Shown here: positions 1 to 64,000 of the stretch, one piece after another
Position numbering within the stretch: the stretch's first letter is position 1
Layout: every line of letters begins with the position of its first letter
Virus record (IMG/VR): IMGVR_UViG_3300029305_004466
Length of the DNA stretch: 64,000 bases
DNA from: a virus
Lineage: Duplodnaviria > Caudoviricetes
Direction: 5' to 3' (one strand)
Notes under the pieces: model-generated
What the model was told of the DNA's origin: nothing
What the model saw: only the letters and a program-made list of their open reading frames with translations
Database searches by the model: none
Translations under genes and position numbers: made by a program

Positions 1-2
1 AA

Positions 3-284
3 GGACAGGAAATTTTCTATATAAAAATAAATAAAGTTCTGGGTACTAAAGATTTTTACGCTTTAAAGATAAGAACAATATATCCAAGAATGATAGTAGC
101 TTGTGAAGAAGGTAAAGCTGTACAATGCATTGGGTATGATACTAAGGATAAAATCTTTACAAGTAGGTCTATCGCAAGACAAGAATATAATAAAATTGAA
201 ATCTCGCCTAGATTTACACCAAAGCTTAAATTAGAAGAGGAGGTTGAAGAAGAAAATGAAGAAAGTAAAGATACTGATAGTTGA
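3..284 (+). CDS. Hypothetical protein, 5'-partial
   Basis: Frame of ORF 90..284 is open back to the window edge. Confidence 0.6.
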   Translation, partial: GQEIFYIKINKVLGTKDFYALKIRTIYPRMIVACEEGKAVQCIGYDTKDKIFTSRSIARQEYNKIEISPRFTPKLKLEEEVEEENEESKDTDS

Positions 285-1044
285 TGATAACAACTACAAG
301 TCTAAAAAATTGGAAGAAACTCTTAATGCATTCGAAGAATTCGATGTTTATAATAGAGTTGAGGATGGCGTAACAGCATTAGATAGTATTAAAGCTACCG
401 AACCAGATGTTGTACTGTTAGATTTAATTTTACCAAAGGTGGATGGTTTAGATTTAATAAAAATCGTAAAAGAAGATGATACAATAACCAAAAAGCCTAT
501 TCTTATTGTAGTTACCAATGTTGAAAGACAGGATTTTGTATCTATGGCACTTAATTTTGGTGCTGATTATTATATGATAAATCCGTCTCATTCTACTATA
601 ATTGATAAGATAAGACAGTTAATATCTATCAAAAATATGACATTTAACAGTGCAAATGTTTTAGTGAATCATACTCCGGCTCCAAATAATGATATATATG
701 TAATGGTTACAAGTGTTTTGCGTGAAATAGGTGTTCCTGCTCATCTTAAAGGATACAACTATTTAAGAGATTGCATTGTAGACTTATTAAAAACAAATGA
801 ACAGGTGCATCTGGTTAAACAACTGTATCCTGACATTGCTAAGAAATATAAGGCAAATTTTGCTCAAGTAGAACGTTCTATACGTCATGCAATTGAAGTT
901 ACTTGGAAAAAGGGAGACAATGAAAAGTTAAATGCAATGTTTGGTTTTGTTATAGACCAATATAAGAGTAGACCTACAAACTCCGCATTCATTAAAACTT
1001 TGGTAGACAATATTAGATTACAGAATTTACAGGAGGTATCATGA
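256..1044 (+). CDS. spo0A: Spo0A-like response regulator (receiver + Spo0A C-terminal DNA-binding domain)
   Basis: ILIVDDN and DVVLLDLILP receiver motifs; EIGVPAHLKGYNYLR, LYPDIAKKY, VERSIRHAIE, PTNS motifs of Spo0A_C; ATG at 256 downstream of GAGGAGG. Confidence 0.93.
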   Translation: MKKVKILIVDDNNYKSKKLEETLNAFEEFDVYNRVEDGVTALDSIKATEPDVVLLDLILPKVDGLDLIKIVKEDDTITKKPILIVVTNVERQDFVSMALNFGADYYMINPSHSTIIDKIRQLISIKNMTFNSANVLVNHTPAPNNDIYVMVTSVLREIGVPAHLKGYNYLRDCIVDLLKTNEQVHLVKQLYPDIAKKYKANFAQVERSIRHAIEVTWKKGDNEKLNAMFGFVIDQYKSRPTNSAFIKTLVDNIRLQNLQEVS

Positions 1045-1610
1045 ATACATGGGCTAACGTAGGAGATTTGGTTTTTGTTTTAGGAAGAAATAATGAACCA
1101 GTCCCTTGTAAAGTTATAAATGAGTTGGGTACTGGTAGTAATACTCAGTTATTCTTTGAAATAATCGAAGATGACGATAAAAAGAAAGTGCCTAAAAACA
1201 GACTTAAGGCTTTTATTAATCAGGTTGGTTATGCAGGAGGATTTGTCTTTAAAGAAAAGCAGAATGCTTTAGATTACCTTGATTCTCTTGAAAAGAATAA
1301 TGGTAAATTTAATATGTCTTCTGTACTTACTAATAAGACAAAAAGAATTCAACAGAGAACTGCTCAAAAAACACGTTTTAATCCTGCCAATACCATTGAC
1401 CGAATTAGAGAAGAAGTAGCTCAGAATACGATTAATCAGGTTCAAAAAGTTATGATTTCTGCAATGTTAGTTGCATTGAATACAAAACTGGGTATTGGAC
1501 CGAAACGTGGTGCTGAAATAGTAGATGAGATTAATCGTCTTATCGAAGAAATTCCACGAGATGAACTGGTTAAAATGGCAGAAGAAAAGATGAAAATCAA
1601 AATAGGGTGA
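1041..1610 (+). CDS. Hypothetical protein
   Basis: AGGAGG RBS, ATGA overlap with spo0A. Confidence 0.8.
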   Translation: MNTWANVGDLVFVLGRNNEPVPCKVINELGTGSNTQLFFEIIEDDDKKKVPKNRLKAFINQVGYAGGFVFKEKQNALDYLDSLEKNNGKFNMSSVLTNKTKRIQQRTAQKTRFNPANTIDRIREEVAQNTINQVQKVMISAMLVALNTKLGIGPKRGAEIVDEINRLIEEIPRDELVKMAEEKMKIKIG

Positions 1611-2173
1611 TAATTATGTTTGATGATGATTATGAAGTACCTATTCCAGACCATTACACCTTCGTTTACGAAGATGAAAGCGAAGGTTGGTGGTTAAAAA
1701 TAAGTGACCCAGAAGTATTGTGTTATTATCATTTGCATGTAAACCACTGGAGTAAAGCACTTAAAGATTATTTGCACAATAATAATGCACATTATACAAA
1801 TAAGTTAACATATGCCATTGTAATGTATGCTGAAAAAAGAAATATTAGTTTTCTTGATGCCTTAGTTCAATTCAGGATGAAGGTATTCCACGAACAATAT
1901 ATGGCTATTAAAGAGTATGGAGCTATTTGTATTAACAAATCTGGAGGCTATCATGGAGTTAAGGAATACAGTCAATTTGTTAACAGGAAAGAAATGCTAT
2001 GGCCTGATTATAAACAGGATGACATTAAGATAACTCAGTTTCCGGGCGGAACTCATTGGTATGTCAGAATAAACGATTTTGAAGTACGTGAAAATGACAA
2101 AATCAAATGGGACACTTATGAAGAAGCATATGAAATCGCCAAGAAATTCATAAAGGAGAACGGTAATGATTAG
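1607..2173 (+). CDS. Hypothetical protein
   Basis: Coupled ORF, 188 aa. Confidence 0.75.
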   Translation: MIIMFDDDYEVPIPDHYTFVYEDESEGWWLKISDPEVLCYYHLHVNHWSKALKDYLHNNNAHYTNKLTYAIVMYAEKRNISFLDALVQFRMKVFHEQYMAIKEYGAICINKSGGYHGVKEYSQFVNRKEMLWPDYKQDDIKITQFPGGTHWYVRINDFEVRENDKIKWDTYEEAYEIAKKFIKENGND

Positions 2174-2321
2174 AGCTAGTTTTAAATGTGACCTAAGAAA
2201 TTGGTTTACAGGCTTTGAAGTATGGTTTCCTGAAGAGCATGGCGAAGATAAAGCATTAATTAGAATAGGGTTCTTATGTTTTCGTGTGCTCATTTTAATA
2301 AAAGGAGAAAGTAATGGATAA
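2166..2321 (+). CDS. Small hypothetical protein (51 aa), not in ORF track
   Basis: AAGGAG RBS, ATG at 2166, MIRASFKCDLRNW...; overlaps neighbours in operon fashion. Confidence 0.6.
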   Translation: MIRASFKCDLRNWFTGFEVWFPEEHGEDKALIRIGFLCFRVLILIKGESNG

Positions 2322-2478
2322 GCAGTGTAAGGAATTCATTGAAAAATGTGAAGCCAGTCATACAACAGTGGCTGTCTTTATTAGATTGGCTGGCATGTGG
2401 AGTCGGCTTAATTCAGACCAAAGAGGAGAAATTATTGACCACGAAATTGAAGCAGGACGCTTAGTAGTGGACAAATAA
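2314..2478 (+). CDS. Small hypothetical protein (54 aa), not in ORF track
   Basis: AAGGAG RBS, MDKQCKEFIEKC... Confidence 0.6.
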   Translation: MDKQCKEFIEKCEASHTTVAVFIRLAGMWSRLNSDQRGEIIDHEIEAGRLVVDK

Positions 2479-2488
2479 GGAGTTTATT

Positions 2489-2707
2489 ATGAAAGTAAAA
2501 GCAAAATTTAATGGAACTCTTGTTAAAAAAGGCGAAGTTTATTCTGTAATCAATATATTTGAGAAAAAGATAGCTCATACAGCTCCACCGATTATTGCTA
2601 TGTTTATAGTATATAAAAATCGTTTACTTGAGGTACAATGTACGGACATAAAGGATTTTAATAATCGTTGGGAATTTATCCAAAGGGAGGAACAAAATGA
2701 GGCTTGA
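2489..2707 (+). CDS. Hypothetical protein
   Basis: AAGGAG RBS. Confidence 0.7.
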   Translation: MKVKAKFNGTLVKKGEVYSVINIFEKKIAHTAPPIIAMFIVYKNRLLEVQCTDIKDFNNRWEFIQREEQNEA

Positions 2708-3116
2708 AAAAGAAGTAAATGGCATTAAACTTTATATCAACTTTCCAGTAGAAAAACTCTTAGAAGAGATTTCAAATCGAAGAGGAGATTGGATGGATAG
2801 TTATAATCAGGAAGTAGGAGAGGATTATGAAACCTACGCTGATATAAATCCTGATGACATTGCAAAGGACATTGATAAGTTAATCGAAAAGATTGCTTAT
2901 TATCAGACACCAAACGGCATTGACAAATTGTTTGATTTATTACCGTTAAAGAAAAACAATAAGTTAAATAAGGTTACAAAACCTATATTGCACTCTTTGA
3001 ATTATGGATATTATATCGAAGAATGCTATGGTTGGAAAACAACACAATTGCGTATGGCTGCACGTAATGAATTAGAAGCAGATGTATATCTGGATGATAC
3101 CATTATTCATTATTAG
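2697..3116 (+). CDS. Hypothetical protein
   Basis: GGGAGG RBS, overlapping ORF. Confidence 0.75.
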   Translation: MRLEKEVNGIKLYINFPVEKLLEEISNRRGDWMDSYNQEVGEDYETYADINPDDIAKDIDKLIEKIAYYQTPNGIDKLFDLLPLKKNNKLNKVTKPILHSLNYGYYIEECYGWKTTQLRMAARNELEADVYLDDTIIHY

Positions 3117-3127
3117 AAAGGTATTTT

Positions 3128-3529
3128 ATGAAAAAGCAACTTAATAACATCGCTGATGCTATTATTACAACCCTAAAAGCCAATGGATTTTCCATACACA
3201 GGTACGATGCTTACTCTACTAATAGTATCTATCTTAAACTTGATTATGGTGTATGTAACAGTATAAGAATTAGCGACCACATAGGAAAGCAACATTTAAA
3301 GTACAGATACAATGTTATCATTAATGGTAAGAACGAATTTGTACAAGATAAGTATCCGAGATATTATTACAATCAAGATTCACTAAATGAGTTGTTGTCT
3401 AAAATTATCTTGGATAGAGAGCAGAAAGTATCGAAGTATGGACCAGTCGCATATGATAGGTATATGAGACAAAATAATCAACAATCACACGATAAGAAAG
3501 GTTTCTGGGCTCAAGCAAAATTGATATAA
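3128..3529 (+). CDS. Hypothetical phage protein (SIRISDH motif)
   Basis: GAAAGG RBS; 133 aa. Confidence 0.75.
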   Translation: MKKQLNNIADAIITTLKANGFSIHRYDAYSTNSIYLKLDYGVCNSIRISDHIGKQHLKYRYNVIINGKNEFVQDKYPRYYYNQDSLNELLSKIILDREQKVSKYGPVAYDRYMRQNNQQSHDKKGFWAQAKLI

Positions 3530-3543
3530 TAAGGAGAAAAATT

Positions 3544-3777
3544 ATGATAGAAAATTTGAAAGTCCAGTTACCAGTAAACAAAGAACTTCACCATCATGCA
3601 TTATACAACAATAAAGACAATACCCACCTTGGACTCATTGATATGAATAAAGATAAAGAATTAATTGATGAGTTAATGCAGGGCAAGGAAATTTCTTATT
3701 GCAAAGTAGAAATGGAAAATGGTAGAATAATTAAGGTCTTAGACCACATTACAGAAAAAGAATTTTTGGAGGGTTAA
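3544..3777 (+). CDS. Hypothetical protein
   Basis: AAGGAG RBS. Confidence 0.7.
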   Translation: MIENLKVQLPVNKELHHHALYNNKDNTHLGLIDMNKDKELIDELMQGKEISYCKVEMENGRIIKVLDHITEKEFLEG

Positions 3778-3780
3778 TTT

Positions 3781-4323
3781 ATGCCTAAAGTAGTAGCAAG
3801 ATTTGAAAAGGTATCCTTGGAGCAATTCAGTAAAGACTTGACAGCAGCGATTGAAGAAGGAAAACTTCTGAGAACACAGGCTACCGAAACAGCATTGGCT
3901 CATTTAGAAGCTACGTACAATGAAATTGTTTTACCTCACAGAAAGACAAAGGGTGCAGGTGGACATGATTTCATTGCACCATTTGATATTATCATCAATC
4001 CGGGACAGACAGCTGTTATTCCTACAGGAATCAGATGTATGATTGATGAAGGTTATACTCTTGATTTATTCCCTAGAAGTGGTCAGGGATTCAAATTCAG
4101 ATTAAGACTTAATAATACTGTTGGCATCATTGATGAGGATTATTATTTCTCTGATAATGAAGGTCACATTATGGTTAAGCTTTCTAACGAAGGCGATAAA
4201 GTATTCGAATGCCAGAAGGGTACGGGCTTCTGTCAGGGATTATTCCATGAATACTGTATTGCTGAAGGTAATGAAGACCCAGAAGCAACAAGAAATGGCG
4301 GTATGGGTAGTACAGGAATGTAA
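3781..4323 (+). CDS. dut: Trimeric dUTPase
   Basis: Motifs GGHDF, PRSG, GIIDEDY, FCQG, RNGGMGSTG. Confidence 0.95.
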   Translation: MPKVVARFEKVSLEQFSKDLTAAIEEGKLLRTQATETALAHLEATYNEIVLPHRKTKGAGGHDFIAPFDIIINPGQTAVIPTGIRCMIDEGYTLDLFPRSGQGFKFRLRLNNTVGIIDEDYYFSDNEGHIMVKLSNEGDKVFECQKGTGFCQGLFHEYCIAEGNEDPEATRNGGMGSTGM

Positions 4324-4330
4324 CAGACTT

Positions 4331-4360
4331 AGGGAGTCCGAAAGGACTCCCTTAATTTAT
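4331..4360 (+). terminator. Rho-independent terminator after dut
   Basis: AGGGAGTCC-GAAA-GGACTCCCT hairpin followed by a T-rich tract. Confidence 0.75.
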
Positions 4361-4373
4361 GATGTGTTCCATC

Positions 4374-4402
4374 TTGTAAAAAATATGTTTACAACTTATA
4401 AT
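4374..4402 (+). promoter_or_regulatory. SigA-type promoter of nrdDG with overlapping inverted repeat
   Basis: TTGTAA-17-TATAAT; TTGTAAA/TTTACAA inverted repeat at 4374-4394. Confidence 0.6.
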
Positions 4403-4440
4403 AGTTTTTACCAGAAAAGAATTAGAAAGGAAAAAATTTT

Positions 4441-6774
4441 ATGGAAAAACTAGTAGTCGCTAAAAGAGATGGAAGAATTGTTGATTTTGACCAATATAAA
4501 ATCAGAGATGCAATTCTTAAAGCTTTTAAGGAGGTTGATAAACAAATAACCTCTGAAACGATACAAAAGGCGAACAACATAGTAAGTAGTGTTGTGAAGC
4601 AGTTGGAAACATATGATAAAGTTTCTGTAGAAGAAATACAGGATAAGGTTGAAATTTCTTTAATGAGAACCAACAGAAAAGATGTAGCTAAAGCTTACAT
4701 TATTTACAGAAACAAAAGAACAGAAGTAAGACAAAGAAATACTAAATTATCTAAAGCAATCTCTGAAAAGATAAAAGCATCTAATGTAGAAAATCAAAAT
4801 GCCAACGTAGATGAAAAATCTTTTGGTGGTAGAATGGGAGCTGTTAATAGCGAAGTACTGAAAGATTATGCACTTAACAACTGTATGTCTATAAAAGCAA
4901 GAACAAATCATTTGAGAAATAGAATTTATACTCATGATTTGGACCACTATGCTGCTGGCGACCATAATTGCTTATCCGTTCCTTTGGATAAAGTATTGAA
5001 AGGTTTTAACACAAGACAGACAGATGTAAGAGGTGCAAATTCCGCTAGTACTGCATGTCAATTGATTGCAGTTGTTTTCCAGCTTCAAAGCTTACAACAG
5101 TTTGGCGGTGTATCAGCAACCCATTTAGACTGGACATTAGTTCCATATGTAAGAAAATCTTTCTTCAAACATTATGTTGTTATGTATTTAAAATCAACAC
5201 CAGACTTCTTGGTTTTAGACCTTATGGGTATGTTATTTGATAATTATGAAGACAAAGTTGGTATTATCAGAAACAGATTCGATGACTGGGTTGAAGAAAA
5301 TAAGCAAAGATTCTTAGACAAGTTTGGCTTAAAAGAAGAAGATTTCTACTTTGGAAATGAAAATCTGGATAGAACATTTTATCAAAGTGCTCTGTACGAT
5401 ACCATTGTTGAAGTTAAACAGGCAGTCGAAGCTATGTATCATAATCTGAATACGCTTCAGTCAAGAAGCGGTAATCAGTTACCGTTTACTTCAATTAACT
5501 ATGGTACTTGTACTAGTCCAGAAGGAAGACTGATAATAAAAGCGTTACTTGACGGTTCTATTAAGGGAACTGGTAAGTTACATAGAACATCAATCTTCCC
5601 TTGTGGTATCTTCCAATGTATGAGAGGCGTTAATCGTAAACCGGGAGACCCAAACTATGACCTGTATAGACTTGCGTTAAGGTCTACAGCTCAGAGATTA
5701 TATCCGAATTACGCTAACGTAGATTGGTCAGGTAATGCGGGTTATGATAGAAATGACCCAAGAACATATTTCAGCACCATGGGCTGCCGTACAGCAAATG
5801 GTTGGGATGTCAATGGTTTAGGACAGTTAAAGGACGGTAGAGGTAATATTTGTCCAGTAACTATTATTATGCCTACATTGGCTATGGAAGCTAAGAACAT
5901 GGAATCTTCAGTAGATGATGAATGGCGTGTTAAGAACTTCTTAGACATCCTGAATGAAGCTATTCATGATGCAAAAGACATTTTAATCGAAAGATTCGAA
6001 TGGATTTGTAGTCAATCCCCAGACTCAGCTAAATTCATGTATGAAAATGGTTTAATGGAAGGTTATATTCCAGAAGAAGGTATTCGTTCAGCTCTTAAGC
6101 ACGGTACGCTTGCAATTGGTCAGTTAGGTTTAGCTGAAACTCTTCAAATCTTAATTGGTTGTAACCATACTACAGCTAAGGGTATGGAAGTGGCAAAACA
6201 GATTGAAAGCTTATTTAAGACAAGATGTGCTGAATTTAAAGAGTTGTATAAATTAAACTTTGGTGTATATTACACTCCAGCAGAAAACTTATGTCATACT
6301 GCTATGAAGAAGTTTAAAGCAGAATATGGAGAAATTCCAAATGTATCTGATAAATCCTTCTTTACTAACTCAATGCATGTACCAGTATGGGAAAAGATGA
6401 CTCCATTCCAAAAGATTGACATTGAATCTCAATTAACTGGATACAGTTCAGCAGGTTGTATCACTTATGTTGAACTTGAATCAAGCATCAAGAACAACAT
6501 TGACGCATTAGAAACTATCGTTAACTATGCTATGGACCATGATATTCCTTATTTTGCTGTTAACGTGCCAAATGATATGTGTACAAATTGTGGATACACT
6601 GATGAAATTGGTGATGAATGTCCTATATGTGGTTGCAAAGAAATAAAAAGATTACGCAGAGTAACTGGTTATCTTACTGGCGACTACGAAGAGGCATTTA
6701 ACGAAGGCAAACAGGATGAGGTAAGACATCGTGTTAAGCATGGCATTGAGATTAATTTTAAGGAGCTTGAATGA
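4441..6774 (+). CDS. nrdD: Anaerobic (class III) ribonucleoside-triphosphate reductase with ATP cone
   Basis: N-terminal ATP cone (VAKRDGRIVDFD), HDLD, TMGCRT, TPAENL, CxxC..CxxC Zn site, RRVTGYL glycyl-radical motif. Confidence 0.97.
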   Translation: MEKLVVAKRDGRIVDFDQYKIRDAILKAFKEVDKQITSETIQKANNIVSSVVKQLETYDKVSVEEIQDKVEISLMRTNRKDVAKAYIIYRNKRTEVRQRNTKLSKAISEKIKASNVENQNANVDEKSFGGRMGAVNSEVLKDYALNNCMSIKARTNHLRNRIYTHDLDHYAAGDHNCLSVPLDKVLKGFNTRQTDVRGANSASTACQLIAVVFQLQSLQQFGGVSATHLDWTLVPYVRKSFFKHYVVMYLKSTPDFLVLDLMGMLFDNYEDKVGIIRNRFDDWVEENKQRFLDKFGLKEEDFYFGNENLDRTFYQSALYDTIVEVKQAVEAMYHNLNTLQSRSGNQLPFTSINYGTCTSPEGRLIIKALLDGSIKGTGKLHRTSIFPCGIFQCMRGVNRKPGDPNYDLYRLALRSTAQRLYPNYANVDWSGNAGYDRNDPRTYFSTMGCRTANGWDVNGLGQLKDGRGNICPVTIIMPTLAMEAKNMESSVDDEWRVKNFLDILNEAIHDAKDILIERFEWICSQSPDSAKFMYENGLMEGYIPEEGIRSALKHGTLAIGQLGLAETLQILIGCNHTTAKGMEVAKQIESLFKTRCAEFKELYKLNFGVYYTPAENLCHTAMKKFKAEYGEIPNVSDKSFFTNSMHVPVWEKMTPFQKIDIESQLTGYSSAGCITYVELESSIKNNIDALETIVNYAMDHDIPYFAVNVPNDMCTNCGYTDEIGDECPICGCKEIKRLRRVTGYLTGDYEEAFNEGKQDEVRHRVKHGIEINFKELE

Positions 6775-7325
6775 GATATGCAAGTATAGAAGCAGAAGTG
6801 GTAAATGGAAATGATTATGGTATAAGTTTATACGTACAGGGTTGTCATTTCCATTGCCAAGGCTGTTTTAATCAAAAGACTTGGGATTTTAACGGTGGTG
6901 AAGAATGGACCGAAAATGTAAAAGAAGGTTTCTTCACCCACGTTAATAATTCTTATGTTAAAAGGATTACTATACTTGGCGGAGAACCATTAGCAGATGA
7001 AAATTTAGATGATGTGTTATCTTTAATCGAAGAAATCCATAAACGGTTTCCAGATAAAAAGATATGGTTATATACTGGGTATACTTGGAATGAACTTGTA
7101 TACCCAGTAGTTCCGCCTATGTTTAGTCTTAAAGAATATGAGTGCTTAAAGAAACGTAAAAATATCGTTTCTTTGTGTGATGTGCTCATAGATGGTCGTT
7201 TTGAAGAAGATAAAAAAGACCTCACATTGCAGTTCAGAGGCAGTTCAAATCAACGTTTAATTGACGTTCAAAAGACTCTGAACGATAACAATAAAATAGT
7301 CCTATGGACGGATAGAGGAAAATAA
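6771..7325 (+). CDS. nrdG: Anaerobic RNR activating protein (radical SAM)
   Basis: GCHFHCQGCFN, LGGEP, DGRF, FRGSSNQR; follows nrdD. Confidence 0.96.
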   Translation: MRYASIEAEVVNGNDYGISLYVQGCHFHCQGCFNQKTWDFNGGEEWTENVKEGFFTHVNNSYVKRITILGGEPLADENLDDVLSLIEEIHKRFPDKKIWLYTGYTWNELVYPVVPPMFSLKEYECLKKRKNIVSLCDVLIDGRFEEDKKDLTLQFRGSSNQRLIDVQKTLNDNNKIVLWTDRGK

Positions 7326-7326
7326 C

Positions 7327-7506
7327 ATGCTAGATAAGCAAGAGATGGAAATCATTGTGAATATGATATGTGAAAAACAAACTTCGCTTATCAAAAAGCA
7401 CAAATATGATTCTGAAGAGTATATAAAGCTGGAGCAAATAAAGGTAAAATTGAGAGATGCGTTAACTGAAATAAGGATGAGTACCCCAATTAACCCGTTT
7501 GCATAG
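7327..7506 (+). CDS. Small hypothetical protein (59 aa), not in ORF track
   Basis: AGAGG RBS, MLDKQEMEIIV... Confidence 0.6.
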   Translation: MLDKQEMEIIVNMICEKQTSLIKKHKYDSEEYIKLEQIKVKLRDALTEIRMSTPINPFA

Positions 7507-7513
7507 CTTTTTT

Positions 7514-7528
7514 AATCCCTTCGGGATT
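7514..7528. promoter_or_regulatory. Recurrent mini-hairpin AATCCC-TTC-GGGATT (copy 1)
   Basis: Identical 15-mer at 29877; related copies at 13811 and 42108; all intergenic. Confidence 0.55.
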
Positions 7529-7562
7529 TTACTAGTTCTTAATACACTATTTTTACATTAAT

Positions 7563-7591
7563 TTTACACTAAATGAAGATTATGCTATACT
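7563..7591 (+). promoter_or_regulatory. SigA-type extended -10 promoter
   Basis: TTTACA-17-TATACT with TGn extension. Confidence 0.6.
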
Positions 7592-7623
7592 TACTATATA
7601 AAAATATAGGAAGGATGATAGCT

Positions 7624-8481
7624 ATGTCTAGTGAATCCAAAAGACAAGCAATTGTTGACAAAGGATTATCACGTAAGGGTAAAAACCAATATACCCAAGG
7701 TTCCAAGCGTACTCAGGTTGGTTCTGGTTATGGTGATTGCTCTTCAACTGTAAGATGGTGTTATCAACAGATTTTAGGAATTGATATTGGACTTAATACA
7801 GAAGCTCAAATCAAATCTAAGAAATTAAAAGATGTTGAAGTACCAATTAAAAATGGTGTACCAGATGAATCTTATCTCAGAAAAGCGGATTTATTGTATT
7901 TTAGAGGTAATGATACATCAAGAACTAAGGGCGTTGGTCACGTTGAAATGTATATAGGAAATGGTAAACTCCTTGGGCATGGAGGCGGTACTGGACCAAC
8001 AGAGAAGAAACTGGTAGGCTATTGCCAATCAATGCAAGGTACTAAATGTAATAATGGAAACAGAGGATTAATATGTGTTAGAAGAGCTATTGAAGATGAT
8101 GATAATAGCAAACCAAGCACACCTACTGTTAATACAGATAAGAAGGTTGAAAATGATGAAGACTTCTATACTGTAAAACCAAAAGATACTTTAGGTAAAA
8201 TTGCAAAGCAGTTTAAAACAACTGTAGACGAGCTCGCAAGAATTAACAACATCAAAAATAAAGATTTAATATACATAGGTCAAAAGATTCGTATCGTAGA
8301 TTATTCAACATTATTATCTGGATACAAGGGTCATTCGATTGTTGATGGGTTCCGTTTCAAGAAATTAGATTCATCTTTCAGTAACAGAAAGAAGTATGCT
8401 GAAAAAGTTGGAATCAAGAATTATGAAGGAACAGCATCACAGAACATAGAGTTGTTAAATCTCTTAGGAGCAAATAAGTAA
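7624..8481 (+). CDS. Cell-wall hydrolase: NlpC/P60 + LysM + DUF3597-like C-terminal domain
   Basis: GDCSS catalytic Cys, GHVEMY His, LysM YTVKPKDTLGKIA..LIYIGQKI, SIVD..DSSFSNRK..GTASQN; start ATG 7624 after the promoter and RBS. Confidence 0.88.
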   Translation: MSSESKRQAIVDKGLSRKGKNQYTQGSKRTQVGSGYGDCSSTVRWCYQQILGIDIGLNTEAQIKSKKLKDVEVPIKNGVPDESYLRKADLLYFRGNDTSRTKGVGHVEMYIGNGKLLGHGGGTGPTEKKLVGYCQSMQGTKCNNGNRGLICVRRAIEDDDNSKPSTPTVNTDKKVENDEDFYTVKPKDTLGKIAKQFKTTVDELARINNIKNKDLIYIGQKIRIVDYSTLLSGYKGHSIVDGFRFKKLDSSFSNRKKYAEKVGIKNYEGTASQNIELLNLLGANK

Positions 8482-8537
8482 TAACACACCTTTATAGGGT
8501 GTTAAATATTTTTTCAAAGAAAAAGGAGAAAAGTACA

Positions 8538-9194
8538 ATGGAAACAACAAAAAACACAAACCCAATCGAGAACAATGTAGTAACCCTTACAGGCGAAATC
8601 GTATCTGAAGGCAGATTCAGTCATGATGTGTTCGGTGAAAAGTTTTACATCTATGACGTTAATGTTGCCAGATTAAGCGAACAGACTGATATTCTTCCTG
8701 TAACCATTTCTGAAAGATTATTAAATCTTGATGATTTAGCTATCGGTTCTAAGATTGCAGTAACCGGACAGTTCCGTTCTTACAACAAGCACGAAGAATC
8801 ATTCAACCGTCTCATTCTTTCCGTGTTTGCACGTACTGTTGACATCTTAACTGAGGAAACCGATGAAAAGGATGCTAACAGCGTAACTTTAAGAGGTTTT
8901 GTCTGCAAGAAACCAAGTTATCGCAAGACTCCATTAGGAAGAGAAATTTCTGATGTATTATTAGCGGTTAATCGTCCATATGGTAAGAGCGATTATATTC
9001 CATGTATCTGCTGGGGTAGAAACGCCAGATTTGCTGATAACTTTAATGTAGGCGATGAAGTTATCATGCATGGTAGAATTCAGAGCCGTACTTATGCTAA
9101 GAAGATTTCCGAAACAGAGACTGAAAACAGAACAGCATACGAAGTATCTGTATCTAAGATTGAGCTCTTAACAGAAAACTACGATGCAGAATAA
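8538..9194 (+). CDS. ssb: Tandem-OB single-stranded DNA-binding protein (clostridial SSB/PriB-like)
   Basis: Two OB repeats; YRKTPLGREISD, AVNRPYGKSDYIPCICWGRNA, GRIQSR; AAGGAG RBS before ATG 8538. Confidence 0.9.
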   Translation: METTKNTNPIENNVVTLTGEIVSEGRFSHDVFGEKFYIYDVNVARLSEQTDILPVTISERLLNLDDLAIGSKIAVTGQFRSYNKHEESFNRLILSVFARTVDILTEETDEKDANSVTLRGFVCKKPSYRKTPLGREISDVLLAVNRPYGKSDYIPCICWGRNARFADNFNVGDEVIMHGRIQSRTYAKKISETETENRTAYEVSVSKIELLTENYDAE

Positions 9195-9375
9195 GAACGA
9201 TGACGAAGAACGGATATGTTCTAAGTCACCTACAATTGATGTTGCTGTGCAACGTAATTTAGCAGAAACAGCTAAAACAATGAATCCAATGCTTACACAG
9301 GAAGAAGCTAAACAGATACTTCTTGTGTATGCAATGGCGATTGACAGAATCTTAAAGGAAAATGATTTAGAGTAA
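9184..9375 (+). CDS. Hypothetical protein
   Basis: Overlapping small ORF. Confidence 0.6.
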   Translation: MQNKNDDEERICSKSPTIDVAVQRNLAETAKTMNPMLTQEEAKQILLVYAMAIDRILKENDLE

Positions 9376-9381
9376 AGTTAT

Positions 9382-9416
9382 TACGGCTGTGTGAAAGCAC
9401 AGCCGTATAATTTCTC
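9382..9416 (+). terminator. Terminator-like hairpin
   Basis: TACGGCTGTG-TGAAAG-CACAGCCGTA, 10-bp stem, then T-rich. Confidence 0.7.
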
Positions 9417-9435
9417 TGTAGAAAGGAACGTTATC

Positions 9436-11217
9436 ATGTTAACTGTAACACAATCTCAAGATGGGCAGTATTTATATATTAAGGCTCATTACTTTTATTC
9501 TGCTAGAATAAGAAATTTACCTTCTGCCACTTGGGACCCAAATAACAAGATATGGCAAATAAATTCATGTTATGCTCAGTACTTAGATAATGAGTTCCAT
9601 GATGAAATTTATTACAAGACTCCAAAATGGGTAATCTTTAAAACTCCAAAACCAGATTACTCTAAATTATATACTCTCGATAATAATATAGTAGCACCGC
9701 AGTTGAAACAACCATACAAATTATATGATTATCAGGAGTTTGGAGCAAAATTTGCAATTGATAGAATTAAAAAACATGGTTTTTGTATCATAGCAGACGA
9801 TGTAGGATTAGGTAAAACTCCTCAGGCAATCTCTGTACTTATGGACAAAGTTAATAGCGGTGCAAATAGAATTCTTATTATTTGTAAAAAGTCCATTAAA
9901 GCACAATGGAAAGAAGAAATCGAAAAATTTACCGATATCGGTTTGACATACGATATTCAGGTTACTGGAGATACCGCTAAAAAACGCCAGAAGGCTTATA
10001 CAGAGATTAAAAATTGTACACATGGAATTCTTATCACTAATTATCAAACCTTCCTAAATGACGAATTTAAGATTGATAATTTAGGTTTTGATTTCGTGAT
10101 TATTGATGAAGCACATGTAGTTAGTGGTTATAACACAAAAACTAACTCTGCAATCAGTAGAGTTGTAATGAATAAGCCTTGTTTATTCTTAACAGGAACT
10201 CCAGTAATGAATAAACCAGAACAGGTATATGGAATTGTAAACATTGCAAATCCATTTTACTTTGGCTCTTGGAAGGCTTTCAAATTAGAGTTTATTGTTG
10301 AGCAACTTCAGGGTAATTACATGGCTACAATCGGAGCTAAGAATTTATCTAAGCTTAGAAGTATGATTCAGGAAGTCATTATAAGACGTACAGAATATGA
10401 AGTAGCTGTGTCTTTGCCAAAAACAATTGAAATAAATGTTAACTGTCCTTTGGATGGCGTACAAACACAACTTATCTTTGAAATAAATAAAAAGAGAGAA
10501 GAATTGTTAGGACAGTTTGAAACATTAGCAGCACAATATAAAGTAAACCCTAATCAGTTCTTACAGGAAAAGATGCAACAGACTGATGCTCAGATTAAAG
10601 GATTAATCGCTGCTACGCAAGCAACAGCAGATGACCCTAGAATGTTTAGTATGTCTTCTTCTAATTACCTTAAAAAGAACTTCCTGCAATTTATCCCAGA
10701 TAACTATAAAGAATCATCAAAAATTGAAAGACTTGTGGATACTGTGGATAACATTGTGGATAGTGGTCATAAAGTAATCATATTCACTAAGTTCCGAACA
10801 TCTGCATTATTGATACAGGAACAGTTGCAGAAGGATTTAAAGATTAATTGCGTTTTATATACTGGTCAGGAAAATGATAATGTAAGAACACAAAATCTGA
10901 ATTCCTTTAAATATGATGATGATTATCCTGTACTGATAGGAACGGAAGCTATGGCTGAAGGTCTTAATATTACTCAGGCAAGATATGTTATTAATTTTAA
11001 TCTTCCAGATACAGCAGCTATTTATGTACAGCGTATCGGAAGAGTAAGGCGTGTATCAAGTACCTTTAGCAATGTTACAGTCTATAATTTATTAACAGAA
11101 GGTTCTAAAGATATGGAACGCTGGGATAATATAGAACGTAACAAAAACCTTGAAGGAGCATTAATTGACATTGATGAGGAACAGCGTAAGGTTTTGCTTC
11201 AACAAATGAATAATTAG
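9436..11217 (+). CDS. SNF2-family (SF2) helicase
   Basis: ADDVGLGKT, DEAH, LTGTP, EGLN, QRIGRVRR; start moved to ATG 9436 (AAAGGA RBS) because GTG 9391 lies inside the hairpin. Confidence 0.93.
   Translation: MLTVTQSQDGQYLYIKAHYFYSARIRNLPSATWDPNNKIWQINSCYAQYLDNEFHDEIYYKTPKWVIFKTPKPDYSKLYTLDNNIVAPQLKQPYKLYDYQEFGAKFAIDRIKKHGFCIIADDVGLGKTPQAISVLMDKVNSGANRILIICKKSIKAQWKEEIEKFTDIGLTYDIQVTGDTAKKRQKAYTEIKNCTHGILITNYQTFLNDEFKIDNLGFDFVIIDEAHVVSGYNTKTNSAISRVVMNKPCLFLTGTPVMNKPEQVYGIVNIANPFYFGSWKAFKLEFIVEQLQGNYMATIGAKNLSKLRSMIQEVIIRRTEYEVAVSLPKTIEINVNCPLDGVQTQLIFEINKKREELLGQFETLAAQYKVNPNQFLQEKMQQTDAQIKGLIAATQATADDPRMFSMSSSNYLKKNFLQFIPDNYKESSKIERLVDTVDNIVDSGHKVIIFTKFRTSALLIQEQLQKDLKINCVLYTGQENDNVRTQNLNSFKYDDDYPVLIGTEAMAEGLNITQARYVINFNLPDTAAIYVQRIGRVRRVSSTFSNVTVYNLLTEGSKDMERWDNIERNKNLEGALIDIDEEQRKVLLQQMNN
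10734..10763. promoter_or_regulatory. Three tandem DnaA-box-like 9-mers inside the SNF2 gene
   Basis: TGTGGATAC, TGTGGATAA (perfect reverse complement of TTATCCACA), TGTGGATAG. Confidence 0.45.
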
Positions 11218-11225
11218 GAGGTATT

Positions 11226-11615
11226 ATGAGAAGAGAAACTATGTCATTTAAAAGAAGAAGAAAAACAATGACAATAATGTATATTGCGTATATATTGTTA
11301 TTGGTAATAATGGGCGTAGGTATTAGCTCAGTAATAACCTTTAATGACCATGAATATACAGTCACTATCACAGATAAGGATAGAGTCATTACCAGTGACT
11401 CTTCCAAATATCTTGTGTATACAGAAGACATACATGGTAATACCATGGTGTTTGAAAATACAGACTGTGCTATGAGATTGAAATTTAATAGTTCCAATAT
11501 TCAAGGTCAATTAAAGGTTGGTCATACATATAAAGTAACAGTAATAGGTTATAGAGTACCTTTCTTTAGTATGTATGAAAACATTTTAAAAATACAGGAG
11601 GTCAATAATGGATAA
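11226..11615 (+). CDS. Membrane-anchored hypothetical protein (DUF1523-like)
   Basis: N-terminal TM helix; VFENTD..KFNSS..G.RVPFFSMY. Confidence 0.7.
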   Translation: MRRETMSFKRRRKTMTIMYIAYILLLVIMGVGISSVITFNDHEYTVTITDKDRVITSDSSKYLVYTEDIHGNTMVFENTDCAMRLKFNSSNIQGQLKVGHTYKVTVIGYRVPFFSMYENILKIQEVNNG

Positions 11616-12030
11616 CACAAACAAAGAAATTGACTGGATGATTCATTATGTAAGTAATAAGTTTTGTGCTTGCTGTAATCCAGAGGAAAGCCCTATCAGT
11701 TTTCCGTTATTTGCAAATGTTCACACTCATGGTCTGAATAGATACGGACATCAAGAGTTATGTATTCCACTTGAATTAGATTTTGAAATAGCTTGTGGAA
11801 TCTTAAATCAGTGTGGATTAAAAATCAAATATGATGGCGTAAAATATGCACCGGGAAAATGTGATGATGTCATTAAAGATTTTCCGGTGCTTTTTCATGA
11901 ATTTCCAGATTCGGATAAGTTATACATGATTATGCCAGACCCTAATGGGAAATTCCCAGATGATGAAGACTGTGAATTCCCATATAATAAGCAGTTAATT
12001 TATGCTCAGATTATCGAAGAAGACAAATAA
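11608..12030 (+). CDS. Hypothetical protein (HTHGL..GHQEL motif, DUF4262-like)
   Basis: AGGAGG RBS; motif resemblance only. Confidence 0.7.
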   Translation: MDNTNKEIDWMIHYVSNKFCACCNPEESPISFPLFANVHTHGLNRYGHQELCIPLELDFEIACGILNQCGLKIKYDGVKYAPGKCDDVIKDFPVLFHEFPDSDKLYMIMPDPNGKFPDDEDCEFPYNKQLIYAQIIEEDK

Positions 12031-12050
12031 AGAAAGAAGAGGGAAAAATA

Positions 12051-12818
12051 ATGAGTAAGAAAAATACAAATAAGGCAATCGAAGTAGAAGTAATTGAAAC
12101 AGCTGTAGAAGAAACTGTTGTAGAAGAAACAACACAGGTAGCAACTTTAATGCCAGACGTTTTTAAGGATATTGATTTCTCAGGCTTAAATAAGACTATT
12201 ACAGCTCTTGGTAGTTCCAGTAAGCAGCTGGACGAAAAAGAAAAGAAGGCAGCTGTTGAAGCAATTAAGGTTTGGGAAGAAAGCGTTATCGAAAGAATTC
12301 AAGAAAAGAAATATGAGGCAACTCAGTTCCTGAATACTTTAAGTATTGAATCGAATACAATGTGCTCTTATGGCACACAGGACGAAGAATTCGAAACATT
12401 GGTTAATGCAGTGGGATTGCAGGCTCTTTATGAAGATTATTTGCATAAAGTAGACGCTATTGAAATGCACAAAACAGAATCTCCTGAATATCCTGAAATT
12501 GATGAGCTAAACATGACTTTAAAAGAACAGTTAACATTAAAGAAGGATTACGATTTAGCTAATGCTATTTATTGCAAAGAACATGAAAAGCTTAAAAGAG
12601 ATGCTTACAATGCTATGCGTAAATTAAAGGTAGACCTCAACGCAGATGAAAGAGTTCAGGAATTAGTTAAGCGATTAAAGAAATACGAAAAAAATACTTC
12701 CACTTTTATTAACCAGTGTAAAGAAAAATCTCAGCTGGCAAAGATTAGCGTATCCATTACATCTGAAAGCGTTAGAGATTCTCTGAAGGAGTTATTGAAC
12801 TTTTCTATTTCTATTTAA
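12051..12818 (+). CDS. Coiled-coil hypothetical protein
   Basis: E/K-rich helical sequence. Confidence 0.8.
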   Translation: MSKKNTNKAIEVEVIETAVEETVVEETTQVATLMPDVFKDIDFSGLNKTITALGSSSKQLDEKEKKAAVEAIKVWEESVIERIQEKKYEATQFLNTLSIESNTMCSYGTQDEEFETLVNAVGLQALYEDYLHKVDAIEMHKTESPEYPEIDELNMTLKEQLTLKKDYDLANAIYCKEHEKLKRDAYNAMRKLKVDLNADERVQELVKRLKKYEKNTSTFINQCKEKSQLAKISVSITSESVRDSLKELLNFSISI

Positions 12819-12838
12819 GGTTAAGATAGGAGTTACAA

Positions 12839-13789
12839 ATGAACAATGATAATAGATTACATTACTTTCTTTCCAAACCTGAACAAGAATATTATTGTTT
12901 ATATTATTCTATATTAAGACTGGAAAAAGTTAATGGTTGTGAAGAAATTGTATCTGAATTAACAAAAAAGCTTGAAGAATTATTTGCCAATGTTCCAGAA
13001 CATGAATGTGTAAAGGAACTTGATAACTTGATTTATTATGAAAATGGTTTAATTGAAAGAAGGGGAGACTACGGAGGTGTTATAGCCTCCCCTTGGAAAT
13101 CTACTGTTGTAATAAAAGAGCCAACAGCAAAAAAGCAAAAGCCAAAGAAACATTCGTTTTATTATTTAAAGTACCAGCTAAAAAGAGGTCAGCGTTATAG
13201 TCGTTATTATGATACAGTCAGATTGGGTATATCCTTATTTTATCAGATGCGTTTATATAACAAATCAAGTATAGCATATAGTAAGCTTAAAATTGATTTC
13301 GTAAGTTTCCTCAAAAAGGCTGAAGCTTTTACAATGCTTTCAAAAGAAGAAAGAATGTTAACTGGAATTTATTTTCCGTTAGAAAGCATGTACAAGATAT
13401 TCCACGAATTAAAAGAATTTTTAGGTGAAGGTAATTATTTTTCAGATGCTCAATGTGAAGACATAATGCTGATATATGATACCTTTCCAGATAAAGATAT
13501 CGCAGAAAGTTGGCGAAGCAATGAACTCACTGAAAATTGTGATAAGTATTTGAGAAATAGTACCTTATACAACATTGGTAAAGATTTTAATAAAGTAAAT
13601 AAGTACATTAACAACCTTAATAAAACTGATGACTTATTTTATGAAAAAATCATTAATTGTTCTGTAGAAGTATACAAAGAATTGTATAACATAAAGGAAA
13701 CAAACATGAGAACATTGTTGTTAAAGCTTGGAATAATCGAAGAAGGTTATATACCATTTGATAATTCATCAGAAAAAGCAAGTGAATAA
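12839..13789 (+). CDS. Hypothetical protein
   Basis: AGGAG RBS, 316 aa. Confidence 0.8.
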   Translation: MNNDNRLHYFLSKPEQEYYCLYYSILRLEKVNGCEEIVSELTKKLEELFANVPEHECVKELDNLIYYENGLIERRGDYGGVIASPWKSTVVIKEPTAKKQKPKKHSFYYLKYQLKRGQRYSRYYDTVRLGISLFYQMRLYNKSSIAYSKLKIDFVSFLKKAEAFTMLSKEERMLTGIYFPLESMYKIFHELKEFLGEGNYFSDAQCEDIMLIYDTFPDKDIAESWRSNELTENCDKYLRNSTLYNIGKDFNKVNKYINNLNKTDDLFYEKIINCSVEVYKELYNIKETNMRTLLLKLGIIEEGYIPFDNSSEKASE

Positions 13790-13810
13790 ACGCTTGCTGT
13801 AAAAAATATT

Positions 13811-13826
13811 AAACCCATTCGGGTTT
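13811..13826. promoter_or_regulatory. Recurrent mini-hairpin AAACCC-ATTC-GGGTTT (variant copy)
   Basis: Intergenic, heads the AAA/vWA cluster. Confidence 0.45.
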
Positions 13827-13855
13827 TTTATAGATTATTATAAGGAGGTTTAGAA

Positions 13856-14632
13856 ATGGTAATACATGACATTGATTTCTCTTGTCCACATGATGAATTC
13901 ATGGACGGCTTGAGAGATTTCTTAAACAACTGGGGAAATAACAATATGAAAGCTACTTCAGTTGAGAATGCCACAAAGAACGGTAGATATATGTATAAGA
14001 TTGAAGTCACCAATAATGATGACAACAATATTACCACAATGGTATTTGAAAAGAATGCCAATAATGGTGACATTATCTTCGTCCCAAGTGGATTTGGTAG
14101 TTTTGGTGGAACATTCCACAAGACAGAACATCTTCAGGATGATATAAAGGGTGGTGCAGATGATACGTCTATGGCATTTCTTGATTATCTTGAAAAGATA
14201 GCAAAGGAAAAGAAAGGTAAATTCGTTGCTAAGAACAACCATGGTGGTATTGTTTGTATTGTAAACGGTAATAGCAAAACCGCAAAGGAATGTGTAGTAG
14301 ACAGTAATGGCAGTGTTTACGGTTCCAAAGAAGTAAAGTCCGTTTCATTATTGGATGGCAGTGCATCCAGTCAGGTAAATTTTAACACCAAGATTGGTGA
14401 CTGGAACAAGCAAAGAAAGCTTGAAGACCCAGAATTCGCCAGAGTATTAGGCGATGCAAGTATGTCTATGACAGATAAAATGCATTATATCGGTAAGTAT
14501 GTAATGGAACTTAAGCTTAACGATGAAATCGAATCAGAAGAATTTAAGGATGTCTTTGTTCAGGCAGGTTTATTTACTTCTGGTTTCAGTAACAACAAAA
14601 CATTAAGCATGATGTACAAATTATTAAATTAG
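13856..14632 (+). CDS. Hypothetical protein, first gene of the AAA/vWA cluster
   Basis: AAGGAGG RBS. Confidence 0.8.
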   Translation: MVIHDIDFSCPHDEFMDGLRDFLNNWGNNNMKATSVENATKNGRYMYKIEVTNNDDNNITTMVFEKNANNGDIIFVPSGFGSFGGTFHKTEHLQDDIKGGADDTSMAFLDYLEKIAKEKKGKFVAKNNHGGIVCIVNGNSKTAKECVVDSNGSVYGSKEVKSVSLLDGSASSQVNFNTKIGDWNKQRKLEDPEFARVLGDASMSMTDKMHYIGKYVMELKLNDEIESEEFKDVFVQAGLFTSGFSNNKTLSMMYKLLN

Positions 14633-14642
14633 GAGGCTATTT

Positions 14643-15992
14643 ATGAGCGAAGCAGCTAACAACATTTTTGAAGGTTTTGAAGAATTATTCAATGATTTAG
14701 GTAATCCGGCAACATCTGCCGAGGCGGAACAGGGAGTAACAGCTCAGCCTGTCGCTGTTGCTAATAGCAGCGTTGAAATCGAAAACACAAATAATTCCAA
14801 TTTGGTTCCGGGAGCTCAGGCAAAGCTCACCATGATTAAGAGAGAATTAAATGATTTATTCATGGAAAGAGATAACGTTATTGACTGTATGTTATATGCC
14901 CTTGTTTCTGGTCAGTCTTTACTTATGCTTGGTAATCCGGGTACAGCTAAGAGTGCTATCACTTATGAAATGTGTAACCGTATTGAGAACGGCAAGTATT
15001 TCCAGTGGATGTTAAATAAGACTTCCGACCCATCTGAACTGTTAGGACCATATTCCATCAAGGAAATGGAAAACGATAAGTTCATGAGAATTACAACAGG
15101 TAAGCTTCCAGAAGCACACATCGCCTTTATTGATGAATGTTTTAAGGCGAATGCACCTGTATTAAACATTCTGTTACCAATCATGAATGAAAAGATTTTC
15201 TACAATGACGGTAAGCCAAACAACATTCCGTTAATGACTATGATTGGTGCTTCAAATGAAGGTCCAGAAGACGAATCCCTTGCAGCGTTCTATGATAGAT
15301 TCTTATTCAGAATCAATGTTCATTATGTAAAGGATGCCGCTAACAAGAAGCGTATGTACACAAACTACATCAACAATCGTAGAGGTCTTAACAATCTTGC
15401 AGGTAAGACAACTATTACTATTGATGAATTAAAGGCTCTTGCTGAAGCAAGTAAGCTTGTTCCTGTTCCAAAGGAAATCATCAATAAGTTCATCAAGTTC
15501 ATCAATGATTTGGAAAAGCAGTCCATTCATGTTTCCGACAGAAGACAGAATGAATGTCTTAAGATTTTACAGGCATCTGCTGTTGTACATGGTAGACAGC
15601 AGGTTGGTATTGATGATTTCAAGTCCTTAATCTATGTATTGTGGGACAAGGAAGAACAGATTCCGTTCATCGAAGCTACTATCACTAAGATGATTAATCC
15701 ATATGATGACCAGTTTAAGCAGTTTACAGACAGCTTTAACAGCATTAAGAAGGACATTGATAACTGCACAGACGAAAATGAAAAGTCTGCTAAGTCTCTT
15801 GAAGCAAAGGGTAGCATCGAAAAGCTTACTTCTAAGTTGAACAAGCTTATCAATGAAGCTTCTAAGAATGGTAAGGATATCACAGATTTCGCTAAGTTCA
15901 GAGACGAAATGGTAGCATATTCTAACAAGGTTGTTCAGGATGCTCTCGGTGCTTCTCTGGGTATCTCCAGTGATGGGAGCGACTTATTCTAA
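14643..15992 (+). CDS. MoxR/RavA-family AAA+ ATPase
   Basis: Walker A GNPGTAKS, ELLGP, Walker B AFIDECFKA, ILNILL, GASNE, YDRFLFR, SDRR. Confidence 0.92.
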   Translation: MSEAANNIFEGFEELFNDLGNPATSAEAEQGVTAQPVAVANSSVEIENTNNSNLVPGAQAKLTMIKRELNDLFMERDNVIDCMLYALVSGQSLLMLGNPGTAKSAITYEMCNRIENGKYFQWMLNKTSDPSELLGPYSIKEMENDKFMRITTGKLPEAHIAFIDECFKANAPVLNILLPIMNEKIFYNDGKPNNIPLMTMIGASNEGPEDESLAAFYDRFLFRINVHYVKDAANKKRMYTNYINNRRGLNNLAGKTTITIDELKALAEASKLVPVPKEIINKFIKFINDLEKQSIHVSDRRQNECLKILQASAVVHGRQQVGIDDFKSLIYVLWDKEEQIPFIEATITKMINPYDDQFKQFTDSFNSIKKDIDNCTDENEKSAKSLEAKGSIEKLTSKLNKLINEASKNGKDITDFAKFRDEMVAYSNKVVQDALGASLGISSDGSDLF

Positions 15993-16107
15993 TACGTACA
16001 AGTATAAGATTAAATATTCTTTAGACGAATTAAAAGTAGCTTTCCAAAAAATAGATAGTGCGATAGGGGCGTTAGACCCTAATGACCCCTATTTCACTGC
16101 AATATAG
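15973..16107 (+). CDS. Possible 44-aa ORF overlapping a stem-loop
   Basis: MGATYSNTYKYKIKYSLDELK...; fills the gap between the AAA and vWA genes; no clear RBS. Confidence 0.35.
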   Translation: MGATYSNTYKYKIKYSLDELKVAFQKIDSAIGALDPNDPYFTAI

Positions 16108-16122
16108 AAAAGGAGATAAACC

Positions 16123-17982
16123 ATGGGTGATGATGAATTATTTGATGATGATTTGTTTGACGACTTAGAAGATTTGGAAGACGATTATGACGGGTCTGCA
16201 AGCACTGATTCATTACATCAGACTGGTACAAGTGCTTTAGCAAGTAAACACGGTCTGGGCGGTTTTGAAAACATGACTGAAAAAGACATGGAAGATTTCA
16301 AAAACTCAGATGAATTCCAGAAATACAGTGCTGAAGTTGTTGGAACAGAACAGATTAAAGGCAATATGCAGGGTAAAACCGTACAGGAAATCTTAGGTCT
16401 TACCAGTATGAAACAGGCTATTAAACAGTCCTTTAATGCCTTTGAACATTATGATATCGACTTGGAATTCTTTCAAGATATCGTAGATACTTCACCAGTA
16501 ATGCAACAAACTATCGAAGAAGGTAATGAAATTTTACCTACATTCGAATATATGTATCAGGATATTTTCTTATCTTTGTATAAGTATAAAGCAAAACTGT
16601 TGCCAGAACACGAAATGCACATGTCTACAAGACTTAACAGAAAGTTCGCTGAGTGTTATCTGAATACACCAGAGTACATTAAATTAAGACAGACATGTAG
16701 ACTTGACCAGTTTAATGCTGCTCTTGGTACAGAAATTATTGGTAAGAAGCTTCTTAGTGTTGTAAGAGATGTAGTAAACAACATGAAAGAAGCAGAAGAA
16801 GCAAGACAGAAAATGCTTGAACTTATGAAGAAAGAACAGGAAATGGACGAACTCATTGAAGAAAATGAGGAAATGGATGAAATGTTACAGACATTACAGG
16901 CTAATGGCATGGGTAACAGTCAGCAGGCACAGCAGTTGCAGGCTCAGATGAACAGCAATATGGCAGCTAAACAGGCAATCCAGAAGATGGCTAATAAGAT
17001 TGCTGAAGAAATGGATGAACTTGTTCAGGAAGACGACCTTGCAAATGAGATTCATCAGAGAACAGGTAAGACATTTGATGAAGCATCTATGCAGGTTGCT
17101 GAAACATCTGATATGGTTGAAGCATGGGGTCTTGGCGAAGGAGAAAGATGTCGTGTATCTTATCAGAATAAGAAAGATGCTATCGAAAGAATTCGTAGGT
17201 CTTCTAAACTTAGAAAACTTACAGACCTTATTGGTAGATTTAAAGAATCCGCTATTACAGAGCAGAAAAAGAAAACCAAAAATGGTGCAGTAGAAATTGA
17301 ATCTGTTACTCTCGGTAATAAGATTGAAGATGTTTTACCATCCGAAAAGATGTTACTGTCTAATGAGGCAACCAAGAAAGATTTCTATAACAAGTATACT
17401 GAAAACCGTAACATGGTATATTCTAAGGAATCCAATAAGTCCAAGAATAAGGGACCTATTATCATTTGTTGTGATGAATCTGGTTCCATGGACGGTGACA
17501 GAGAAACATGGTCAAAGGCGTTTACCATGGGTGTACTTGAAATTGCTCAGATACAGAAAAGAGATTTCGCATTTATTGCTTATGACAGCAGAGCAAATGA
17601 CCCTATTATTATTAAGAAGGGTGAAGTATCTCCAGACAAGGTAATCACTATTTGTGAAGAATTCTTGGATGGTGGTACAAACTTTGAAGCTCCATTAAGA
17701 AAAGCATTGGAGCTCATTAAGAACTCTATATTTAAGAATGCAGATATTTTCTTCGTAACCGATGGTGATTGTGGCGTTTCTGATGGTTTTAAGAAAGAGT
17801 TCAAGAAGATAAAAGAAGAAAAAGAGTTTACATGTAAGGGAATTCTTGTAGACATGGGTGGTTATCGTTCTAGCGATTCCACATTGAGAGAGTTCTGCGA
17901 TGATGTTGTAAGAATCAGTAGCGTTGCAGACTTAAAGAATGGTGACTCTGAGGTTAATAAACAGTTATTCGGTTCCATCTAA
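16123..17982 (+). CDS. vWA-domain protein (ViaA/CoxE-like partner of the MoxR ATPase)
   Basis: MIDAS DESGSM, GGTNF, VTDG; central coiled coil; acidic N-terminus. Confidence 0.92.
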   Translation: MGDDELFDDDLFDDLEDLEDDYDGSASTDSLHQTGTSALASKHGLGGFENMTEKDMEDFKNSDEFQKYSAEVVGTEQIKGNMQGKTVQEILGLTSMKQAIKQSFNAFEHYDIDLEFFQDIVDTSPVMQQTIEEGNEILPTFEYMYQDIFLSLYKYKAKLLPEHEMHMSTRLNRKFAECYLNTPEYIKLRQTCRLDQFNAALGTEIIGKKLLSVVRDVVNNMKEAEEARQKMLELMKKEQEMDELIEENEEMDEMLQTLQANGMGNSQQAQQLQAQMNSNMAAKQAIQKMANKIAEEMDELVQEDDLANEIHQRTGKTFDEASMQVAETSDMVEAWGLGEGERCRVSYQNKKDAIERIRRSSKLRKLTDLIGRFKESAITEQKKKTKNGAVEIESVTLGNKIEDVLPSEKMLLSNEATKKDFYNKYTENRNMVYSKESNKSKNKGPIIICCDESGSMDGDRETWSKAFTMGVLEIAQIQKRDFAFIAYDSRANDPIIIKKGEVSPDKVITICEEFLDGGTNFEAPLRKALELIKNSIFKNADIFFVTDGDCGVSDGFKKEFKKIKEEKEFTCKGILVDMGGYRSSDSTLREFCDDVVRISSVADLKNGDSEVNKQLFGSI

Positions 17983-18000
17983 TGGAACCGAATGATTTTT
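17967..18000 (+). terminator. Terminator-like hairpin over the vWA stop codon
   Basis: ATTCGGTTCCAT-CTA-ATGGAACCGAAT, 12-bp stem, then GATTTTT. Confidence 0.65.
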
Positions 18001-18011
18001 AGGAGGTTAAT

Positions 18012-18629
18012 ATGGATTTCAAGAAAATTATTATGAGTGCAAAAGACTTCATTAAGGACTTTTGTACAAAAATCATGTCAGCAGATATGGTTGACTCTGC
18101 TAAGCAGGTATACTTTTTAGATAACCAGAAGCAGATTAGAGAAACAATGGAAAACCTTAACAGTGTTAAGACTTATTTCGATAACCTTGGTATCGAACTT
18201 GAAGATGGTTCTGAAGAACAGCAGGCTTATGAAATGTGCTGTGGTCTTATGCAGAAGCTTACAAAAACGCTTACTGACTATAAGAACAGTCAGTCGGCTA
18301 TTAAAAATGATGTAACTGTAGAAGAAACAACTGCTGTTGTAACAGAAGAAACAATCGCTAATGCGGCTCAGAATAACTCTTCCACAAAGCAGATTATTAA
18401 GGATATGAACGAATTAAACGAAAAGGCAAGCGTTGCTCAATTGCAGGAATTCACTCATGCGATTTTTGCTGGAAAAAAACCGGGGGTGTACGTAAAAGCA
18501 ACAACGGTTCAGGAGTTAAATGCGTTCATAAACACAGTCGCAGAAGAAAATCCAAACGAAAAAATCACCGTATGTGAAGTAATCTTCAATCCGATTCCGT
18601 TAAAACGTAAGACCGTTTATACGGTATAA
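18012..18629 (+). CDS. Hypothetical protein
   Basis: AGGAGG RBS. Confidence 0.8.
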   Translation: MDFKKIIMSAKDFIKDFCTKIMSADMVDSAKQVYFLDNQKQIRETMENLNSVKTYFDNLGIELEDGSEEQQAYEMCCGLMQKLTKTLTDYKNSQSAIKNDVTVEETTAVVTEETIANAAQNNSSTKQIIKDMNELNEKASVAQLQEFTHAIFAGKKPGVYVKATTVQELNAFINTVAEENPNEKITVCEVIFNPIPLKRKTVYTV

Positions 18630-18651
18630 AAATCATAAAGGAGGAATATAT

Positions 18652-19635
18652 ATGGCAGGAGCTATTTGCCAAACTAATAAAGATATTCCTGTAGATATGA
18701 CTTTAGGTAATCTTTTATATTACTCTTTATCTGATGTTAAAATCAAAGAACAGGAGCTAATGGATTTATTCTCTATGAATAAAATCCCTACAAGTTATAT
18801 CAGAAAAATATCTACTCCAGATGCTTTTAGAAGAGCAAGTTCAAGCGTTAAGAACACAACAATATTTATCACAGATTCTACCACTGGTGAAACTTTAAAG
18901 ACAAAGATAGAAGTAGATGAAGTGAAATCAGATGACATTGGCATTAAACGTATCATCGGAATTAAGGCTATCAATGAAAAGAATGAGGATATTTCTTATA
19001 TTCCAGTTGCCAGTGTTGAATTCTTTAGAAAGAATGAAACCGTAGCAACTTATGTAGAGCCAGCATACGCTTCCAATCAGGATATTTGCGATTTATGTGA
19101 TGAAATCGAAAACAAATATGCTGAATGGTCAGTGTATCATACAAAAGATACGGTAAGAAATACTATCTTGAGAATTATTAACGATACTCATCCCGTATCA
19201 TTAACACCAACAGGATTATGTAAATTCGTTCCTAGAAGTCATACAGATTTATTGTATTCTTTAAAAGAAGCATTAGCAGATATGGAGAACTTCTGTCAGA
19301 ATCCGGGAGAACATAATTTCATGGAAATTATCCCTGTAATCAATACAGAAGAACAGCAGAATCTTATCATGGATGCTTCAAAAAGAGAAATTAAAGAAGA
19401 GCTGTTTGGTTTTACGCAGGAACTGAAAGATGTATTACAAGCAAGACAGACACTCTCCTCAAGAACTGTTTCTTCTTATCTTGAGAGATTTAAGGCTTTA
19501 TCTGAAAAGGTAAGCGATTATGAAAGCTTGCTTGGTAATTATTTAAGCTTCCTTAAAGTACAGATTACAGATGCTGTAAAGTTAGTTAATGACAGCTCAG
19601 AAGATAACGTAGAGGAAGACCCTGTTTATGTATGA
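18652..19635 (+). CDS. DUF6744/DUF3150-like protein
   Basis: LGNLLYYSL..DAFRRASS..GLCKFVP pattern recalled from genes next to AAA/vWA pairs. Confidence 0.65.
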   Translation: MAGAICQTNKDIPVDMTLGNLLYYSLSDVKIKEQELMDLFSMNKIPTSYIRKISTPDAFRRASSSVKNTTIFITDSTTGETLKTKIEVDEVKSDDIGIKRIIGIKAINEKNEDISYIPVASVEFFRKNETVATYVEPAYASNQDICDLCDEIENKYAEWSVYHTKDTVRNTILRIINDTHPVSLTPTGLCKFVPRSHTDLLYSLKEALADMENFCQNPGEHNFMEIIPVINTEEQQNLIMDASKREIKEELFGFTQELKDVLQARQTLSSRTVSSYLERFKALSEKVSDYESLLGNYLSFLKVQITDAVKLVNDSSEDNVEEDPVYV

Positions 19636-20029
19636 ATACATTAAGGGTAAGAAAATACAATTAGATGAACATATGTTATCATCATCTGAGTTAGCTACAA
19701 TGTATGGATTACAGACTGAAAATGGGCAACCACACAGTCTTATGGTATCTGCTATATTAAGAGAATACGCTCGTAAGACTAATCTTAATATAGCGGAATA
19801 CTACTATGCACATAACAGAGGATGTATGAGAGTTTACCCAGAATTGTTGTGGAAGCCAGCAATGTCTGAATTTGCATATCATAATGACATAGATATTGAC
19901 AATGGTAAACAGACAAGAATTTATAAGATTGATTACGAAAAGAAAAAGTTTGCTTATGTTGTTAATAAGAACATAAAGCAACAAAAAATTATAGATTTAA
20001 AAGAAAGGATGAAACGTAATGGGTATTAA
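19628..20029 (+). CDS. Hypothetical protein, possible HTH DNA-binding
   Basis: LSSSELATMYG helix pattern. Confidence 0.7.
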   Translation: MYEYIKGKKIQLDEHMLSSSELATMYGLQTENGQPHSLMVSAILREYARKTNLNIAEYYYAHNRGCMRVYPELLWKPAMSEFAYHNDIDIDNGKQTRIYKIDYEKKKFAYVVNKNIKQQKIIDLKERMKRNGY

Positions 20030-20852
20030 GAGATGTCCAACTTGCGGTAGTACAAAATTACTTGCAAGAAAAATAACAGGTGTACAGGTAGAATCCATAG
20101 AAAATGAATTTAAGATTAACGCTGAAGGTAAGAGCTATCAGATTGAAATCGTTGGATGTGCTCACTGTAAAGCAAATCTTAACGAATCTCAGCTTGTAGA
20201 AATGGTACAGTGTAAGAAGTGTGGCAAGTTTACAGAACCTGCAAATCTTGACGCTAACGGAGAATGCGATGTATGTAGAGCAATTCAGGAGAGACCAGAC
20301 CTTGCAAATATGTCCAGAGAAGACCTTATTCGCATGATGTTAAAGCTTGAAAGAACCGTACCACCAGTACCAGCACCTGTAACTCCAATTACAGCAGTTG
20401 ATACAGCAACTCCTACAACAAGTACAGTAGCTCAGGAAAAGATGGAAGCTGCAAGAAATGCTATGGCTAATGCAGGCGATACATTCTCCAAACAAATTGT
20501 AAAAGAAACTCAGGAAGAAGTAACAGAAATTCAACAAAATGTAAAGCAAATGCAGGAAGCTATGAATCCACCAGAAGAAGCAACAACTGATGACGCAGCT
20601 CCTAAGAGAAAAAGAGGACCACGTAAAAAGAGTGATGCCGTAACAGAAGAGGCAACAGAAGAACAGGTAAATGAATCCGCAGAAGCTATGTCCGATTTAC
20701 AGGAAGCACCGTTTCCAGAACAGGACGAAACATTAAAGGAAGTTTTTGCTCAGCAGGAAGTAGTGGTAGAACCTCAGCCTCAGGCTGTAACACCACAGGC
20801 TGCGGCTCCAAGTATGGGATTTACAATGTTTGATAACGAACAATCATTTTAG
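20019..20852 (+). CDS. Zn-finger protein with disordered acidic tail
   Basis: Four CxxC pairs at the N-terminus; P/E/Q/A-rich C-terminus ending FDNEQSF. Confidence 0.8.
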   Translation: MGIKRCPTCGSTKLLARKITGVQVESIENEFKINAEGKSYQIEIVGCAHCKANLNESQLVEMVQCKKCGKFTEPANLDANGECDVCRAIQERPDLANMSREDLIRMMLKLERTVPPVPAPVTPITAVDTATPTTSTVAQEKMEAARNAMANAGDTFSKQIVKETQEEVTEIQQNVKQMQEAMNPPEEATTDDAAPKRKRGPRKKSDAVTEEATEEQVNESAEAMSDLQEAPFPEQDETLKEVFAQQEVVVEPQPQAVTPQAAAPSMGFTMFDNEQSF

Positions 20853-20860
20853 GAGGTACT

Positions 20861-21598
20861 ATGAGTTCTGATACAATAGAATTTAAGGATGATAAAATTG
20901 TCATTCATAAAAAACAAGTAATAGACAGACTTACTGGAAAAATAACCGATGAAGATATAATGCTCAGTAAGTCATTAGTTGATAGGAATATTGCTAATAG
21001 AATGCTTACGCTGGATATTATGACTGGAAAAGGCTGTCAAGGTTGTTCAGAACTCAACAGTGAATACTTTCAGAAATGTACAAACAGAGTTTTACCATAT
21101 GGTAATTTCTCATCAAATATTATGTTTGTAAGCAAAATTCCTTCAGTGTCTGAATGTGCAAGTACTGTTACGCATTCGGATGCTGAAGGACATACATTAA
21201 TGTTGATACTTAGCAGAATGGGATTTAGTCCAGATAATCTTTACTTTACAGACTTTATAAAATGTCCAAGTAAAGCTATTTCTGTAGATGAGTGTTTACA
21301 TTGTGCAATGACTTACTTTGCAAAAGAAGTATATCAAATACAACCTAAGGCAATTGTATTTCAGGGTATTTCAGCAATGAATCTTTTATACGAAAATAAG
21401 ATTTTATTAAATCCACCAGATAAAGTGAATTACGGGATTATTTATGATTCTTATTTCGTAACAGAGGACAGACCAGTAAAAGTAATTGGCTTATACGATA
21501 TGGATGTTGTTCTTAAAAAAGAAGGTGCTGATTTGCAGCAATGCAAAAATGTAATATGGCATAACTTAACAAGTCTTGTAAAAACAATTCAGGGCTGA
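20861..21598 (+). CDS. Uracil-DNA glycosylase family 4-like protein, catalytic motifs altered
   Basis: CQGCSEL, GNFSSNIMFV, YFTDFIKCP, C..YFAKEV..IQPKAIVFQG. Confidence 0.75.
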   Translation: MSSDTIEFKDDKIVIHKKQVIDRLTGKITDEDIMLSKSLVDRNIANRMLTLDIMTGKGCQGCSELNSEYFQKCTNRVLPYGNFSSNIMFVSKIPSVSECASTVTHSDAEGHTLMLILSRMGFSPDNLYFTDFIKCPSKAISVDECLHCAMTYFAKEVYQIQPKAIVFQGISAMNLLYENKILLNPPDKVNYGIIYDSYFVTEDRPVKVIGLYDMDVVLKKEGADLQQCKNVIWHNLTSLVKTIQG

Positions 21599-21644
21599 TA
21601 TACTAAAGGAGTATTTTAATAACCTATAGAAAGGCGGTAGTATT

Positions 21645-22448
21645 ATGGGTTTTACAAATAGTCCTTTAGTAACTTATACCAACATTACAAAAAACAAGAC
21701 AAGTCCAAGAAAGCATAAGATTGATACCATTACTATTCATTGTATTGTAGGACAATGGACAGCAAAACAAGGTTGTGATTATTTTGCTACTACCGATAGG
21801 GAATGTTCTGCAAACTATGTTGTAGGTAAAGATGGTTCGATTGGTCTTTGTGTGGAAGAAAAGGATAGGTCTTGGTGTTCTGGTGGACCTAATAAGGTTA
21901 ATGGAATTTCTGGAAGCGAGAATGACCACAGAGCAATAACCATTGAAGTTGCATCTGATAAAACTGCTCCGTATGCGGTAACAGACGAAGCTTATGAAGC
22001 ATTGATTAAGCTTGTTGCTGATATTTGCAAGAGAAACGATATCAAAGAACTAAAATGGCAAGCTGATAAAAACTTAGTTGGGCAAGTAAACAAACAGAAT
22101 ATGACTGTTCATAGATGGTTTGCCAATAAGTCTTGTCCGGGAGATTATCTGTATGAAAGACATGCAGATATAGCTGAAAAAGTTAATGCAATATTAAATC
22201 CACCAAAGAAAAAGACCACCTTATATCGTGTACAAATTGGAGCTTATTCTGTAGAAAAGAACGCTTATGTACAATTAGATAAGGTTAAAAAAGCAGGTTT
22301 TACCGATGCATTCATTGCTCATGTAGGCAAATACCATAAGATACAGGTAGGGGCTTATTCTGTCAAAAAGAATGCTGATGCAATGCTTGCAAAAGTAAAG
22401 GCAAAAGGTTTTGATGCCTTTGTTACAAAAGTTGTTAAGGAGGAATAA
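21645..22448 (+). CDS. N-acetylmuramoyl-L-alanine amidase (Amidase_2) with SPOR repeats; endolysin
   Basis: ITIHC, ITIEVA, HRWFANKSCPG; two YRVQIGAY-type SPOR repeats. Confidence 0.93.
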   Translation: MGFTNSPLVTYTNITKNKTSPRKHKIDTITIHCIVGQWTAKQGCDYFATTDRECSANYVVGKDGSIGLCVEEKDRSWCSGGPNKVNGISGSENDHRAITIEVASDKTAPYAVTDEAYEALIKLVADICKRNDIKELKWQADKNLVGQVNKQNMTVHRWFANKSCPGDYLYERHADIAEKVNAILNPPKKKTTLYRVQIGAYSVEKNAYVQLDKVKKAGFTDAFIAHVGKYHKIQVGAYSVKKNADAMLAKVKAKGFDAFVTKVVKEE

Positions 22449-22450
22449 AA

Positions 22451-22765
22451 ATGACAGCACAGGAAAGATTTAAGATTTTAGGTGCAAGATGTCTTGTACA
22501 GGAAATCAAGAACAATGGCGAAACAGAAAGTGGTATCGTACTTCCGGGCAAAGAAAAGGAACAGACAAACAAGGGTATTGTACTTGCAGTTGGTGATGGT
22601 GCTATTCTTGAAGATGGTACGAAGGTTCCAATGAAAGTTGCCGTTGGCGACCATGTTCTTTATTCCAGCTTTAGCGGTTCTCCTGTTAAAGTAAATTCTA
22701 ATGATGCTGATACATATCTTGTTCTTAATGAAAGAGATATTTTCTGTATTTACAATCCTGATTAG
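22451..22765 (+). CDS. groES: Co-chaperonin GroES
   Basis: TESGIVLP, GIVLAVGDG, VAVGDHVLY, LNERDI. Confidence 0.93.
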   Translation: MTAQERFKILGARCLVQEIKNNGETESGIVLPGKEKEQTNKGIVLAVGDGAILEDGTKVPMKVAVGDHVLYSSFSGSPVKVNSNDADTYLVLNERDIFCIYNPD

Positions 22766-22776
22766 GAGATGAAACA

Positions 22777-23520
22777 ATGTTAATTAAAATTACAGATAAG
22801 TGTAACATGGGGTGCAGTCACTGTTTAAGTGACTGCACCCCTAATTTACATGACATGAAATTAAAAACTTTCATTGATGCAATGAAATTTCATGACAAGT
22901 ATTGTTTTGAAAGACCAATTATCATTTCTGGTGGAGAGCCAACTGAAAGTAGCATATTCTTAGATGTTATAGAATATTTAACTGACAATAAAACAGTTGC
23001 TCCTGTTACCGTAACGACAAATGGACTTTGGTTATCACAGAATGAATGGCTTGTAGAAGAAGTAGAAACGTATTTTCCTCTATGCTTCTTTCAGATTGTT
23101 GTTGATGATAGGTACTATCCAACTCATGTAGATGAGTCAAGTCCTATTTTCAAGCATGAAAACGTAACGCTTTGTCGTGACGTAATGCAAATATATCCTC
23201 AAGGAAGGGCTTTGCAAAATAATCTGCCCTTTCGGGCAAAAGCATCAAAGTGTTTTAATGTGCGAGCATTAACGAAGCAAATTCCAAATGTAACGTTATC
23301 CAAGCTGTTTGACACTTTAAATGCAAATGCAAAATTTTGTACGCCTCACATAGATATAGACGGGAACATTAAACTAGGTGAAAGCAGATTATGCCCTGTC
23401 TGTTCTAATATTTATAAATCAGAAGAGGAAATCATTAAAGACATTGTTAATTTTAAATGTCATCAGTGTGATTTCATCAATGATAAGTTACCAGATTTAT
23501 ATAAAAGATTTGTTGAATAG
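22777..23520 (+). CDS. Radical SAM protein with Cys-rich C-terminus
   Basis: CNMGCSHC, SGGEP, TTNG. Confidence 0.88.
   Translation: MLIKITDKCNMGCSHCLSDCTPNLHDMKLKTFIDAMKFHDKYCFERPIIISGGEPTESSIFLDVIEYLTDNKTVAPVTVTTNGLWLSQNEWLVEEVETYFPLCFFQIVVDDRYYPTHVDESSPIFKHENVTLCRDVMQIYPQGRALQNNLPFRAKASKCFNVRALTKQIPNVTLSKLFDTLNANAKFCTPHIDIDGNIKLGESRLCPVCSNIYKSEEEIIKDIVNFKCHQCDFINDKLPDLYKRFVE
22809..22841. repeat. Perfect 14-bp inverted repeat inside the radical SAM gene
   Basis: GGGGTGCAGTCACT-GTTTA-AGTGACTGCACCCC. Confidence 0.85.
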
Positions 23521-23529
23521 GAGATTGAT

Positions 23530-24333
23530 ATGGCAGATTACAAAGAACTGGAATCTCTAAAAGATTTCGAAATATTCGATGGAACATTCGAAAGTATTAA
23601 GAATCATTTATTCATGAGATTATTCAATAAGTATAATTTACCTTTAGGAAAAGAGGTAGACAGTGTTCCTCATTTTCAACATGCAGATATGGTTGCTACT
23701 TTTTCAGTAGAAGTAAAAAAATATTTCACTGGAAGAAAAGGAGTATGCTGTTACATGATTACAAATGAAGATATTGAACAGTTTGGAATCACAAAAGAAG
23801 AACTAAAGAAAATAGCAGTTAAAAACTTACAAGATAAAAATTCAGCAAGAATAGAAACAGTAAACCAACATCTTGTTAGAGCAAATATCCTTAGTCCATT
23901 AGTTAACAAAGAAGAGTTTAATGCAACAGTGCAGTTGGCTGGACCGCCAAAACAAACAGAAATTAATACGGTATTCTCAGGAGAGCAGTTTGGTCCATTA
24001 ACTTTTCAGAAAAACAAAGATGTTATGCTAATTTCTAACAGAACACAAACCTTTGCTTCCATTAACCTTGTTATTCCGGGAGTATTAAGTGAAGTTTATA
24101 ATACATTTGAAGAGAACTTTTATATTGTTCCGTCTTCAGTGCATGAATTGATTTGTGTAAAGTCTAGTTTTATTACAGACGATGGTGAAAGACCAGAAAA
24201 GCAGGCAATCGAAGACTTATCGGATATGTTAGAGCATATAAATGATGTTGTTCAAAAGAACGAAAGAAATATCTTATCCTATGGCATTTATTGTTATGTC
24301 CATGAAGATAATGGTGTAATAAAAGTATCTTGA
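23530..24333 (+). CDS. DUF5688-like hypothetical protein
   Basis: FYIVPSSVHELI motif, A..NL pattern. Confidence 0.7.
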   Translation: MADYKELESLKDFEIFDGTFESIKNHLFMRLFNKYNLPLGKEVDSVPHFQHADMVATFSVEVKKYFTGRKGVCCYMITNEDIEQFGITKEELKKIAVKNLQDKNSARIETVNQHLVRANILSPLVNKEEFNATVQLAGPPKQTEINTVFSGEQFGPLTFQKNKDVMLISNRTQTFASINLVIPGVLSEVYNTFEENFYIVPSSVHELICVKSSFITDDGERPEKQAIEDLSDMLEHINDVVQKNERNILSYGIYCYVHEDNGVIKVS

Positions 24334-24347
24334 AAAGGAGAGTAAAC

Positions 24348-25541
24348 ATGTTTGAAGTAGTTATTTTACAAAGTGTTTTAAAGACAGCATTAGACTACTT
24401 AGCCCCAACTGTCGGGAAAAATTCACAGAACTTAGGGGATGACTGCATTTCCTTAGAAGCAACTGACGTTGGTAGTTGTATTTTGTATACGACTAACACA
24501 ATTGAATCCTCAGTATTAGAGGTTGTGTGTTCAAATGCTACAAAGGCAGCTACAGCACCTTATGTTAATTTTAAAAGATTTAAAGGTATTATTGAAAGCA
24601 TTCCTTCTAATGAATACGTTACAATTAAAGAAGGTGTAAATCAGTTGTTGATTAGCTTCTCTATGAGAAAGTCACCTATTGTAATCAATGCAGATAATAA
24701 CGGTATGATTGCAAAGCCATCTATTATTGGCTCATTGCCAACAGATATGGCTGAAATTCCAGTTCACTTCTTTAATAGTGTTATCACAAAAGCCAACTCT
24801 ATTATCAGAGAAGGGGCAACAGCACAGATAATGAATTGTGTAAAGTTAACCATCGGTAATCCATCTGTTACAGCGGAAGCAATAGACGTTACATCAAAAA
24901 GAACGTTTATGATGACAGATGATTTCGGTATTAATAGTACTCCACAGACTTTCTTGATTGAAACGTCTAAAATGGCTAAGTCATTAAAGTTGCTTGAATA
25001 TTATAGTACCTTTGAAATTGGAAGCGATAATGCGTTTATCGTTATTCGTGGCATTAAGCCAATTAATACTAGCGGTAATATTATCGACAGTTATTATGTT
25101 TTGAGAAAACTGAGTGGCTCATTCCCAAATGTAGCACAGTATTATGGAGCACAATATGCCCCTGCTGAATATATCACCGTTAGCAAAAACGATATTCTGA
25201 ATTCTATTGCTAGAATAAAAGCAATTGGTGATGATACCAGTTTTGGAACAGGTATTTCAATTAAGGCAGACAAGAGTGAGTTTGGTGTTTCATTTAATTC
25301 TCAGTACGGTCAGTTAGATGACCCAGTTGACGTATACAACGGAATCAAGGGCTCTTTTAGTATGACCTTTAATCACAAAGAATTTGAAGAAGTCCTCAAG
25401 AACATTACTACAGATTATGTTGATATCGGCTTAATGGCTGGTACAGCTAGTAATTTTATCATTAAACCTTCCGGCTCATCATATACAGGTACAGACAAAT
25501 TTACAATGATTTCAAGGGCAACTCATCAGCAAACTCCTTAA
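24348..25541 (+). CDS. dnaN: DNA polymerase III beta-clamp-like protein
   Basis: About 397 aa; RKLSGSFPNV and FN.K...EVLKNI clamp-like segments; lies upstream of dnaE; AAGGAG RBS before ATG 24348. Confidence 0.75.
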   Translation: MFEVVILQSVLKTALDYLAPTVGKNSQNLGDDCISLEATDVGSCILYTTNTIESSVLEVVCSNATKAATAPYVNFKRFKGIIESIPSNEYVTIKEGVNQLLISFSMRKSPIVINADNNGMIAKPSIIGSLPTDMAEIPVHFFNSVITKANSIIREGATAQIMNCVKLTIGNPSVTAEAIDVTSKRTFMMTDDFGINSTPQTFLIETSKMAKSLKLLEYYSTFEIGSDNAFIVIRGIKPINTSGNIIDSYYVLRKLSGSFPNVAQYYGAQYAPAEYITVSKNDILNSIARIKAIGDDTSFGTGISIKADKSEFGVSFNSQYGQLDDPVDVYNGIKGSFSMTFNHKEFEEVLKNITTDYVDIGLMAGTASNFIIKPSGSSYTGTDKFTMISRATHQQTP

Positions 25542-25566
25542 ACTTTAAATAAAGAAAGGCGTTTTT

Positions 25567-26079
25567 ATTAGTTCTCGGAAAAGCCCAAAGGTCATTGCTG
25601 TCGTAGATGCAAGCGGAAAGTTTTTAAGTTTTTGTTCTAGAGAAAAAGCAAAGAAATTAGTACAAGAGCATAAAGCTTATTATATAGGCGATAAAACACT
25701 AAAGTTAAAAGTATCTAAAGTAAGAGAAGCAAGAGAGAAAAAAGAAATTGTTAAAAGTGCAAAACGTATTTGCTATATATGCAATAGAAAGATATCAGAA
25801 AAAGAAACAGCTACAGTAGACCATGTAATTCCAAAGTCAAGGAACGAATTTGCTTCCAATAAGTTTAACTTGAAATGCTGTTGTGAACGTTGTAATAATG
25901 ACAAAGCTGATATGACTCTTCTTGAGTATGTTCAACACATGAGATATAATAGAAAAGCTTACAGCTATATTTCAGATAAGAGATTAGATTATCTGGAGCA
26001 GTATGCGAAAACATACGAAAAAGACTATTATAATTTTTACATTAAGTATTTAGACAAGTTAGGGGGAGTTTATGAGTAA
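25567..26079 (+). CDS. HNH endonuclease with N-terminal PLMP/RRXRR-like segment; probable ATT start
   Basis: Frame open from 25549; AGAAAGG SD then ATT at 25567; CYIC, TVDHVIPKSR, NLKCCCERCNNDK. Confidence 0.75.
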   Translation: MSSRKSPKVIAVVDASGKFLSFCSREKAKKLVQEHKAYYIGDKTLKLKVSKVREAREKKEIVKSAKRICYICNRKISEKETATVDHVIPKSRNEFASNKFNLKCCCERCNNDKADMTLLEYVQHMRYNRKAYSYISDKRLDYLEQYAKTYEKDYYNFYIKYLDKLGGVYE

Positions 26080-29000
26080 AATTGATTTTGCACATATCCA
26101 TTGCCATACCTGTTATTCTATACAGGATGCAATGCCACAGCTAAAAGATTATGTTAATGCAATATATAAACAGAATCAGAATAGCAGTAAATATAACATT
26201 GTAGGTTTTGCAATGACTGACCATGGTGTACTTCATGGTATTACGGACCATTATCGTGCTTGTAATGAACCAGATTTTCCAGAAAGAAAAACAAAAGCTT
26301 TGTATGGTATTGAAGTTTATCATTGCGAAGATATTAATAATAATCCGAACAAAGATAGATTTCACTTGGTTCTTATAGCAAAAGATGATACAGGTCTTCA
26401 CAATATTTATAAAATAGCTTCCCATGCAGGAATGAATCTGATTGAAGGTAGACAAAAGAATTTCCCTACAACAGATTTTAATTTTCTAAAAGCACATGGA
26501 AAAGGAATAATAGCAAGTTCTGCTTGCTTAGGTGGAATTATCCCTAAACTTATAACAGATGGTCGTTATGATGATGCTAAATCATGGGCAATATCGTTTA
26601 GGGAAATCTTTGACGAATTCTATCTTGAAATACAGGCGTTAGATTGTACAGAACAGTTAATTGTAAATGCTGGACTTGTACAGATGAGCAATGAAACGGG
26701 AATCCCTTTAGTAATTACTTCTGATAGTCATTATATAAATAAAGGCGATGCTGCTTATCATAATATCTTAAAGGATATTTCACATCAGTTAAAATTCTCA
26801 GAACCAGCTCATTTAAAAACTCCAGAAGAGTTGGAAGACTATTGTATGCTTCATAATATTCCTTTGAGCTGTTTATCTAATACCGGTGTAATAGCAAGTC
26901 ATTGTACTGCTAATCCAAAGCCTGTAAATAATAGATATTTGTTACCAGTATTCCCATGTCCACAAGGTTATACGGAAGAAACTTATTTGAGAAAGTTAGC
27001 CTTTGAAGAGTTAAAAAAGAAACTTATCAAGAATAAAATACCGAATCCAACTAAGTATATCAAGGAAATGCTCTATGAATTAGAGGTTATTTGTAATGCA
27101 GGTTATGCTGGTTATTTCTTGATATTGTGGGATTGGTTTAAATGGTGTCGTGAAAATGACATATTGACTGGACCGGGAAGAGGCAGTGCTGCTGCAAGTA
27201 TTGTCTCTTATGCATTGGATATTACAAAGGTAGACCCTGTTAAGAATGGTTTCATTTTTGAAAGATTCTTAAATCCGGGAAGATTATCATTCCCAGATAT
27301 TGATACCGATATTCCAAGAAGTAAACGTGGTGAAGCTATTGCTTATTTACAGCAAAGATACGGATTTGATAATGTATCTCAGATTATTACTTTCGGTAAG
27401 TACAAACTGAAGAATGTAACTAAAGATGTCATGTCAAATCTGGGTTGCCCATTCCAAGAAGCAAATGCAATAACTAAAGATATTCCTGATATGATTGACG
27501 GTAAAGAAGTAACATGGGATTTAATTGAAGGTATTGCTACAGACCCTTCTAACGAAAAGTATACAAACTTTACCGAACAAGAAAAAGCACAGGTTGCAAA
27601 TATTTATAATAAGTATCAAGACCTGTTTAGGAAGTATCCTACAGTTTATGATGCTATTAAGTCTATTTGTGGATGTATTAAGAGTACTGGTATTCATGCA
27701 GGTGGTGTAATTGTTTGTAGAGAACCTATTAAGAATCATATGGGTATTCTTGCTCCTACTGGTTCTGCTGTATTACCTATCATTCAGATAGCGATGAATG
27801 ATTTGGAGTTCTATGGTTTTCTTAAGATAGACGCATTGGGATTATCTACTCTTGATGTAATCAAAGAAGCCATGGATTTAGCAGGGCTTGATTATGATTG
27901 GTATGATTCAGAAGACTATTCAGACTCTAAGGTATATGAAATGCTTCGTAATGATGAAACTACCGATATATTCCAGATGGCGGGTTATATGGCAACTAAG
28001 TTAATCAATGACTTTAAAGTTGATGACATAGAAGGTCTTACAGCTGTTAATGCTGGTAATAGACCGGGACCTCTTGAAAAAGACCCTAAGACTGGTAAAT
28101 CTATGACGGATTTATATACCGAAAGAAGACAAACTGGTGTAGTTCCTAGTATCGACCCAAGAATTGACCCGTTACTTACTAAAACATTTGGTTGTATCTG
28201 GTATCAGGAAGACTGTATGAACTTAGGAAAAGTAATGGCAGGTTATGATGCAGGTGGAGCAGACAGTCGTATTCGTACAGTTCTGGGTAAGAAAAAGATG
28301 AAAATGATACCAGAAATACGAAACGAATTCGTATACGGTAAAGCGTCTATATTTAATGAAAAGCATGAAGTTACTGGCATGTCAGAAGATAATTCTAAAT
28401 GGTGTGCTGGTGCTATCAATCATGGCTTCTCTGAAGAACTCGCAAAGCAAATCTTCGAATCCATGGAAGCATTTGCTAAGTATTCTTTTAATAAAAGTCA
28501 TGCTTTCTGTTATGCTGTAGTAGCGTATAAGACTGCTTATTTGTCTTTGTATTATCCTGTTGAATTTGCTATTGCAAACTGTACGGTAAATGAAGAAGAA
28601 GAGAAGATAGTTGCAACGTTATCTTTAGCCAAGAAAAGAAAAATACCTGTTCTAGCCCCAGACATTAACAAATCTGGTACTGGATTTAGTTATGAAATGG
28701 ATGGAGTAAAAGAGTGTGTAAGATATGGCTTAAAGGCTATTAAAGGTGTTGGGGCTAAAGTTGTGGAGTTTATATCCAAGTATAAGCAATTAACAAAAAC
28801 CACGTTCGCAGACTTCGATGATTTTTACAATAAGATTCATGCAGACGATGCTATCGTAAACAATTTGGTTAACGAAATAAGAGTGCAGACAGGAAAGAAC
28901 AGCCCTAATCCTATGAAGAAAGACGTAGAAGTAGCATTAATTCTTTCTGGTGCATTTGATTATTGTGAGCCAAATAGATACAAACTTCTCAATCATTATG

Positions 29001-29545
29001 TTATAGACATCAAGAAAGAGAAGGAGTTAAAAATGTTAGGAGAGGCAACTCCAAGACAATTCCCACTTAAAGAAAAAGATTATAAGCGTAAAGATAAACT
29101 TGCACTTGAGAAATTTTACATGGGCAGTTATATATCTGAACATCCATTGGATAGTTTCGCTTATGAAGATTTCCAGAGTGCCAATGAAAATCAGTTAATA
29201 AAGAGTACATTTATAGTAAGTGCTGCTTCTCTTAAGGAAACAAAAAAGAAAAAGAAGTATTTATCCATTAAGTGTACTGATAAAACTGATTCGGAAACAA
29301 CTATTAATGTCTTCAATGAAAATTTAGCGTTAACTCTTAAATCTGATATTAAAAAGAACAGCATTATAATTGTTGAAGGAAATGTAAACCATCAGTTCAA
29401 CAATATAAATGCTAAGAATGTTAAGATAGCAATGAAAAAGATTGTAGATACTGAAGACATGGATATTCCAGAATATGAAAGAATAGATGAAACTCCTGTA
29501 TCTCAGGAACCAGAAGATGTTTTAAAGAGTATCTTTGGAATATAA
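26072..29545 (+). CDS. dnaE: DNA polymerase III alpha subunit (DnaE type)
   Basis: PHP HIHCH/TDHG/DSH, GPGRGSAA, PDIDTD, HAGG, YSFNKSHA, C-terminal OB fold. Confidence 0.97.
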   Translation: MSKIDFAHIHCHTCYSIQDAMPQLKDYVNAIYKQNQNSSKYNIVGFAMTDHGVLHGITDHYRACNEPDFPERKTKALYGIEVYHCEDINNNPNKDRFHLVLIAKDDTGLHNIYKIASHAGMNLIEGRQKNFPTTDFNFLKAHGKGIIASSACLGGIIPKLITDGRYDDAKSWAISFREIFDEFYLEIQALDCTEQLIVNAGLVQMSNETGIPLVITSDSHYINKGDAAYHNILKDISHQLKFSEPAHLKTPEELEDYCMLHNIPLSCLSNTGVIASHCTANPKPVNNRYLLPVFPCPQGYTEETYLRKLAFEELKKKLIKNKIPNPTKYIKEMLYELEVICNAGYAGYFLILWDWFKWCRENDILTGPGRGSAAASIVSYALDITKVDPVKNGFIFERFLNPGRLSFPDIDTDIPRSKRGEAIAYLQQRYGFDNVSQIITFGKYKLKNVTKDVMSNLGCPFQEANAITKDIPDMIDGKEVTWDLIEGIATDPSNEKYTNFTEQEKAQVANIYNKYQDLFRKYPTVYDAIKSICGCIKSTGIHAGGVIVCREPIKNHMGILAPTGSAVLPIIQIAMNDLEFYGFLKIDALGLSTLDVIKEAMDLAGLDYDWYDSEDYSDSKVYEMLRNDETTDIFQMAGYMATKLINDFKVDDIEGLTAVNAGNRPGPLEKDPKTGKSMTDLYTERRQTGVVPSIDPRIDPLLTKTFGCIWYQEDCMNLGKVMAGYDAGGADSRIRTVLGKKKMKMIPEIRNEFVYGKASIFNEKHEVTGMSEDNSKWCAGAINHGFSEELAKQIFESMEAFAKYSFNKSHAFCYAVVAYKTAYLSLYYPVEFAIANCTVNEEEEKIVATLSLAKKRKIPVLAPDINKSGTGFSYEMDGVKECVRYGLKAIKGVGAKVVEFISKYKQLTKTTFADFDDFYNKIHADDAIVNNLVNEIRVQTGKNSPNPMKKDVEVALILSGAFDYCEPNRYKLLNHYVIDIKKEKELKMLGEATPRQFPLKEKDYKRKDKLALEKFYMGSYISEHPLDSFAYEDFQSANENQLIKSTFIVSAASLKETKKKKKYLSIKCTDKTDSETTINVFNENLALTLKSDIKKNSIIIVEGNVNHQFNNINAKNVKIAMKKIVDTEDMDIPEYERIDETPVSQEPEDVLKSIFGI

Positions 29546-29549
29546 AAAA

Positions 29550-29590
29550 TTGCTTCCTGTAACATTTTGTGATAGAATAGTATTATCACA
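29550..29590 (+). promoter_or_regulatory. SigA-type extended -10 promoter with inverted repeat
   Basis: TTGCTT-17-TAGAAT with TGn; TGTGATA/TATCACA repeat at 29568-29590. Confidence 0.65.
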
Positions 29591-29611
29591 TTGAAAGAGT
29601 AGGTGTATTAA

Positions 29612-29872
29612 ATGCAGAATGAAATTGACGCAGGTTTAATGAATTATATGTTATCCAATGCATACAAACTTCATAAAACAGGTTTAAAAGCCCAGAAGCC
29701 ATTACCAGTTGATGACTTGAATCCAGATGAAGCAATCAAAGTGGCAAATGAATTGATTGAAGTATTGGCAAGGCACAATCTGTCTTATAAAAATGCATAT
29801 AGAATATCGCTTGCTCTTACAACAGCATTAGCTGAAGGTGGTGTAGAGCTTTACAAAAGCGAACATCAATAA
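29612..29872 (+). CDS. Hypothetical protein
   Basis: AGGTG RBS. Confidence 0.7.
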   Translation: MQNEIDAGLMNYMLSNAYKLHKTGLKAQKPLPVDDLNPDEAIKVANELIEVLARHNLSYKNAYRISLALTTALAEGGVELYKSEHQ

Positions 29873-29876
29873 ACAA

Positions 29877-29891
29877 AATCCCTTCGGGATT
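29877..29891. promoter_or_regulatory. Recurrent mini-hairpin AATCCC-TTC-GGGATT (copy 2)
   Basis: Identical to 7514-7528; upstream of ssb. Confidence 0.55.
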
Positions 29892-29927
29892 ATAATATAA
29901 ATATTTATTTTAAAGGAGTGAGACATC

Positions 29928-30506
29928 ATGTTAAACATGAACAACATTTGTATCTTCGAAGGAAGAACAACAAGCAACCAGAAATTTTCACAGTTTAACG
30001 GACAAAACGGACCAGTAGATAAGGCGAACTTCAGTATTTCTGTACCAAGAATACTGAGTGCTCAGCAGAAGCAGGACCCAAATGCTAAAAAGGTAGACTT
30101 TATCAATTGTTCTATGATTGGTGCTCAGGTTAAAACCTTACAGCAGCATTTCCCAGCTGGAACACCTATTAAGGTTGTTGCAAAGTACACTGAATATGAA
30201 ACAGTTGACAGTGCTACAGGACAGAAGAAATACGGCAACATCTTCGAAGTAGAAAGCATCGGTTTCGTAACTACTCCAGCACAGAATCAGGGACAGAATG
30301 GTAACGGTGGTAACTATCAGCAGAACAATGGCGGATATCAACAGAATAACAACGGTTATCAGGCTCCTCAGAATAACGGTGGATATCAGCAGAATTATCA
30401 GCAACCTGCACAGAACCAGCCACAGCAGAACTATATGGGACAGCCACAGCAGAATGCACAGCAGGGCAACTTCCAGATGTTCGGAGAAGATAACTTCCCA
30501 TTTTAA
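29928..30506 (+). CDS. ssb: Single-stranded DNA-binding protein
   Basis: NICIFEGR, DFINC OB fold; Q/N/G-rich linker; acidic tip EDNFPF. Confidence 0.88.
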   Translation: MLNMNNICIFEGRTTSNQKFSQFNGQNGPVDKANFSISVPRILSAQQKQDPNAKKVDFINCSMIGAQVKTLQQHFPAGTPIKVVAKYTEYETVDSATGQKKYGNIFEVESIGFVTTPAQNQGQNGNGGNYQQNNGGYQQNNNGYQAPQNNGGYQQNYQQPAQNQPQQNYMGQPQQNAQQGNFQMFGEDNFPF

Positions 30507-30522
30507 TTAAAGGAGAGCAGAC

Positions 30523-30873
30523 ATGAATAATAATAAAAATGCAGTAGTAGATATGCTATTTTATTACATTCATTCTCTCATCAGACAAGGTGTTGAAGAC
30601 CCTTTACAAGTTGTCGCTACTGAACTTCCAGAAATGATTCACTGTTCTATGGAACAGATAGAATACGTTAAAATGAATGTTCTGCAAGACGGCAAATTGG
30701 TAGATAATCTTGACTCCTCTATAGGACTTCTTAGTTCTATGGAGGAGTCTAAATCTTTAGACTTGGAAAGTATAAAGATTATAAAGGGCATCCTTGAAAT
30801 TATGAGAGATAATGCAAAGGAATCTTTAGAGAAAGTGTTTGGTGAAGAAAATGACGACAGTGACGAAGAATGA
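30523..30873 (+). CDS. Hypothetical protein
   Basis: AAGGAG RBS. Confidence 0.75.
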   Translation: MNNNKNAVVDMLFYYIHSLIRQGVEDPLQVVATELPEMIHCSMEQIEYVKMNVLQDGKLVDNLDSSIGLLSSMEESKSLDLESIKIIKGILEIMRDNAKESLEKVFGEENDDSDEE

Positions 30874-30997
30874 GGAATTTGACCGTTCTGAAGATTTTAG
30901 TCCAGAAGAAATGTATGATGAAGAGCCCGAATACAGATATGTATCTCTTGAAGATAAATTAAGAGATGTTGGTATGAGTATTCGTGACTTTATTTAG
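30851..30997 (+). CDS. Small acidic hypothetical protein (48 aa), not in ORF track
   Basis: MTTVTKNEEF...LRDVGMSIRDFI; fills the gap before recA. Confidence 0.55.
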   Translation: MTTVTKNEEFDRSEDFSPEEMYDEEPEYRYVSLEDKLRDVGMSIRDFI

Positions 30998-31006
30998 GAG
31001 GTAAAC

Positions 31007-32164
31007 ATGGATAACGATAAGCAAAAAGCTCTTAATGATGCTATGAGCAAAATCAATAAAAAGTTTGGAGCTGGTACAGTAACTACAGCCAGCAATGCAA
31101 AAGATAAGCTTACCAAAAGAACCATTAAAACTCCTTCCATTGAGTTTAATAATATGTTAGGTGGCGGTATGAAAGCATTTATTGAACTTTATGGACCGCC
31201 AAGTTCCGGTAAGACTAGTATGGCTATTGAAACGCTTGCGTATAACCAGAAGTTAGACCCTAACTTTGTTGGTGCATGGCTTGAAACAGAAGGTTCTGTT
31301 ACTGAAGAAATTCTTGCTTTGCATGGTGTTGACTTAAATCGTCTTGTATATTGGAATCAGGAAGACGTAGGAGATGCAGAAAATGCATTGGATGTTATTC
31401 GTTCTCTTGTTTCCTCTGGTGCTGTAGATTTGGTAATCGTAAATAGTATTGCAGGTCTGGCACCTAAGACAGAAATGGAAGATGATTTGGAAAAGCAGAA
31501 CATTGCTCTTGTAGCAAGACTGTTAAGTAAATTCTTCAGAGTTATTACTGGTGCAGCGAATAAGAACAAAGTAACTATGATTTTTATCAATCAGGTAAGA
31601 GATAAAGTTGGTGTAATGTTCGGTAATCCAGAAACAACTACTGGTGGACGAGCTATTCCATTCTACATGTCTCAGAGAGTAAGAATGAACAGCCTTAAGA
31701 TTATGGCTGCCGACCCTATTGATGAAAATGAAGGCGTAAAGATTTCCTGTATTGTACAGAAAAACAGATTCGGTAATCCGGGTAACAAAGCCACTTATTA
31801 TGCTAACTATAAGACTGGTATTGATAATATTGTTGTCTTACCTGCATTGTTACAGGAAGCTGGTATTGTAAGACAGGCTGGTGCATGGTGGTATTATGAA
31901 GACGCTAATGGACATCCGTATACAGTTAACGGTGTTGAATGTAAGTTCAAGTCAAAGAATGCTTTCCTTGATGAGTTAAGAACAAATGATGTATTAAGAG
32001 AAGAGCTTCAGAATAAGCTTGAAAACATCGGCATTAAGGGTGAAGTTGTAACTGATGAAGAACTTGCAGAAATCAATGCAGAAAACGCAGCTATCGAGTC
32101 CGAGATGGCTAAGATTGCAGAGGAATATAGTGCAGACGCAGATAGCCCAGAAAGCGAAGATTAA
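31007..32164 (+). CDS. recA: RecA recombinase
   Basis: GPPSSGKTS, FINQVRDKVGVMFGNPETTTGGRA, QAGAWW. Confidence 0.95.
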   Translation: MDNDKQKALNDAMSKINKKFGAGTVTTASNAKDKLTKRTIKTPSIEFNNMLGGGMKAFIELYGPPSSGKTSMAIETLAYNQKLDPNFVGAWLETEGSVTEEILALHGVDLNRLVYWNQEDVGDAENALDVIRSLVSSGAVDLVIVNSIAGLAPKTEMEDDLEKQNIALVARLLSKFFRVITGAANKNKVTMIFINQVRDKVGVMFGNPETTTGGRAIPFYMSQRVRMNSLKIMAADPIDENEGVKISCIVQKNRFGNPGNKATYYANYKTGIDNIVVLPALLQEAGIVRQAGAWWYYEDANGHPYTVNGVECKFKSKNAFLDELRTNDVLREELQNKLENIGIKGEVVTDEELAEINAENAAIESEMAKIAEEYSADADSPESED

Positions 32165-32852
32165 TTACCCTTTCTTTGTAGATGCTTTATTATCTAAATA
32201 CGAACAGCAAATGCGGGACTTTTTAATGTATGATTTTAATATTAGTCTTAAATCTATGTTGTTAAAGTACAATTATAAAGAGTTTGATAAGTATTTCTTT
32301 AACAGTTGTAGGCAAACGGCTATTTTTGGAGCAGCGGTATTAAGTATGAAGTTCCCAGAATATACCTATAAAGCATATGAGGCAACGTTTAATGATACGT
32401 TATTTGGAAGACCAGTAACGTATCAACATTGCTTCATAATAGCAACAAGTAAAGAAATAAATAGAAATATCTTAATTGATATGGCTAGAACTACAAACCC
32501 TTTAGTGTTTGAACCTATTAATGAAAATCATTTTTATCCTAACGTAGATAATTATAAAGATTTAGAAATGACTTCATGTATGGAATTACCATATGAAATG
32601 TTAATATTGTGTACACCTCAGGAATATCTAACAGGTTTACCAAGCACACAGTTCTTAAGTGAACTGCTTGAATTCATTGATAATTATCAAAAGTCTACTT
32701 CAACAGAAAAGGATAAATTGGTTCAGACTATTTATGATTATCCATTTAAGAAAATGGAACAGTTCAAACTTGAAAACAATATACTGGATGGTGAAATGAA
32801 TGGCGACAGATTTATCGGGATTGAACGTACAACAGAAAAATGCAATACTTGA
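32055..32852 (+). CDS. Hypothetical protein with Cys-His-Asp spacing of papain/transglutaminase-like fold; start uncertain, probably downstream of recA
   Basis: SCRQ...QHCF...LIDM. Confidence 0.65.
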   Translation: MKNLQKSMQKTQLSSPRWLRLQRNIVQTQIAQKAKINYPFFVDALLSKYEQQMRDFLMYDFNISLKSMLLKYNYKEFDKYFFNSCRQTAIFGAAVLSMKFPEYTYKAYEATFNDTLFGRPVTYQHCFIIATSKEINRNILIDMARTTNPLVFEPINENHFYPNVDNYKDLEMTSCMELPYEMLILCTPQEYLTGLPSTQFLSELLEFIDNYQKSTSTEKDKLVQTIYDYPFKKMEQFKLENNILDGEMNGDRFIGIERTTEKCNT

Positions 32853-34737
32853 ATCTTTAGATAGTAATGTCGCCTTATTTGCAGGTGCAGGGTCAGGTAA
32901 GACAAAGACTATTGTTAAAAGAGTAGAGTATTTGATTGAGACTATGGGTGTTGAGCCTGAAAATATCATGATGATTACTTTTACAAATAAAGCCGCAAGA
33001 GAAATCGTTGAACGTGTTAGTGCTGTGAGAAAAGATGCATGGAAAATGTGGATAGGAACCTTTCATAGTATATGTGTAAGACTCCTAAGAAAATTCGGAC
33101 ACCACATGAAAATTGATTATTTCTCAATTTTAGATGAAAAAGAATCAAAGGAAATGATTAAAAAAATATGTCTTGGACTGGGAAAAGAATTAAGTAACCA
33201 GAGTATCAAAGACATGAAAGCAAAGATAAGTACTTATAAGAGTAATCTTATTAAACCAGAAAAAGTACTATCTTATTGTATCAACGGTAATTCAGATGAT
33301 GTACTGGTTGCATCTGTATATAGGGAATATCAAAACCAATGTTGGAAAGAAAAAAGCTTTGACTTTGATGATTTGATTATATATACAATAATGTTACTGT
33401 CTTCTTACCCAGAAGTAAGAGAATGGGTACACAGTAATATTAAGTACGTAATGACTGATGAATGTCAGGATACCAGTACAGACCAGTTCCAGTTAATTAA
33501 ATTGCTGGTTGGTGACAACAACTTATTCATTTGTGGAGATATTAATCAGAGTATTTATGGCTTTAGAAATGCTAGACCAGAATATCTGAATAGCTTTTGC
33601 GATATATATCCAAATACTAAGATGCTTAAGTTGGAGTTGAATTACAGGTCTACAAAGAATATTATTGATGCAGCGAATGCTGTTATCAATAAAAATACTT
33701 TTGGTGTAAAAATTAACATGAACACAATAAATGAAATTGGAGATAAAATAGGAGTTAAATATTTCGATGGGATTATTCCTAATACGAATAATGAAGTAGC
33801 AGAAGCTAAATGGATTGCTTCTGAAATTAAACTTCTTGTTGGTATGAGAAAGAAAACATATGAAGATTTTGCGATTATATATCGAACCAATATCCAAAGT
33901 AAAGACTTGGAAAAGGTATTCATGCAAGCAGGAATCCCATATACAGTTATCGGAGCATCCTCATTCTGGGGCTCTAAAGAAATGAAAGATATATTGGCAT
34001 TCTGTAAAACTATATTTAATCCTAATGATATAAACTCCTTTAAAAGAGCATTATCCACTATCAGAGGAGTGGGTAAGACTACAATAGATAAGATATTAGG
34101 TTACATGAAAAACAATAACTTAAAGTCTTGTGATGTGTTATCTCATATAGCACTTAACAAAAAGGACTTATATAAAGTTAGTGCAAATTCACAAGCAGAA
34201 TTGCATTTGCTTAATAAGTTGTTGAATTCAGGCTTTACAAAATGTAGTGAAGTGGCTGACTATGTAATCAATAATACTTCATATGCAGAAGAGTTACGTT
34301 TAAGTAATTCTGAAGAAGCAAAGGAAAAACTTGAAATTATAAATGAAACCATTGAGGCTTTCTTACAGTTTGAAGCAACTGGGGATGATGCTGGCTCTGT
34401 TATTGACCAGATTTCTCTTATGTCTGATACAAAAGGACAAGACAAAGAAGACCTTAATGTTGTTAAGCTCATGTCTGCTCATTCATGTAAAGGACTTGAG
34501 TTTGATACTGTTTTTGTAAGTGGAGCAGAAGAAGGGTTATTCCCTCACTGGAACTCCCTTAAATCTAGTAACGCTGCAAAAGAAATCGAAGAAGAGAGAA
34601 GATTATTTTATGTAGCAATGACTAGAGCAAAGAAAAAACTATATATTACATCATGTAAGAAACGAAAAGACCAAGACGTAAAAGTAAGTCGTTTTGTTAA
34701 TGAAATCCCAACTTATTTAACAGAAGAGTGCTTCTAA
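32800..34737 (+). CDS. pcrA: UvrD/PcrA SF1 helicase
   Basis: AGAGSGKT, TFTNKAA, DECQD, QSIYGFR, NYRS, KGLEF, EERRLFYVAMTRA. Confidence 0.96.
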   Translation: MATDLSGLNVQQKNAILESLDSNVALFAGAGSGKTKTIVKRVEYLIETMGVEPENIMMITFTNKAAREIVERVSAVRKDAWKMWIGTFHSICVRLLRKFGHHMKIDYFSILDEKESKEMIKKICLGLGKELSNQSIKDMKAKISTYKSNLIKPEKVLSYCINGNSDDVLVASVYREYQNQCWKEKSFDFDDLIIYTIMLLSSYPEVREWVHSNIKYVMTDECQDTSTDQFQLIKLLVGDNNLFICGDINQSIYGFRNARPEYLNSFCDIYPNTKMLKLELNYRSTKNIIDAANAVINKNTFGVKINMNTINEIGDKIGVKYFDGIIPNTNNEVAEAKWIASEIKLLVGMRKKTYEDFAIIYRTNIQSKDLEKVFMQAGIPYTVIGASSFWGSKEMKDILAFCKTIFNPNDINSFKRALSTIRGVGKTTIDKILGYMKNNNLKSCDVLSHIALNKKDLYKVSANSQAELHLLNKLLNSGFTKCSEVADYVINNTSYAEELRLSNSEEAKEKLEIINETIEAFLQFEATGDDAGSVIDQISLMSDTKGQDKEDLNVVKLMSAHSCKGLEFDTVFVSGAEEGLFPHWNSLKSSNAAKEIEEERRLFYVAMTRAKKKLYITSCKKRKDQDVKVSRFVNEIPTYLTEECF

Positions 34738-34786
34738 TTACAAATGGTCATAAAAACAGGTATTATTAATATGGAGGTAAATTCAT

Positions 34787-35431
34787 ATGTCTTATAATTA
34801 TGAAGAAAAATCTGCACCAAAACTTGACGAAGCTTTTAGGCAAAAATTCATTATCAACATAGGCAAAGGCGGAGCAGAAGCTATTAAAGTAGACGGTTTA
34901 ATTGCATTGGCACATGAAAAAGGCATTAAGTCTATGAAGACTAAAATCATTCAGTTCCCAAGTCAGGAAAATCAGTTTACTTGTATTGCATCAACAACAG
35001 TCATCGGTTATGATTGGAATCCTGCTACTAAGCAGATTGAAGAAGTAGAGTTTGAAGATTTTGCAGATGCGAATCCAAATAACTGTACAGCTATGACTAA
35101 AGCATCTTTCATTAGAATGGCATCAACAAGAAGTGTTGGTAGAGCTTTAAGAAAGTATACCAATATTGATATGGTATGCTCTGATGAAATTGCAAATGCT
35201 GTTGATATTGTTGAACCAATGATAGATATGGACCAGTTGATGACAATTAAGAATCTGGTTTCTACAAAGGGTATAACACCAGAAGCATTCCAGAAGATTT
35301 TGTTGCAAAGATATGGACATACCAATTATCAAGGACTTACAATGAAGCAAGGTCATGAAGTAGTTGAAGTACTCCAGAGTATTTCTGCTCAACAGCCACA
35401 GCAAACACAGACCGAAGCTCAAAGTCAGTAA
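34787..35431 (+). CDS. Rad52/Sak-like single-strand annealing protein
   Basis: MASTRSVGRALR helix after a beta-sheet; context of recombination genes. Confidence 0.6.
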   Translation: MSYNYEEKSAPKLDEAFRQKFIINIGKGGAEAIKVDGLIALAHEKGIKSMKTKIIQFPSQENQFTCIASTTVIGYDWNPATKQIEEVEFEDFADANPNNCTAMTKASFIRMASTRSVGRALRKYTNIDMVCSDEIANAVDIVEPMIDMDQLMTIKNLVSTKGITPEAFQKILLQRYGHTNYQGLTMKQGHEVVEVLQSISAQQPQQTQTEAQSQ

Positions 35432-35443
35432 GGAGCTAAAATC

Positions 35444-36166
35444 ATGCATGGAGACACGAAAAAAATAGCAATCGTACTATCACTATTGTTAACAGCATTT
35501 TTGGTAGCAACTGATGCTATGAACCATGATGATAAAGAATTAGTTACTGAGGTGCTTGTTACAGAAGCACCTCAGATAACAATTACTAATACACCTACGC
35601 CAACACCAACTAATACACCGACTCCTACACCTAGTAATACACCAACGCCAACTGTAACTAATACACCAACACCTACTCCAATTGAAGAGGAACTTGAGAT
35701 TTTTGGGAACATAGAGCCCTATAAGTACTATGAAGTTTATGATTATTATTATCACTCCAACAAGTATCATGCATTGGATTTTAAACTTCAAGAGTATACA
35801 TATGATTTGTGTGTAGAATATGGAATAACAGATTATTTCACACTAATATTATGTCAGTTGTTTTATGAGTCAAGTTACAGACCAACTGCAATAAGCAAAA
35901 CAAATGATTATGGTATTGCACAGATAAATACTTGTAATCATGAATGGTTGTCAAAGGAATTAGGAATAACAGATTTTCTTGACCCAAAACAAAGTATATT
36001 GTGTAATATATATATGATGAGTGGTTATATTGAAAAATATGGCCCAGAAAAAGCTTTGACTAAATATAATACAGGAAAAGCTAAAACTCCCAACAAATAT
36101 GCTAAGAACATAATGTATATGTGGGAAAATGGAGTTAGAGAAATTAAACAGGAGGTTGAACCATGA
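35444..36166 (+). CDS. Membrane-anchored lytic transglycosylase (SLT)
   Basis: N-terminal hydrophobic helix, Pro/Thr linker, ES..GIAQIN, KYNTG. Confidence 0.85.
   Translation: MHGDTKKIAIVLSLLLTAFLVATDAMNHDDKELVTEVLVTEAPQITITNTPTPTPTNTPTPTPSNTPTPTVTNTPTPTPIEEELEIFGNIEPYKYYEVYDYYYHSNKYHALDFKLQEYTYDLCVEYGITDYFTLILCQLFYESSYRPTAISKTNDYGIAQINTCNHEWLSKELGITDFLDPKQSILCNIYMMSGYIEKYGPEKALTKYNTGKAKTPNKYAKNIMYMWENGVREIKQEVEP
35585..35680 (+). repeat. Coding tandem repeat (TNTPTPTP linker)
   Basis: Four degenerate 24-bp units. Confidence 0.85.
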
Positions 36167-36696
36167 TTACAGTTTACAGTTATGATAATGCTCGTAACAT
36201 ACTTGATTTATTTTCAAAGAATCAGGTTGTAGCATTAAAAATTTACCAAGATGATTCTTTTGGTGATTATGTATTTGATTTTAATACTTTAGAAGATTAC
36301 CCAGAAGAGGAACAGGCAGAATTACGTTTACGTTTTAATGAAAAGAATCTCAGTGCTTTTGTTAAAGCAACCAAGGCATTAAATGATTTCATTGCTATGA
36401 AAGAAATTGACAATGTACAATTCTTTAATATGAAATTTGAGATTGGTGAAGTATTCTCTTGTACAAAATCTTTTGGGGAAAAAGAGACTGAAGAACCTTC
36501 AGATGAAAACTATGAAGACTTCATAAATAAATTCGAAAAGTACGTAACAAAAGCTGGAGCATTTAAAATGAATATTCCAGAATTGTTTGTGAAAAATACT
36601 GCTCCTAGTAATGGTAAACAGCGTAACGCTAAATATGTTACTATTACATTTGGTCAGTTAATAAATAAATTAAAGGATGTGAATTTGGATGCCTAA
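36163..36696 (+). CDS. Hypothetical protein
   Basis: AGGAGG RBS. Confidence 0.75.
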   Translation: MITVYSYDNARNILDLFSKNQVVALKIYQDDSFGDYVFDFNTLEDYPEEEQAELRLRFNEKNLSAFVKATKALNDFIAMKEIDNVQFFNMKFEIGEVFSCTKSFGEKETEEPSDENYEDFINKFEKYVTKAGAFKMNIPELFVKNTAPSNGKQRNAKYVTITFGQLINKLKDVNLDA

Positions 36697-37072
36697 AACC
36701 ATTTTAAAAATTGGTAATGACATCCTTGAGTATAACACTTTTGATAAAACGATACCTGCCGAATTTTACAAGGCAGGTATTTTTTTGTCTTCGGCAGAAA
36801 CTACTTGGATGTTACCATTCCAAAGAAAAAATATTTTAATGAATGAAAAAGTAAGTTTGCCAGATGATTCAATGGGATTGATAACTCAGTGTAATATTTA
36901 TGGATTAATTCCTCAAGTAATAACATCTAATAAACATACTAAAGGAACAGTAATATATCTGTATATAAGAAATGGATTATTGCCGAGAAGGATAAAAGCA
37001 GGTGAACAAATTGCTATAATGCATGTGCTTCCTTGTCTTGAATTACACTATATACAAAATGATGAAATATAA
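36689..37072 (+). CDS. Degenerate dUTPase-fold protein
   Basis: AGIFLSSAE..LP, SLPDDSMGLI, IRN..IKAGEQIA pattern; catalytic motifs absent. Confidence 0.55.
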   Translation: MPKTILKIGNDILEYNTFDKTIPAEFYKAGIFLSSAETTWMLPFQRKNILMNEKVSLPDDSMGLITQCNIYGLIPQVITSNKHTKGTVIYLYIRNGLLPRRIKAGEQIAIMHVLPCLELHYIQNDEI

Positions 37073-37075
37073 AAG

Positions 37076-37104
37076 TAGACTAGTAGTATTATTTATGTTA
37101 AGAT
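37076..37104 (+). promoter_or_regulatory. Possible SigA-type promoter
   Basis: TAGACT-17-TAAGAT with TGn. Confidence 0.4.
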
Positions 37105-37124
37105 AAATCAGGAGGTGCAATAAA

Positions 37125-37388
37125 ATGTTACAAATTACAATCGAACACTACAAAGACGAGGCATCATGCATACAGAAAATCTGTACCGAAACAGAAATGC
37201 TTGCACAGGTGCAGGATAATGTTATTGATTTAGATGTGTGTATCCCATATATTGATGAAGATATTGTGGTATATCATATCTATTCTGAAGATGCAAAGAA
37301 AAACTTTATTACAAACGCTGTTTTAAAAGCAGTAGAGATTGACCCTGCTACAAAAACAAAATGCATTAGATTTGCTCCAAAAAAATAG
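37125..37388 (+). CDS. Hypothetical protein
   Basis: AGGAGGT RBS. Confidence 0.7.
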   Translation: MLQITIEHYKDEASCIQKICTETEMLAQVQDNVIDLDVCIPYIDEDIVVYHIYSEDAKKNFITNAVLKAVEIDPATKTKCIRFAPKK

Positions 37389-37397
37389 GAGGTTATT

Positions 37398-39794
37398 ATG
37401 AAAATACTTCATATAACAGATTCCCATGGTACGGTTAAATCTCCAGAAAGCCGTACCGATTTATATTATTTGACATTCTTAAGAAAGTTTGCAGAAATTA
37501 CTTATGCAGTTAAATTGCATAAGATAGACATGGTTCTCCATACAGGAGACTTGTTCCATACTTCCAGAGTGTCTAATAAGTTTATGGGACAAGTGGCTGA
37601 AATAATTAAAGGATGGGGAGTACCATTCTATGTTGTTCCGGGTAATCATGATATTGATGGATATACAATAGATACCATTGACCAAACTAGCTTAGGATTA
37701 TTAGCTAAGACTGGAACATTAACATTACTTACTAGAGATAATCCAATAAGATTAACAGAAAAACAGAACGGGCAAACCTTTACCGTTGCTATCTCAGGAC
37801 AGGAATACTATTCTGAAATTGATACTGGCAATGAATCGGATTTTGAAATGCAACAGGATGAAGCTGATATGAATATTTTAGCTATTCATGGTTATATAGC
37901 TGATACAAAACAGCATCCTAATATCAGATGTACTTACCCTAAGGATATTATTACAGATGCAGACATAATCTTATCTGGACATTATCATAGGTCTTTTGTT
38001 ATGGATGTAGGTGATACAGCTTATTATAATCCGGGTTCTATGCTTCGTGTAGAAATGACAGAGTATAACAAAACTCATACTCCTCAGTATGGTGTACTTG
38101 AAATAGAACTTGATAATCAGGGTTATGTAGTCTATGACTATAAATTCCATCAGTTCAGAGTTGCAAAACCAAGTACAACGGTATTTGATTATAATTCTGC
38201 AACAGCTGTTAAAAAGCATAGTATTACTTTGGAGAATTTTAAGACAAGTATTGCTAATACAATGCAAAGCATTAATGTTAATCTGGGTGTGACTCCATTA
38301 GGTACTATCACTAATACAGTTATAGATTACTGTACAGCACAGAATTACGATGCATTTCATACAGATAGGTTAAAAGCCAGTGCAGCTATATTATATAACA
38401 ATGCGTCCGTACAAACAGCAGATGAAGATGCTATTGCAACTAAAGGTTTTGTACCGTCTAATGTTCCTGTCAAACTTAAAAGCATTGACATAGAAAACTT
38501 CCAGTCACACGAAAATACCCATGTAGACTTCAATTCTGGGCTGAATGTTATTGTAGGTGAGTCTAACAATGGTAAGACAAGTATTCTTCGTGCAATAGAT
38601 TGGGTTACAGACAATCAACCATTAGGTACAGATTTTATTATGACAGGTAAGAATTACTGTAAGGTAAGAATTACTTATGATAATGATACCTTTATTGAAA
38701 GATATAGAACCTTAAAGGATACAGGTTATTATCGTGTTGGCGTTATTCAGAATGGACAGGAAACTTATCAGGAATATAAAGGTTTTACGAACAATGTTCC
38801 TGTAGAAGTAATGAATGTTCATCAGATGCCTAAAATATGTGTTACAAAAAGTATTGAAACTCATTTGAATAAGATGAGCCAGTTAGAAAGACCATTCTTA
38901 ATAACTGATAATACTAATGAAAAGGCAGCCGCCATTGGTAAGATAACAGGAACGGATATCATTGATACGGCTATTAAAAATGTTTCTTCTGAAATAGCTT
39001 CAGATAAGAAAGTAATAAAGGCAAATATCAAATTAAAAGAAGACTTTGAGGCTACTTTGATTGATATAAATCCTGTAATAGCAAAACAAGAATTCTATAA
39101 GAGAGCTATAAATGTAAATACAAGACTTCATGATTTGCACACTAAGGCACAAGTAATTCATACTGATAGAATTATTTGCAATGATGCTATTAGTAATTGT
39201 ACCAAGACTATAAATAATCTCAAAGTGATTTTGGATAAAACACAAGATGTACATGATGCAGAATTATTAAGAGATAAAATCGTTAACATGATGGACATCT
39301 TAAAAGACCATAATTGGCACAATAAGACCATTAATGAATTAAACGATAAAATAGTCGTCTGCACTAATATAGTGGCACAGGAAGACGTTCTGGTGGCTTG
39401 TAGCCATATCATTGATAAGGTAAAGATACTTCTTAAGCTTTATAGTAATAATATTGCTAATAGAAAGCTTATCGAAGAAGCAAAGAACACCATTGCTAAC
39501 CTGTCTAATATTACTCAAGATATGGAACAATTAGATGCACAGCAAGAAAACATTATGAAAATGATTCAGGGAATAAGAATATATTCTCGTGTCTTGGATA
39601 CGCAAAGCAAAATTCAAGAAGCTCAAGATGATTCTTCCAATGCTTTATTAATAATTGGAGGGTTGGAATCTGAATTAAATGGAATAGAAAATGATATGCA
39701 AGAATTTGTCTTATCCAATAAGATTTGTCCTTGTTGTGGACAAAAGATAACAACTGAAAACGTAACAAGCATTATTAATAATTTTAGGAGGTAG
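37398..39794 (+). CDS. SbcD/Mre11 nuclease fused to the N-terminal half of SbcC/Rad50
   Basis: TDSH, GDLFH, GNHD, GHYH phosphoesterase motifs; IENFQSH, Walker A GESNNGKT; coiled coil; terminal zinc hook CPCCGQ. Confidence 0.9.
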   Translation: MKILHITDSHGTVKSPESRTDLYYLTFLRKFAEITYAVKLHKIDMVLHTGDLFHTSRVSNKFMGQVAEIIKGWGVPFYVVPGNHDIDGYTIDTIDQTSLGLLAKTGTLTLLTRDNPIRLTEKQNGQTFTVAISGQEYYSEIDTGNESDFEMQQDEADMNILAIHGYIADTKQHPNIRCTYPKDIITDADIILSGHYHRSFVMDVGDTAYYNPGSMLRVEMTEYNKTHTPQYGVLEIELDNQGYVVYDYKFHQFRVAKPSTTVFDYNSATAVKKHSITLENFKTSIANTMQSINVNLGVTPLGTITNTVIDYCTAQNYDAFHTDRLKASAAILYNNASVQTADEDAIATKGFVPSNVPVKLKSIDIENFQSHENTHVDFNSGLNVIVGESNNGKTSILRAIDWVTDNQPLGTDFIMTGKNYCKVRITYDNDTFIERYRTLKDTGYYRVGVIQNGQETYQEYKGFTNNVPVEVMNVHQMPKICVTKSIETHLNKMSQLERPFLITDNTNEKAAAIGKITGTDIIDTAIKNVSSEIASDKKVIKANIKLKEDFEATLIDINPVIAKQEFYKRAINVNTRLHDLHTKAQVIHTDRIICNDAISNCTKTINNLKVILDKTQDVHDAELLRDKIVNMMDILKDHNWHNKTINELNDKIVVCTNIVAQEDVLVACSHIIDKVKILLKLYSNNIANRKLIEEAKNTIANLSNITQDMEQLDAQQENIMKMIQGIRIYSRVLDTQSKIQEAQDDSSNALLIIGGLESELNGIENDMQEFVLSNKICPCCGQKITTENVTSIINNFRR

Positions 39795-39796
39795 CT

Positions 39797-40102
39797 ATGT
39801 TAAATATACAGGAGTATGAAACTCAGTTAAAAATGTATAGCAATCAGATAAACACAAAGAAAATGGAAATTAACAATGCAAAAGAAGCTCTTATTGTAGC
39901 CCAGACTCAGTTACAGAGTTATGAAAAACAGGCTAAGGAGTTAGAGCAGGAATGCTTGAATTTAACAGGTAGACCAATCGAAGAGCTTGAACAGATACTT
40001 AGTGATAGCTTAAGCCAGTTACAGGGGCTCATAGCAACTATCACTTCAGTTTCAAATGATGAGATGACACCAGAAGAACTCGCAGGACTTTATACTAATT
40101 AG
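39797..40102 (+). CDS. Short coiled-coil protein (likely piece of the split SbcC)
   Basis: Heptad pattern; lies between the two SbcC halves. Confidence 0.7.
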   Translation: MLNIQEYETQLKMYSNQINTKKMEINNAKEALIVAQTQLQSYEKQAKELEQECLNLTGRPIEELEQILSDSLSQLQGLIATITSVSNDEMTPEELAGLYTN

Positions 40103-40113
40103 GAGGTGACGAT

Positions 40114-40836
40114 ATGCAATCATTTGCAGATGTATCCTCTTTTCTGATGGACCAGATACAGATATGTGATAATATTATAAATACTCACAACAATACAAAA
40201 TCCCAGATTGCAAATTTACAAAAGAACATAACCTCAACCGAAGAAAATATAAAGATTAACGAAGAATTGAGTGCGATACTTATTGATTCCGCTAAGATAA
40301 TGCGTGATAAAGCAAAGGCACACTTTGAAAAGATTGTTACCGATGCTTTACAGTTTGTATCTCAGGATAGTACATGTAAGTTTGTAATAGAAGAAAGTAT
40401 GGTAAGAGGCAAACCTGCATATGAATTCTATATAGAAACCATTGTAAATGGTGAAGTGTGTAGAAAGAAGCCAGAAGAATCTTGCGGTGGTGGTTTTATT
40501 GATATTATTTCTGTTACCGCTAAGGTAGCTTATCTTAAGATATATAACAATCCTAAGATAATGAATTACTGTTTCTTTATGGATGAGCCGGGTAAAATGA
40601 TTTCGGAACAAATGTCTGTTAAGTTTGCAGAATATATTAAGTTCTTAGGTAAGCAATTTGGTTTACAAATCATTATGGTAACTCATAATGAAAATATTTC
40701 TGTTGTTGCAGATGAAACCTTTGTAGTTACTAAGAACAGAAGTGGTATTAGCACTGTATCTTCAGCGGTTAATTTATCAACATCCAATATTACAGAAGAT
40801 ATACAAAACATTCTCAAGGAGGAAGAAAATGAGTGA
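40114..40836 (+). CDS. C-terminal half of SbcC/Rad50 ABC-ATPase
   Basis: Coiled coil, signature SCGGG, Walker B FFMDEP, H-loop MVTH. Confidence 0.88.
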   Translation: MQSFADVSSFLMDQIQICDNIINTHNNTKSQIANLQKNITSTEENIKINEELSAILIDSAKIMRDKAKAHFEKIVTDALQFVSQDSTCKFVIEESMVRGKPAYEFYIETIVNGEVCRKKPEESCGGGFIDIISVTAKVAYLKIYNNPKIMNYCFFMDEPGKMISEQMSVKFAEYIKFLGKQFGLQIIMVTHNENISVVADETFVVTKNRSGISTVSSAVNLSTSNITEDIQNILKEEENE

Positions 40837-41563
40837 TATTATAAAATTGTCCATTGAAAGTGGAGAGTATAGCGTATCTGTAACATTGCCAGAAAAAGAA
40901 TTCGTTTTAATGAATCTGGGTGTTGTAATGGGAACACTCAAAAAGAGTTTGCTTGTTATAAAAGGTGAAGAACGTGCAGAAGAAACTCCTGTTACGCCTC
41001 AACCTAAAAAGATAGAAGCCCCAAGAAATGACGAATTCAGAATCCGTGAAAGAATTCCTAATAATGTCGTAGACGTTCAGACTCTTGACGTTAAGCAGGC
41101 AGTAACAGAAAAAGCATTAGTACGTTGTCCTCACTGTGGACAGGCACATTGTTTAGCCGTTAATGCGGGTAGTAAAGTATACTTAATGGAAAAGGATTTA
41201 AAAGAAAATGATTTTAATATCATTGCAGAATACGATTCCTTAACCTGCGAAGATTTTGCTAACGTATGTTGTGAACCAGAAACAGATAGGCTTGCATATT
41301 TCAACGATTTACAAAACGTTGAACCTTTTATTGATAACAATGACTTTGTTGTGAATAATGATTCGGAAGTATTCTGTCCTGTATGTTGTGAATCCGATAC
41401 GTTCTTAAACTGGAAGAAAGCATACGAGACTCCATTAGAATTCTTTGAAACAGAACATTTATGTGATGTATGTGGTGGAGAAACTATTACTAAAGTAGTT
41501 AAAAAACAAAAGATAAATAAATGTGAAAAATGTGGTTATGAAACGCCTTATAAGGAGGATTAG
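40829..41563 (+). CDS. Multi-Zn-ribbon hypothetical protein
   Basis: CPHC, CPVC, CDVC, CEKC; ATG 40829 after AAGGAGG. Confidence 0.8.
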   Translation: MSDIIKLSIESGEYSVSVTLPEKEFVLMNLGVVMGTLKKSLLVIKGEERAEETPVTPQPKKIEAPRNDEFRIRERIPNNVVDVQTLDVKQAVTEKALVRCPHCGQAHCLAVNAGSKVYLMEKDLKENDFNIIAEYDSLTCEDFANVCCEPETDRLAYFNDLQNVEPFIDNNDFVVNNDSEVFCPVCCESDTFLNWKKAYETPLEFFETEHLCDVCGGETITKVVKKQKINKCEKCGYETPYKED

Positions 41564-41564
41564 A

Positions 41565-41792
41565 ATGAAGACTCCTCAATATATTATCAAAGATATTGAA
41601 AATGGTTATATAATAAAATGGAGAACAACAAATAAGATAATTTTATTTGACTCTCAAGAAGAAGCAGAAAAATATATAGACCGTTTTAGTCGTGGTAATT
41701 ATGAAATATGTAAAGGAATTTATTTTTTGCATGATTCAATTAATTATAAGGATGTTTTAAAAAAGGAACTTAGAGAATTGGAGGAAGATTAA
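41565..41792 (+). CDS. Hypothetical protein
   Basis: AAGGAGG RBS, ATG 41565. Confidence 0.7.
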   Translation: MKTPQYIIKDIENGYIIKWRTTNKIILFDSQEEAEKYIDRFSRGNYEICKGIYFLHDSINYKDVLKKELRELEED

Positions 41793-41793
41793 T

Positions 41794-42093
41794 ATGGCTA
41801 GAACATTACAAGAAGTATTAGACACTGATTTATCAGCAGACAAGATGGGAGATATTACTCCGAATGAACTTGCAAACTTTTTAGTTGACAACGGTATCGT
41901 AAAAACTCCGGGTGATGTTAACAGACTTGTCATTGAAGGCATTCAGAGAGCACTGAAGGACGATGACGAATTCCCTATCAGATATTATTCTAAAGATGAA
42001 GAAATGTCTGAAAAAGGCAAGATTGTAGAGAATCCGGGTGAAATGTTAACAGATGAATTGGTTAACACTATGAAGGGAACAAATCTCTGCTAA
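41794..42093 (+). CDS. Hypothetical protein
   Basis: GGAGG RBS. Confidence 0.75.
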   Translation: MARTLQEVLDTDLSADKMGDITPNELANFLVDNGIVKTPGDVNRLVIEGIQRALKDDDEFPIRYYSKDEEMSEKGKIVENPGEMLTDELVNTMKGTNLC

Positions 42094-42107
42094 TACGTTT
42101 ATAAAAT

Positions 42108-42126
42108 ATTTTCCCTTCGGGAAAAT
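42108..42126. promoter_or_regulatory. Recurrent mini-hairpin ATTTTCCC-TTC-GGGAAAAT (copy 3)
   Basis: Intergenic, upstream of dnaG. Confidence 0.55.
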
Positions 42127-42153
42127 CATAGTTATTTTTAATGGAGGCATGGC

Positions 42154-43365
42154 ATGGACATTAACATCGAAGAACTTAAAGTTGCTGCCCCTATTATAGA
42201 CTATGTTGAAAAATTCTATCCAAACATGATACGCTTTGTAGAAAAGTCTTCGAACTGCTGCAAAGCGTATTGTATTTGGCATCAAGATACTGATAGTCCA
42301 TCTCTTGCATTTTTTGCAAATGGTTCTTATAAGTGTTTTGGGTGTGGTGAGCACGGGGACATTATAGCTTTAGTAATGAAACTTGAAAACGTAGGATTTT
42401 TAGAGGCTTGTAAAATAATAGGTGACAATGTTGGGTATGAGGTAATACTAACTCCCCCAAATCCGTATCACGAAGCCTACAAGGATACAATGGATAACCA
42501 TTCCAGAAGATATTGGTATAACTTTCAGATGAATGATTATGCCAAAGAGTATATGATGGTAAACAGAGGGTTGACCAAGGAAACTCTTAATTTATTCCGT
42601 ATAGGCTTAACGGATACTAATGAATATCTATATCGAAAAGACATAGGAAATATATCTTCAAGAATATCTTTCCCAATTCTTGAAAATAAAATTCATAACC
42701 CTAAATGTATTGCAATGGGTTATCGTACACTGAAAGATGAAAAGCCAAAATATATAAATGATTGTAATCAAGAAGGAAAGCCAAATCAAGACCCTAATGT
42801 TGCAGGTGTATTTACTAAGGGTAATGTTTTATACGGCTATCCAATGGCATGTCAATCAATAAGAAAAAACAATTATGCTATCTTAACTGAAGGCTATGTT
42901 GATGTACTGTCAATGCATCAAGCGGGTCTTACAAATACTGTATCCACTATGGGGACGGCAGTTACCGAAACACAAGTACTCTTGTTAAAGAATTTAACAA
43001 AAAATATTATCTTGATACTTGATTCAGATAAGGCAGGGATAAATGCAATGTTAAAAGTTCTGCCATTATTATTTAAACATGGATTAAATGTAAAGATATG
43101 TACTTTGGATAAAGGTATGGACCCAGCTGATTTATGTTTGAAATATGATTTCAATCATAATAAGATAGCAAATATTATTAAAGAAAATACAATTCAGGCA
43201 GAAATGTTTTTAATTAATTCCTCTGTAGCTGCTTACGAATCTTATGTAGTGGCAGAAAGAAAAAGAATAATCGAAAATATCATGCCTATTTTTAATGTCA
43301 TGGAAAACAGCATAAGTAAAAACATTTATATTGATACATTGCTAAAACGAATTGACATGAAATAA
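42154..43365 (+). CDS. dnaG: DnaG-type primase
   Basis: CHC2 Zn finger (CIWH..CFGC), PKYIN, TOPRIM EGYVD and DSDKAG, DPAD. Confidence 0.95.
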   Translation: MDINIEELKVAAPIIDYVEKFYPNMIRFVEKSSNCCKAYCIWHQDTDSPSLAFFANGSYKCFGCGEHGDIIALVMKLENVGFLEACKIIGDNVGYEVILTPPNPYHEAYKDTMDNHSRRYWYNFQMNDYAKEYMMVNRGLTKETLNLFRIGLTDTNEYLYRKDIGNISSRISFPILENKIHNPKCIAMGYRTLKDEKPKYINDCNQEGKPNQDPNVAGVFTKGNVLYGYPMACQSIRKNNYAILTEGYVDVLSMHQAGLTNTVSTMGTAVTETQVLLLKNLTKNIILILDSDKAGINAMLKVLPLLFKHGLNVKICTLDKGMDPADLCLKYDFNHNKIANIIKENTIQAEMFLINSSVAAYESYVVAERKRIIENIMPIFNVMENSISKNIYIDTLLKRIDMK

Positions 43366-43385
43366 AAAGAATAGGAGGTAAGTAT

Positions 43386-43664
43386 ATGCTATTTAACGTA
43401 GATTACAGCAAAGAAGAGGGTAACGTATTTATTTCGGCAGATGACGGAAGTAGTGGTGCAACATATAAAGTAGATAAAGACGATGTAATAAGAAGTATTG
43501 CAATCGCTTTAGAAACTTATATAGAAAATTACTATGCAGAAGAAATAGGAGGACAAGGTATGGAATTTAAAGGCTTTACTTTAGAACCAGTTTACAATGA
43601 AAATGGTGAAGAAGCATATCAGCAGTACACCATGAATTTTGAGGAGGTCAAAACAAATGAATGA
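43386..43664 (+). CDS. Hypothetical protein
   Basis: AGGAGGT RBS. Confidence 0.7.
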   Translation: MLFNVDYSKEEGNVFISADDGSSGATYKVDKDDVIRSIAIALETYIENYYAEEIGGQGMEFKGFTLEPVYNENGEEAYQQYTMNFEEVKTNE

Positions 43665-44661
43665 TGAAAAAGAATTAAGTAAAGTTTTACGAGAAAGCGG
43701 GAAAATTAATCAGGACGAAAATGTAAGGGTAGTATCTCTTGATGATACTTTTAAGTTTAACTGTGTTCGTTGTGGTAAATGCTGTAGCGGCAGAAGCGAT
43801 ATTATTTTAACACCATTTGATATATATCAGATTGCTAAAGCATTGGGAATTACTACAAAAGAGGTTATCAATAATTATTGTAATGTTTTATACGGGAATA
43901 ATTCCGGCTTGCCTTTGGTAACTCTTGCAAGTGATGAAAGAGATTTATGCCCATTCTTACAGTTTTCTGTTACAGAAGGTAAGTTTGGCTGTTCTATCAA
44001 TACTCATAAGCCGGGAGTATGTATCATGCATCCAGTCGGAGCTGTAAGAAAGTTTGATGTGGATACAAAAGAAAAGTACGAAAAGCAATTCATGTTGGTT
44101 CCTGCTTGTGATAACAATACTGCTGATGTAGAACATAAGGTAAGAGATTTTATTAAGCCTTATCTTGATAATGAGGCTGAACATGACGCAGGCTCTTTAT
44201 TACAATTTGAAATTGGCAAGTACATTGACACAAGAAAGATGTTAAAAATTGTGATTGAACCTGATGAAGAGTATATTGAGAACAAGCTTACGGCAGAAGA
44301 AAAAGAAAGTCTTAAAGCTGTTTCTCCACTCATGAGAGGCTTATTCGTAAGTACTTATATAGCTTCTTCCATAAAAACAGCTTATATGTTTGATACAGAT
44401 AAGAGTTTCATGGAACAGATTGATAATGTAAAGCAAGGCATAAGATTAAACGCTTTAAATGCATTGAGTACTGTTAATATGGCTACTGGTGTTGATTTTA
44501 AAGCAAATACATTCCCAGAAGAAGCGGAAGATGATTTAAAGCTTGTGAGCGATATGCTCGACAAACATTCTAAAGAAGCTAATCCAGAAGATGTTAAGGA
44601 ATTTGTAAATCACTTTTTAGAAAAGATTAAAAATAAAGTGGAGGATAAAAAGAATGATTGA
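43657..44661 (+). CDS. YkgJ-family Cys-cluster (Zn/Fe-chelating) protein
   Basis: FNCVRCGKCC, CPFL, CSI..KPGVC..HP. Confidence 0.85.
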   Translation: MNDEKELSKVLRESGKINQDENVRVVSLDDTFKFNCVRCGKCCSGRSDIILTPFDIYQIAKALGITTKEVINNYCNVLYGNNSGLPLVTLASDERDLCPFLQFSVTEGKFGCSINTHKPGVCIMHPVGAVRKFDVDTKEKYEKQFMLVPACDNNTADVEHKVRDFIKPYLDNEAEHDAGSLLQFEIGKYIDTRKMLKIVIEPDEEYIENKLTAEEKESLKAVSPLMRGLFVSTYIASSIKTAYMFDTDKSFMEQIDNVKQGIRLNALNALSTVNMATGVDFKANTFPEEAEDDLKLVSDMLDKHSKEANPEDVKEFVNHFLEKIKNKVEDKKND

Positions 44662-45022
44662 TATCAAAGACGTTGAACAGGTTATTGCACTTACAGATGA
44701 AATCAAAAAGCTCGAAGCAAGAAAAAAGGTATTAACCGATAATTTAAAAACAGAAATGCTTGCTTCTGGTCAGGATACCATTACTCATAATGGTAGCAAG
44801 ATTCAGCTGATTAGTACAACAAGAACTTCTGTTAAGAAAGGCATGAAGGATAAGTTATTAATGTTCTTAAAGAACAAAAAGTTAGATTCCTGCATTGTTC
44901 TTAATCCAGATATTGATAAAGACAATCTGGAAACAGAAATTAATGTTGGCAATGTAACTCAGGCTGAATTAAATCAGTATATGAACTTCACAGAAGTAAA
45001 TTCTATTCGGGTGACTTTATAA
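44654..45022 (+). CDS. Hypothetical phage protein
   Basis: GGAGG RBS. Confidence 0.75.
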   Translation: MIDIKDVEQVIALTDEIKKLEARKKVLTDNLKTEMLASGQDTITHNGSKIQLISTTRTSVKKGMKDKLLMFLKNKKLDSCIVLNPDIDKDNLETEINVGNVTQAELNQYMNFTEVNSIRVTL

Positions 45023-45585
45023 TGGGATTTCAAGAGTATTTAAATGGTTTAGATGCAAAAGAAAGAGAATATGCTACTAGTTTTTTCAATAGAAAAGAGT
45101 ATATAGAACATATTAACTCTGTAGCGATAAATAATTCAAATGAAATAATTGCATCAGGCAAAGGTAATTGTAATTCAAAGATAGCAGTAATTTGTGATAG
45201 TTATACTAACTTAGATATTGTCACTAAATTTGTTAAGCCAATGTTTGAAAGTATAAACACAAGCATGTGGAATATATACATTACGTCTATTAAAAAATCT
45301 GAATGTGATAACTCTCAATTATGGAGCGAAATGATACAGCATGAATTAAATGCTGTATCTCCACTCTTTAGTTTTATGTTTGTTGATAACAAACAAAGCT
45401 TTATGGAAGAAGAATATGTTGTTTTTAATAAAACATTACCAGTAGTATATATCAATTTAGATGATGTAAAATACGTATTAGATAAAGATAATTTCAAAAC
45501 AGAAAGGTATATTCAAATAATGAGCAATCTTCATAAATATGTATTGAAACTTATCCAGTATAGAGAAATAGAAATTTTAGAATAG
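45022..45585 (+). CDS. Highly degenerate UDG-fold-like protein
   Basis: GKGNCNSKIAVI, NIYITSIKK, QHELNAVSP resemble UDG family 4 segments. Confidence 0.5.
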   Translation: MGFQEYLNGLDAKEREYATSFFNRKEYIEHINSVAINNSNEIIASGKGNCNSKIAVICDSYTNLDIVTKFVKPMFESINTSMWNIYITSIKKSECDNSQLWSEMIQHELNAVSPLFSFMFVDNKQSFMEEEYVVFNKTLPVVYINLDDVKYVLDKDNFKTERYIQIMSNLHKYVLKLIQYREIEILE

Positions 45586-45595
45586 GAGAAGTATT

Positions 45596-46183
45596 ATGGA
45601 AAACACTCAGGTAAATAATGCACAACCACAGTCAAATGTAGTGCAGTTTGACCCATCTAGAGTTTCAAGAACGTATACAAGCTCTCAGTGGACTATGAAA
45701 GAAGATTGGTATGTAAATAAAGTTGCCAACCTTACTATTCCGCTGTCCCCTACACCTGCCGATATCGGTAATGTTGCAAATAACTTAGAAAGTTTGCTTT
45801 CATTAGCAAGACTCGACATGTCATTCATTGAACAGTCTTATGATAAATTCGAACTGTTATATAAGCTTCAGGAGAAGATTATATACAATGAATTGGACAA
45901 ATATAATATCGGTGTAGCTCAGGGGCAGAAACTTACTGTAGCTGAACGTGAAGGCTATGCGGCAAGTATCTTAAAGAACACGCCTTGGGATGGTGGACAG
46001 TTATCCTTATTTGATTTAAGAATGTTAAGTCGCTCAAGATACACATTCATGGAAGGTGTTATCAAGACGTTAACAGATAAAAAGGATTTACTGATTACTC
46101 ATTCTTCTGTTATTAAGACAGAGGCAAGTCTTAATGGAATGGGTAATTCAGTCCCAAATAATAATGGATACAGGAGGAATTAA
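45596..46183 (+). CDS. Helical protein, UvsY-like recombination mediator candidate
   Basis: Long helices, KLTVAERE motif; contains QLSLF. Confidence 0.55.
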   Translation: MENTQVNNAQPQSNVVQFDPSRVSRTYTSSQWTMKEDWYVNKVANLTIPLSPTPADIGNVANNLESLLSLARLDMSFIEQSYDKFELLYKLQEKIIYNELDKYNIGVAQGQKLTVAEREGYAASILKNTPWDGGQLSLFDLRMLSRSRYTFMEGVIKTLTDKKDLLITHSSVIKTEASLNGMGNSVPNNNGYRRN

Positions 46184-46184
46184 A

Positions 46185-46457
46185 ATGGCAAGAGAATTTA
46201 AGCCGGGAGACATTATTGGGCATTTCAAAAGAGATTTATGCACTGAACAGGAAAGACAGCAAAATAAATATCTTTATGAAGTTATTGGTACAGCAACACA
46301 TTCAGAAACAAAAGAACAGATGCTTGTTTATAAAGCTCTATATGCACCTTTTGAAATATATGTACGTCCATTAGAAATGGCAATGAGTAAAACAGATAAA
46401 GAAAAATATCCTGAAGCAACACAGGAATATCGTCTTGAAGTATATCATTTCTTTTAA
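46185..46457 (+). CDS. DUF1653 family protein
   Basis: HFK..YEVIGTATHSETKE..VYKALY..YVRP. Confidence 0.85.
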   Translation: MAREFKPGDIIGHFKRDLCTEQERQQNKYLYEVIGTATHSETKEQMLVYKALYAPFEIYVRPLEMAMSKTDKEKYPEATQEYRLEVYHFF

Positions 46458-46468
46458 GGAGAGTTAAT

Positions 46469-47017
46469 ATGTCTTGTGAATATGAAAGTTCATGCCTTAA
46501 TTCAAATAAATGTTTCAGATGTTATAATCAGTCTTTATTGAAATTAAAGCATGAAAAACGTAAATCATATGCAAGTCAGTCTACTCAGAAAGATAGAGCA
46601 AAAAAGGATTCATGGAAATGCTTAGAGCAGGATGTTGCTAATAAGCTTAACCAAGTTCCTACAATATCAGAGGCACGTAGAAGTCGTGCCTCTGGTGCTC
46701 TATGGTTTGAGAAAGGCGATATTGTAGATGATATTCTTCATCCAGAATGTAAAGAAAGAACCGCAAGTGAACTTAAGTCTGGAGAACACAGCATGAGCAT
46801 TAAACGAGAATGGCTTGAAAAAGCAAAAGAGGAATGTTCTCGTAATGATAAAACTATGTGTCTTCCGTTCAGATTCAAAGAAGATGAAAACATCTATTGC
46901 ATTTTTGAAATGAATGATATTGCAGATTTAGTTACAACAATGAAAGCTTACATAAAAGATAATGAGCTTAAAGAAGCAGAAATTAAAAGATTGCAAAAAC
47001 TTCTTAATGAGAAGTAA
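46469..47017 (+). CDS. PD-(D/E)XK nuclease, Holliday-junction resolvase-like
   Basis: E..VA, SGA..KGDI, ECK. Confidence 0.7.
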   Translation: MSCEYESSCLNSNKCFRCYNQSLLKLKHEKRKSYASQSTQKDRAKKDSWKCLEQDVANKLNQVPTISEARRSRASGALWFEKGDIVDDILHPECKERTASELKSGEHSMSIKREWLEKAKEECSRNDKTMCLPFRFKEDENIYCIFEMNDIADLVTTMKAYIKDNELKEAEIKRLQKLLNEK

Positions 47018-47029
47018 TCGGGAGGTATT

Positions 47030-47863
47030 ATGGAAATAATTACAAATGTTAGTATTGATAACGAAGTATTTGTGGCATGTACAGAAAATAATACAATGTA
47101 CACAACAACTAAAGATATTGCTGAAAAATTTGGTAAACAGCATAAAAATGTACTTCAAGCCGTCAGAGATTTGGTAGCTGGAAATTCAGCCGCCAAAAAT
47201 ATGTTTCATGAAGCCACTTATGAAAACAGAGGTAAGCAATACCCTATGTATCTTGTAAATAGAAATGGTTTTACATTATTAGTTATGGGATTTACAGGTC
47301 AAGATGCTCTTGAGTGGAAAATGAAATATATGAATGCTTTTAACCGTATGGAAGAAATGATTCGTACAAAGTTTACTACATTAGAACGCCAGCAGCAACA
47401 AAATCAAATGCCTCAGCGTGGAAGCAAGGAATTCTTGGCGTTGGCATTAATGGATGCTCAGCAAATTATCGAAGAACAGGAAAGACAGTTAATTGATGCA
47501 CAGCCAGCAATTGTATTCCATCAAGCTGTTGCGGTTACAGAAGATACAATTCTTGTTAGAGATTTTGCTAAATTGGTTACTCAGGCTTTACGCCAAAACG
47601 GTTTCAATGTTACGATTGGTGAAAAGAGATTATTTGAATGGTTTAAAGATAAGGGTTACTTAATTAAGCAAAAGTCTAATTCTTATAATATGCCTACCCA
47701 AAGAAGTGTAGACATGAACCTTTTCAAGATTAAGGAAACAACAATTCAGGGAGACCATGGACCACGTATTAATAAGACTTCCAAGATTACTGGTAAAGGT
47801 CAGGAATATTTCATGGATAAGATATTGGAAATCTATAAAAGTGGTGGCACAATAACTGTATAG
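47030..47863 (+). CDS. Rha-family regulator / antirepressor (Rha + ANT/KilA-C)
   Basis: IAEKFGKQHKNVL, GFTLLVMGFTG; IGEKRLFEW, PTQ, TGKGQ.YF. Confidence 0.9.
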   Translation: MEIITNVSIDNEVFVACTENNTMYTTTKDIAEKFGKQHKNVLQAVRDLVAGNSAAKNMFHEATYENRGKQYPMYLVNRNGFTLLVMGFTGQDALEWKMKYMNAFNRMEEMIRTKFTTLERQQQQNQMPQRGSKEFLALALMDAQQIIEEQERQLIDAQPAIVFHQAVAVTEDTILVRDFAKLVTQALRQNGFNVTIGEKRLFEWFKDKGYLIKQKSNSYNMPTQRSVDMNLFKIKETTIQGDHGPRINKTSKITGKGQEYFMDKILEIYKSGGTITV

Positions 47864-47872
47864 GAGGATGAC

Positions 47873-48559
47873 ATGAGTAAAAGAATTAGAACTTTATATG
47901 ATAGAGAACAGGAAGAAATGCAGCGTGAAGCTTATCAGGCAAAGAAAAAACCTATGTACACCGAAATTAGAAGAGGTGATATTTTCTATTTCGATAAGGG
48001 TCCCGTAACTGGAGTAGAACAACAGGGTGGAAGACCGGGTGTTATCGTATCAAATGACGCTTGTAATAGTAGCAGTGATTTTGTATTAGTATGTTATTTA
48101 ACTACTAAGCCAAAGACATGTTTACCAACTCATGTAGACATAATGTGTGAAGAAAAGTCTATCTGTTTATGTGAGCAGGTACATACTCTTTCTAAAGAAA
48201 AAATGCAAAGATATATTTGTACTGCATCTACTGAAGAAATGAAAGAGATTGATAAAGCTTTAGTTACAGCATTGGATATTGATTTCACAAATATTTTACC
48301 AGAAGATTATATGAATATTGTTTTAAATGCAAAAGATGAGTTAAAAGAAAAAGATGAGCTGATTACAAATCAGGATGAATATATTAAAGAATTACAGCAA
48401 CAGCTTGCAGATTGCAAGAAATTAGCACAGTATGAAGAAGAAGCAAAAGCTGATAATTCTGAATATATAAAAGTATGTGCCGAAAGAGATGTGTATATGA
48501 AGCTGTATAATGACCTGTTACAAAAAGTTATTAAACAGATAAAAACAGCTATTATATAA
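47873..48559 (+). CDS. PemK/MazF-family endoribonuclease with C-terminal coiled coil
   Basis: RRGDIFY, EQQGGRPGVIVSND, LTT, LPTHV, EQVHTLSK, EIDKAL. Confidence 0.88.
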   Translation: MSKRIRTLYDREQEEMQREAYQAKKKPMYTEIRRGDIFYFDKGPVTGVEQQGGRPGVIVSNDACNSSSDFVLVCYLTTKPKTCLPTHVDIMCEEKSICLCEQVHTLSKEKMQRYICTASTEEMKEIDKALVTALDIDFTNILPEDYMNIVLNAKDELKEKDELITNQDEYIKELQQQLADCKKLAQYEEEAKADNSEYIKVCAERDVYMKLYNDLLQKVIKQIKTAII

Positions 48560-48581
48560 ATAAATCATAAGGAGAAAAGAC

Positions 48582-49658
48582 ATGAAGATTATTAAAGCTG
48601 GGTATGAAATAATGCCTAATTTTGAGAATCCGCTGAAGAAAATCGAACTTGTAGCAAGAACATGTTATAAGTCCGAAGATTTAATTACTGAAGATTCATG
48701 TGTTAAGATGGTTGAGAATCTTGTTAAAAAAGGACATCTTGCCATGCTTGAACACGCTACACTTGCGTACATTGTAGACCATGCAACATTTGAGCTGGTT
48801 GCCAACATTGTAAACAATCTTGAGATAAATGTTTTTGAAGGTGTAGAACGTTATCCAGTTAAATCTTTTGTAAGATTTACAGCTCATCATGTTGAAGTTG
48901 AAGGTGAAGATGACCCACTTGTAGACAGATTTATTATTTCTGGTAACTTAAGAGCGTATGCAGAAATGTTCCAGTTATTGCTTGATGCAGTTTCTTTCTT
49001 GCCAGAACAGTTAGTTACTGCTGTTGCAGAAGATTCTAACGGAGCAGTTGATTATCGCCCTTGCTTAGCAGACGGTGAAATGGGCAGAGCAGGTATTAAA
49101 CTTATTACGGATTTTAGTAAGCTGTCTCTTAGTGAAAGAGTAGTACATGAAACATTAACTGTTAAGTTTACAGTGGACCGTGGAGTTACACACGAATTTG
49201 TTCGTCATAGACCTGCAAGTTTTGCACAGGAATCTACACGTTACTGCAACTATTCCAAAGGTAAGTTTGGTGAAGAAATTACTGTTATTGAACCTTGTTA
49301 TTTAAAGAGACCTGAAGGTGATGAAACACTTAGCACTGAACAATGGGCTGAAAGATACGGTGCATGGGAACATGCTTGTAAAACAGCAGAAGAGTGCTAT
49401 TTCAGAATGTTAAAAGATGGTGCAACACCTCAGGAGGCAAGAGCAGTTCTTCCTACATCTACTAAGGCAGACCTTATTATTACAGCTACTGTTGAAGAAT
49501 GGCTCCATATCTTAGATTTAAGAGCTCTTGGTGTTACAGGCAAGCCTCATCCTCAGATGTTAGAAGTTATGGTGCCTCTGGCAAAAGAATTAGCTTCTAA
49601 TCAGCTTAAAGACTACGACAAGTTTACAACAATTAAGCAGATACTGGAAATGGAATAA
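48582..49658 (+). CDS. thyX: FAD-dependent thymidylate synthase
   Basis: ARTCYKS, H.AMLEH, THEFVRHR.ASFAQESTRY, EARAVLP, HPQM. Confidence 0.95.
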   Translation: MKIIKAGYEIMPNFENPLKKIELVARTCYKSEDLITEDSCVKMVENLVKKGHLAMLEHATLAYIVDHATFELVANIVNNLEINVFEGVERYPVKSFVRFTAHHVEVEGEDDPLVDRFIISGNLRAYAEMFQLLLDAVSFLPEQLVTAVAEDSNGAVDYRPCLADGEMGRAGIKLITDFSKLSLSERVVHETLTVKFTVDRGVTHEFVRHRPASFAQESTRYCNYSKGKFGEEITVIEPCYLKRPEGDETLSTEQWAERYGAWEHACKTAEECYFRMLKDGATPQEARAVLPTSTKADLIITATVEEWLHILDLRALGVTGKPHPQMLEVMVPLAKELASNQLKDYDKFTTIKQILEME

Positions 49659-49900
49659 TGCCAATAGAAGACGCTTTTGTTGTGTGTAAAGAAATTAATC
49701 CTGAGACGGGCGAAAGTATGGTATATGATATAGGGTGGGTTGTAAAAGATGATATAAATCTTACACGTTTACAATTAAGACAAAGATACAATCACACCCT
49801 TAAATACTATGCTATGTCACCAGAAGGGTATAATTCAAAGGATTATGTCGTAGGTCTTATTAAAAAAGGATTGAGCAGTAGCATGTATACTTATGTATAA
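49658..49900 (+). CDS. Hypothetical protein
   Basis: TAATG coupling. Confidence 0.7.
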   Translation: MPIEDAFVVCKEINPETGESMVYDIGWVVKDDINLTRLQLRQRYNHTLKYYAMSPEGYNSKDYVVGLIKKGLSSSMYTYV

Positions 49901-49911
49901 AGGAGTTTAAA

Positions 49912-50532
49912 ATGAACCCGTTAGAATTTTATGGCGTATTACACACTGCACTTACAGACAAGATACAAATGAGTAATAAAGAAACATTTACAAAAGAAGA
50001 AGTTTTAAAAATGTTAGATAAAATAGGGGAAAATTATAAAAAAGCCATTTGTAATGGAAGTTATATTTTCAATATTGAGGAACTAAATGGGAACTCTGTT
50101 ACCATAGAAGATGACGAATATGTTGTAAAAAAACTTTTGACCGAAGAAAATAAAAGCTTGTTATTTATTCAGGTAGCAGAAAAAGAAGACCCTATTACTG
50201 ATTCAGATATTCAGATATTAGCTGAAGCAATACAAAAAGGCGTTGCAAAAAGTTCTAACATATCTGGAGTAATAATTGTACCACCTAATATGGATGTGTC
50301 TTTGATTACAGCTTCGTTGGATAAGTATCAAGATATTAAAGGTTTAGAATTCACTGAAACTGAAATTGATATGATAAGCAAACTACAAGATGAAATGTCA
50401 TACATAAACAGTTATGATGATATACTTACAACAATGCCTAAATATTTTAGAAGTAAGAAAACAGGAATGTCACAAATCTATAATAGTTTCTTTGGTTCTT
50501 CTGGCAGCACTACAAATGGCGATAAGTATTAA
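49912..50532 (+). CDS. Hypothetical protein
   Basis: AAGGAG RBS. Confidence 0.75.
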   Translation: MNPLEFYGVLHTALTDKIQMSNKETFTKEEVLKMLDKIGENYKKAICNGSYIFNIEELNGNSVTIEDDEYVVKKLLTEENKSLLFIQVAEKEDPITDSDIQILAEAIQKGVAKSSNISGVIIVPPNMDVSLITASLDKYQDIKGLEFTETEIDMISKLQDEMSYINSYDDILTTMPKYFRSKKTGMSQIYNSFFGSSGSTTNGDKY

Positions 50533-50544
50533 TGTAACATTTTG

Positions 50545-50573
50545 TTGCATTTTTATTAATTGTGTGCTATAAT
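50545..50573 (+). promoter_or_regulatory. Strong SigA-type extended -10 promoter
   Basis: TTGCAT-17-TATAAT with TGn. Confidence 0.7.
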
Positions 50574-50603
50574 AATACCATAATATTCAAGGAGGTATTT
50601 ATT

Positions 50604-50762
50604 ATGCCAGTAAATGAAAATGTTAACGGAACCGACATCAAGAAATGTCCTGATTGTGGATGTGATATGGTTAAGACAAGTGATAATGACCCATTAGTAA
50701 TGGAGTATACAAAATACAAATGCAGTGGATGTGGAAACGAACACAAAGTATATGAAGAATAA
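50604..50762 (+). CDS. Small Zn-ribbon protein
   Basis: CPDC..CSGC; AAGGAGG RBS before ATG 50604. Confidence 0.75.
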   Translation: MPVNENVNGTDIKKCPDCGCDMVKTSDNDPLVMEYTKYKCSGCGNEHKVYEE

Positions 50763-50765
50763 CAG

Positions 50766-50790
50766 GCAGGGCGAAAGCCCTGCTTTATTA
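50766..50790 (+). terminator. Rho-independent terminator
   Basis: GCAGGGC-GAAA-GCCCTGC then TTTATT. Confidence 0.75.
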
Positions 50791-50806
50791 CAAGGAGGAT
50801 TTATTT

Positions 50807-51211
50807 ATGGAATTTTATGTTGATTACATTGTAAAAGAGGAACAGGGTGTTGTTATTTGTGTCATTTCTGGTTGTGAATTTGACGCTGTAGAGCTTGTTA
50901 ATAAGCGTACTAACTTATTTGAATGTCCATGTGTTCCAGAAAAGTTTGCTATCAGCGATAAGTACAAAGGCGTTGCTAGATGTACTTCTGATGATACATT
51001 TAACCTTGAATACGGTAAGAAGCTGGCATTCAAGAAAGCTTATCTTAAGTACACAAAGGCTCTCGAAAAGAAGGTAAGATTCCTTGCTGATGATTACAAG
51101 AAGTATTCCGATAAGATGCTTGCAGGCTTTGAAAAGGCTCGTCATGAAGCGTTAAGAAAAGCAGATTCTGCTTTTGCTGGCTATCAGAAGATTTTAGAGG
51201 AAGCGAAATAA
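50807..51211 (+). CDS. Hypothetical phage protein (GVARC..DDTFN..GKKLA motif)
   Basis: AAGGAGG RBS. Confidence 0.78.
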   Translation: MEFYVDYIVKEEQGVVICVISGCEFDAVELVNKRTNLFECPCVPEKFAISDKYKGVARCTSDDTFNLEYGKKLAFKKAYLKYTKALEKKVRFLADDYKKYSDKMLAGFEKARHEALRKADSAFAGYQKILEEAK

Positions 51212-51381
51212 TGAAACAGCCTAAAAAATTAAAACGGGAACATAAGATAGAAATATCTAAGTTAAGACCAGAATTAGATTTAGCTAAGTATAATTTAGTA
51301 TCTGTTGATGATAATGAATACATACTTATTGAATCTGATGAAAGAAACAAAGAAAGAAGTTTTGTTGTTATCCCTAGATAA
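51211..51381 (+). CDS. Small hypothetical protein (56 aa, MKQPKKL...), not in ORF track
   Basis: TAATG coupling, GAGG RBS. Confidence 0.6.
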   Translation: MKQPKKLKREHKIEISKLRPELDLAKYNLVSVDDNEYILIESDERNKERSFVVIPR

Positions 51382-51387
51382 CAACTG

Positions 51388-51413
51388 GGGGACGGTGCAT
51401 TCGCACCGTCCCC
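51388..51413. terminator. Bidirectional terminator at the convergence of the two transcription arms
   Basis: GGGGACGGTGC-ATTC-GCACCGTCCCC, 11-bp GC-rich stem between convergent genes. Confidence 0.85.
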
Positions 51414-51422
51414 TGATATTTT

Positions 51423-51806
51423 TTATTCTGGTTTGATTTCTTCTAATTCTGGAGTTTCAAAAGGTTTTAATGGTTCAGCCGCTTCTTCAGCCTGTTTTTT
51501 AGCTAAGATAGTCTTCATTTCCATTAAAGCATCTTCGATAATTTTCTTAAGAGTTTCTTCTCTTATAATCATACTTAAGATAGGATGCTGAGCTTTTATC
51601 GTACTGATAACTTCAGCAAACTTAATCTGTCCTGTTTTGCTACCCCATTCTTCTTCAGCTACAGTCACTAAATAGAGTGCTGCTTCGTAAATACCTTTTT
51701 TACCTTTTGCCACCACATATACTACCACACAAGCAATAATAACTGCCAAGAGGATAACATAAGGGTTTTCAGCTAAACTTTTTACCATGTCGTTAATAAT
51801 AGTCAT
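51423..51806 (-). CDS. Holin-like membrane protein
   Basis: Single N-terminal TM; AEEEWGSKTGQIKF motif typical of LL-H-like holins. Confidence 0.7.
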   Translation of the reverse strand: MTIINDMVKSLAENPYVILLAVIIACVVVYVVAKGKKGIYEAALYLVTVAEEEWGSKTGQIKFAEVISTIKAQHPILSMIIREETLKKIIEDALMEMKTILAKKQAEEAAEPLKPFETPELEEIKPE

Positions 51807-52942
51807 TTCAACTTACCTCCATTTTCTGCTATATATGTTTTAATTTTTTCTATAGCCATCTTTCTATGTTTTACAATAGTAATTCTGTGACAACCATATA
51901 TACTTGCTATTTCAGCATCAGTTTTATGTTGCACAAAAGACATTACTATCAATTCTCTTTCGTATGATGTTAAGCTTTTAAACTCTTCTCCACATGTATT
52001 CCCATTGGTCCAATTAAAGTTTAATGACTCCATTTCATATGGGTCAACGTCTTCTTCTCTAAGAACTAATGAATTACATATTTCTAATTGTTTTTGTCTG
52101 TCTGTTTTTGTTAACATTTTCTCTAAAATCTTATCTGTATCCATGTCTTTTAATATAACTCTCATTCCAACTTTATCTATTGTTGAGAAATTAGCTTCAG
52201 AATTCTTACAAATGCTTGAATGTGTTATTGATTCTGGCTCAAATTCGCTTTCAATACTAAACATTTTAAGATGAGCTAATGGGTCGCCAACAATTTTAGT
52301 TAAAGAGTTATATGCATCGAAATGGAAACACTTATTTACGTACATATGAAATGTACCATTCTCTTTATGGTACACATCTCCTTCTTTAGTTATTTTATAT
52401 TTATTTGCCATATTTAATAATGTGCAGGTTAATTCATTGTATATATCCCAATATTCATATTTAGAAAATAACTTTTGAATTTTAACACATGCATCACTAA
52501 ATAATATTCCCTTTTCATTACTATTCTTTGCTTTTTCTCTATCGCTCTTTGAGATAAATAAACCAATGAATTTAGTTAATGATTTATCGTAAGGTCTTAC
52601 GAATTTACTATTGTATTCTTCAAGTTCTTTCTCTTTGTTATAGTATTCTCCATGATATCCATAACAGATGAAGTCTGTATATTTTTTAATGAATCTATGA
52701 AAAACACTAACTATGTATTGGGCGGCTTCTAAATTACCTGATTTATATAATAACAGGTTATTATTAAGCTCCGCATAATCTTCCTCCGTAAACTTTTTGT
52801 ATTCCGTAGGAAATGCTCTATCAAAATCCGCCTTAGTTTGTTTAGAATAAGAATAGACAGAATCATTAAAAGAAGAATACGAATCTATACTTTCTTCAAA
52901 ATCATCGTCAAATTCCATATCGTCTTCTAAGTACTCTGTCAT
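51803..52942 (-). CDS. Phage sigma-70-family RNA polymerase sigma factor
   Basis: YKSGNLEAAQYIV..FIKKY (region 1.2/2); LTSYERELIVMSF..KTDAEIA (region 4 HTH). Confidence 0.8.
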   Translation of the reverse strand: MTEYLEDDMEFDDDFEESIDSYSSFNDSVYSYSKQTKADFDRAFPTEYKKFTEEDYAELNNNLLLYKSGNLEAAQYIVSVFHRFIKKYTDFICYGYHGEYYNKEKELEEYNSKFVRPYDKSLTKFIGLFISKSDREKAKNSNEKGILFSDACVKIQKLFSKYEYWDIYNELTCTLLNMANKYKITKEGDVYHKENGTFHMYVNKCFHFDAYNSLTKIVGDPLAHLKMFSIESEFEPESITHSSICKNSEANFSTIDKVGMRVILKDMDTDKILEKMLTKTDRQKQLEICNSLVLREEDVDPYEMESLNFNWTNGNTCGEEFKSLTSYERELIVMSFVQHKTDAEIASIYGCHRITIVKHRKMAIEKIKTYIAENGGKLK

Positions 52943-52949
52943 ATCTTTC

Positions 52950-53477
52950 TCAACTCCTAGTTTTATTCAGGTGAGCAATTCCAATACAAACCGAATCATA
53001 CATATCACTAGTTTTCTTTTTATTTTGTTTGTCACTGTAAGGTCCTATTCTATCTGGTAAATCAGGATACAGTTCAATTATTTTATTTGCAACTTCTTCT
53101 TTAGAAGCATTGCCGCTAAGACCTAAATTTTTTCTTGTTTCTTTAGGCTCTTGGGTAAATACTTCTGCACAATCAGCAAACATAAAGTGGCATATAATAG
53201 CACCTCTAAGTTTTGATAATTGTAAACCCGTTTTTAAATTCTTTGAATGGGAAAACCCGTCTTCTAATGCTATCTCTTTAATCGGAACAGGGTTAGAACA
53301 ATTGTGTTGTACAAACACATTGTCTAACTCTGTAACAATGCTTTTTATTCTTTCATTTTCAGGAATATCTGGTTTAGTTATGTATCGGCAGCACTCTATT
53401 ATTTCTCTGGTGTTAGCATCAATAATAGAGTAACCTGTCGAGCTTAAAGACGGGTCAATAGATAATATATAGCTCAT
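52950..53477 (-). CDS. ruvC: RuvC-like Holliday junction resolvase
   Basis: ILSIDPSLSSTGY, ALE, GNASKEEV, DMYDS. Confidence 0.88.
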   Translation of the reverse strand: MSYILSIDPSLSSTGYSIIDANTREIIECCRYITKPDIPENERIKSIVTELDNVFVQHNCSNPVPIKEIALEDGFSHSKNLKTGLQLSKLRGAIICHFMFADCAEVFTQEPKETRKNLGLSGNASKEEVANKIIELYPDLPDRIGPYSDKQNKKKTSDMYDSVCIGIAHLNKTRS

Positions 53478-53494
53478 TGGAATCACCTACTGAC

Positions 53495-53523
53495 ATTATA
53501 ATATTTTTTGAATTATTTGTCCA
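53495..53523 (-). promoter_or_regulatory. SigA-type promoter for ruvC-sigma-holin
   Basis: TGGACA-17-TATAAT on the minus strand. Confidence 0.6.
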
Positions 53524-53677
53524 ATTCTTTTGGAATAGTTTCGTCTACAAAAGTAAACTGAGGACTTTTCCCGTCAAGTGCTTTGTCTTTGATTTCTTTT
53601 TGTAATTGTTCGTTTGCAATAGTTTTGTTATCATCTGTAATAGTCATTTCACCAAACTGAGTTTGCATTTTCATCAT
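53513..53677 (-). CDS. Small hypothetical protein (54 aa), not in ORF track
   Basis: MMKMQTQFGEM...; ATGA overlap with the upstream gene. Confidence 0.55.
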   Translation of the reverse strand: MMKMQTQFGEMTITDDNKTIANEQLQKEIKDKALDGKSPQFTFVDETIPKELDK

Positions 53678-54486
53678 AATGATTCGCCTTCTTTCTTAAT
53701 ATAGTTTTCACATTGATTCCTATAGGTACAATGGAAACATCTTGTATCAGGACATATTGTATAGATGTCATTTCTAATACACTTAACTGTATTGATTACA
53801 GTTTGTTTCAGCATATTAAAATCTTTTGCATCTCTAAATGATGGTACATTCTTTTTCTTGTATATGTTAGCATATACAACTTGATAATCTTTAGAGGTAA
53901 ATGTTTTTTCAAATGCAAATGCGGCAGCTGTGAGTTCTAAATCATATCGCATCTGCATTAGGGTTTGGAATTTATCTTTTCTATGCTGGAACTTTATTAT
54001 CTGAAATATGGGATTATTATTATCATCGTGGAATTCTCTTATATATTCCCATTTACCAGTTAAAACAATATTGTTTGTAATGTTAACAGCATAGCCTTTA
54101 TTTATTAGTATAGGATATTGACTACCTTGTTTCATTAAATCATGGAAAGAGATTAAGGTTTCTATTCCATTCTTTCTAAGCAAATCATGTCTATCTCTCA
54201 TAGAAGCAGATGGGGTAGTCATTAACTTTATCATTGTTTTGTCTTTAATCCAGTATTTTCCCCACATTCTAGTAAGGAAACCTATTTCAACATTACTGTT
54301 GTTTTTTAATGCTGTAATATAAGAATAAAAGCAACTTCTAAGCAGTCTATCATATGCTTCTGTTAGATTTTCTGAACCGGAATTATTGTATTTGAGTTTG
54401 TAATATATAGGACAATAGTTATAGTCTAATATTTCCTGTATATCTATTTTAAAAACGTGGGAGTTGTCTACCTGCTCGTAAACCAT
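53674..54486 (-). CDS. Cas4/RecB-like PD-(D/E)XK-fold protein with 4-Cys cluster; catalytic motif altered
   Basis: YCP..Y near the N-terminus, C..CFHC.YRNQC near the C-terminus; LTGKWEYI..QIIKF. Confidence 0.7.
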   Translation of the reverse strand: MVYEQVDNSHVFKIDIQEILDYNYCPIYYKLKYNNSGSENLTEAYDRLLRSCFYSYITALKNNSNVEIGFLTRMWGKYWIKDKTMIKLMTTPSASMRDRHDLLRKNGIETLISFHDLMKQGSQYPILINKGYAVNITNNIVLTGKWEYIREFHDDNNNPIFQIIKFQHRKDKFQTLMQMRYDLELTAAAFAFEKTFTSKDYQVVYANIYKKKNVPSFRDAKDFNMLKQTVINTVKCIRNDIYTICPDTRCFHCTYRNQCENYIKKEGESL

Positions 54487-54784
54487 GTTGCCTTTCTGCT
54501 AATAATCCCGGGGTCTCTCTGTCGCATCTGTCAAACTGAGCTTGCTGACAACCCCAATGGATTTGCCATTTAAACTCTCTTTTTCTTGTTGCAGGGTCTT
54601 TACTGAAGTCCTCTGGTAACATTGTTTTACCGCAAATACGGCATACAATATATTCCCCCGGAGCAGGAGGAGTAGGTAGCATATAGTTTCTACCTTTCTC
54701 CTTTTCCGCTTGGAGAGAATAGTCTTGGACTTGTTTTACATATTCAGCTAATTCTTCATTACTTGGAATCGCCATTATTATCAC
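54449..54784 (-). CDS. Zn-binding hypothetical protein
   Basis: CRICG..HWGC. Confidence 0.7.
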   Translation of the reverse strand: MIIMAIPSNEELAEYVKQVQDYSLQAEKEKGRNYMLPTPPAPGEYIVCRICGKTMLPEDFSKDPATRKREFKWQIHWGCQQAQFDRCDRETPGLLAERQHGLRAGRQLPRF

Positions 54785-55193
54785 CTACTATTCTTTTACT
54801 AAGTTCCTTTATAGAATCCATTATAGCATCTGAAACGTAAATAATAAAGTTCTTTCTCTTAATCATTTTATCTCTGTCTGCATAAGTATGGCTACAAATT
54901 GGAATTTGGCATGTTTGACAGGATACATATAAATGACTTGCCTTATTTACACACTTGCTACAGATTGGACAAGGATTATATCTTGGGCAGGTTTTTGTTT
55001 TAGGTTCTCTTTCTTCGAATATATCTTTATTGTTTCTCATAAGCTTGTCGTTTTTATCAAGTTCTCTTCTAAGTTTTTGTTCATCGAACTTTGGCATTCC
55101 TGTAAGCGGGTCTATCTGTGTATCAGATTTTGCCATGTCATAAAGACCCTTTAAATAATTATTCATCATTGTCGGTGTCCTCCTCACAAACAT
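54759..55193 (-). CDS. Cys-rich hypothetical protein (start may be ATG 55136)
   Basis: CP..CPIC.KC..C..C..C. Confidence 0.7.
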   Translation of the reverse strand: MFVRRTPTMMNNYLKGLYDMAKSDTQIDPLTGMPKFDEQKLRRELDKNDKLMRNNKDIFEEREPKTKTCPRYNPCPICSKCVNKASHLYVSCQTCQIPICSHTYADRDKMIKRKNFIIYVSDAIMDSIKELSKRIVGDNNGDSK

Positions 55194-55680
55194 ATTTATA
55201 TACGAATTTTCTAGCTTCTATTTCTAAATCTTCTAAAGTACCACTATTATTAATGATGTAGTCATAATCATAATTATCAACATTAGCATCTGATATATTT
55301 GTTTTGATTGCTTGAGTGCTATCTCTTTTTACAAGAATTGTTTCAGCATTAAATTCTTGAACGGCTCTTTTGATTTCTTCTGGTTCTCTAATATGCAGGA
55401 ACAAACACGAAGCACCACTAATGGTAAGGAAGTTTGAAACTGTATGCTTTAAACAGTTAAATGACATGTCATTGTATTCTGTGGTAAGAGCTTTTAAATC
55501 AGATAAAAGCTTTCTATCTTTATCTGTTTTGGATACTCCATCCCAACCTATTTGCTTTGCTATTAATTTTACCTTATCGACTGAAGAATAATTTATTGTA
55601 GGTACAACCTTTGATACCATTTCTACAAATGTATCTTTTCCTACACCGCCACTGCCATTAATAATAAAGACTTTTTTCAT
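55159..55680 (-). CDS. Deoxynucleoside monophosphate kinase-like P-loop protein
   Basis: INGSGGVGKDT, HIREPEEI, YDYIINNSG. Confidence 0.8.
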   Translation of the reverse strand: MKKVFIINGSGGVGKDTFVEMVSKVVPTINYSSVDKVKLIAKQIGWDGVSKTDKDRKLLSDLKALTTEYNDMSFNCLKHTVSNFLTISGASCLFLHIREPEEIKRAVQEFNAETILVKRDSTQAIKTNISDANVDNYDYDYIINNSGTLEDLEIEARKFVYKYVCEEDTDNDE

Positions 55681-55689
55681 AATACCCTC

Positions 55690-56067
55690 CTATATAACCC
55701 AGTTTGTTTTAGTTGTGCTGAGTCCCTTGTCATTAAATTTAAGTAAAGCTTTTTTAACTTTTGCGTTAGTGTCTACTTCTAATTTTTTATTAGAACATTT
55801 ATCCAAGAAGTCTGCCATAGCCCAGCTGAAACCAACTGTTGCATTTTGTGTAGAGTTGAATATGTAAACAGAATAACATTGATTCATTATTTCTGTTTTG
55901 ATGTAATACTCGTCTACATTTTTTACTGAATCTGCAATAATTTCTTTTACAAAGGTCTGCATTGTTTGGTCTATCATGGCAAGTCCTGTAAATAATGCTT
56001 TGTATTGAGTATTCTGCTTTGCCATTTCCATTAGGTCATTTAAGCACATACCTTGTTTAATTTCCAT
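55690..56067 (-). CDS. Hypothetical protein
   Basis: AGGAAC RBS; coupled ORF. Confidence 0.7.
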   Translation of the reverse strand: MEIKQGMCLNDLMEMAKQNTQYKALFTGLAMIDQTMQTFVKEIIADSVKNVDEYYIKTEIMNQCYSVYIFNSTQNATVGFSWAMADFLDKCSNKKLEVDTNAKVKKALLKFNDKGLSTTKTNWVI

Positions 56068-56494
56068 TTTTGTTCCTACCTTTCATGGTTAATGCTTTCT
56101 CTACTGGCATTTTTTTAAGACGTTTGCTCAGTGCTTGCTTTGTAATTCCTATATCATCAGCCCATTTTGTTATAGATTTAGATTCGCCATTGAATTCTAA
56201 GTTATGGACTTTTGATGTAGGCGTTGTAGTATTTCCATTTTTTATCATTTGCTCTCTGTTTATAGCTATTTGTTCTTTAGCTTTTTCTCTTCTAAGACAG
56301 CCACAAGACTGTACACTTCCATTAAGTAAAGACATTTCTGGAACTAAAACGATAGAATGTTTTCTACAGTTGCACAAACATCTATGCCATCTTCCTATAT
56401 CTTTTGCATATGATTTATCTATTGGGGGCTCTACATTTGGTTCGATTACCATTAATCTATTAAATGTGTCTCCTCTATTTATCATTGTTACCAC
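56057..56494 (-). CDS. DNA-binding protein derived from a phage HNH homing endonuclease (nuclease core missing)
   Basis: GDTFNRL..W.C.C.C..SCGCL N-domain; FNGESKSI..WA..GI..LSKRL..EKALT C-domain. Confidence 0.65.
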   Translation of the reverse strand: MVTMINRGDTFNRLMVIEPNVEPPIDKSYAKDIGRWHRCLCNCRKHSIVLVPEMSLLNGSVQSCGCLRREKAKEQIAINREQMIKNGNTTTPTSKVHNLEFNGESKSITKWADDIGITKQALSKRLKKMPVEKALTMKGRNKNGN

Positions 56495-56496
56495 CT

Positions 56497-57630
56497 CTAA
56501 CTATATAACTGATTTGTGAAGTTCTTCTGAGTTGCATCGTCACATTCTTGCATGAGAGCCATTTCTGGATAAAATTCAAAGAATACTCTACCTTTGAATG
56601 TGTTGAATTTATTTTTAGCAAAGTGTACTTCAAATATCGGTTGTTTGAAAGGATTGTTGTTTCTATTAAAGTATACGCTGGCATTTTCACCTTTATAGTG
56701 AACTTCGTTATATACTAACAGAATTGCTTTTGCTTCATACTTAATCTTAACAGATTCTCTGATGTCATCAAGCATTGGTCTACGAATTCCGTTAATCTTT
56801 TTAAGTTCGCCAGTACATATCATAATTATGTCATGCTTAATAGCTACGTCAGAACACCACTGAGCCATAAAGTCATACTTTTCTTTGTCGGTCATGTTAG
56901 GTTTTGTTTGCGTGTTTAAGTCATGGAAATTATCAATACATACTACTAACTGTTTATTGATATTGTTTGACTTAAAATATATAAGCATTCTTTCGATTTC
57001 TTCTTCAATATCTTCGATAAAGGTACTGAATGTTGCATCATATGCTCTGTAATTACTTGTATTGTTACGGATTTTAATTAATGCGTTTTTACGTCTTATT
57101 AACATCAATGGATATTGTGTATAATTAAGTGGGGTCTTAATAGCATTAATAATAACTTTTCCAGAACAAGCAGCTACTCTTGAAAGCTTATCTGCCATAG
57201 CATCATCAAGAGAAAAGTCCATAACGTATGCGTCTTGATTATTAATTGATGTTTGCCAAGCTATTTGAGATAAGAGTGCTGTTTTGCCTAAGTTACTGTC
57301 GCCTGCTATGATAATAAAGCCCGGATGTAATCCACCGTCAAAAGCTTTATCTATCAAAGGGAAACCAGTGGAAAGACCTTTATTTTTTTGACTCCATGCT
57401 TTTGTTTCAAAGTCATCAATAGTCTGCCACATTGCCAACTCATAATCTTCGGTTGGTTTATTAGGATATGTAAATTTAACTGGAATAGGTCCATTACCAG
57501 TATCTATAGTACTTGTTTCTTCATATCCAATTTCTTGAGTTGGTATTGCAGGTCCATAAAAATTAGGATTAATAACTGTTATATCCCCGCCAGTTTCTTT
57601 ATCTTGTATTACAATTCTTTGTTCGTCCAT
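56497..57630 (-). CDS. DnaB-like replicative helicase (C-terminal ATPase domain only)
   Basis: GLSTGF..D, AGDSNLGKT, FSLDD, CIDNFH, RP.LDDIRES..IKYEA, AKNK. Confidence 0.85.
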   Translation of the reverse strand: MDEQRIVIQDKETGGDITVINPNFYGPAIPTQEIGYEETSTIDTGNGPIPVKFTYPNKPTEDYELAMWQTIDDFETKAWSQKNKGLSTGFPLIDKAFDGGLHPGFIIIAGDSNLGKTALLSQIAWQTSINNQDAYVMDFSLDDAMADKLSRVAACSGKVIINAIKTPLNYTQYPLMLIRRKNALIKIRNNTSNYRAYDATFSTFIEDIEEEIERMLIYFKSNNINKQLVVCIDNFHDLNTQTKPNMTDKEKYDFMAQWCSDVAIKHDIIMICTGELKKINGIRRPMLDDIRESVKIKYEAKAILLVYNEVHYKGENASVYFNRNNNPFKQPIFEVHFAKNKFNTFKGRVFFEFYPEMALMQECDDATQKNFTNQLYS

Positions 57631-58205
57631 TACTCCACCTTGTTACCCTTCAATATATTTATATTAACATTGTGTAAAGGTATTAGCATATGAAAACCAT
57701 AAAAGCCAGTCTTTACATTTCTTTCTCGTAATGCAGGAGATAATATCAAATCATCGTCTTGGTATCTATTAAGAGTTAACGTTGTAGCTAATCCACATAT
57801 ATTTACGGTTTGTTTGTCTGGATTATAAATACAAATGATTTGAGCATATTTATTATTTTTTGGGATTATAGGAAACTTTCCTCGTTCAACGGTTTTTATT
57901 CCTACTGTATATCCCGGAATGTCTGGAGTGTCATATTTATTTGAATTACCAACAGACCAATCTATAATTGAAATATCAAATAATTTTTCTACGGCTCGTT
58001 CTCCCATAAGCCCTGTAAAAAATCTTTTTATTTCATTATGGCAATCTCTTATATGATGCTTCTCGTGTGCTTTATTGATTGCTATTTGTTTGGCTAAGTT
58101 AAGTATCTTATTAATTTCTTCTTGACTGAAATGTATTTCCACTGAGTTTTTTATATACGGGGATATTTTTGTTTGATAATTCATCAACGCTTGGTTTTGT
58201 TTCAT
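57630..58205 (-). CDS. PD-(D/E)XK-like nuclease candidate
   Basis: G..GE.AV, PD..GIKT; start ATG 58205 after GAGG. Confidence 0.55.
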   Translation of the reverse strand: MKQNQALMNYQTKISPYIKNSVEIHFSQEEINKILNLAKQIAINKAHEKHHIRDCHNEIKRFFTGLMGERAVEKLFDISIIDWSVGNSNKYDTPDIPGYTVGIKTVERGKFPIIPKNNKYAQIICIYNPDKQTVNICGLATTLTLNRYQDDDLILSPALRERNVKTGFYGFHMLIPLHNVNINILKGNKVE

Positions 58206-59262
58206 TTCGCTTTTCCTCTTTTTTGATATATACTTTACAAGTATTATTACATACCGATAAAGATTGTAAGGTAGCACAACCAAATTGCTTTTGTGAATTA
58301 AAGATACTTTTTACTGTTTTGATTAGTTCGTTTTGTCCAGTAGGTTTTACATTATTGTCATTCCATTCGGTTATTATCTCAATGGTTTCGTCTAATGTTT
58401 TACCATAAGATTTATAAAAACCTGCTAAACAAGCAATGGTAATATTACGTTCTCCCTCTTGTGCTCCATTCTCAAGTATGTTCTGAATACAAGGTGGAAT
58501 GAAGTTAAAACTCTTTTTAAATCTATTACCTCTGCTTTTATCTTCTTGTTCTTTATGTCTTAAATATTCTGCTATTATTTTTTGATATGCTCTATTTGCA
58601 TTAGGCAACTCAGTATACAAAGGATATTCCATTTGTCTTTGCGTTGTAGCCATGGCTCTTATCTGGTCTATGCTTAATGTTCGTAATTCTTCAAATGTAA
58701 TTGGAATTTTGTACAAACCAGATTTACCATGTCTTGTATTAGGAATCCTAAATAATCTTTTGTTATCGTATATCTGAGTATCCAATGTCTTGTTGGGAGT
58801 AAAACCTTTTGCTAAATTGGCGATATATTTGTATATGCAGTTTAATTCAGCACTAGGAGTTACTCCCATTATTTCAGCAGGTAATATAAAATGTATTCCT
58901 TTGTTACCGCTGAAATATATTTTTATCCATTCTTTTTTGATTAAGAAGATAACTTCTATCATGTTTGCTACTACGATAGCGTCTTTTCTTACATTTTCGA
59001 AGTTGTTTACATCGTCAAAATCAAAATACATATCTCCATACATTAAGGAGTTATCAATATCTTGTGTGTTATACCTGAAAGCACTACAGAAAGTACTACA
59101 GAAATTCCTCGCATTAACAAATTCATTAAGGCTTCCGAAAGGTATATAACGATTCCTTGTAAACATACGCTGATTATTTTGCTCATATTCAAATCCTACT
59201 TCCACAATATTCATATTAGATAAAGCATTGTCTTTTTCTTGTTTCAATTTTATCACCACCAT
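58111..59262 (-). CDS. Archaeo-eukaryotic primase (AEP/PrimPol) with PriCT-like C-terminal domain
   Basis: YFDFD, FSGNKGIH, D..IYD..RLFRIP, PPCI..G..EGERN. Confidence 0.85.
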   Translation of the reverse strand: MVVIKLKQEKDNALSNMNIVEVGFEYEQNNQRMFTRNRYIPFGSLNEFVNARNFCSTFCSAFRYNTQDIDNSLMYGDMYFDFDDVNNFENVRKDAIVVANMIEVIFLIKKEWIKIYFSGNKGIHFILPAEIMGVTPSAELNCIYKYIANLAKGFTPNKTLDTQIYDNKRLFRIPNTRHGKSGLYKIPITFEELRTLSIDQIRAMATTQRQMEYPLYTELPNANRAYQKIIAEYLRHKEQEDKSRGNRFKKSFNFIPPCIQNILENGAQEGERNITIACLAGFYKSYGKTLDETIEIITEWNDNNVKPTGQNELIKTVKSIFNSQKQFGCATLQSLSVCNNTCKVYIKKEEKRNETKPSVDELSNKNIPVYKKLSGNTFQSRRN

Positions 59263-59878
59263 TAGCGATACAGTTATTAGTTATGTTATCTAAATAGCTT
59301 TTCGCAATCATGTAATAATTATCGAACTTGTTAAAATCGAACTCTCTATCTTCGATATTATCTTTTATTGCTTCGAACATAAACATTACTGTATCTAATC
59401 CGTATTTGCCTATATAATGATTTAACAATCCCTTGATTCTTGATTGTTGCCACTGGTAGGTATTGGTATACCCAAGTGATAACAAGTAATTATAAACTTC
59501 ATCCATGGTATAGCTTGCGGCTATTTCTACGAAATATTCCTGTTTGGTGCTAATCATGGTCCCTGTATTATAATCTACATCAACTTTAGCTGGTTCTGGT
59601 TGTATCCTTAATTCTTTATGATAATACATCTGTCCTTGTTTTATTAAGTTAGCATGATAGGATGTGTATTTCATAATGTCGGCTATTTTAAAGTTAGTTC
59701 TGTTATTTACATTACTAAGTAAGATATTCTTACATTCTTTAAATGTGTAGCCACTATTAAGAACATATGAGAGCTTATCAACAATGTTTTTAAGCTCCTC
59801 TTTATTTACTGGTCTGCCAACATATAGCATACTGTAGAGTGCCGCTAAGTCATATACAGAACCTTTGTTGATTAGCAC
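59216..59878 (-). CDS. Hypothetical protein
   Basis: GGAG RBS; within the replication operon. Confidence 0.75.
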   Translation of the reverse strand: MLINKGSVYDLAALYSMLYVGRPVNKEELKNIVDKLSYVLNSGYTFKECKNILLSNVNNRTNFKIADIMKYTSYHANLIKQGQMYYHKELRIQPEPAKVDVDYNTGTMISTKQEYFVEIAASYTMDEVYNYLLSLGYTNTYQWQQSRIKGLLNHYIGKYGLDTVMFMFEAIKDNIEDREFDFNKFDNYYMIAKSYLDNITNNCIANGGDKIETRKRQCFI

Positions 59879-60642
59879 GGAGATTTTCCCACTGATTTAG
59901 TCCATTCGATAAATGAATCTATGTTGCTAGGGTTTAAATCTGTTTTCTTAGAAAACTTATTGTTCCATGCGTTTATGTAGTTACAAAGTACCGCATCATC
60001 TGTTATACCCATTTGTTGTTTGAAGTTGTTAATTGCTTGTATCTGTTCTTGCGTAAAACCATTTATTGTGTTTTGCGGTTGAACAGGTGTAGGAGCAGCT
60101 TGTTGTATTGGAGCATTTCCCGATAATAATTTATCTAATTCGTTTGAATCTAAAGCAAAATCTTCAAAAGGAAGTTCTTCTCTAGGGTCATTATTCAATT
60201 GTTCTGCTGTAGTTACTGGAGTGCTTATAGCACCAGTCTCTTGAAGCATATTTAAAATATCTTCTTGAGTTGCAGGTTGTGGTGTTGTTGTAGGAATTAG
60301 TTGTGGAACTGGCTGTGATGCAGGAGCAGTCTTTTGAGCTTCTACTGTTGTTTCATACATAATAGTTTTAACAGCATTATTAATAGCGTATAAGTGAGCG
60401 TCAGAAGCATCTGCTGTTTTATATACATAACGACCATATAAGATGTGTCCCGGTAAGTAGACTCTTACCTCGATTACTGACTGGATATTATCAATTCTTT
60501 CATCTCTTGTTGTTTCCCAAGTATATCTTACCTGTGCTTTTGTAAGTTGTTCGAGTACCATTTTTGGTTTGGTAGTGTCAATAGTTAATTTTGCTGGTTC
60601 GCTACATTGACAATAAATGTTTACTAAGGTTTCATTTACCAT
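59872..60642 (-). CDS. Hypothetical protein, weak Rad52-like architecture
   Basis: AAAGGAG RBS; folded N-domain, P/Q/T linker, helical C-domain. Confidence 0.75.
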   Translation of the reverse strand: MVNETLVNIYCQCSEPAKLTIDTTKPKMVLEQLTKAQVRYTWETTRDERIDNIQSVIEVRVYLPGHILYGRYVYKTADASDAHLYAINNAVKTIMYETTVEAQKTAPASQPVPQLIPTTTPQPATQEDILNMLQETGAISTPVTTAEQLNNDPREELPFEDFALDSNELDKLLSGNAPIQQAAPTPVQPQNTINGFTQEQIQAINNFKQQMGITDDAVLCNYINAWNNKFSKKTDLNPSNIDSFIEWTKSVGKSPC

Positions 60643-60667
60643 TGTTTTGTTCTCCTTTCATAAAATA

Positions 60668-60722
60668 AAGATTAGGTGTAACCTTGTATTACAATATTAC
60701 ACCTAATCTTCCATGTTGTCAA
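60668..60722 (-). promoter_or_regulatory. SigA promoter overlapped by a 14-bp inverted repeat (operator and/or terminator)
   Basis: TTGACA-17-TAATAT on the minus strand; AAGATTAGGTGTAA...TTACACCTAATCTT. Confidence 0.7.
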
Positions 60723-60738
60723 CATATTTTTTTATTTT

Positions 60739-62001
60739 TTATGAAAGTTTATATTGAACCATGCATTTGCTAATATTTGGAGTATCTTGAACTCCCTCTA
60801 TTGTGAACCGTACCATAAGTTTATGTCCATTTAATATAAATGGGAGTGAGTCTGAAATTTTGTGGGTATTTCCACTTGCATCATAATAATAATACTCTTT
60901 ATAAATATTTTCAAGTACTGATGCATCAATTTCATTATTACATAAAACTTCAGCTCCATAAATCTTAATGTTATTGTTAATTTCTGGAAATTCGAACACC
61001 ATATCGAACTCACTATGGTCTCTTGTATATCTATTATAATTTATATCTAAATCTCTAATGCCAAGATACCAAATACGTCTATCAGTTTGTGCATCGTATT
61101 CAAAGTTACGTTGACGAAGCTTAATCCTAATCTGATTTGTCTGTATTGGTTTGAAATTTAATTTTATCTTAGGGGAATCCTTAATAACACCTCTTGTTGA
61201 TTTATTACCAAAGACATCTTCATACTCTTCTTCAGAGTAGCATGAATGATATTCCATCCCCGGAATTGGTTGCCATGCTCCATTGGTCTTATAATCTACT
61301 CCAAGAACATCGGTATAACCATTTGGATAAGGCGATAATATAATCTGATTAATTAAACGAGAAGTTACAATGTCCTCAGGAAGCCCTATAATGACCTCAT
61401 TTTCAACGCTTTCAATTGCAGTGTCTGTAACTATGCGTCTGAACCAAACAGTGCTTAAATTGCCGTCTAGTGCGTTTTTAGGGTCACTATCTTCTATCAA
61501 TAAGATATGTTCGTTATCTGTATTAAAAGAATCTGGACCGATATACATTTTTAAGCTTGGTGGGATTAACATTTCATCATATGTTTCATCATGTAATCGT
61601 GTCTTACTTACAGAGCTTGCAATATTAGCAATAATGTCATTGGTATTCTTATCAACAACAGCTGCATAAGGACTTAAATCATCAACAATTGCATTTAATG
61701 CATGAACTGTAATGGTTCTAAGGTCATCATGAGATAATAATAAATTATTGTATTGTTCTTCTATTGCAGATAATCTTGCCAATGTTTCATTAAGGCGTTT
61801 AGAACAACAAACAGATTCTATGTTTGTTACGGTATTCATTTCATATATTTCTTTTTGTAACGTATTTGCTTTATTAAACAAATCAAGAATATCGTTGAAT
61901 ACCTGTTCTTGCATTGTATTTAACTTATGACTATCACTGATTTCTCTTGTTTTAAACTGATTTTCTTGTACTGAAGGTATATTTTTTACTTGTAAGTCCA
62001 T
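60739..62001 (-). CDS. Probable virion structural protein (coiled coil + beta-sandwich/discoidin-like)
   Basis: NALDGNLSTVW motif; beta-rich C-terminus. Confidence 0.6.
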   Translation of the reverse strand: MDLQVKNIPSVQENQFKTREISDSHKLNTMQEQVFNDILDLFNKANTLQKEIYEMNTVTNIESVCCSKRLNETLARLSAIEEQYNNLLLSHDDLRTITVHALNAIVDDLSPYAAVVDKNTNDIIANIASSVSKTRLHDETYDEMLIPPSLKMYIGPDSFNTDNEHILLIEDSDPKNALDGNLSTVWFRRIVTDTAIESVENEVIIGLPEDIVTSRLINQIILSPYPNGYTDVLGVDYKTNGAWQPIPGMEYHSCYSEEEYEDVFGNKSTRGVIKDSPKIKLNFKPIQTNQIRIKLRQRNFEYDAQTDRRIWYLGIRDLDINYNRYTRDHSEFDMVFEFPEINNNIKIYGAEVLCNNEIDASVLENIYKEYYYYDASGNTHKISDSLPFILNGHKLMVRFTIEGVQDTPNISKCMVQYKLS

Positions 62002-62004
62002 GCT

Positions 62005-63678
62005 TTATCCCCTCTCTTTTAACGAATTAACTTTTCCGTCTATGATATTGCAAGTATTTATAACATTAGCTTCGATGTTTTGAATACTATTAACATCAGA
62101 ATACATTCTTTTATAAGATTCTTCAAGCTCATTAAATATATCAAATAACTTATTGATATTATCATAAACAAACTTATTGTAATTTTCATACTTTTCACTT
62201 TCCATTGGACCTCTTCTTCTGTGATTCATTTTGGTCATCTCAGGGTAAGCTAAATCTATTTGAGTAGGGGAATACGAATCTTCAGTAGTATTTTCTGGTT
62301 CAACACCTGTAACTATAAAAGTACAAGTATTTTCCATATAGGTTAACGTTATTTCGTTAGCACCTATAGTGTTTATATGTGTTTTATCTACTGAGAAATC
62401 TGTAATAGTTGTTATACTATTGTTGTTCCAGTGTGCTTTACATATAACACGTTCTGGATTAAATGATTTGTTTAATCTTACTGGAGGTCCTATGTATTCT
62501 GCTGTAATATAAACAATTTCTTTTTCAGGAACAAAACCTTCTACTATAAAGGTAGTAGTTAATGTATCGCCATTATTTGTTGTATAAGTTACAGTAATTA
62601 TATTGTCTTTTTCAAGAAGTATGGTTTGCGTATCAAGAGTATAGTATTTGTTATTTAATGTTTCCCAGTATGAATTCTGCCCTATATCGTCACGATAATA
62701 AATTTTAACTGTTAAATAATCCAGTGAAAAGTTTTTACCGACTTCTACTTTCGGACCATTATAAAATGCATTTAATTGAGTAGGTAATGGAGCGTAATGA
62801 TTAATAGTTACATTACAGGTAAAGCCTAAATAGTAAATTCCTAAAACGCCTTGATTGACTGATGTAATAGTATTTCCATCAGTATATGACCAGTCTGTAA
62901 CTGTACTGCTATATCCATCAGAATAATTTACGGTTACAATAACGTCTTTCTTTTTTGGCTTTTTATTTAAAGCTACTGGTTTACCTACATATTCGGCTTG
63001 TATATCGTTTATTTTTCTTAAACCGTCTATTACAAAATTTGCTGTTAACTCGTTTTCGCCATGATTAACTTTTACAGTAAATACATTTGAACCAAAAGAA
63101 CTAACAACGTTAGAAACATTTCCATCAGAATTTAGAACCGTATAATTACCAGAAATGATTTCTACTTTATTGCCATCGTCATAATAACCAGTTACTGTTA
63201 AGTATTCTTGGTTAAATTCTTCTCCTACGGTTACAGCCGGACCATCGTATGATACAAGTATTATTGTCATAGGTTTAAGTGCTTTATCATCTTTCAAGAC
63301 AACTAAATATCTTGAAAGATTTTCTCCTAAAGCATCATTATAACAAACGACACAGCTTTCAGTGAGCACCAATGGCGTACTGTAAAACAGAGCTCCTGTA
63401 TTTTCAGCCATATCTTTTCTCATCTCAGCTACTGTATCTACAAAATTTGTATTTATCTGTTCAATGGTTTTTAATCCATAGTCTGAGAATTTTCTTATTT
63501 TGTAATTAACACCATGTATATAATCATCTGTTGTAGGATTTTGGAACTGTAACTCAACATTAGTATACCAGATATCAATACCATTAAGATTGGTTACAGG
63601 AGTGGAATAGTTATATTCATCTGTTGGAACGATATAACCTTCAAGTCTATACCAATTTTGACTATCTACTCTTACCAT
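62005..63678 (-). CDS. Probable virion protein with about four bacterial Ig-like repeats
   Basis: Repeated Y.GP.V.VG..F....L.V...Y.DG units. Confidence 0.75.
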   Translation of the reverse strand: MVRVDSQNWYRLEGYIVPTDEYNYSTPVTNLNGIDIWYTNVELQFQNPTTDDYIHGVNYKIRKFSDYGLKTIEQINTNFVDTVAEMRKDMAENTGALFYSTPLVLTESCVVCYNDALGENLSRYLVVLKDDKALKPMTIILVSYDGPAVTVGEEFNQEYLTVTGYYDDGNKVEIISGNYTVLNSDGNVSNVVSSFGSNVFTVKVNHGENELTANFVIDGLRKINDIQAEYVGKPVALNKKPKKKDVIVTVNYSDGYSSTVTDWSYTDGNTITSVNQGVLGIYYLGFTCNVTINHYAPLPTQLNAFYNGPKVEVGKNFSLDYLTVKIYYRDDIGQNSYWETLNNKYYTLDTQTILLEKDNIITVTYTTNNGDTLTTTFIVEGFVPEKEIVYITAEYIGPPVRLNKSFNPERVICKAHWNNNSITTITDFSVDKTHINTIGANEITLTYMENTCTFIVTGVEPENTTEDSYSPTQIDLAYPEMTKMNHRRRGPMESEKYENYNKFVYDNINKLFDIFNELEESYKRMYSDVNSIQNIEANVINTCNIIDGKVNSLKERG

Positions 63679-63688
63679 ATATATCTAC

Positions 63689-64000
63689 CTACTTTCCTGT
63701 AATTCTAAAGTTATCAATTTCTGGAGATACATTATTATCGTTACTGTATAATACAGCCATAATTCTAAAGGCTATTTTGTTATTAGAGAAATAATAAGCC
63801 ATATCTTCTTTTAAAGAATGGTATTTTAAAAAGTATCCCATGTCTTCTATATATGAATTAACCATATCTTCAGGATTACATTTAACGCAAATATAACCAT
63901 CTTTGATTGTGTAATATCTATAATTTGGTTTCATCTGTTTATCTAACACATGCCAGTTAACATACTTCATTGGCGGGTATGCAAATACGTTATTCGTAAT
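63689..64000 (-). CDS. Hypothetical (structural) protein, 5'-partial
   Basis: Frame of ORF 63689..63970 is open to the window edge. Confidence 0.6.
   Translation of the reverse strand: MTNNVFAYPPMKYVNWHVLDKQMKPNYRYYTIKDGYICVKCNPEDMVNSYIEDMGYFLKYHSLKEDMAYYFSNNKIAFRIMAVLYSNDNNVSPEIDNFRITGK

Follow-up and report, generated by a model that had tools for sequence, protein, structure and literature searches.

Spo0A is the master switch for spore formation and decides whether Firmicutes sporulate, and sporulation in turn governs the persistence, transmission and phage escape of gut Clostridia. A phage that carries its own copy of spo0A raises the question of what that copy does to the host decision, and whether it still listens to the signals that normally set it. 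Published phage spo0A homologues of the human gut are truncated and encode the effector domain only, as the preliminary description of the present DNA had correctly stated (Schwartz et al. 2023, mBio, PMC10294663); being receiver-less, they have suggested simple constitutive DNA binders. The gene analyzed here, which lies near the start of a 64-kb stretch of DNA (hereafter the window), encodes both a receiver and an effector domain. The receiver has an asparagine in place of the lysine used for switching, and the question becomes what a complete but altered receiver is kept for.

A full-length Spo0A in a lineage of large phages

Profile and fold both identify the product of this gene, P0001, as a full-length Spo0A. 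It matches the Pfam families Response_reg (PF00072; residues 6-111, 5.6e-16) and Spo0A_C (PF08769; residues 151-253, 6e-34), and scores 218.3 bits against the NCBIfam equivalog TIGR02875 (spore_0_A) over residues 2-257 of 262, above the curated cutoff of 200 bits. In the AF2 model (mean pLDDT 85.6) the receiver has strands at residues 4-9, 29-35, 52-55, 82-87 and 105-108 and helices at residues 13-24, 38-48, 64-73, 92-101 and 112-127. Foldseek matches this receiver to 5WQ0 and 1QMP (TM 0.91) and the effector domain to 1FC3 and 1LQ1 (TM 0.87, 44% identity), the two structures that phmmer also matches to the effector (1e-30). The start codon assigned in Table 1 agrees with database gene calls. 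P0001 shares with canonical bacterial Spo0A its two-domain architecture, its length and the residues D10, D11, D56, T87, Y106, E206, R207, R210, H211, G220 and F229, and differs from it in Asn109, in reading NP-S/D where bacterial Spo0A has KPFD, in Lys15 and Lys18, in an ERQ loop, and in overall sequence, which shares no more than 41% identity with any bacterial Spo0A. The preliminary description had claimed a full-length Spo0A on a phage, and this holds: both domains were found, the TIGR02875 cutoff was passed and the context is that of a phage. The motifs that it quoted are likewise all present, namely IVDDN (D10, D11), LLDLILP (D56), VVTN (T87), DYYMINP (N109, P110) and AQVERSIRHAIE (E206, R207, R210).

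Table 1. Features of the spo0A locus; positions are counted from the first nucleotide of the window
Feature	Position	Strand	Basis or remark
Upstream 192-aa gene, 3' part	3..284	+	Overlaps spo0A start by 29 nt; syntenic in four phages
Shine-Dalgarno-like GAGGAGG	237..243	+	12 nt 5' of ATG 256; read from sequence
spo0A-like phage gene, protein P0001 (262 aa)	256..1044, stop codon included	+	ORF list and translation, domain matches, AF2, Foldseek
Pseudo-receiver domain, residues 1-127, beta1-alpha5	256..636	+	AF2 pLDDT >90; dN/dS 0.08-0.26 in clade
Acidic pair D10-D11	283..288	+	Clade alignment; Ser replaces D11 in sister phage P0003
Helix alpha1 K15-S16-K17-K18	298..309	+	K15 and K18 in place of family hydrophobic residues
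Phospho-acceptor Asp56 codon GAT, kept	421..423	+	D56 invariant in clade
T87 and remodelled beta4-alpha4 segment N88-V89-E90-R91-Q92-D93-F94	514..537	+	Column counts
Asn109 codon AAT at conserved switch Lys (B. subtilis/C. difficile K108, CheY K109)	580..582	+	Alignments
Inter-domain linker, residues 128-146	637..693	+	Predicted disordered; pLDDT <50 over residues 129-142
Spo0A_C effector domain (DNA-binding and trans-activation), residues 147-258	694..1029	+	phmmer, Foldseek; dN/dS 0.09-0.31 in clade
R156, equivalent to B. subtilis H162	721..723	+	Position mapping, column counts, covariation
Recognition helix, residues 202-219	859..912	+	E206, R207, R210 equivalent to B. subtilis E213, R214, R217 (alignment to 1LQ1)
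V250, equivalent to B. subtilis A257 (spo0A9V position)	1003..1005	+	Position mapping, column counts, covariation
Downstream 189-aa gene	1041..1610	+	Start overlaps spo0A stop (ATGA)

The window is phage DNA, encoding a PolC-like polymerase, NrdDG, a dUTPase, helicases, a primase and a virion protein, and the neighborhood of spo0A is syntenic on four phage contigs of 195-211 kb. The window constitutes a replication and nucleotide-metabolism module carried on contigs of ∼210 kb. This gene content, together with the synteny, excludes bacterial contamination of the window. A megablast search for cultured relatives, using 20 kb against 50,697 phage records, returned no match, and the polymerase of the window shares no more than 33% identity with any entry in the same records. 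Motile, anaerobic, spore-forming Clostridia of Lachnospiraceae type are the probable hosts.

The genes flanking spo0A are conserved to a different degree than spo0A itself. The product of the upstream gene is 83-84% identical to those of the other three phages and the product of the downstream gene 83-94% identical between phages, far more conserved than the Spo0A proteins at 61-64%, and the dN of spo0A is ∼2.5 times that of the neighboring genes at similar dS. A neighboring gene was considered as a partner of Spo0A and rejected, because this disparity in conservation gives no sign of covariation. The downstream gene has no Pfam or PHROG match; its ESM Atlas cluster is mostly viral.

Searches of 5.8 billion proteins and 1.8 billion representatives added only P0002, P0003, P0269 and P0270 to the clade of P0001, and scans of IMG/VR with the protein, the alignment and a back-translation of DYYMINP found no further members (the four back-translation matches were all unrelated). 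The clade stands on its own long branch (SH-aLRT 97). The tree contains no bacterial sister to it, and only P0232, itself a long branch with aberrant composition, attaches. Within the clade both domains are under purifying selection, and the receiver is not decaying, since its dN/dS is no higher than that of the effector (ranges in Table 1).

A receiver with asparagine at the switch position

In a HMMER alignment to the receiver of B. subtilis Spo0A (PDB 9phz), ADYYMINP of P0001 stands opposite ASYFILKP, which places N109 in the column of the switch lysine. Among 245 other full-length members of the Spo0A family this column holds lysine in 233, arginine in 9, and histidine, glutamate and threonine in one each; none has asparagine. 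The phage clade comprises five distinct sequences, drawn from the four syntenic contigs, and each of them has asparagine there, encoded by AAT in three cases and by AAC in P0003. The preliminary description had proposed an alignment against other Spo0A proteins as a check on the lysine-to-asparagine change, and the outcome makes the change a conserved feature of the lineage. A sequencing error or an isolated change is excluded, because asparagine is fixed in the clade, is specified by two codons and occurs in a protein found in identical form in 35 blocks of a public collection, with the longest contig exceeding 200 kb in 13 of them.

The same observations bear on the broader suspicion that the gene is an artefact of bacterial contamination, chimeric assembly or an error at the lysine codon. 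Such suspicion is not idle, as full-length spo0A genes in GenBank records labeled "Bacteriophage sp." can be bacterial: the best "phage" match in GenBank, MT835504.1, has bacterial content, with the gene order FtsJ-NadK-ArgR-RecN-SpoIVB-Spo0A. For the present gene, however, recurrence in large contigs, phage synteny conserved in four genomes, the two asparagine codons and the separate, well-supported branch leave this explanation a negligible probability, and we count it as already refuted.

The active-site quintet of receivers (DD, D, T/S, K) is incomplete in P0001, with D10, D11, D56 and T87 present and the lysine replaced by N109. A PF00072 match combined with this replacement makes P0001 a pseudo-receiver, or atypical response regulator, as defined in PMC12632262, a class that accounts for ∼6% of bacterial receivers. 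It is not an aspartate-less receiver (ALR), D56 being invariant in the clade. P0001 is unlike the pseudo-receivers of that review in keeping D56, in having Spo0A_C as its output and in being encoded by a phage, a word absent from the review's main text.

The changes in the receiver extend well beyond the lysine. Receiver residues fixed throughout the clade but found in less than 5% of the family comprise K15, K18, S44, E90, R91, Q92, F94 and N109, and all of these except S44 lie on alpha1, beta4-alpha4 or the beta5-alpha5 loop, around D56. These are the faces through which Spo0A contacts its regulators (10.1101/2022.02.07.479450). At column 15, 223 of the 245 family sequences have a hydrophobic residue and one has K or R, and at column 18 the residue is hydrophobic in 158, with lysine at 3%; the whole clade has lysine at 15. 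Family frequencies are similarly low for E90 (1%), R91 (4%), Q92 (2%) and F94 (4.5%). The KPFD motif is broken by loss of its phenylalanine and reads NP-S/D, and P0003 carries D11S, losing one residue of the metal-binding acidic pair. The preliminary description had suggested, from the lysine, that the protein may be uncoupled from phosphorylation; the lysines at 15 and 18, the rebuilt beta4-alpha4 loop, the lost phenylalanine and D11S of P0003 all strengthen that reading.

Around the phospho-site itself, no clade member departs from D10, D56, T87, Y106 or P110, and four of the five sequences also retain D11, across a dS of ∼0.9-1.4; the pocket could still bind Mg2+ and a phosphoryl group. This conservation is an argument for a possible, though in our judgment doubtful, alternative in which the protein remains a phosphorylatable sensor. 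D56 would be phosphorylated by a host orphan kinase, by acetyl phosphate or by a phage donor, N109 and the altered faces would retune specificity or kinetics, and the phage would sense the commitment of its host to spore formation and tune transcription of the host or of its own genes. Substitutions at the lysine position do not necessarily abolish phosphorylation, according to PMC12632262 (citing Lukat 1991), although the corresponding K108A mutant of C. difficile Spo0A has a severe sporulation defect (10.1101/2022.02.07.479450). R91 occupies the position of B. subtilis Q90 and reproduces Q90R, a gain-of-function change that favors direct phosphorylation by KinC, and Clostridia use direct orphan kinases instead of Spo0F and Spo0B (10.1101/2022.02.07.479450). 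Docking rules may thus differ in these hosts, and the new surface could be suited to one particular kinase instead of excluding them all. Against such a sensor count the lysine at a position that is otherwise hydrophobic, D11S in P0003 and the loss of KPFD, as well as the absence of any kinase gene in the ∼74 kb inspected of the ∼210-kb genome; the larger open reading frames of the window, like the 5 kb upstream, revealed neither a kinase nor an Hpt domain.

The effector domain and its likely targets

In the effector domain, 54 columns reach 80% conservation or more across the family, and 38 of them show no change in any clade member, E206, R207, R210 and H211 among them. We take E213, R214 and R217 of B. 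subtilis Spo0A (1LQ1) to be the base-contacting residues; conservation across the family reaches 99-100% at the equivalent columns, and alignment with 1LQ1 bears out the statement of the preliminary description that this E/R/R set is kept. G220, F229 and I/V233, which make the sigma contacts, are likewise retained. In P0001 alone, the N-terminus of the recognition helix has diverged, with A200, N201, F202, A203 and Q204 in place of the T, T, P, S and R of the family. K247, near V250, replaces an alanine that is 93% conserved.

V250 might by itself suggest a Spo0A that represses and does not activate, since the equivalent A257V change in B. subtilis keeps repression of abrB and loses activation of spoII genes, as quoted in PMC9195935. 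The same paper quotes H162R as a suppressor of A257V, and the phage protein carries the equivalent arginine, R156. Across the family the two columns covary: 12 sequences have V or I at 250, and just one of these 12 has His156, a residue present in ∼74% overall. Judged from these columns, the V250/R156 pair is a natural covariation that independently recapitulates the A257V/H162R suppressor genetics. As V250 is accompanied by R156 and the columns covary throughout the family, an activation defect has probably been compensated, and we have down-weighted the idea of a repressor-only Spo0A.

This pair also weighs on the suggestion of a phosphate sink or dominant-negative decoy, which would drain phosphate, form dead heterodimers or fill 0A boxes without activating, so that sporulation is blocked and the host stays productive for lytic growth. 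An acceptor aspartate kept beside a lost switch lysine would suit this role, as would V250 if taken alone. In C. difficile, K108A combines its severe sporulation defect with a split-luciferase dimerization signal below that of the wild type, a decrease that was significant for D10A and D56A only (10.1101/2022.02.07.479450). There is also precedent for sporulation blocks imposed by phages, as expression of phage sigF and sigG homologues reduced spore yield in work cited in PMC10294663. We nevertheless consider a sink or decoy unlikely. A sink needs efficient donor docking, yet the docking face for host phosphodonors is precisely what has been replaced; V250 is paired with its suppressor equivalent, and the sigma-contact residues are retained. 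The interpretation offered in the preliminary description is in this way partly supported: its full-length protein, lysine-to-asparagine change and E/R/R residues stand, its uncoupling is strengthened, and its phosphate sink is weakened.

The distribution of 0A boxes gives some indication of where the protein would act. Neither the window nor the related phage loci nor the upstream locus (L003) contains the canonical box TGTCGAA. In the window 5.2 sites are expected from dinucleotide shuffles and 2-2.8 from order-3 or order-4 Markov models, and the depletion is suggestive only, because the Markov expectation is lower and GTCGA is itself scarce (8 observed, 16 expected). The relaxed box TGNCGAA occurs 22 times against 15.9 expected, with no significant enrichment, and none of the sites is intergenic. 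In a bacterial locus used for comparison (L012), SpoIVB lies upstream and two TGTCGAA sites precede spo0A; the phage spo0A has neither a spoIVB neighbor nor upstream 0A boxes and is flanked by phage genes. The lack of a canonical box and of any intergenic relaxed box argues for host targets over phage targets.

It thereby argues against a captured Spo0A repurposed as a middle or late transcription factor for the phage's own genes, with little to do with host sporulation. That spo0A shares an operon with strongly conserved phage genes, that its dN is elevated over theirs as expected after a change of function, and that the N-terminus of the recognition helix has diverged in this phage are all compatible with such a regulator. 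The unchanged base-contacting residues, however, do not indicate a new DNA specificity, and with the box counts they make this a very unlikely explanation.

A proposed role during infection

The reading that we prefer, at a probability of about one in two, is that of a DNA-binding Spo0A mimic whose conserved pseudo-receiver lies beyond the reach of host kinases and phosphatases. The gene would have been captured long ago by a lineage of ∼195-211-kb phages and placed in an operon at the junction of an early small-gene region with the replication and nucleotide-metabolism module. Its effector half would be a working DNA-binding and trans-activation domain that should recognize host 0A boxes. The docking surfaces for kinases, phosphotransferases and Spo0E-type phosphatases (alpha1 positions 15 and 18, beta4-alpha4) would have given way to a conserved charged surface, insulating the phage protein from the phosphorylation network of host sporulation. 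Canonical switching from Asp~P to Thr/Lys would then not be used, and the receiver would serve as a constitutive or otherwise regulated module for dimerization or regulation, through which the phage may impose its own setting on the host Spo0A regulon during infection, one that may either block or promote sporulation. DNA binding by P0001 is a prediction, and the diverged A200-Q204 segment is an observation on the other side of the ledger.

A more specific reading, unlikely in our estimation, is that the pseudo-receiver has become a new input module, its KxKK, ERQD and NP surface answering a phage-encoded or nonphosphoryl cue. If so, a jumbo phage of gut anaerobes would itself time the Spo0A regulon of its host. 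Possible uses would be to drive infected cells to sporulate, the phage genome being carried in oxygen-resistant spores between animals, or alternatively to lock sporulation off during lytic growth.

Like the homologues reported by Schwartz et al. (PMC10294663), the insulated mimic would be a phage-borne effector presumed to influence the sporulation network independently of signals from the host. It is unlike them in keeping a full, altered receiver under purifying selection and in being encoded by a jumbo phage in an early/replication region. A phage lineage that retains the receiver under selection without the switch lysine, and with a replaced docking face, has not been part of that picture, and provides a natural experiment on receiver-effector coupling in Spo0A and on insulation from host signaling. 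The residues of interest form a small and defined set, consisting of N109, K15, K18, E90-Q92 and the V250/R156 pair. The clade is changed at all four positions known from the laboratory mutants K108A, Q90R, A257V and H162R (N109, R91, V250 and R156, respectively), and unlike those mutations the phage changes are natural, fixed and combined. C. difficile K108A alone is a loss-of-function mutation, whereas the phage protein has been maintained by selection.

Gene, relatives and probable host of the phage spo0A

The spo0A gene of the window is a phage gene. The same stretch (GC content 31-36%) encodes replication and nucleotide functions (a PolC/DnaE-like polymerase, NrdD and NrdG, dUTPase and thymidylate synthase), several helicases, primases and a UvsX-like recombinase, as well as a sliding-clamp-like protein, lysins and a virion structural protein. 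The public collection has a protein identical to its product, P0001, in 35 blocks, of which 13 include contigs >200 kb, and an artefact is highly unlikely. Two more 90%-identity clusters of phage Spo0A were found, P0002 (64% identity to P0001; contigs up to 211 kb) and P0003 (61% identity; a 195-kb contig), and P0269 and P0270 add one member each to the first two clusters. All four phage contigs examined share a gene order that runs from a 192-aa gene through spo0A, a 186-190-aa gene and several small genes to dUTPase, NrdD, NrdG, an NlpC/P60-LysM protein, SSB and an SNF2 helicase.

The open reading frame is intact (262 codons); its start shares 29 nt with the end of the upstream gene, and its stop is overlapped by the start of the downstream gene (ATGA). 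Pfam assigns residues 6-111 to a receiver domain and 151-253 to Spo0A_C, and the protein passes the NCBIfam Spo0A equivalog model (score 218.3 bits, cutoff 200). Among solved structures the protein matches Spo0A effector domains best (1FC3 and 1LQ1, E ~1e-30), with Spo0A receivers ranking next. In an AlphaFold2 model (148 sequences in the input alignment; mean pLDDT 85.6) the (beta-alpha)5 receiver is predicted with confidence, residues 129-142 make up a disordered linker and the effector domain is helical. In Foldseek the receiver superposes on 5WQ0 and 1QMP at TM 0.91 and the effector on 1FC3 and 1LQ1 at TM 0.87 with 44% identity. The downstream 189-aa gene, translationally coupled to spo0A and without a family match, shows 83-94% identity between the four phages; the ESM Atlas cluster to which it belongs has 61 members and is mostly viral.

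Coordinates of features in the window and in two comparison loci (L003, DNA of the same phage upstream of the window; L012, bacterial)
Feature	Sequence	Position	Strand
GAGGAGG, 5' of spo0A, read from the sequence	window	237-243	
spo0A	window	256-1044	+
189-aa gene	window	1041-1610	
Amidase_2-SPOR gene	window	21645-22448	
DUF5688 gene	window	23530-24333	
Rha/ANT (KilAC) antirepressor-like gene and PemK/MazF-like toxin gene	window	47030-48559	
379-aa protein gene	window	51803-52942	-
Extended -10 promoter and terminator-like hairpin	L003	6073-6173	
Chemotaxis protein gene	L003	6995-8662	
TGTCGAA, two copies	L012	5810; 5895	
DUF5688 gene	L012	8609-9580	

The phage spo0A homologues of Schwartz et al. 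(2023; PMC10294663) are truncated to the effector domain, whereas the present protein is full-length and keeps its receiver; literature searches turned up no account of a full-length phage Spo0A. The best full-length match among GenBank "phage" records, MT835504.1 (L012; "UNVERIFIED: Bacteriophage sp."), was rejected as a phage, its FtsJ/TlyA-NadK (NAD kinase)-ArgR-RecN-SpoIVB-Spo0A order and starch synthase gene being those of a bacterial chromosomal fragment, and full-length spo0A matches in that virome set should not be assumed to be phage genes. Four further proteins (P0121, P0123, P0124 and P0125; 394-454 aa) carry three or four tandem Spo0A_C domains and no receiver according to Pfam, an architecture of which we met no description.

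A search for cultured relatives of the phage found none that are close. The nearest Spo0A homologues outside the phage clade are bacterial (≤41% identity), the named ones from Lachnospiraceae and other Clostridia, and a chemoreceptor gene of the same phage just upstream of the window has named relatives in Lachnospiraceae and Clostridium. Based on these affinities, the phage probably infects a motile, anaerobic spore former of the Clostridia. The chemoreceptor is a full-length methyl-accepting chemotaxis protein (sCache_3_3 and MCPsignal; 555 aa) encoded ~1.3 kb before the window begins, in an operon-like block with spo0A; it is missing at that position in the sister-phage locus L001, and its closest relatives are 50-57% identical, the named ones again Lachnospiraceae. 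Upstream of this block lie a perfect extended -10 sigma-70 promoter (TTGACA-17-TATAAT, with TG) and, within 45 bp 3' of it, a terminator-like hairpin with a 13-bp stem.

Substitutions in the receiver domain

Every motif quoted in the preliminary description is present in the window's Spo0A, and the replacement of the switch Lys by Asn that it proposed is borne out: HMMER pairs B. subtilis ASYFILKP with phage ADYYMINP, placing Asn109 at the site of K108 in Spo0A and K109 in CheY. DYYMINP occurs in all five distinct clade sequences; of the four genes examined, P0003 has the codon AAC for Asn109 and the other three have AAT. The family alignment holds 248 full-length members from both large searches, including 50%-identity representatives, and the 245 outside the clade have K (233), R (9), H (1), E (1) or T (1) in this column and never N. 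In a maximum-likelihood tree the clade forms its own long branch (SH-aLRT 97), near which joins only a single long-branch sequence of aberrant composition. By this topology no donor lineage stands out and the Lys-to-Asn change arose once; it is a fixed lineage character. Degenerate Spo0A receivers occur in further lineages also: the Spo0A-like P0126, P0144 and P0172 form a small well-supported clade in which Arg or His stands in place of the switch Lys and the Pro that normally follows is lacking. The one contig found for that clade (L006, 1.2 kb) carries a TGTCGAA ~90 bp 5' of the gene.

Residues invariant in the phage clade and found in <5% of the 245 other sequences are K15, K18, S44, E90, R91, Q92, F94 and N109. 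Column 15 has no Lys elsewhere in the family and is hydrophobic in 223 of the 245. The AlphaFold2 model puts K15 and K18 on helix alpha1, residues 90-94 in the beta4-alpha4 loop and the first part of alpha4, and N109 at the beginning of the beta5-alpha5 loop; together these residues are predicted to ring D56. Positions 15 and 18 of receiver alpha1 pack on the helical bundle of kinases and of Spo0B, as the Spo0F-Spo0B and HK853-RR468 complexes show. In the clade the KPFD motif lacks its Phe or has it replaced, and P0003 has Ser for D11. Mutations on the same faces of C. difficile Spo0A alter sporulation, and the K108A mutant has a severe defect; split-luciferase measurements of dimerisation gave a K108A signal below wild type, with a significant decrease for D10A and D56A only (preprint 10.1101/2022.02.07.479450). 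By the definition of PMC12632262, the phage domain is a pseudo-receiver that keeps its Asp. The main rival, that the pocket still functions with a specific donor, is possible: D10, D56, T87 and Y106 are retained, and R91 is equivalent to B. subtilis Q90R, a gain of function towards KinC (preprint 10.1101/2022.02.07.479450).

Pairwise dN/dS between the four phage genes (Nei-Gojobori) is 0.08-0.26 for the receiver and 0.09-0.31 for the effector, alongside 0.06-0.10 for the upstream (192 aa) and 0.09-0.20 for the downstream (189 aa) neighbour. Synonymous divergence of the upstream gene is comparable to that of spo0A, and that of the downstream gene is lower in comparisons with the window's phage. 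Non-synonymous sites of spo0A thus evolve ~2.5 times faster than those of its neighbours. Both halves are clearly constrained by these ratios, and the receiver is maintained without decay.

Effector domain and probable targets

Effector columns with a family conservation of at least 80% number 54, and every clade member keeps 38 of these, including E206, R207, R210 and H211 of the recognition helix; by this measure the effector looks competent. The N-terminus of that helix reads A-N-F-A-Q in the window's phage against T-T-P-S-R in the family (sister phages keep T...R), which may alter backbone contacts. Mapping onto B. subtilis through 1LQ1 (chain index + 147) is validated by its recovery of the classical sigma-A contact positions: phage G220, K224, N226, F229 and I233 correspond to G227, S231, S233, F236 and V240. 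V250 thus corresponds to A257, where A257V (spo0A9V) abolishes activation of spoIIA and spoIIG, retains repression of abrB and is suppressed by H162R or L174F (PMC9195935). The clade has R156 at the H162 position. In the family, 12 sequences carry Val or Ile in column 250, and just 1 of them has the His that ~74% overall have in column 156. Given this covariation and R156, V250/R156 reads as a natural compensated pair and gives no evidence for a repressor-only protein, a reading of V250 that we set aside. The phosphate sink or dominant-negative Spo0A of the preliminary description is weakened to a doubtful alternative, as the docking face is lost and the V250/R156 pair compensated.

Neither the 64-kb window nor the related phage loci (L001-L005 and L011) contain the canonical 0A box TGTCGAA; bacterial L012 has two immediately 5' of its spo0A. 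The window would be expected to hold 5.2 by dinucleotide shuffles and just 2-2.8 by order-3 or order-4 Markov models, and GTCGA and GTCGAA are themselves under-represented, so the depletion is only suggestive. The phage may be avoiding binding by host Spo0A, or the absence may be a side effect of restriction-site avoidance. Relaxed boxes (TGNCGAA) number 22 against 15.9 expected, a non-significant enrichment, and none is intergenic. The part of the genome examined therefore gives no sign that Spo0A controls phage promoters, and regulation of phage genes is unlikely; host 0A boxes are the likelier targets. We give roughly even odds (about 0.5) to a Spo0A mimic that would bind host 0A boxes, its receiver having become a pseudo-receiver shielded from host kinases and phosphatases, without switching by the Asp~P-to-Thr/Lys mechanism, and kept for dimerisation or another regulatory input.

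Other features of the window

Short palindromes are extremely depleted across the window (1-64000): GATC (0 against ~360-400 expected), GCGC (0 against 48-75), CGCG (0 against 25-39), GGCC (4 against 77-113) and CTAG (88 against 200-390), which looks like restriction-site avoidance by the phage. The Amidase_2-SPOR fusion resembles sporulation and division amidases; SPOR domains target septal or denuded peptidoglycan. Inside the replication region, a PemK/MazF-like toxin gene directly follows the antirepressor-like gene. The 379-aa protein shows nothing recognisable beyond a weak sigma-70 region 4, and its best NCBIfam hints (SigB/F/G and SigF models) fall far below cutoffs; it is a possible divergent phage sigma factor. 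A DUF5688 gene occurs both in the phage and two genes 3' of spo0A in MT835504.1, which may be coincidence or a link to the spo0A neighbourhood.

Follow-up and report, generated by a model that had tools for sequence, protein, structure and literature searches.

A RavA-like ATPase, a ViaA-like vWA protein and a DUF6744 protein as a probable three-protein machine of Gram-positive mobile elements in a giant phage

Analysis of the window, a 64,000-nucleotide stretch of DNA from a giant phage of spore-forming bacteria, indicated that the real unit within a block of seven genes is probably a three-protein machine of Gram-positive mobile elements, consisting of a RavA-like MoxR-class AAA+ ATPase, a ViaA-like vWA protein and a DUF6744 protein. 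The source phage is a Firmicute jumbo phage of approximately 200 kb and a remote relative of Bacillus phage 0305phi8-36. The companionship of DUF6744 with the other two proteins across very different phages, plasmids and islands would point to a mobile-DNA machine with three conserved parts. Judged from their sequences, the remaining four genes of the block are lineage-specific neighbours and not core parts.

The ORF check recovered all seven predicted genes, in the predicted order and in a single orientation, spanning 13856-20852. They are located in the replication/recombination block of the phage, where genes for NrdD, SSB, SNF2, UDG-like, Cpn10, clamp, DnaE, RecA, UvrD, SbcCD and primase are on the same strand as the trio and a radical-SAM gene is also present. 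The genes are flanked by SSB/SNF2 helicase genes and by UDG-like/Cpn10/clamp/DnaE genes not only in the window but also in its clade and in 0305phi8-36. A structural-looking block at 51-64 kb is on the minus strand, opposite to the trio, and family searches gave 0 matches for it.

The ATPase (449 aa, 14643..15992, + strand) has a bpMoxR + AAA_5 + AAA_lid_8 architecture, which is also found in the ATPases of the Moorella phage and of Alicyclobacillus, Streptomyces and Brevibacillus plasmids. PHROG matches were obtained, the top Pfam match was bpMoxR (1.5e-51) and residues 62-392 matched NCBIfam RavA at 2.4e-53, although with 182 bits this was under the 681-bit equivalog cut-off; together these matches back the RavA-like assignment of the original prediction. 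The catalytic motifs are intact in sequence, as Walker A (G97-P99-G100-K103), Walker B (D164-E165), sensor-1 N205 and R300/R301 were invariant among the 15 homologues aligned. The N- and C-terminal tails of the protein are acidic/aromatic and clade-specific.

The ViaA-like vWA adaptor protein (619 aa, 16123..17982, + strand) matched VWA_2/VWA_CoxE, ViaA (1.3e-17) and phrog_24053 (7e-98). Both the N-domain and the vWA domain of the ViaA model were covered, with 64 bits against an equivalog cut-off of 500. An acidic N-terminal tail is followed by a helical N-domain/middle and a C-terminal vWA domain, in agreement with the predicted acidic N-terminus. The MIDAS, predicted to be intact, was found to be so, with D451-x-S453-x-S455, T519 and D547 all invariant in 32 homologues. 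A search of 50,697 phage records gave long matches to this vWA subfamily (covering 67-86% of the query) in 0305phi8-36 and Moorella phage MTATph1 alone, and these are also the two named (complete) phages holding DUF6744.

The DUF6744 protein (327 aa, 18652..19635, + strand) is the conserved third component and matched PF20529 at 5.2e-32 with 111 bits (cut-off 27). It is acidic (pI 4.8); residues 1-232 form an N-terminal alpha/beta domain and residues 233-320 a three-helix bundle at the C-terminus. Homologues were found in 414 representative clusters at E<=1e-3. The AlphaFold model had a pLDDT of 93.5, but structural comparison gave no convincing relative and the fold offers no functional clue; no effector-type or DNA-binding domain was detectable in this or the other trio proteins. 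The protein had also been described as DUF3150-like. While the DUF6744 half of that description held, no homology to DUF3150 was detectable, with no match even at E<=10 in the profile search and a probability of 0.1% in hhalign against the IncC DUF3150 protein.

Comparison of the window with five distant elements showed that only the ATPase (32-40% identity), the vWA protein (27-32%) and DUF6744 (20-28%) were common to them; the linkage is one of three genes. ORF clustering of 55 loci gathered by DUF6744 similarity found DUF6744 in 50, vWA in 44, the ATPase in 42 and the next family in 10, counts which overstate independent observations because of this way of gathering and because near-duplicates are included (e.g. 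L013/L014 and L038-L040/L044). In 30 of the 39 bacterial-genome loci and 4 of the 6 IMG/VR loci the three genes lay no more than a few kb apart, and their order was permuted between lineages as AAA-vWA-DUF6744 or DUF6744-AAA-vWA. These loci came from jumbo phages, the Moorella phage, large Bacillota/Actinomycetota plasmids, islands and IMG/VR contigs. No ATPase or vWA gene was found beside DUF6744 in the DNA examined of L017, L021-L023 and L042, some of which are short contigs. The closest annotated counterparts are gp66, gp63 and gp46 of 0305phi8-36, true homologues of the ATPase, vWA and DUF6744 proteins (40%, 32% and 28% identity) encoded on the same strand of a similarly arranged replication block. 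There, gp46 and gp63 are separated by approximately 8.5 kb and approximately 16 small genes, and tight operon linkage is therefore not universal; the phage annotation names gp63/gp66 'metalloprotein chaperonin subunits' and gp46 hypothetical, with no link between them. The proposed check of neighbourhood conservation thus supported a MoxR/vWA pair with DUF6744 as its conserved partner in distant phages, plasmids and islands.

The other four genes, all on the + strand, behaved differently. The 258-aa protein (13856..14632) had no match in family searches, and its homologues formed 32 clusters, every one on contigs of approximately 200 kb of the same clade; among the compared loci the gene was found in L002-L004 only, and it could be a lineage-specific accessory outside the conserved core. 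The 205-aa protein between vWA and DUF6744 (18012..18629) belongs to no family and gave only weak SMC/Rad50-type coiled-coil matches, with 37 homologous clusters confined to the clade. The 133-aa protein (19628..20029) is basic (pI 9.3), has homologues in L002 and L004 only among the compared loci and had no family match that would back its 'HTH-like' label. The Zn-finger call for the 277-aa protein (20019..20852) fared better, since the alignment showed four conserved Cys pairs (CPxCG, CxxC, CKxCG and CDVC) that fit N-terminal zinc ribbons, although the Pfam zinc-ribbon matches were weak. Beyond the ribbons the chain continues as a long, disordered and acidic linker up to an acidic C-terminal tail, which is conserved and ends in Phe. 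This protein is clade-restricted, showed no similarity to gp44 of 0305phi8-36 and is probably a replication-block protein, not a trio member. It is unlikely that all seven genes make up a single dedicated system in which the flanking proteins serve as clients or adaptors, as originally proposed. Relatives with as little as 55% vWA identity retain the block order 258aa-ATPase-vWA-205aa-DUF6744-133aa-277aa, only 10 nt separate the 258-aa stop from the ATPase start, and the acidic Phe-containing motifs of the ATPase, vWA and 277-aa proteins are alike. However, the entire region is syntenic in the clade, so gene order within it carries little information, and a 125-aa gene or an Acb2/Tad1 gene is inserted within the block in some relatives. 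In pairwise comparison and in the clustering of the 55 loci, none of the four genes occurred at any distant trio locus, and none of their products had profile similarity to its positional equivalent in 0305phi8-36. With homologues confined to the phage's own clade, the 'seven-gene system' therefore reduces to three genes.

The best named sequence relatives of the window's ATPase and vWA protein are RavA-ViaA of Escherichia coli, with MIDAS and ATPase motifs likewise intact. The window proteins nevertheless score far under the equivalog cut-offs and no LARA-type domain was detected; moreover, RavA-ViaA belongs to the chromosome core and lacks DUF6744, whereas the trio consists of mobile-element genes with DUF6744 as the third. 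A MoxR + vWA core accompanied by a third conserved component, the composition seen in the trio, is well established from ternary conflict systems (Kaur et al. 2020, PMC7159879), from which the bpMoxR model derives. Their third part is VMAP, iSTAND, FtsH or a beta-propeller instead of DUF6744, they reside on chromosomes of multicellular bacteria and not on Bacillota/Actinomycetota mobile elements and phages, and no effector or EAD domain was found on the window's vWA protein. Virus-encoded MoxR + vWA chaperone pairs are also known from Acidianus two-tailed virus and T4-like (group 2.2) phages, but these are of other subfamilies (CobS/CobT-type in the T4-like phages), lack DUF6744 and are in some cases peptidase-fused; their proposed or shown roles are tail/virion assembly or cobalamin supply (PMC7824862, PMC8651126).

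AAA-vWA-DUF3150 trios on conjugative elements had been named as similar, and such a set is indeed carried by IncC plasmid pAR060302, but it showed no sequence relationship to the window proteins. The IncC / SXT-R391 block has the order AAA (Vcrx089, CbbQ_C) - Vcrx090 - ssb - bet - exo - DUF3150 - vWA (CobT-like) and shares with the trio a mobile-element MoxR-class ATPase, a vWA protein, an uncharacterised protein of 300-425 aa and adjoining recombination genes. Its ATPase is CbbQ/CobS-type and its vWA protein CobT-type, whereas those of the window are RavA/ViaA-like; BLASTP was insignificant for both the ATPases and the vWA proteins, and hhalign of Vcrx090 with DUF6744 gave a probability of 0.4%. 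By sequence, the IncC set is a parallel of separate lineage and not a relative. In IncC, Vcrx089 (a MoxR-class AAA_5 ATPase) and Vcrx090 (no known family) protect the incoming plasmid against type I restriction, and the TnSeq-defined hde locus comprises the five genes vcrx089-093, with the DUF3150 and vWA genes outside it (PMC7498323).

By homology with the characterised pairs RavA-ViaA, CbbQ-CbbO, NorQ-NorD, CobS-CobT and Rea1/midasin, the MoxR ATPase would assemble as a ring onto which the vWA protein binds. The MIDAS metal ion would hold an acidic side chain of the target, and ATP hydrolysis would pull the target or let it go in an altered conformation. We infer that DUF6744 is a dedicated third subunit, comparable to the third components of the ternary systems, and it may be either an obligate client or a specificity factor that recruits the true target. 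The trio would act soon after element entry, in establishment, through counter-defence or remodelling of DNA-replication/recombination complexes; early action is suggested by its place in the early/replication block of the phage and by the establishment-type cargo on plasmids and islands. Gene neighbours there include dnaN/primase, RadC, PD-(D/E)XK, DUF4258, a DUF6094 methyltransferase, integrases and transposases.

A counter-defence role, in which the trio shields entering or replicating element DNA by using ATP to strip or inactivate a host defence complex, is possible but doubtful. The trio was seen only on mobile-element-like DNA, its bacterial neighbours include RadC, DUF4258 and a DUF6094 methyltransferase with SNF2, which are typical establishment/anti-restriction cargo, and an Acb2/Tad1-hairpin sponge gene is placed between vWA and DUF6744 in L004. 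Restriction evasion by Vcrx089/090, in one block with DUF3150 and vWA, is the only experimental precedent, yet these proteins have no detectable homology to those of the window and the IncC DUF3150 and vWA genes are not part of the hde locus. The PADLOC/anti-defence family search gave no match, and the Paenibacillus trio (L036) amid host-type HsdR, AAA_13 and GmrSD genes fits a defence island equally well. Assembly, loading or recycling of a replisome or recombination complex (e.g. clamp, polymerase, SSB or nuclease) is likewise a tentative reading. It agrees with the flanking genes described above, with the order primase-x-dnaN-DUF6744-AAA-vWA on the Alicyclobacillus plasmid, with dnaN approximately 6 kb upstream of the trio in Robertmurraya (L030) and with the Moorella phage trio, which adjoins ribonucleotide reductase and has SbcCD, RuvC and UvsX nearby. 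Acidic Phe-bearing tails are typical of replisome hub-binding peptides, and the ATPase and vWA protein carry clade-specific tails that, like the 277-aa protein, are acidic with a terminal or internal Phe; the short ATPase and vWA versions of the plasmids and the Moorella phage, however, lack acidic tails. Outside jumbo phages no replication family recurs, dnaN clusters with the trio in <4/55 loci and the Streptomyces copy adjoins sugar-metabolism genes.

Two further roles are very unlikely. MoxR-vWA pairs commonly mature metalloenzymes, which would suit metal-cofactor insertion or chelatase-type auxiliary metabolism on a host or phage metalloenzyme, in the manner of CobS/CobT, NorQ/NorD or CoxD/CoxE. 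Viral cobST has been interpreted as a cobalamin-related auxiliary function (PMC8651126). Candidate targets would be the neighbouring anaerobic ribonucleotide reductase or radical-SAM proteins, given NrdD and the radical-SAM gene in the block and the reductase beside the Moorella phage trio. Against this, the proteins have no CbbQ_C or CobT domain and are not CobS/CobT-like, no metalloenzyme gene was recurrent with the trio in the clustering of the 55 loci, and we know of no chelatase with a DUF6744 partner. It is just as improbable that the trio is a virion or tail assembly chaperone, the function of the Acidianus two-tailed virus MoxR/vWA pair and the one proposed for that of group 2.2 jumbo phages (precedents cited in PMC7824862 and PMC7159879), despite the chaperonin annotation of gp63/gp66. 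The trio is in the replication block, opposite in strand to the structural-looking genes; TerL (PF03354, PF03237) and HK97 capsid (PF05065) were undetectable on three trio-bearing plasmids of 125-134 kb, and the trio also occurs in chromosomal islands with integrases and transposases.

The predicted codon preference was strong in the ATPase (AAG 38/AAA 0, CAG 14/CAA 0, TTC 15/7, ATC 18/19), where it exceeds that of every other gene in the window, and moderate in the 258-aa and 205-aa genes, but codon counts showed no bias in the DUF6744, 133-aa and 277-aa genes. A hairpin does head the cluster as predicted (13811..13831, + strand): AAACCC-ATTC-GGGTTT at 13811-13826, with a 6-bp GC-rich stem and a 4-nt loop, followed by a T run and positioned 22 nt past the stop of the upstream 316-aa gene. 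Its appearance is that of an intrinsic terminator, not of a special recurrent motif (the window has 4 loose matches where 0.5 would be expected, and 1 of 100 shuffles reached 4), and it likely forms a transcription-unit boundary ahead of the cluster. Finally, the 130-nt ATPase-vWA spacer contains a stable stem-loop at 16055..16100 (+ strand; MFE -29.8 kcal/mol, z = -4.2). No spacer hairpin was found in L002 or L004, while L055 retains the stem and L056 and L003 have other hairpins or terminators at the equivalent position. The stem-loop may set the ratio of ATPase to vWA protein, as an attenuator or a stability element.

The seven co-oriented ORFs of the original prediction were found exactly as listed on the plus strand at 13856-20852. 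They encode a 258-aa protein (13856-14632), an ATPase (449 aa, 14643-15992), a vWA protein (619 aa, 16123-17982), a 205-aa protein (18012-18629), a DUF6744 protein (327 aa, 18652-19635) and proteins of 133 aa (19628-20029) and 277 aa (20019-20852). The G+C content of the window was 30-38%. The plus-strand block carries genes for NrdD, an NlpC/P60-LysM protein, SSB, an SNF2 helicase and DUF4262, followed by the cluster and then by genes for a UDG-like protein, an amidase-SPOR protein, Cpn10, a radical-SAM protein, DUF5688, a clamp-like protein and DnaE; further genes of the block encode a second SSB, RecA, UvrD, SbcCD, primase and ThyX. Close relatives of the vWA protein were carried on metagenomic contigs of 195-233 kb and the sole nucleotide-level match among 50,697 phage records was Bacillus phage 0305phi8-36, which showed that the window comes from a jumbo phage infecting a Firmicute. 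The cluster is located within its replication/recombination module.

Several other features of the window were recorded. The two SSB-family genes are at 8499-9194 and 29928-30506; the second encodes a very glutamine-rich protein (CAG 30, CAA 3) and has a strong bias for C/G-ending codons, as in the ATPase gene. DnaE (26072-29545) is a single ORF of 1157 aa in the window and is split past the PHP/NTPase part in three relatives of the phage's own clade (L002, 19272-21431; L003, 17946-21405; L004, 20474-21818), with a LAGLIDADG-type gene after the split DnaE part in L002 and L004 and an HNH gene before DnaE in all. A divergent minus-strand block (51423-64000) starts near 51.4 kb at the GC skew flip. 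Neither of its largest two ORFs, of 420 and 557 aa, had a Pfam match, and the block presumably encodes structural or late functions.

The ATPase had matches above cut-off to bpMoxR (1.5e-51), AAA_5 (8.8e-22) and AAA_lid_8 (4.7e-16), and matched phrog_19600 in PHROGs (4.6e-112). These matches identify it as a MoxR-class AAA+ protein. Walker A (GNPGTAKS) and Walker B (IDEC) were found, and residues G97, P99, G100, K103, D164, E165, N205 (sensor-1) and R300/R301 were invariant in 15 homologues. Membership of RavA requires a whole-protein score above the curated cut-off, the C-terminal LARA region included; against the RavA equivalog (NCBIfam NF010054) the ATPase scored 181.9 bits (cut-off 681; E 2.4e-53) over model positions 11-344 of 498 only, and by profile it is RavA-like and not RavA. 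The vWA protein passed the cut-offs of VWA_2 and VWA_CoxE narrowly and matched phrog_24053 (7e-98). Its MIDAS residues (D451-E-S453-G-S455, T519 and D547) were invariant in 32 homologues, including distant plasmid copies, and the protein ends approximately 55 residues beyond the last of them. The ViaA equivalog (NCBIfam NF008230) gave 64.2 bits against a cut-off of 500 (E 1.3e-17), aligning residues 209-547 with model positions 49-425, and the protein is judged ViaA-like in architecture only. Since the Walker A/B motifs, sensor-1, the arginines and the MIDAS residues are invariant in homologues, both proteins look active.

The 327-aa protein scored 111.5 bits against DUF6744 (PF20529), whose gathering threshold is 27, over model positions 21-299 of 314, and on this profile match it is a clear member of the family. 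With HMMER, an exhaustive search at E ≤ 0.001 recovered 414 representative clusters, or approximately 400 clusters at 50% identity; almost all members stand alone and are 300-340 aa long. Among the conserved positions are G19, D57/F59/A62 (the start of a D-A-F-R-R-A helix), R169, P228 and Y290, and a V-R-P-S-G-G-V-Y-F stretch is conserved around F192. The acidic D57 is near-invariant and may serve as a MIDAS ligand. The AlphaFold model, built with 124 sequences, had a pLDDT of 93.5 and a pTM of 0.88 and showed an alpha/beta N-domain (1-232) followed by a three-helix bundle (233-320). Foldseek against the PDB found nothing at E ≤ 0.001 with either the full or the N-domain model (TM < 0.3). The wide search with VIA-align returned, for the full model, generic three-helix-bundle matches to residues 232-320 only (Z ≤ 10.7, within the helical background) and, for the N-domain, a best Z of 7.3 over 83 residues to a GNAT-like sheet fragment, within the stated noise. 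The ESM Atlas shape search returned DUF6744 alone, with a neighbour cluster at TM 0.79, while the ESM Atlas feature search returned nothing and the PDB sequence profile search nothing meaningful. The model thus predicts a confidently folded protein to which these searches gave no convincing solved structural relative. With a pI of 4.8 the protein is acidic, so that a general role in DNA binding is disfavoured. A literature search found no paper mentioning DUF6744 or its linkage to MoxR-vWA genes.

Searches of Pfam, PHROGs, NCBIfam and PADLOC assigned the 258-, 205- and 133-aa proteins to no family and gave at most marginal matches of coiled-coil type. The PADLOC defence-system search of the cluster likewise gave only marginal matches of coiled-coil type (E at least 2e-4), and the ESM Atlas feature search with the 258-aa protein returned nothing. 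In the 277-aa protein, four Cys pairs are conserved, as is an acidic tail with a terminal Phe; the linker is long and acidic.

Relatives from the phage's own clade, at vWA identities of 93-55%, keep the order of the seven genes. This synteny says little, since the whole region is equally syntenic and the block is interrupted by additional genes, namely a 125-aa gene before the ATPase gene and an Acb2/Tad1-hairpin gene past the vWA gene in L004. The latter (12025-12384) belongs to the anti-CBASS/anti-Thoeris sponge family and lies with a 60-aa gene between the vWA gene and a 200-aa gene.

In distant elements only the ATPase, vWA and DUF6744 genes (the trio) were linked. In 0305phi8-36, a distant relative, gp66 (ATPase), gp63 (vWA) and gp46 (DUF6744) are on one strand with approximately 8.5 kb from gp63 to gp46. 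In Moorella phage MTATph1, DUF6744 comes first and is separated from ATPase-vWA by three small genes, and the order is dnaN-DUF6744-AAA-vWA on an Alicyclobacillus plasmid, DUF6744-x-AAA-vWA on a Brevibacillus plasmid and AAA-vWA-DUF6744 on a Streptomyces plasmid. A tblastn comparison of 18 window proteins with five distant loci showed that the trio alone was shared, at 32-40% (ATPase), 27-32% (vWA) and 20-28% (DUF6744) identity. A scan of prokaryotes with one genome per species, for which an alignment of nine DUF6744 sequences served as query (single-protein queries found no relatives), gave 39 loci in Bacillota and Actinomycetota; all three genes lay within a few kb, in two orders, in 30 of them, and the other nine were mostly short contigs or partial matches. 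Six further loci were found in IMG/VR, and the set was complete in four of these. When the 1,113 ORFs of 55 loci were clustered all against all, the most frequent families were DUF6744 (50 loci), vWA (44) and ATPase (42), and the next was present in 10; as the loci were gathered via DUF6744 and include near-duplicates, these counts indicate strong linkage and not independent events.

The families of the 258-, 205- and 277-aa proteins were present in only four of the 55 loci, which are the window and its three clade relatives, and in word-indexed searches covering 5.8 billion proteins, matches to the 258- and 205-aa proteins came solely from the phage's clade. Comparison by hhalign of the four clade-specific proteins with their positional equivalents in 0305phi8-36 (gp67, gp48, gp47 and gp44) was negative, although with profiles of only four sequences the test has little power. 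On this distribution the 258-, 205-, 133- and 277-aa genes are lineage-specific neighbours. The original prediction of a seven-gene system is thereby pruned by four genes; its core of a MoxR-vWA machine with a dedicated partner stands, and its extent is reduced to three genes linked in distant elements. A family of approximately 150 aa, without a Pfam match, was located just upstream of DUF6744 in 10 of the 55 loci, all of the Paenibacillus/Bacillus group (L029, 7438-7905; L033, 6634-7083; and eight other Bacilli loci), and may be a lineage-specific fourth component. Another locus, on a Paenibacillus sp. chromosome (L036, 32-13401), has a defence-island-like setting: upstream of the trio are genes for an HsdR fragment of type I restriction, an AAA_13 protein and an SLH protein, and downstream are those for a restriction protein of GmrSD type and a transposase.

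In MoxR-vWA pairs, the ATPase forms a ring that acts together with a vWA adaptor; the MIDAS of the adaptor binds the client at an acidic residue or an extended peptide, and the client is let go in an altered state upon ATP hydrolysis (PMC7159879). Given the intact motifs and the co-inheritance, DUF6744 is read as a dedicated third subunit, which would be either client or specificity factor. The trio resembles the MoxR-vWA ternary systems of Kaur et al. 2020 (PMC7159879) in that a MoxR and vWA core is accompanied by a conserved third protein inherited with it; co-inheritance, a criterion for such systems, is seen in the presence of the trio families in 42-50 of the 55 loci (the next family in 10), with the order permuted. 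Unlike in those systems, the third part is not VMAP, iSTAND, FtsH or a vWA-fused propeller, and a Pfam scan of the vWA and DUF6744 proteins of the window found no VMAP, iSTAND, FtsH, propeller, effector or EAD domains. On the reading of DUF6744 as third subunit, the trio would probably be a new type of MoxR-vWA ternary system limited to Gram-positive mobile elements, for which we infer complex formation. Complex prediction of the vWA and DUF6744 proteins, run with alignments and without controls, scored 0.00, which is neither for nor against binding. MoxR-vWA pairs are among the commonest AAA+ machines with unknown clients, and a co-inherited third gene offers a concrete candidate client or adaptor. 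The trio is testable, since one carrier, 0305phi8-36, is available in culture and the Brevibacillus, Alicyclobacillus and Streptomyces strains with the plasmids can be cultured.

The mention of AAA-vWA-DUF3150 sets on conjugative elements in the original prediction proved correct for IncC plasmids, where pAR060302 has the order AAA (CbbQ_C type), 302 aa, ssb, bet, exo, DUF3150 and vWA (CobT type). The DUF3150-like label given to the 327-aa protein was not borne out, as no match to DUF3150 (PF11348) was obtained even at E ≤ 10, and the PF11348 model found nothing in three DUF6744-carrying genomes. By hhalign, the 124-sequence DUF6744 profile had a probability of 0.1% with the IncC DUF3150 protein and 0.4% with Vcrx090, the 302-aa protein. 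BLASTP between window and IncC was insignificant for both the ATPase and the vWA pairs, and all trio-linked ATPases share bpMoxR, AAA_5 and AAA_lid_8. Judged from these comparisons, the IncC set and the trio are parallel solutions and not one family.

A role of the trio in replication or recombination is a tentative reading. It is consistent with the position of the trio in jumbo phages, with dnaN/primase adjoining it on one plasmid and with RNR/SbcCD nearby in the Moorella phage; elsewhere among the 55 loci, however, no replication family recurs with it. Virion assembly, suggested by analogy with Acidianus two-tailed virus (ATV), is improbable, as the trio is also found on three plasmids in which neither terminase nor HK97 capsid was detected, and sits in the replication block of the phage. 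That the plasmid carriers are phage-plasmids was unsupported by three packaging/capsid families, which divergent structural genes could escape. Cofactor insertion is equally improbable: unlike in the CobS/CobT cobaltochelatase-type pair, the CbbQ_C, CobT and CobT_C domains are absent from the window proteins, and the IncC comparators have both CbbQ_C (on the ATPase) and CobT/CobT_C (on the vWA protein).

A role in counter-defence or establishment is held as tentatively as one in replication. The only experiment near the trio is in IncC, where Vcrx089 (ATPase) and Vcrx090 protect the incoming plasmid from type I restriction (PMC7498323), a precedent by analogy. The neighbours of the trio (RadC, DUF6094 methyltransferase/SNF2, DUF4258, integrases and transposases) and the insertion of the sponge gene in L004 also fit this reading. 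It is conceivable, though unlikely, that the trio is a motor for establishment and counter-defence that is widespread but unrecognised in jumbo phages, megaplasmids and islands of Gram-positive bacteria, and a functional counterpart of the IncC/SXT AAA-vWA-DUF3150/hde genes. MIDAS-mediated, ATP-driven pulling would then dismantle a host nucleoprotein defence complex on the incoming DNA, such as type I restriction enzymes, with DUF6744 providing target recognition. If the trio were such an establishment or anti-restriction motor, the lone experimental hint from IncC would extend to Gram-positive phages and plasmids, and an energy-dependent class would be added to counter-defence.

Short acidic Phe-containing motifs were found at the N- and C-termini of the ATPase (14643-14700 and 15970-15989), the N-terminus of the vWA protein (16123-16190) and the C-terminus of the 277-aa protein (20820-20849). 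They are conserved in the clade, with endings in relatives such as DLF-stop and EEPF-stop, and are missing in the plasmid and Moorella versions, which are shorter. Similar acidic tails are found at the C-termini of SSB-type replisome proteins, and the motifs may bind a shared hub. The hairpin ahead of the cluster is no longer regarded as a special recurrent motif. The 130-nt ATPase-vWA spacer contains a stable stem-loop (16055-16100; MFE -29.8 kcal/mol, z = -4.2) that may attenuate vWA expression; the stem is kept in L055, the sister contig (90% nucleotide identity), and spacer hairpins were absent in L002 and L004, while L056 (the next lineage) and L003 have other hairpins, one a classical terminator.

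No tRNA gene was found within the window. The ATPase gene uses AAG 38 times and AAA never, CAG 14 times and CAA never, and no ATA; AAA occurs 13 and 19 times out of frame, and glutamate is still GAA (33:2). With a window-wide AAG share of 0.42, the probability of 38 of 38 is approximately 5e-15 by our own calculation from those counts. AAG:AAA in the ATPase gene was 37:1 in L055, 17:24 in L056 and 14:22 in L002. The avoidance of AAA is therefore near-absolute, lineage-specific and confined to a single gene. The high expression proposed from codon usage fits the ATPase bias but does not account for the complete avoidance of AAA in one gene. The CAG preference of the ATPase gene is clade-wide.
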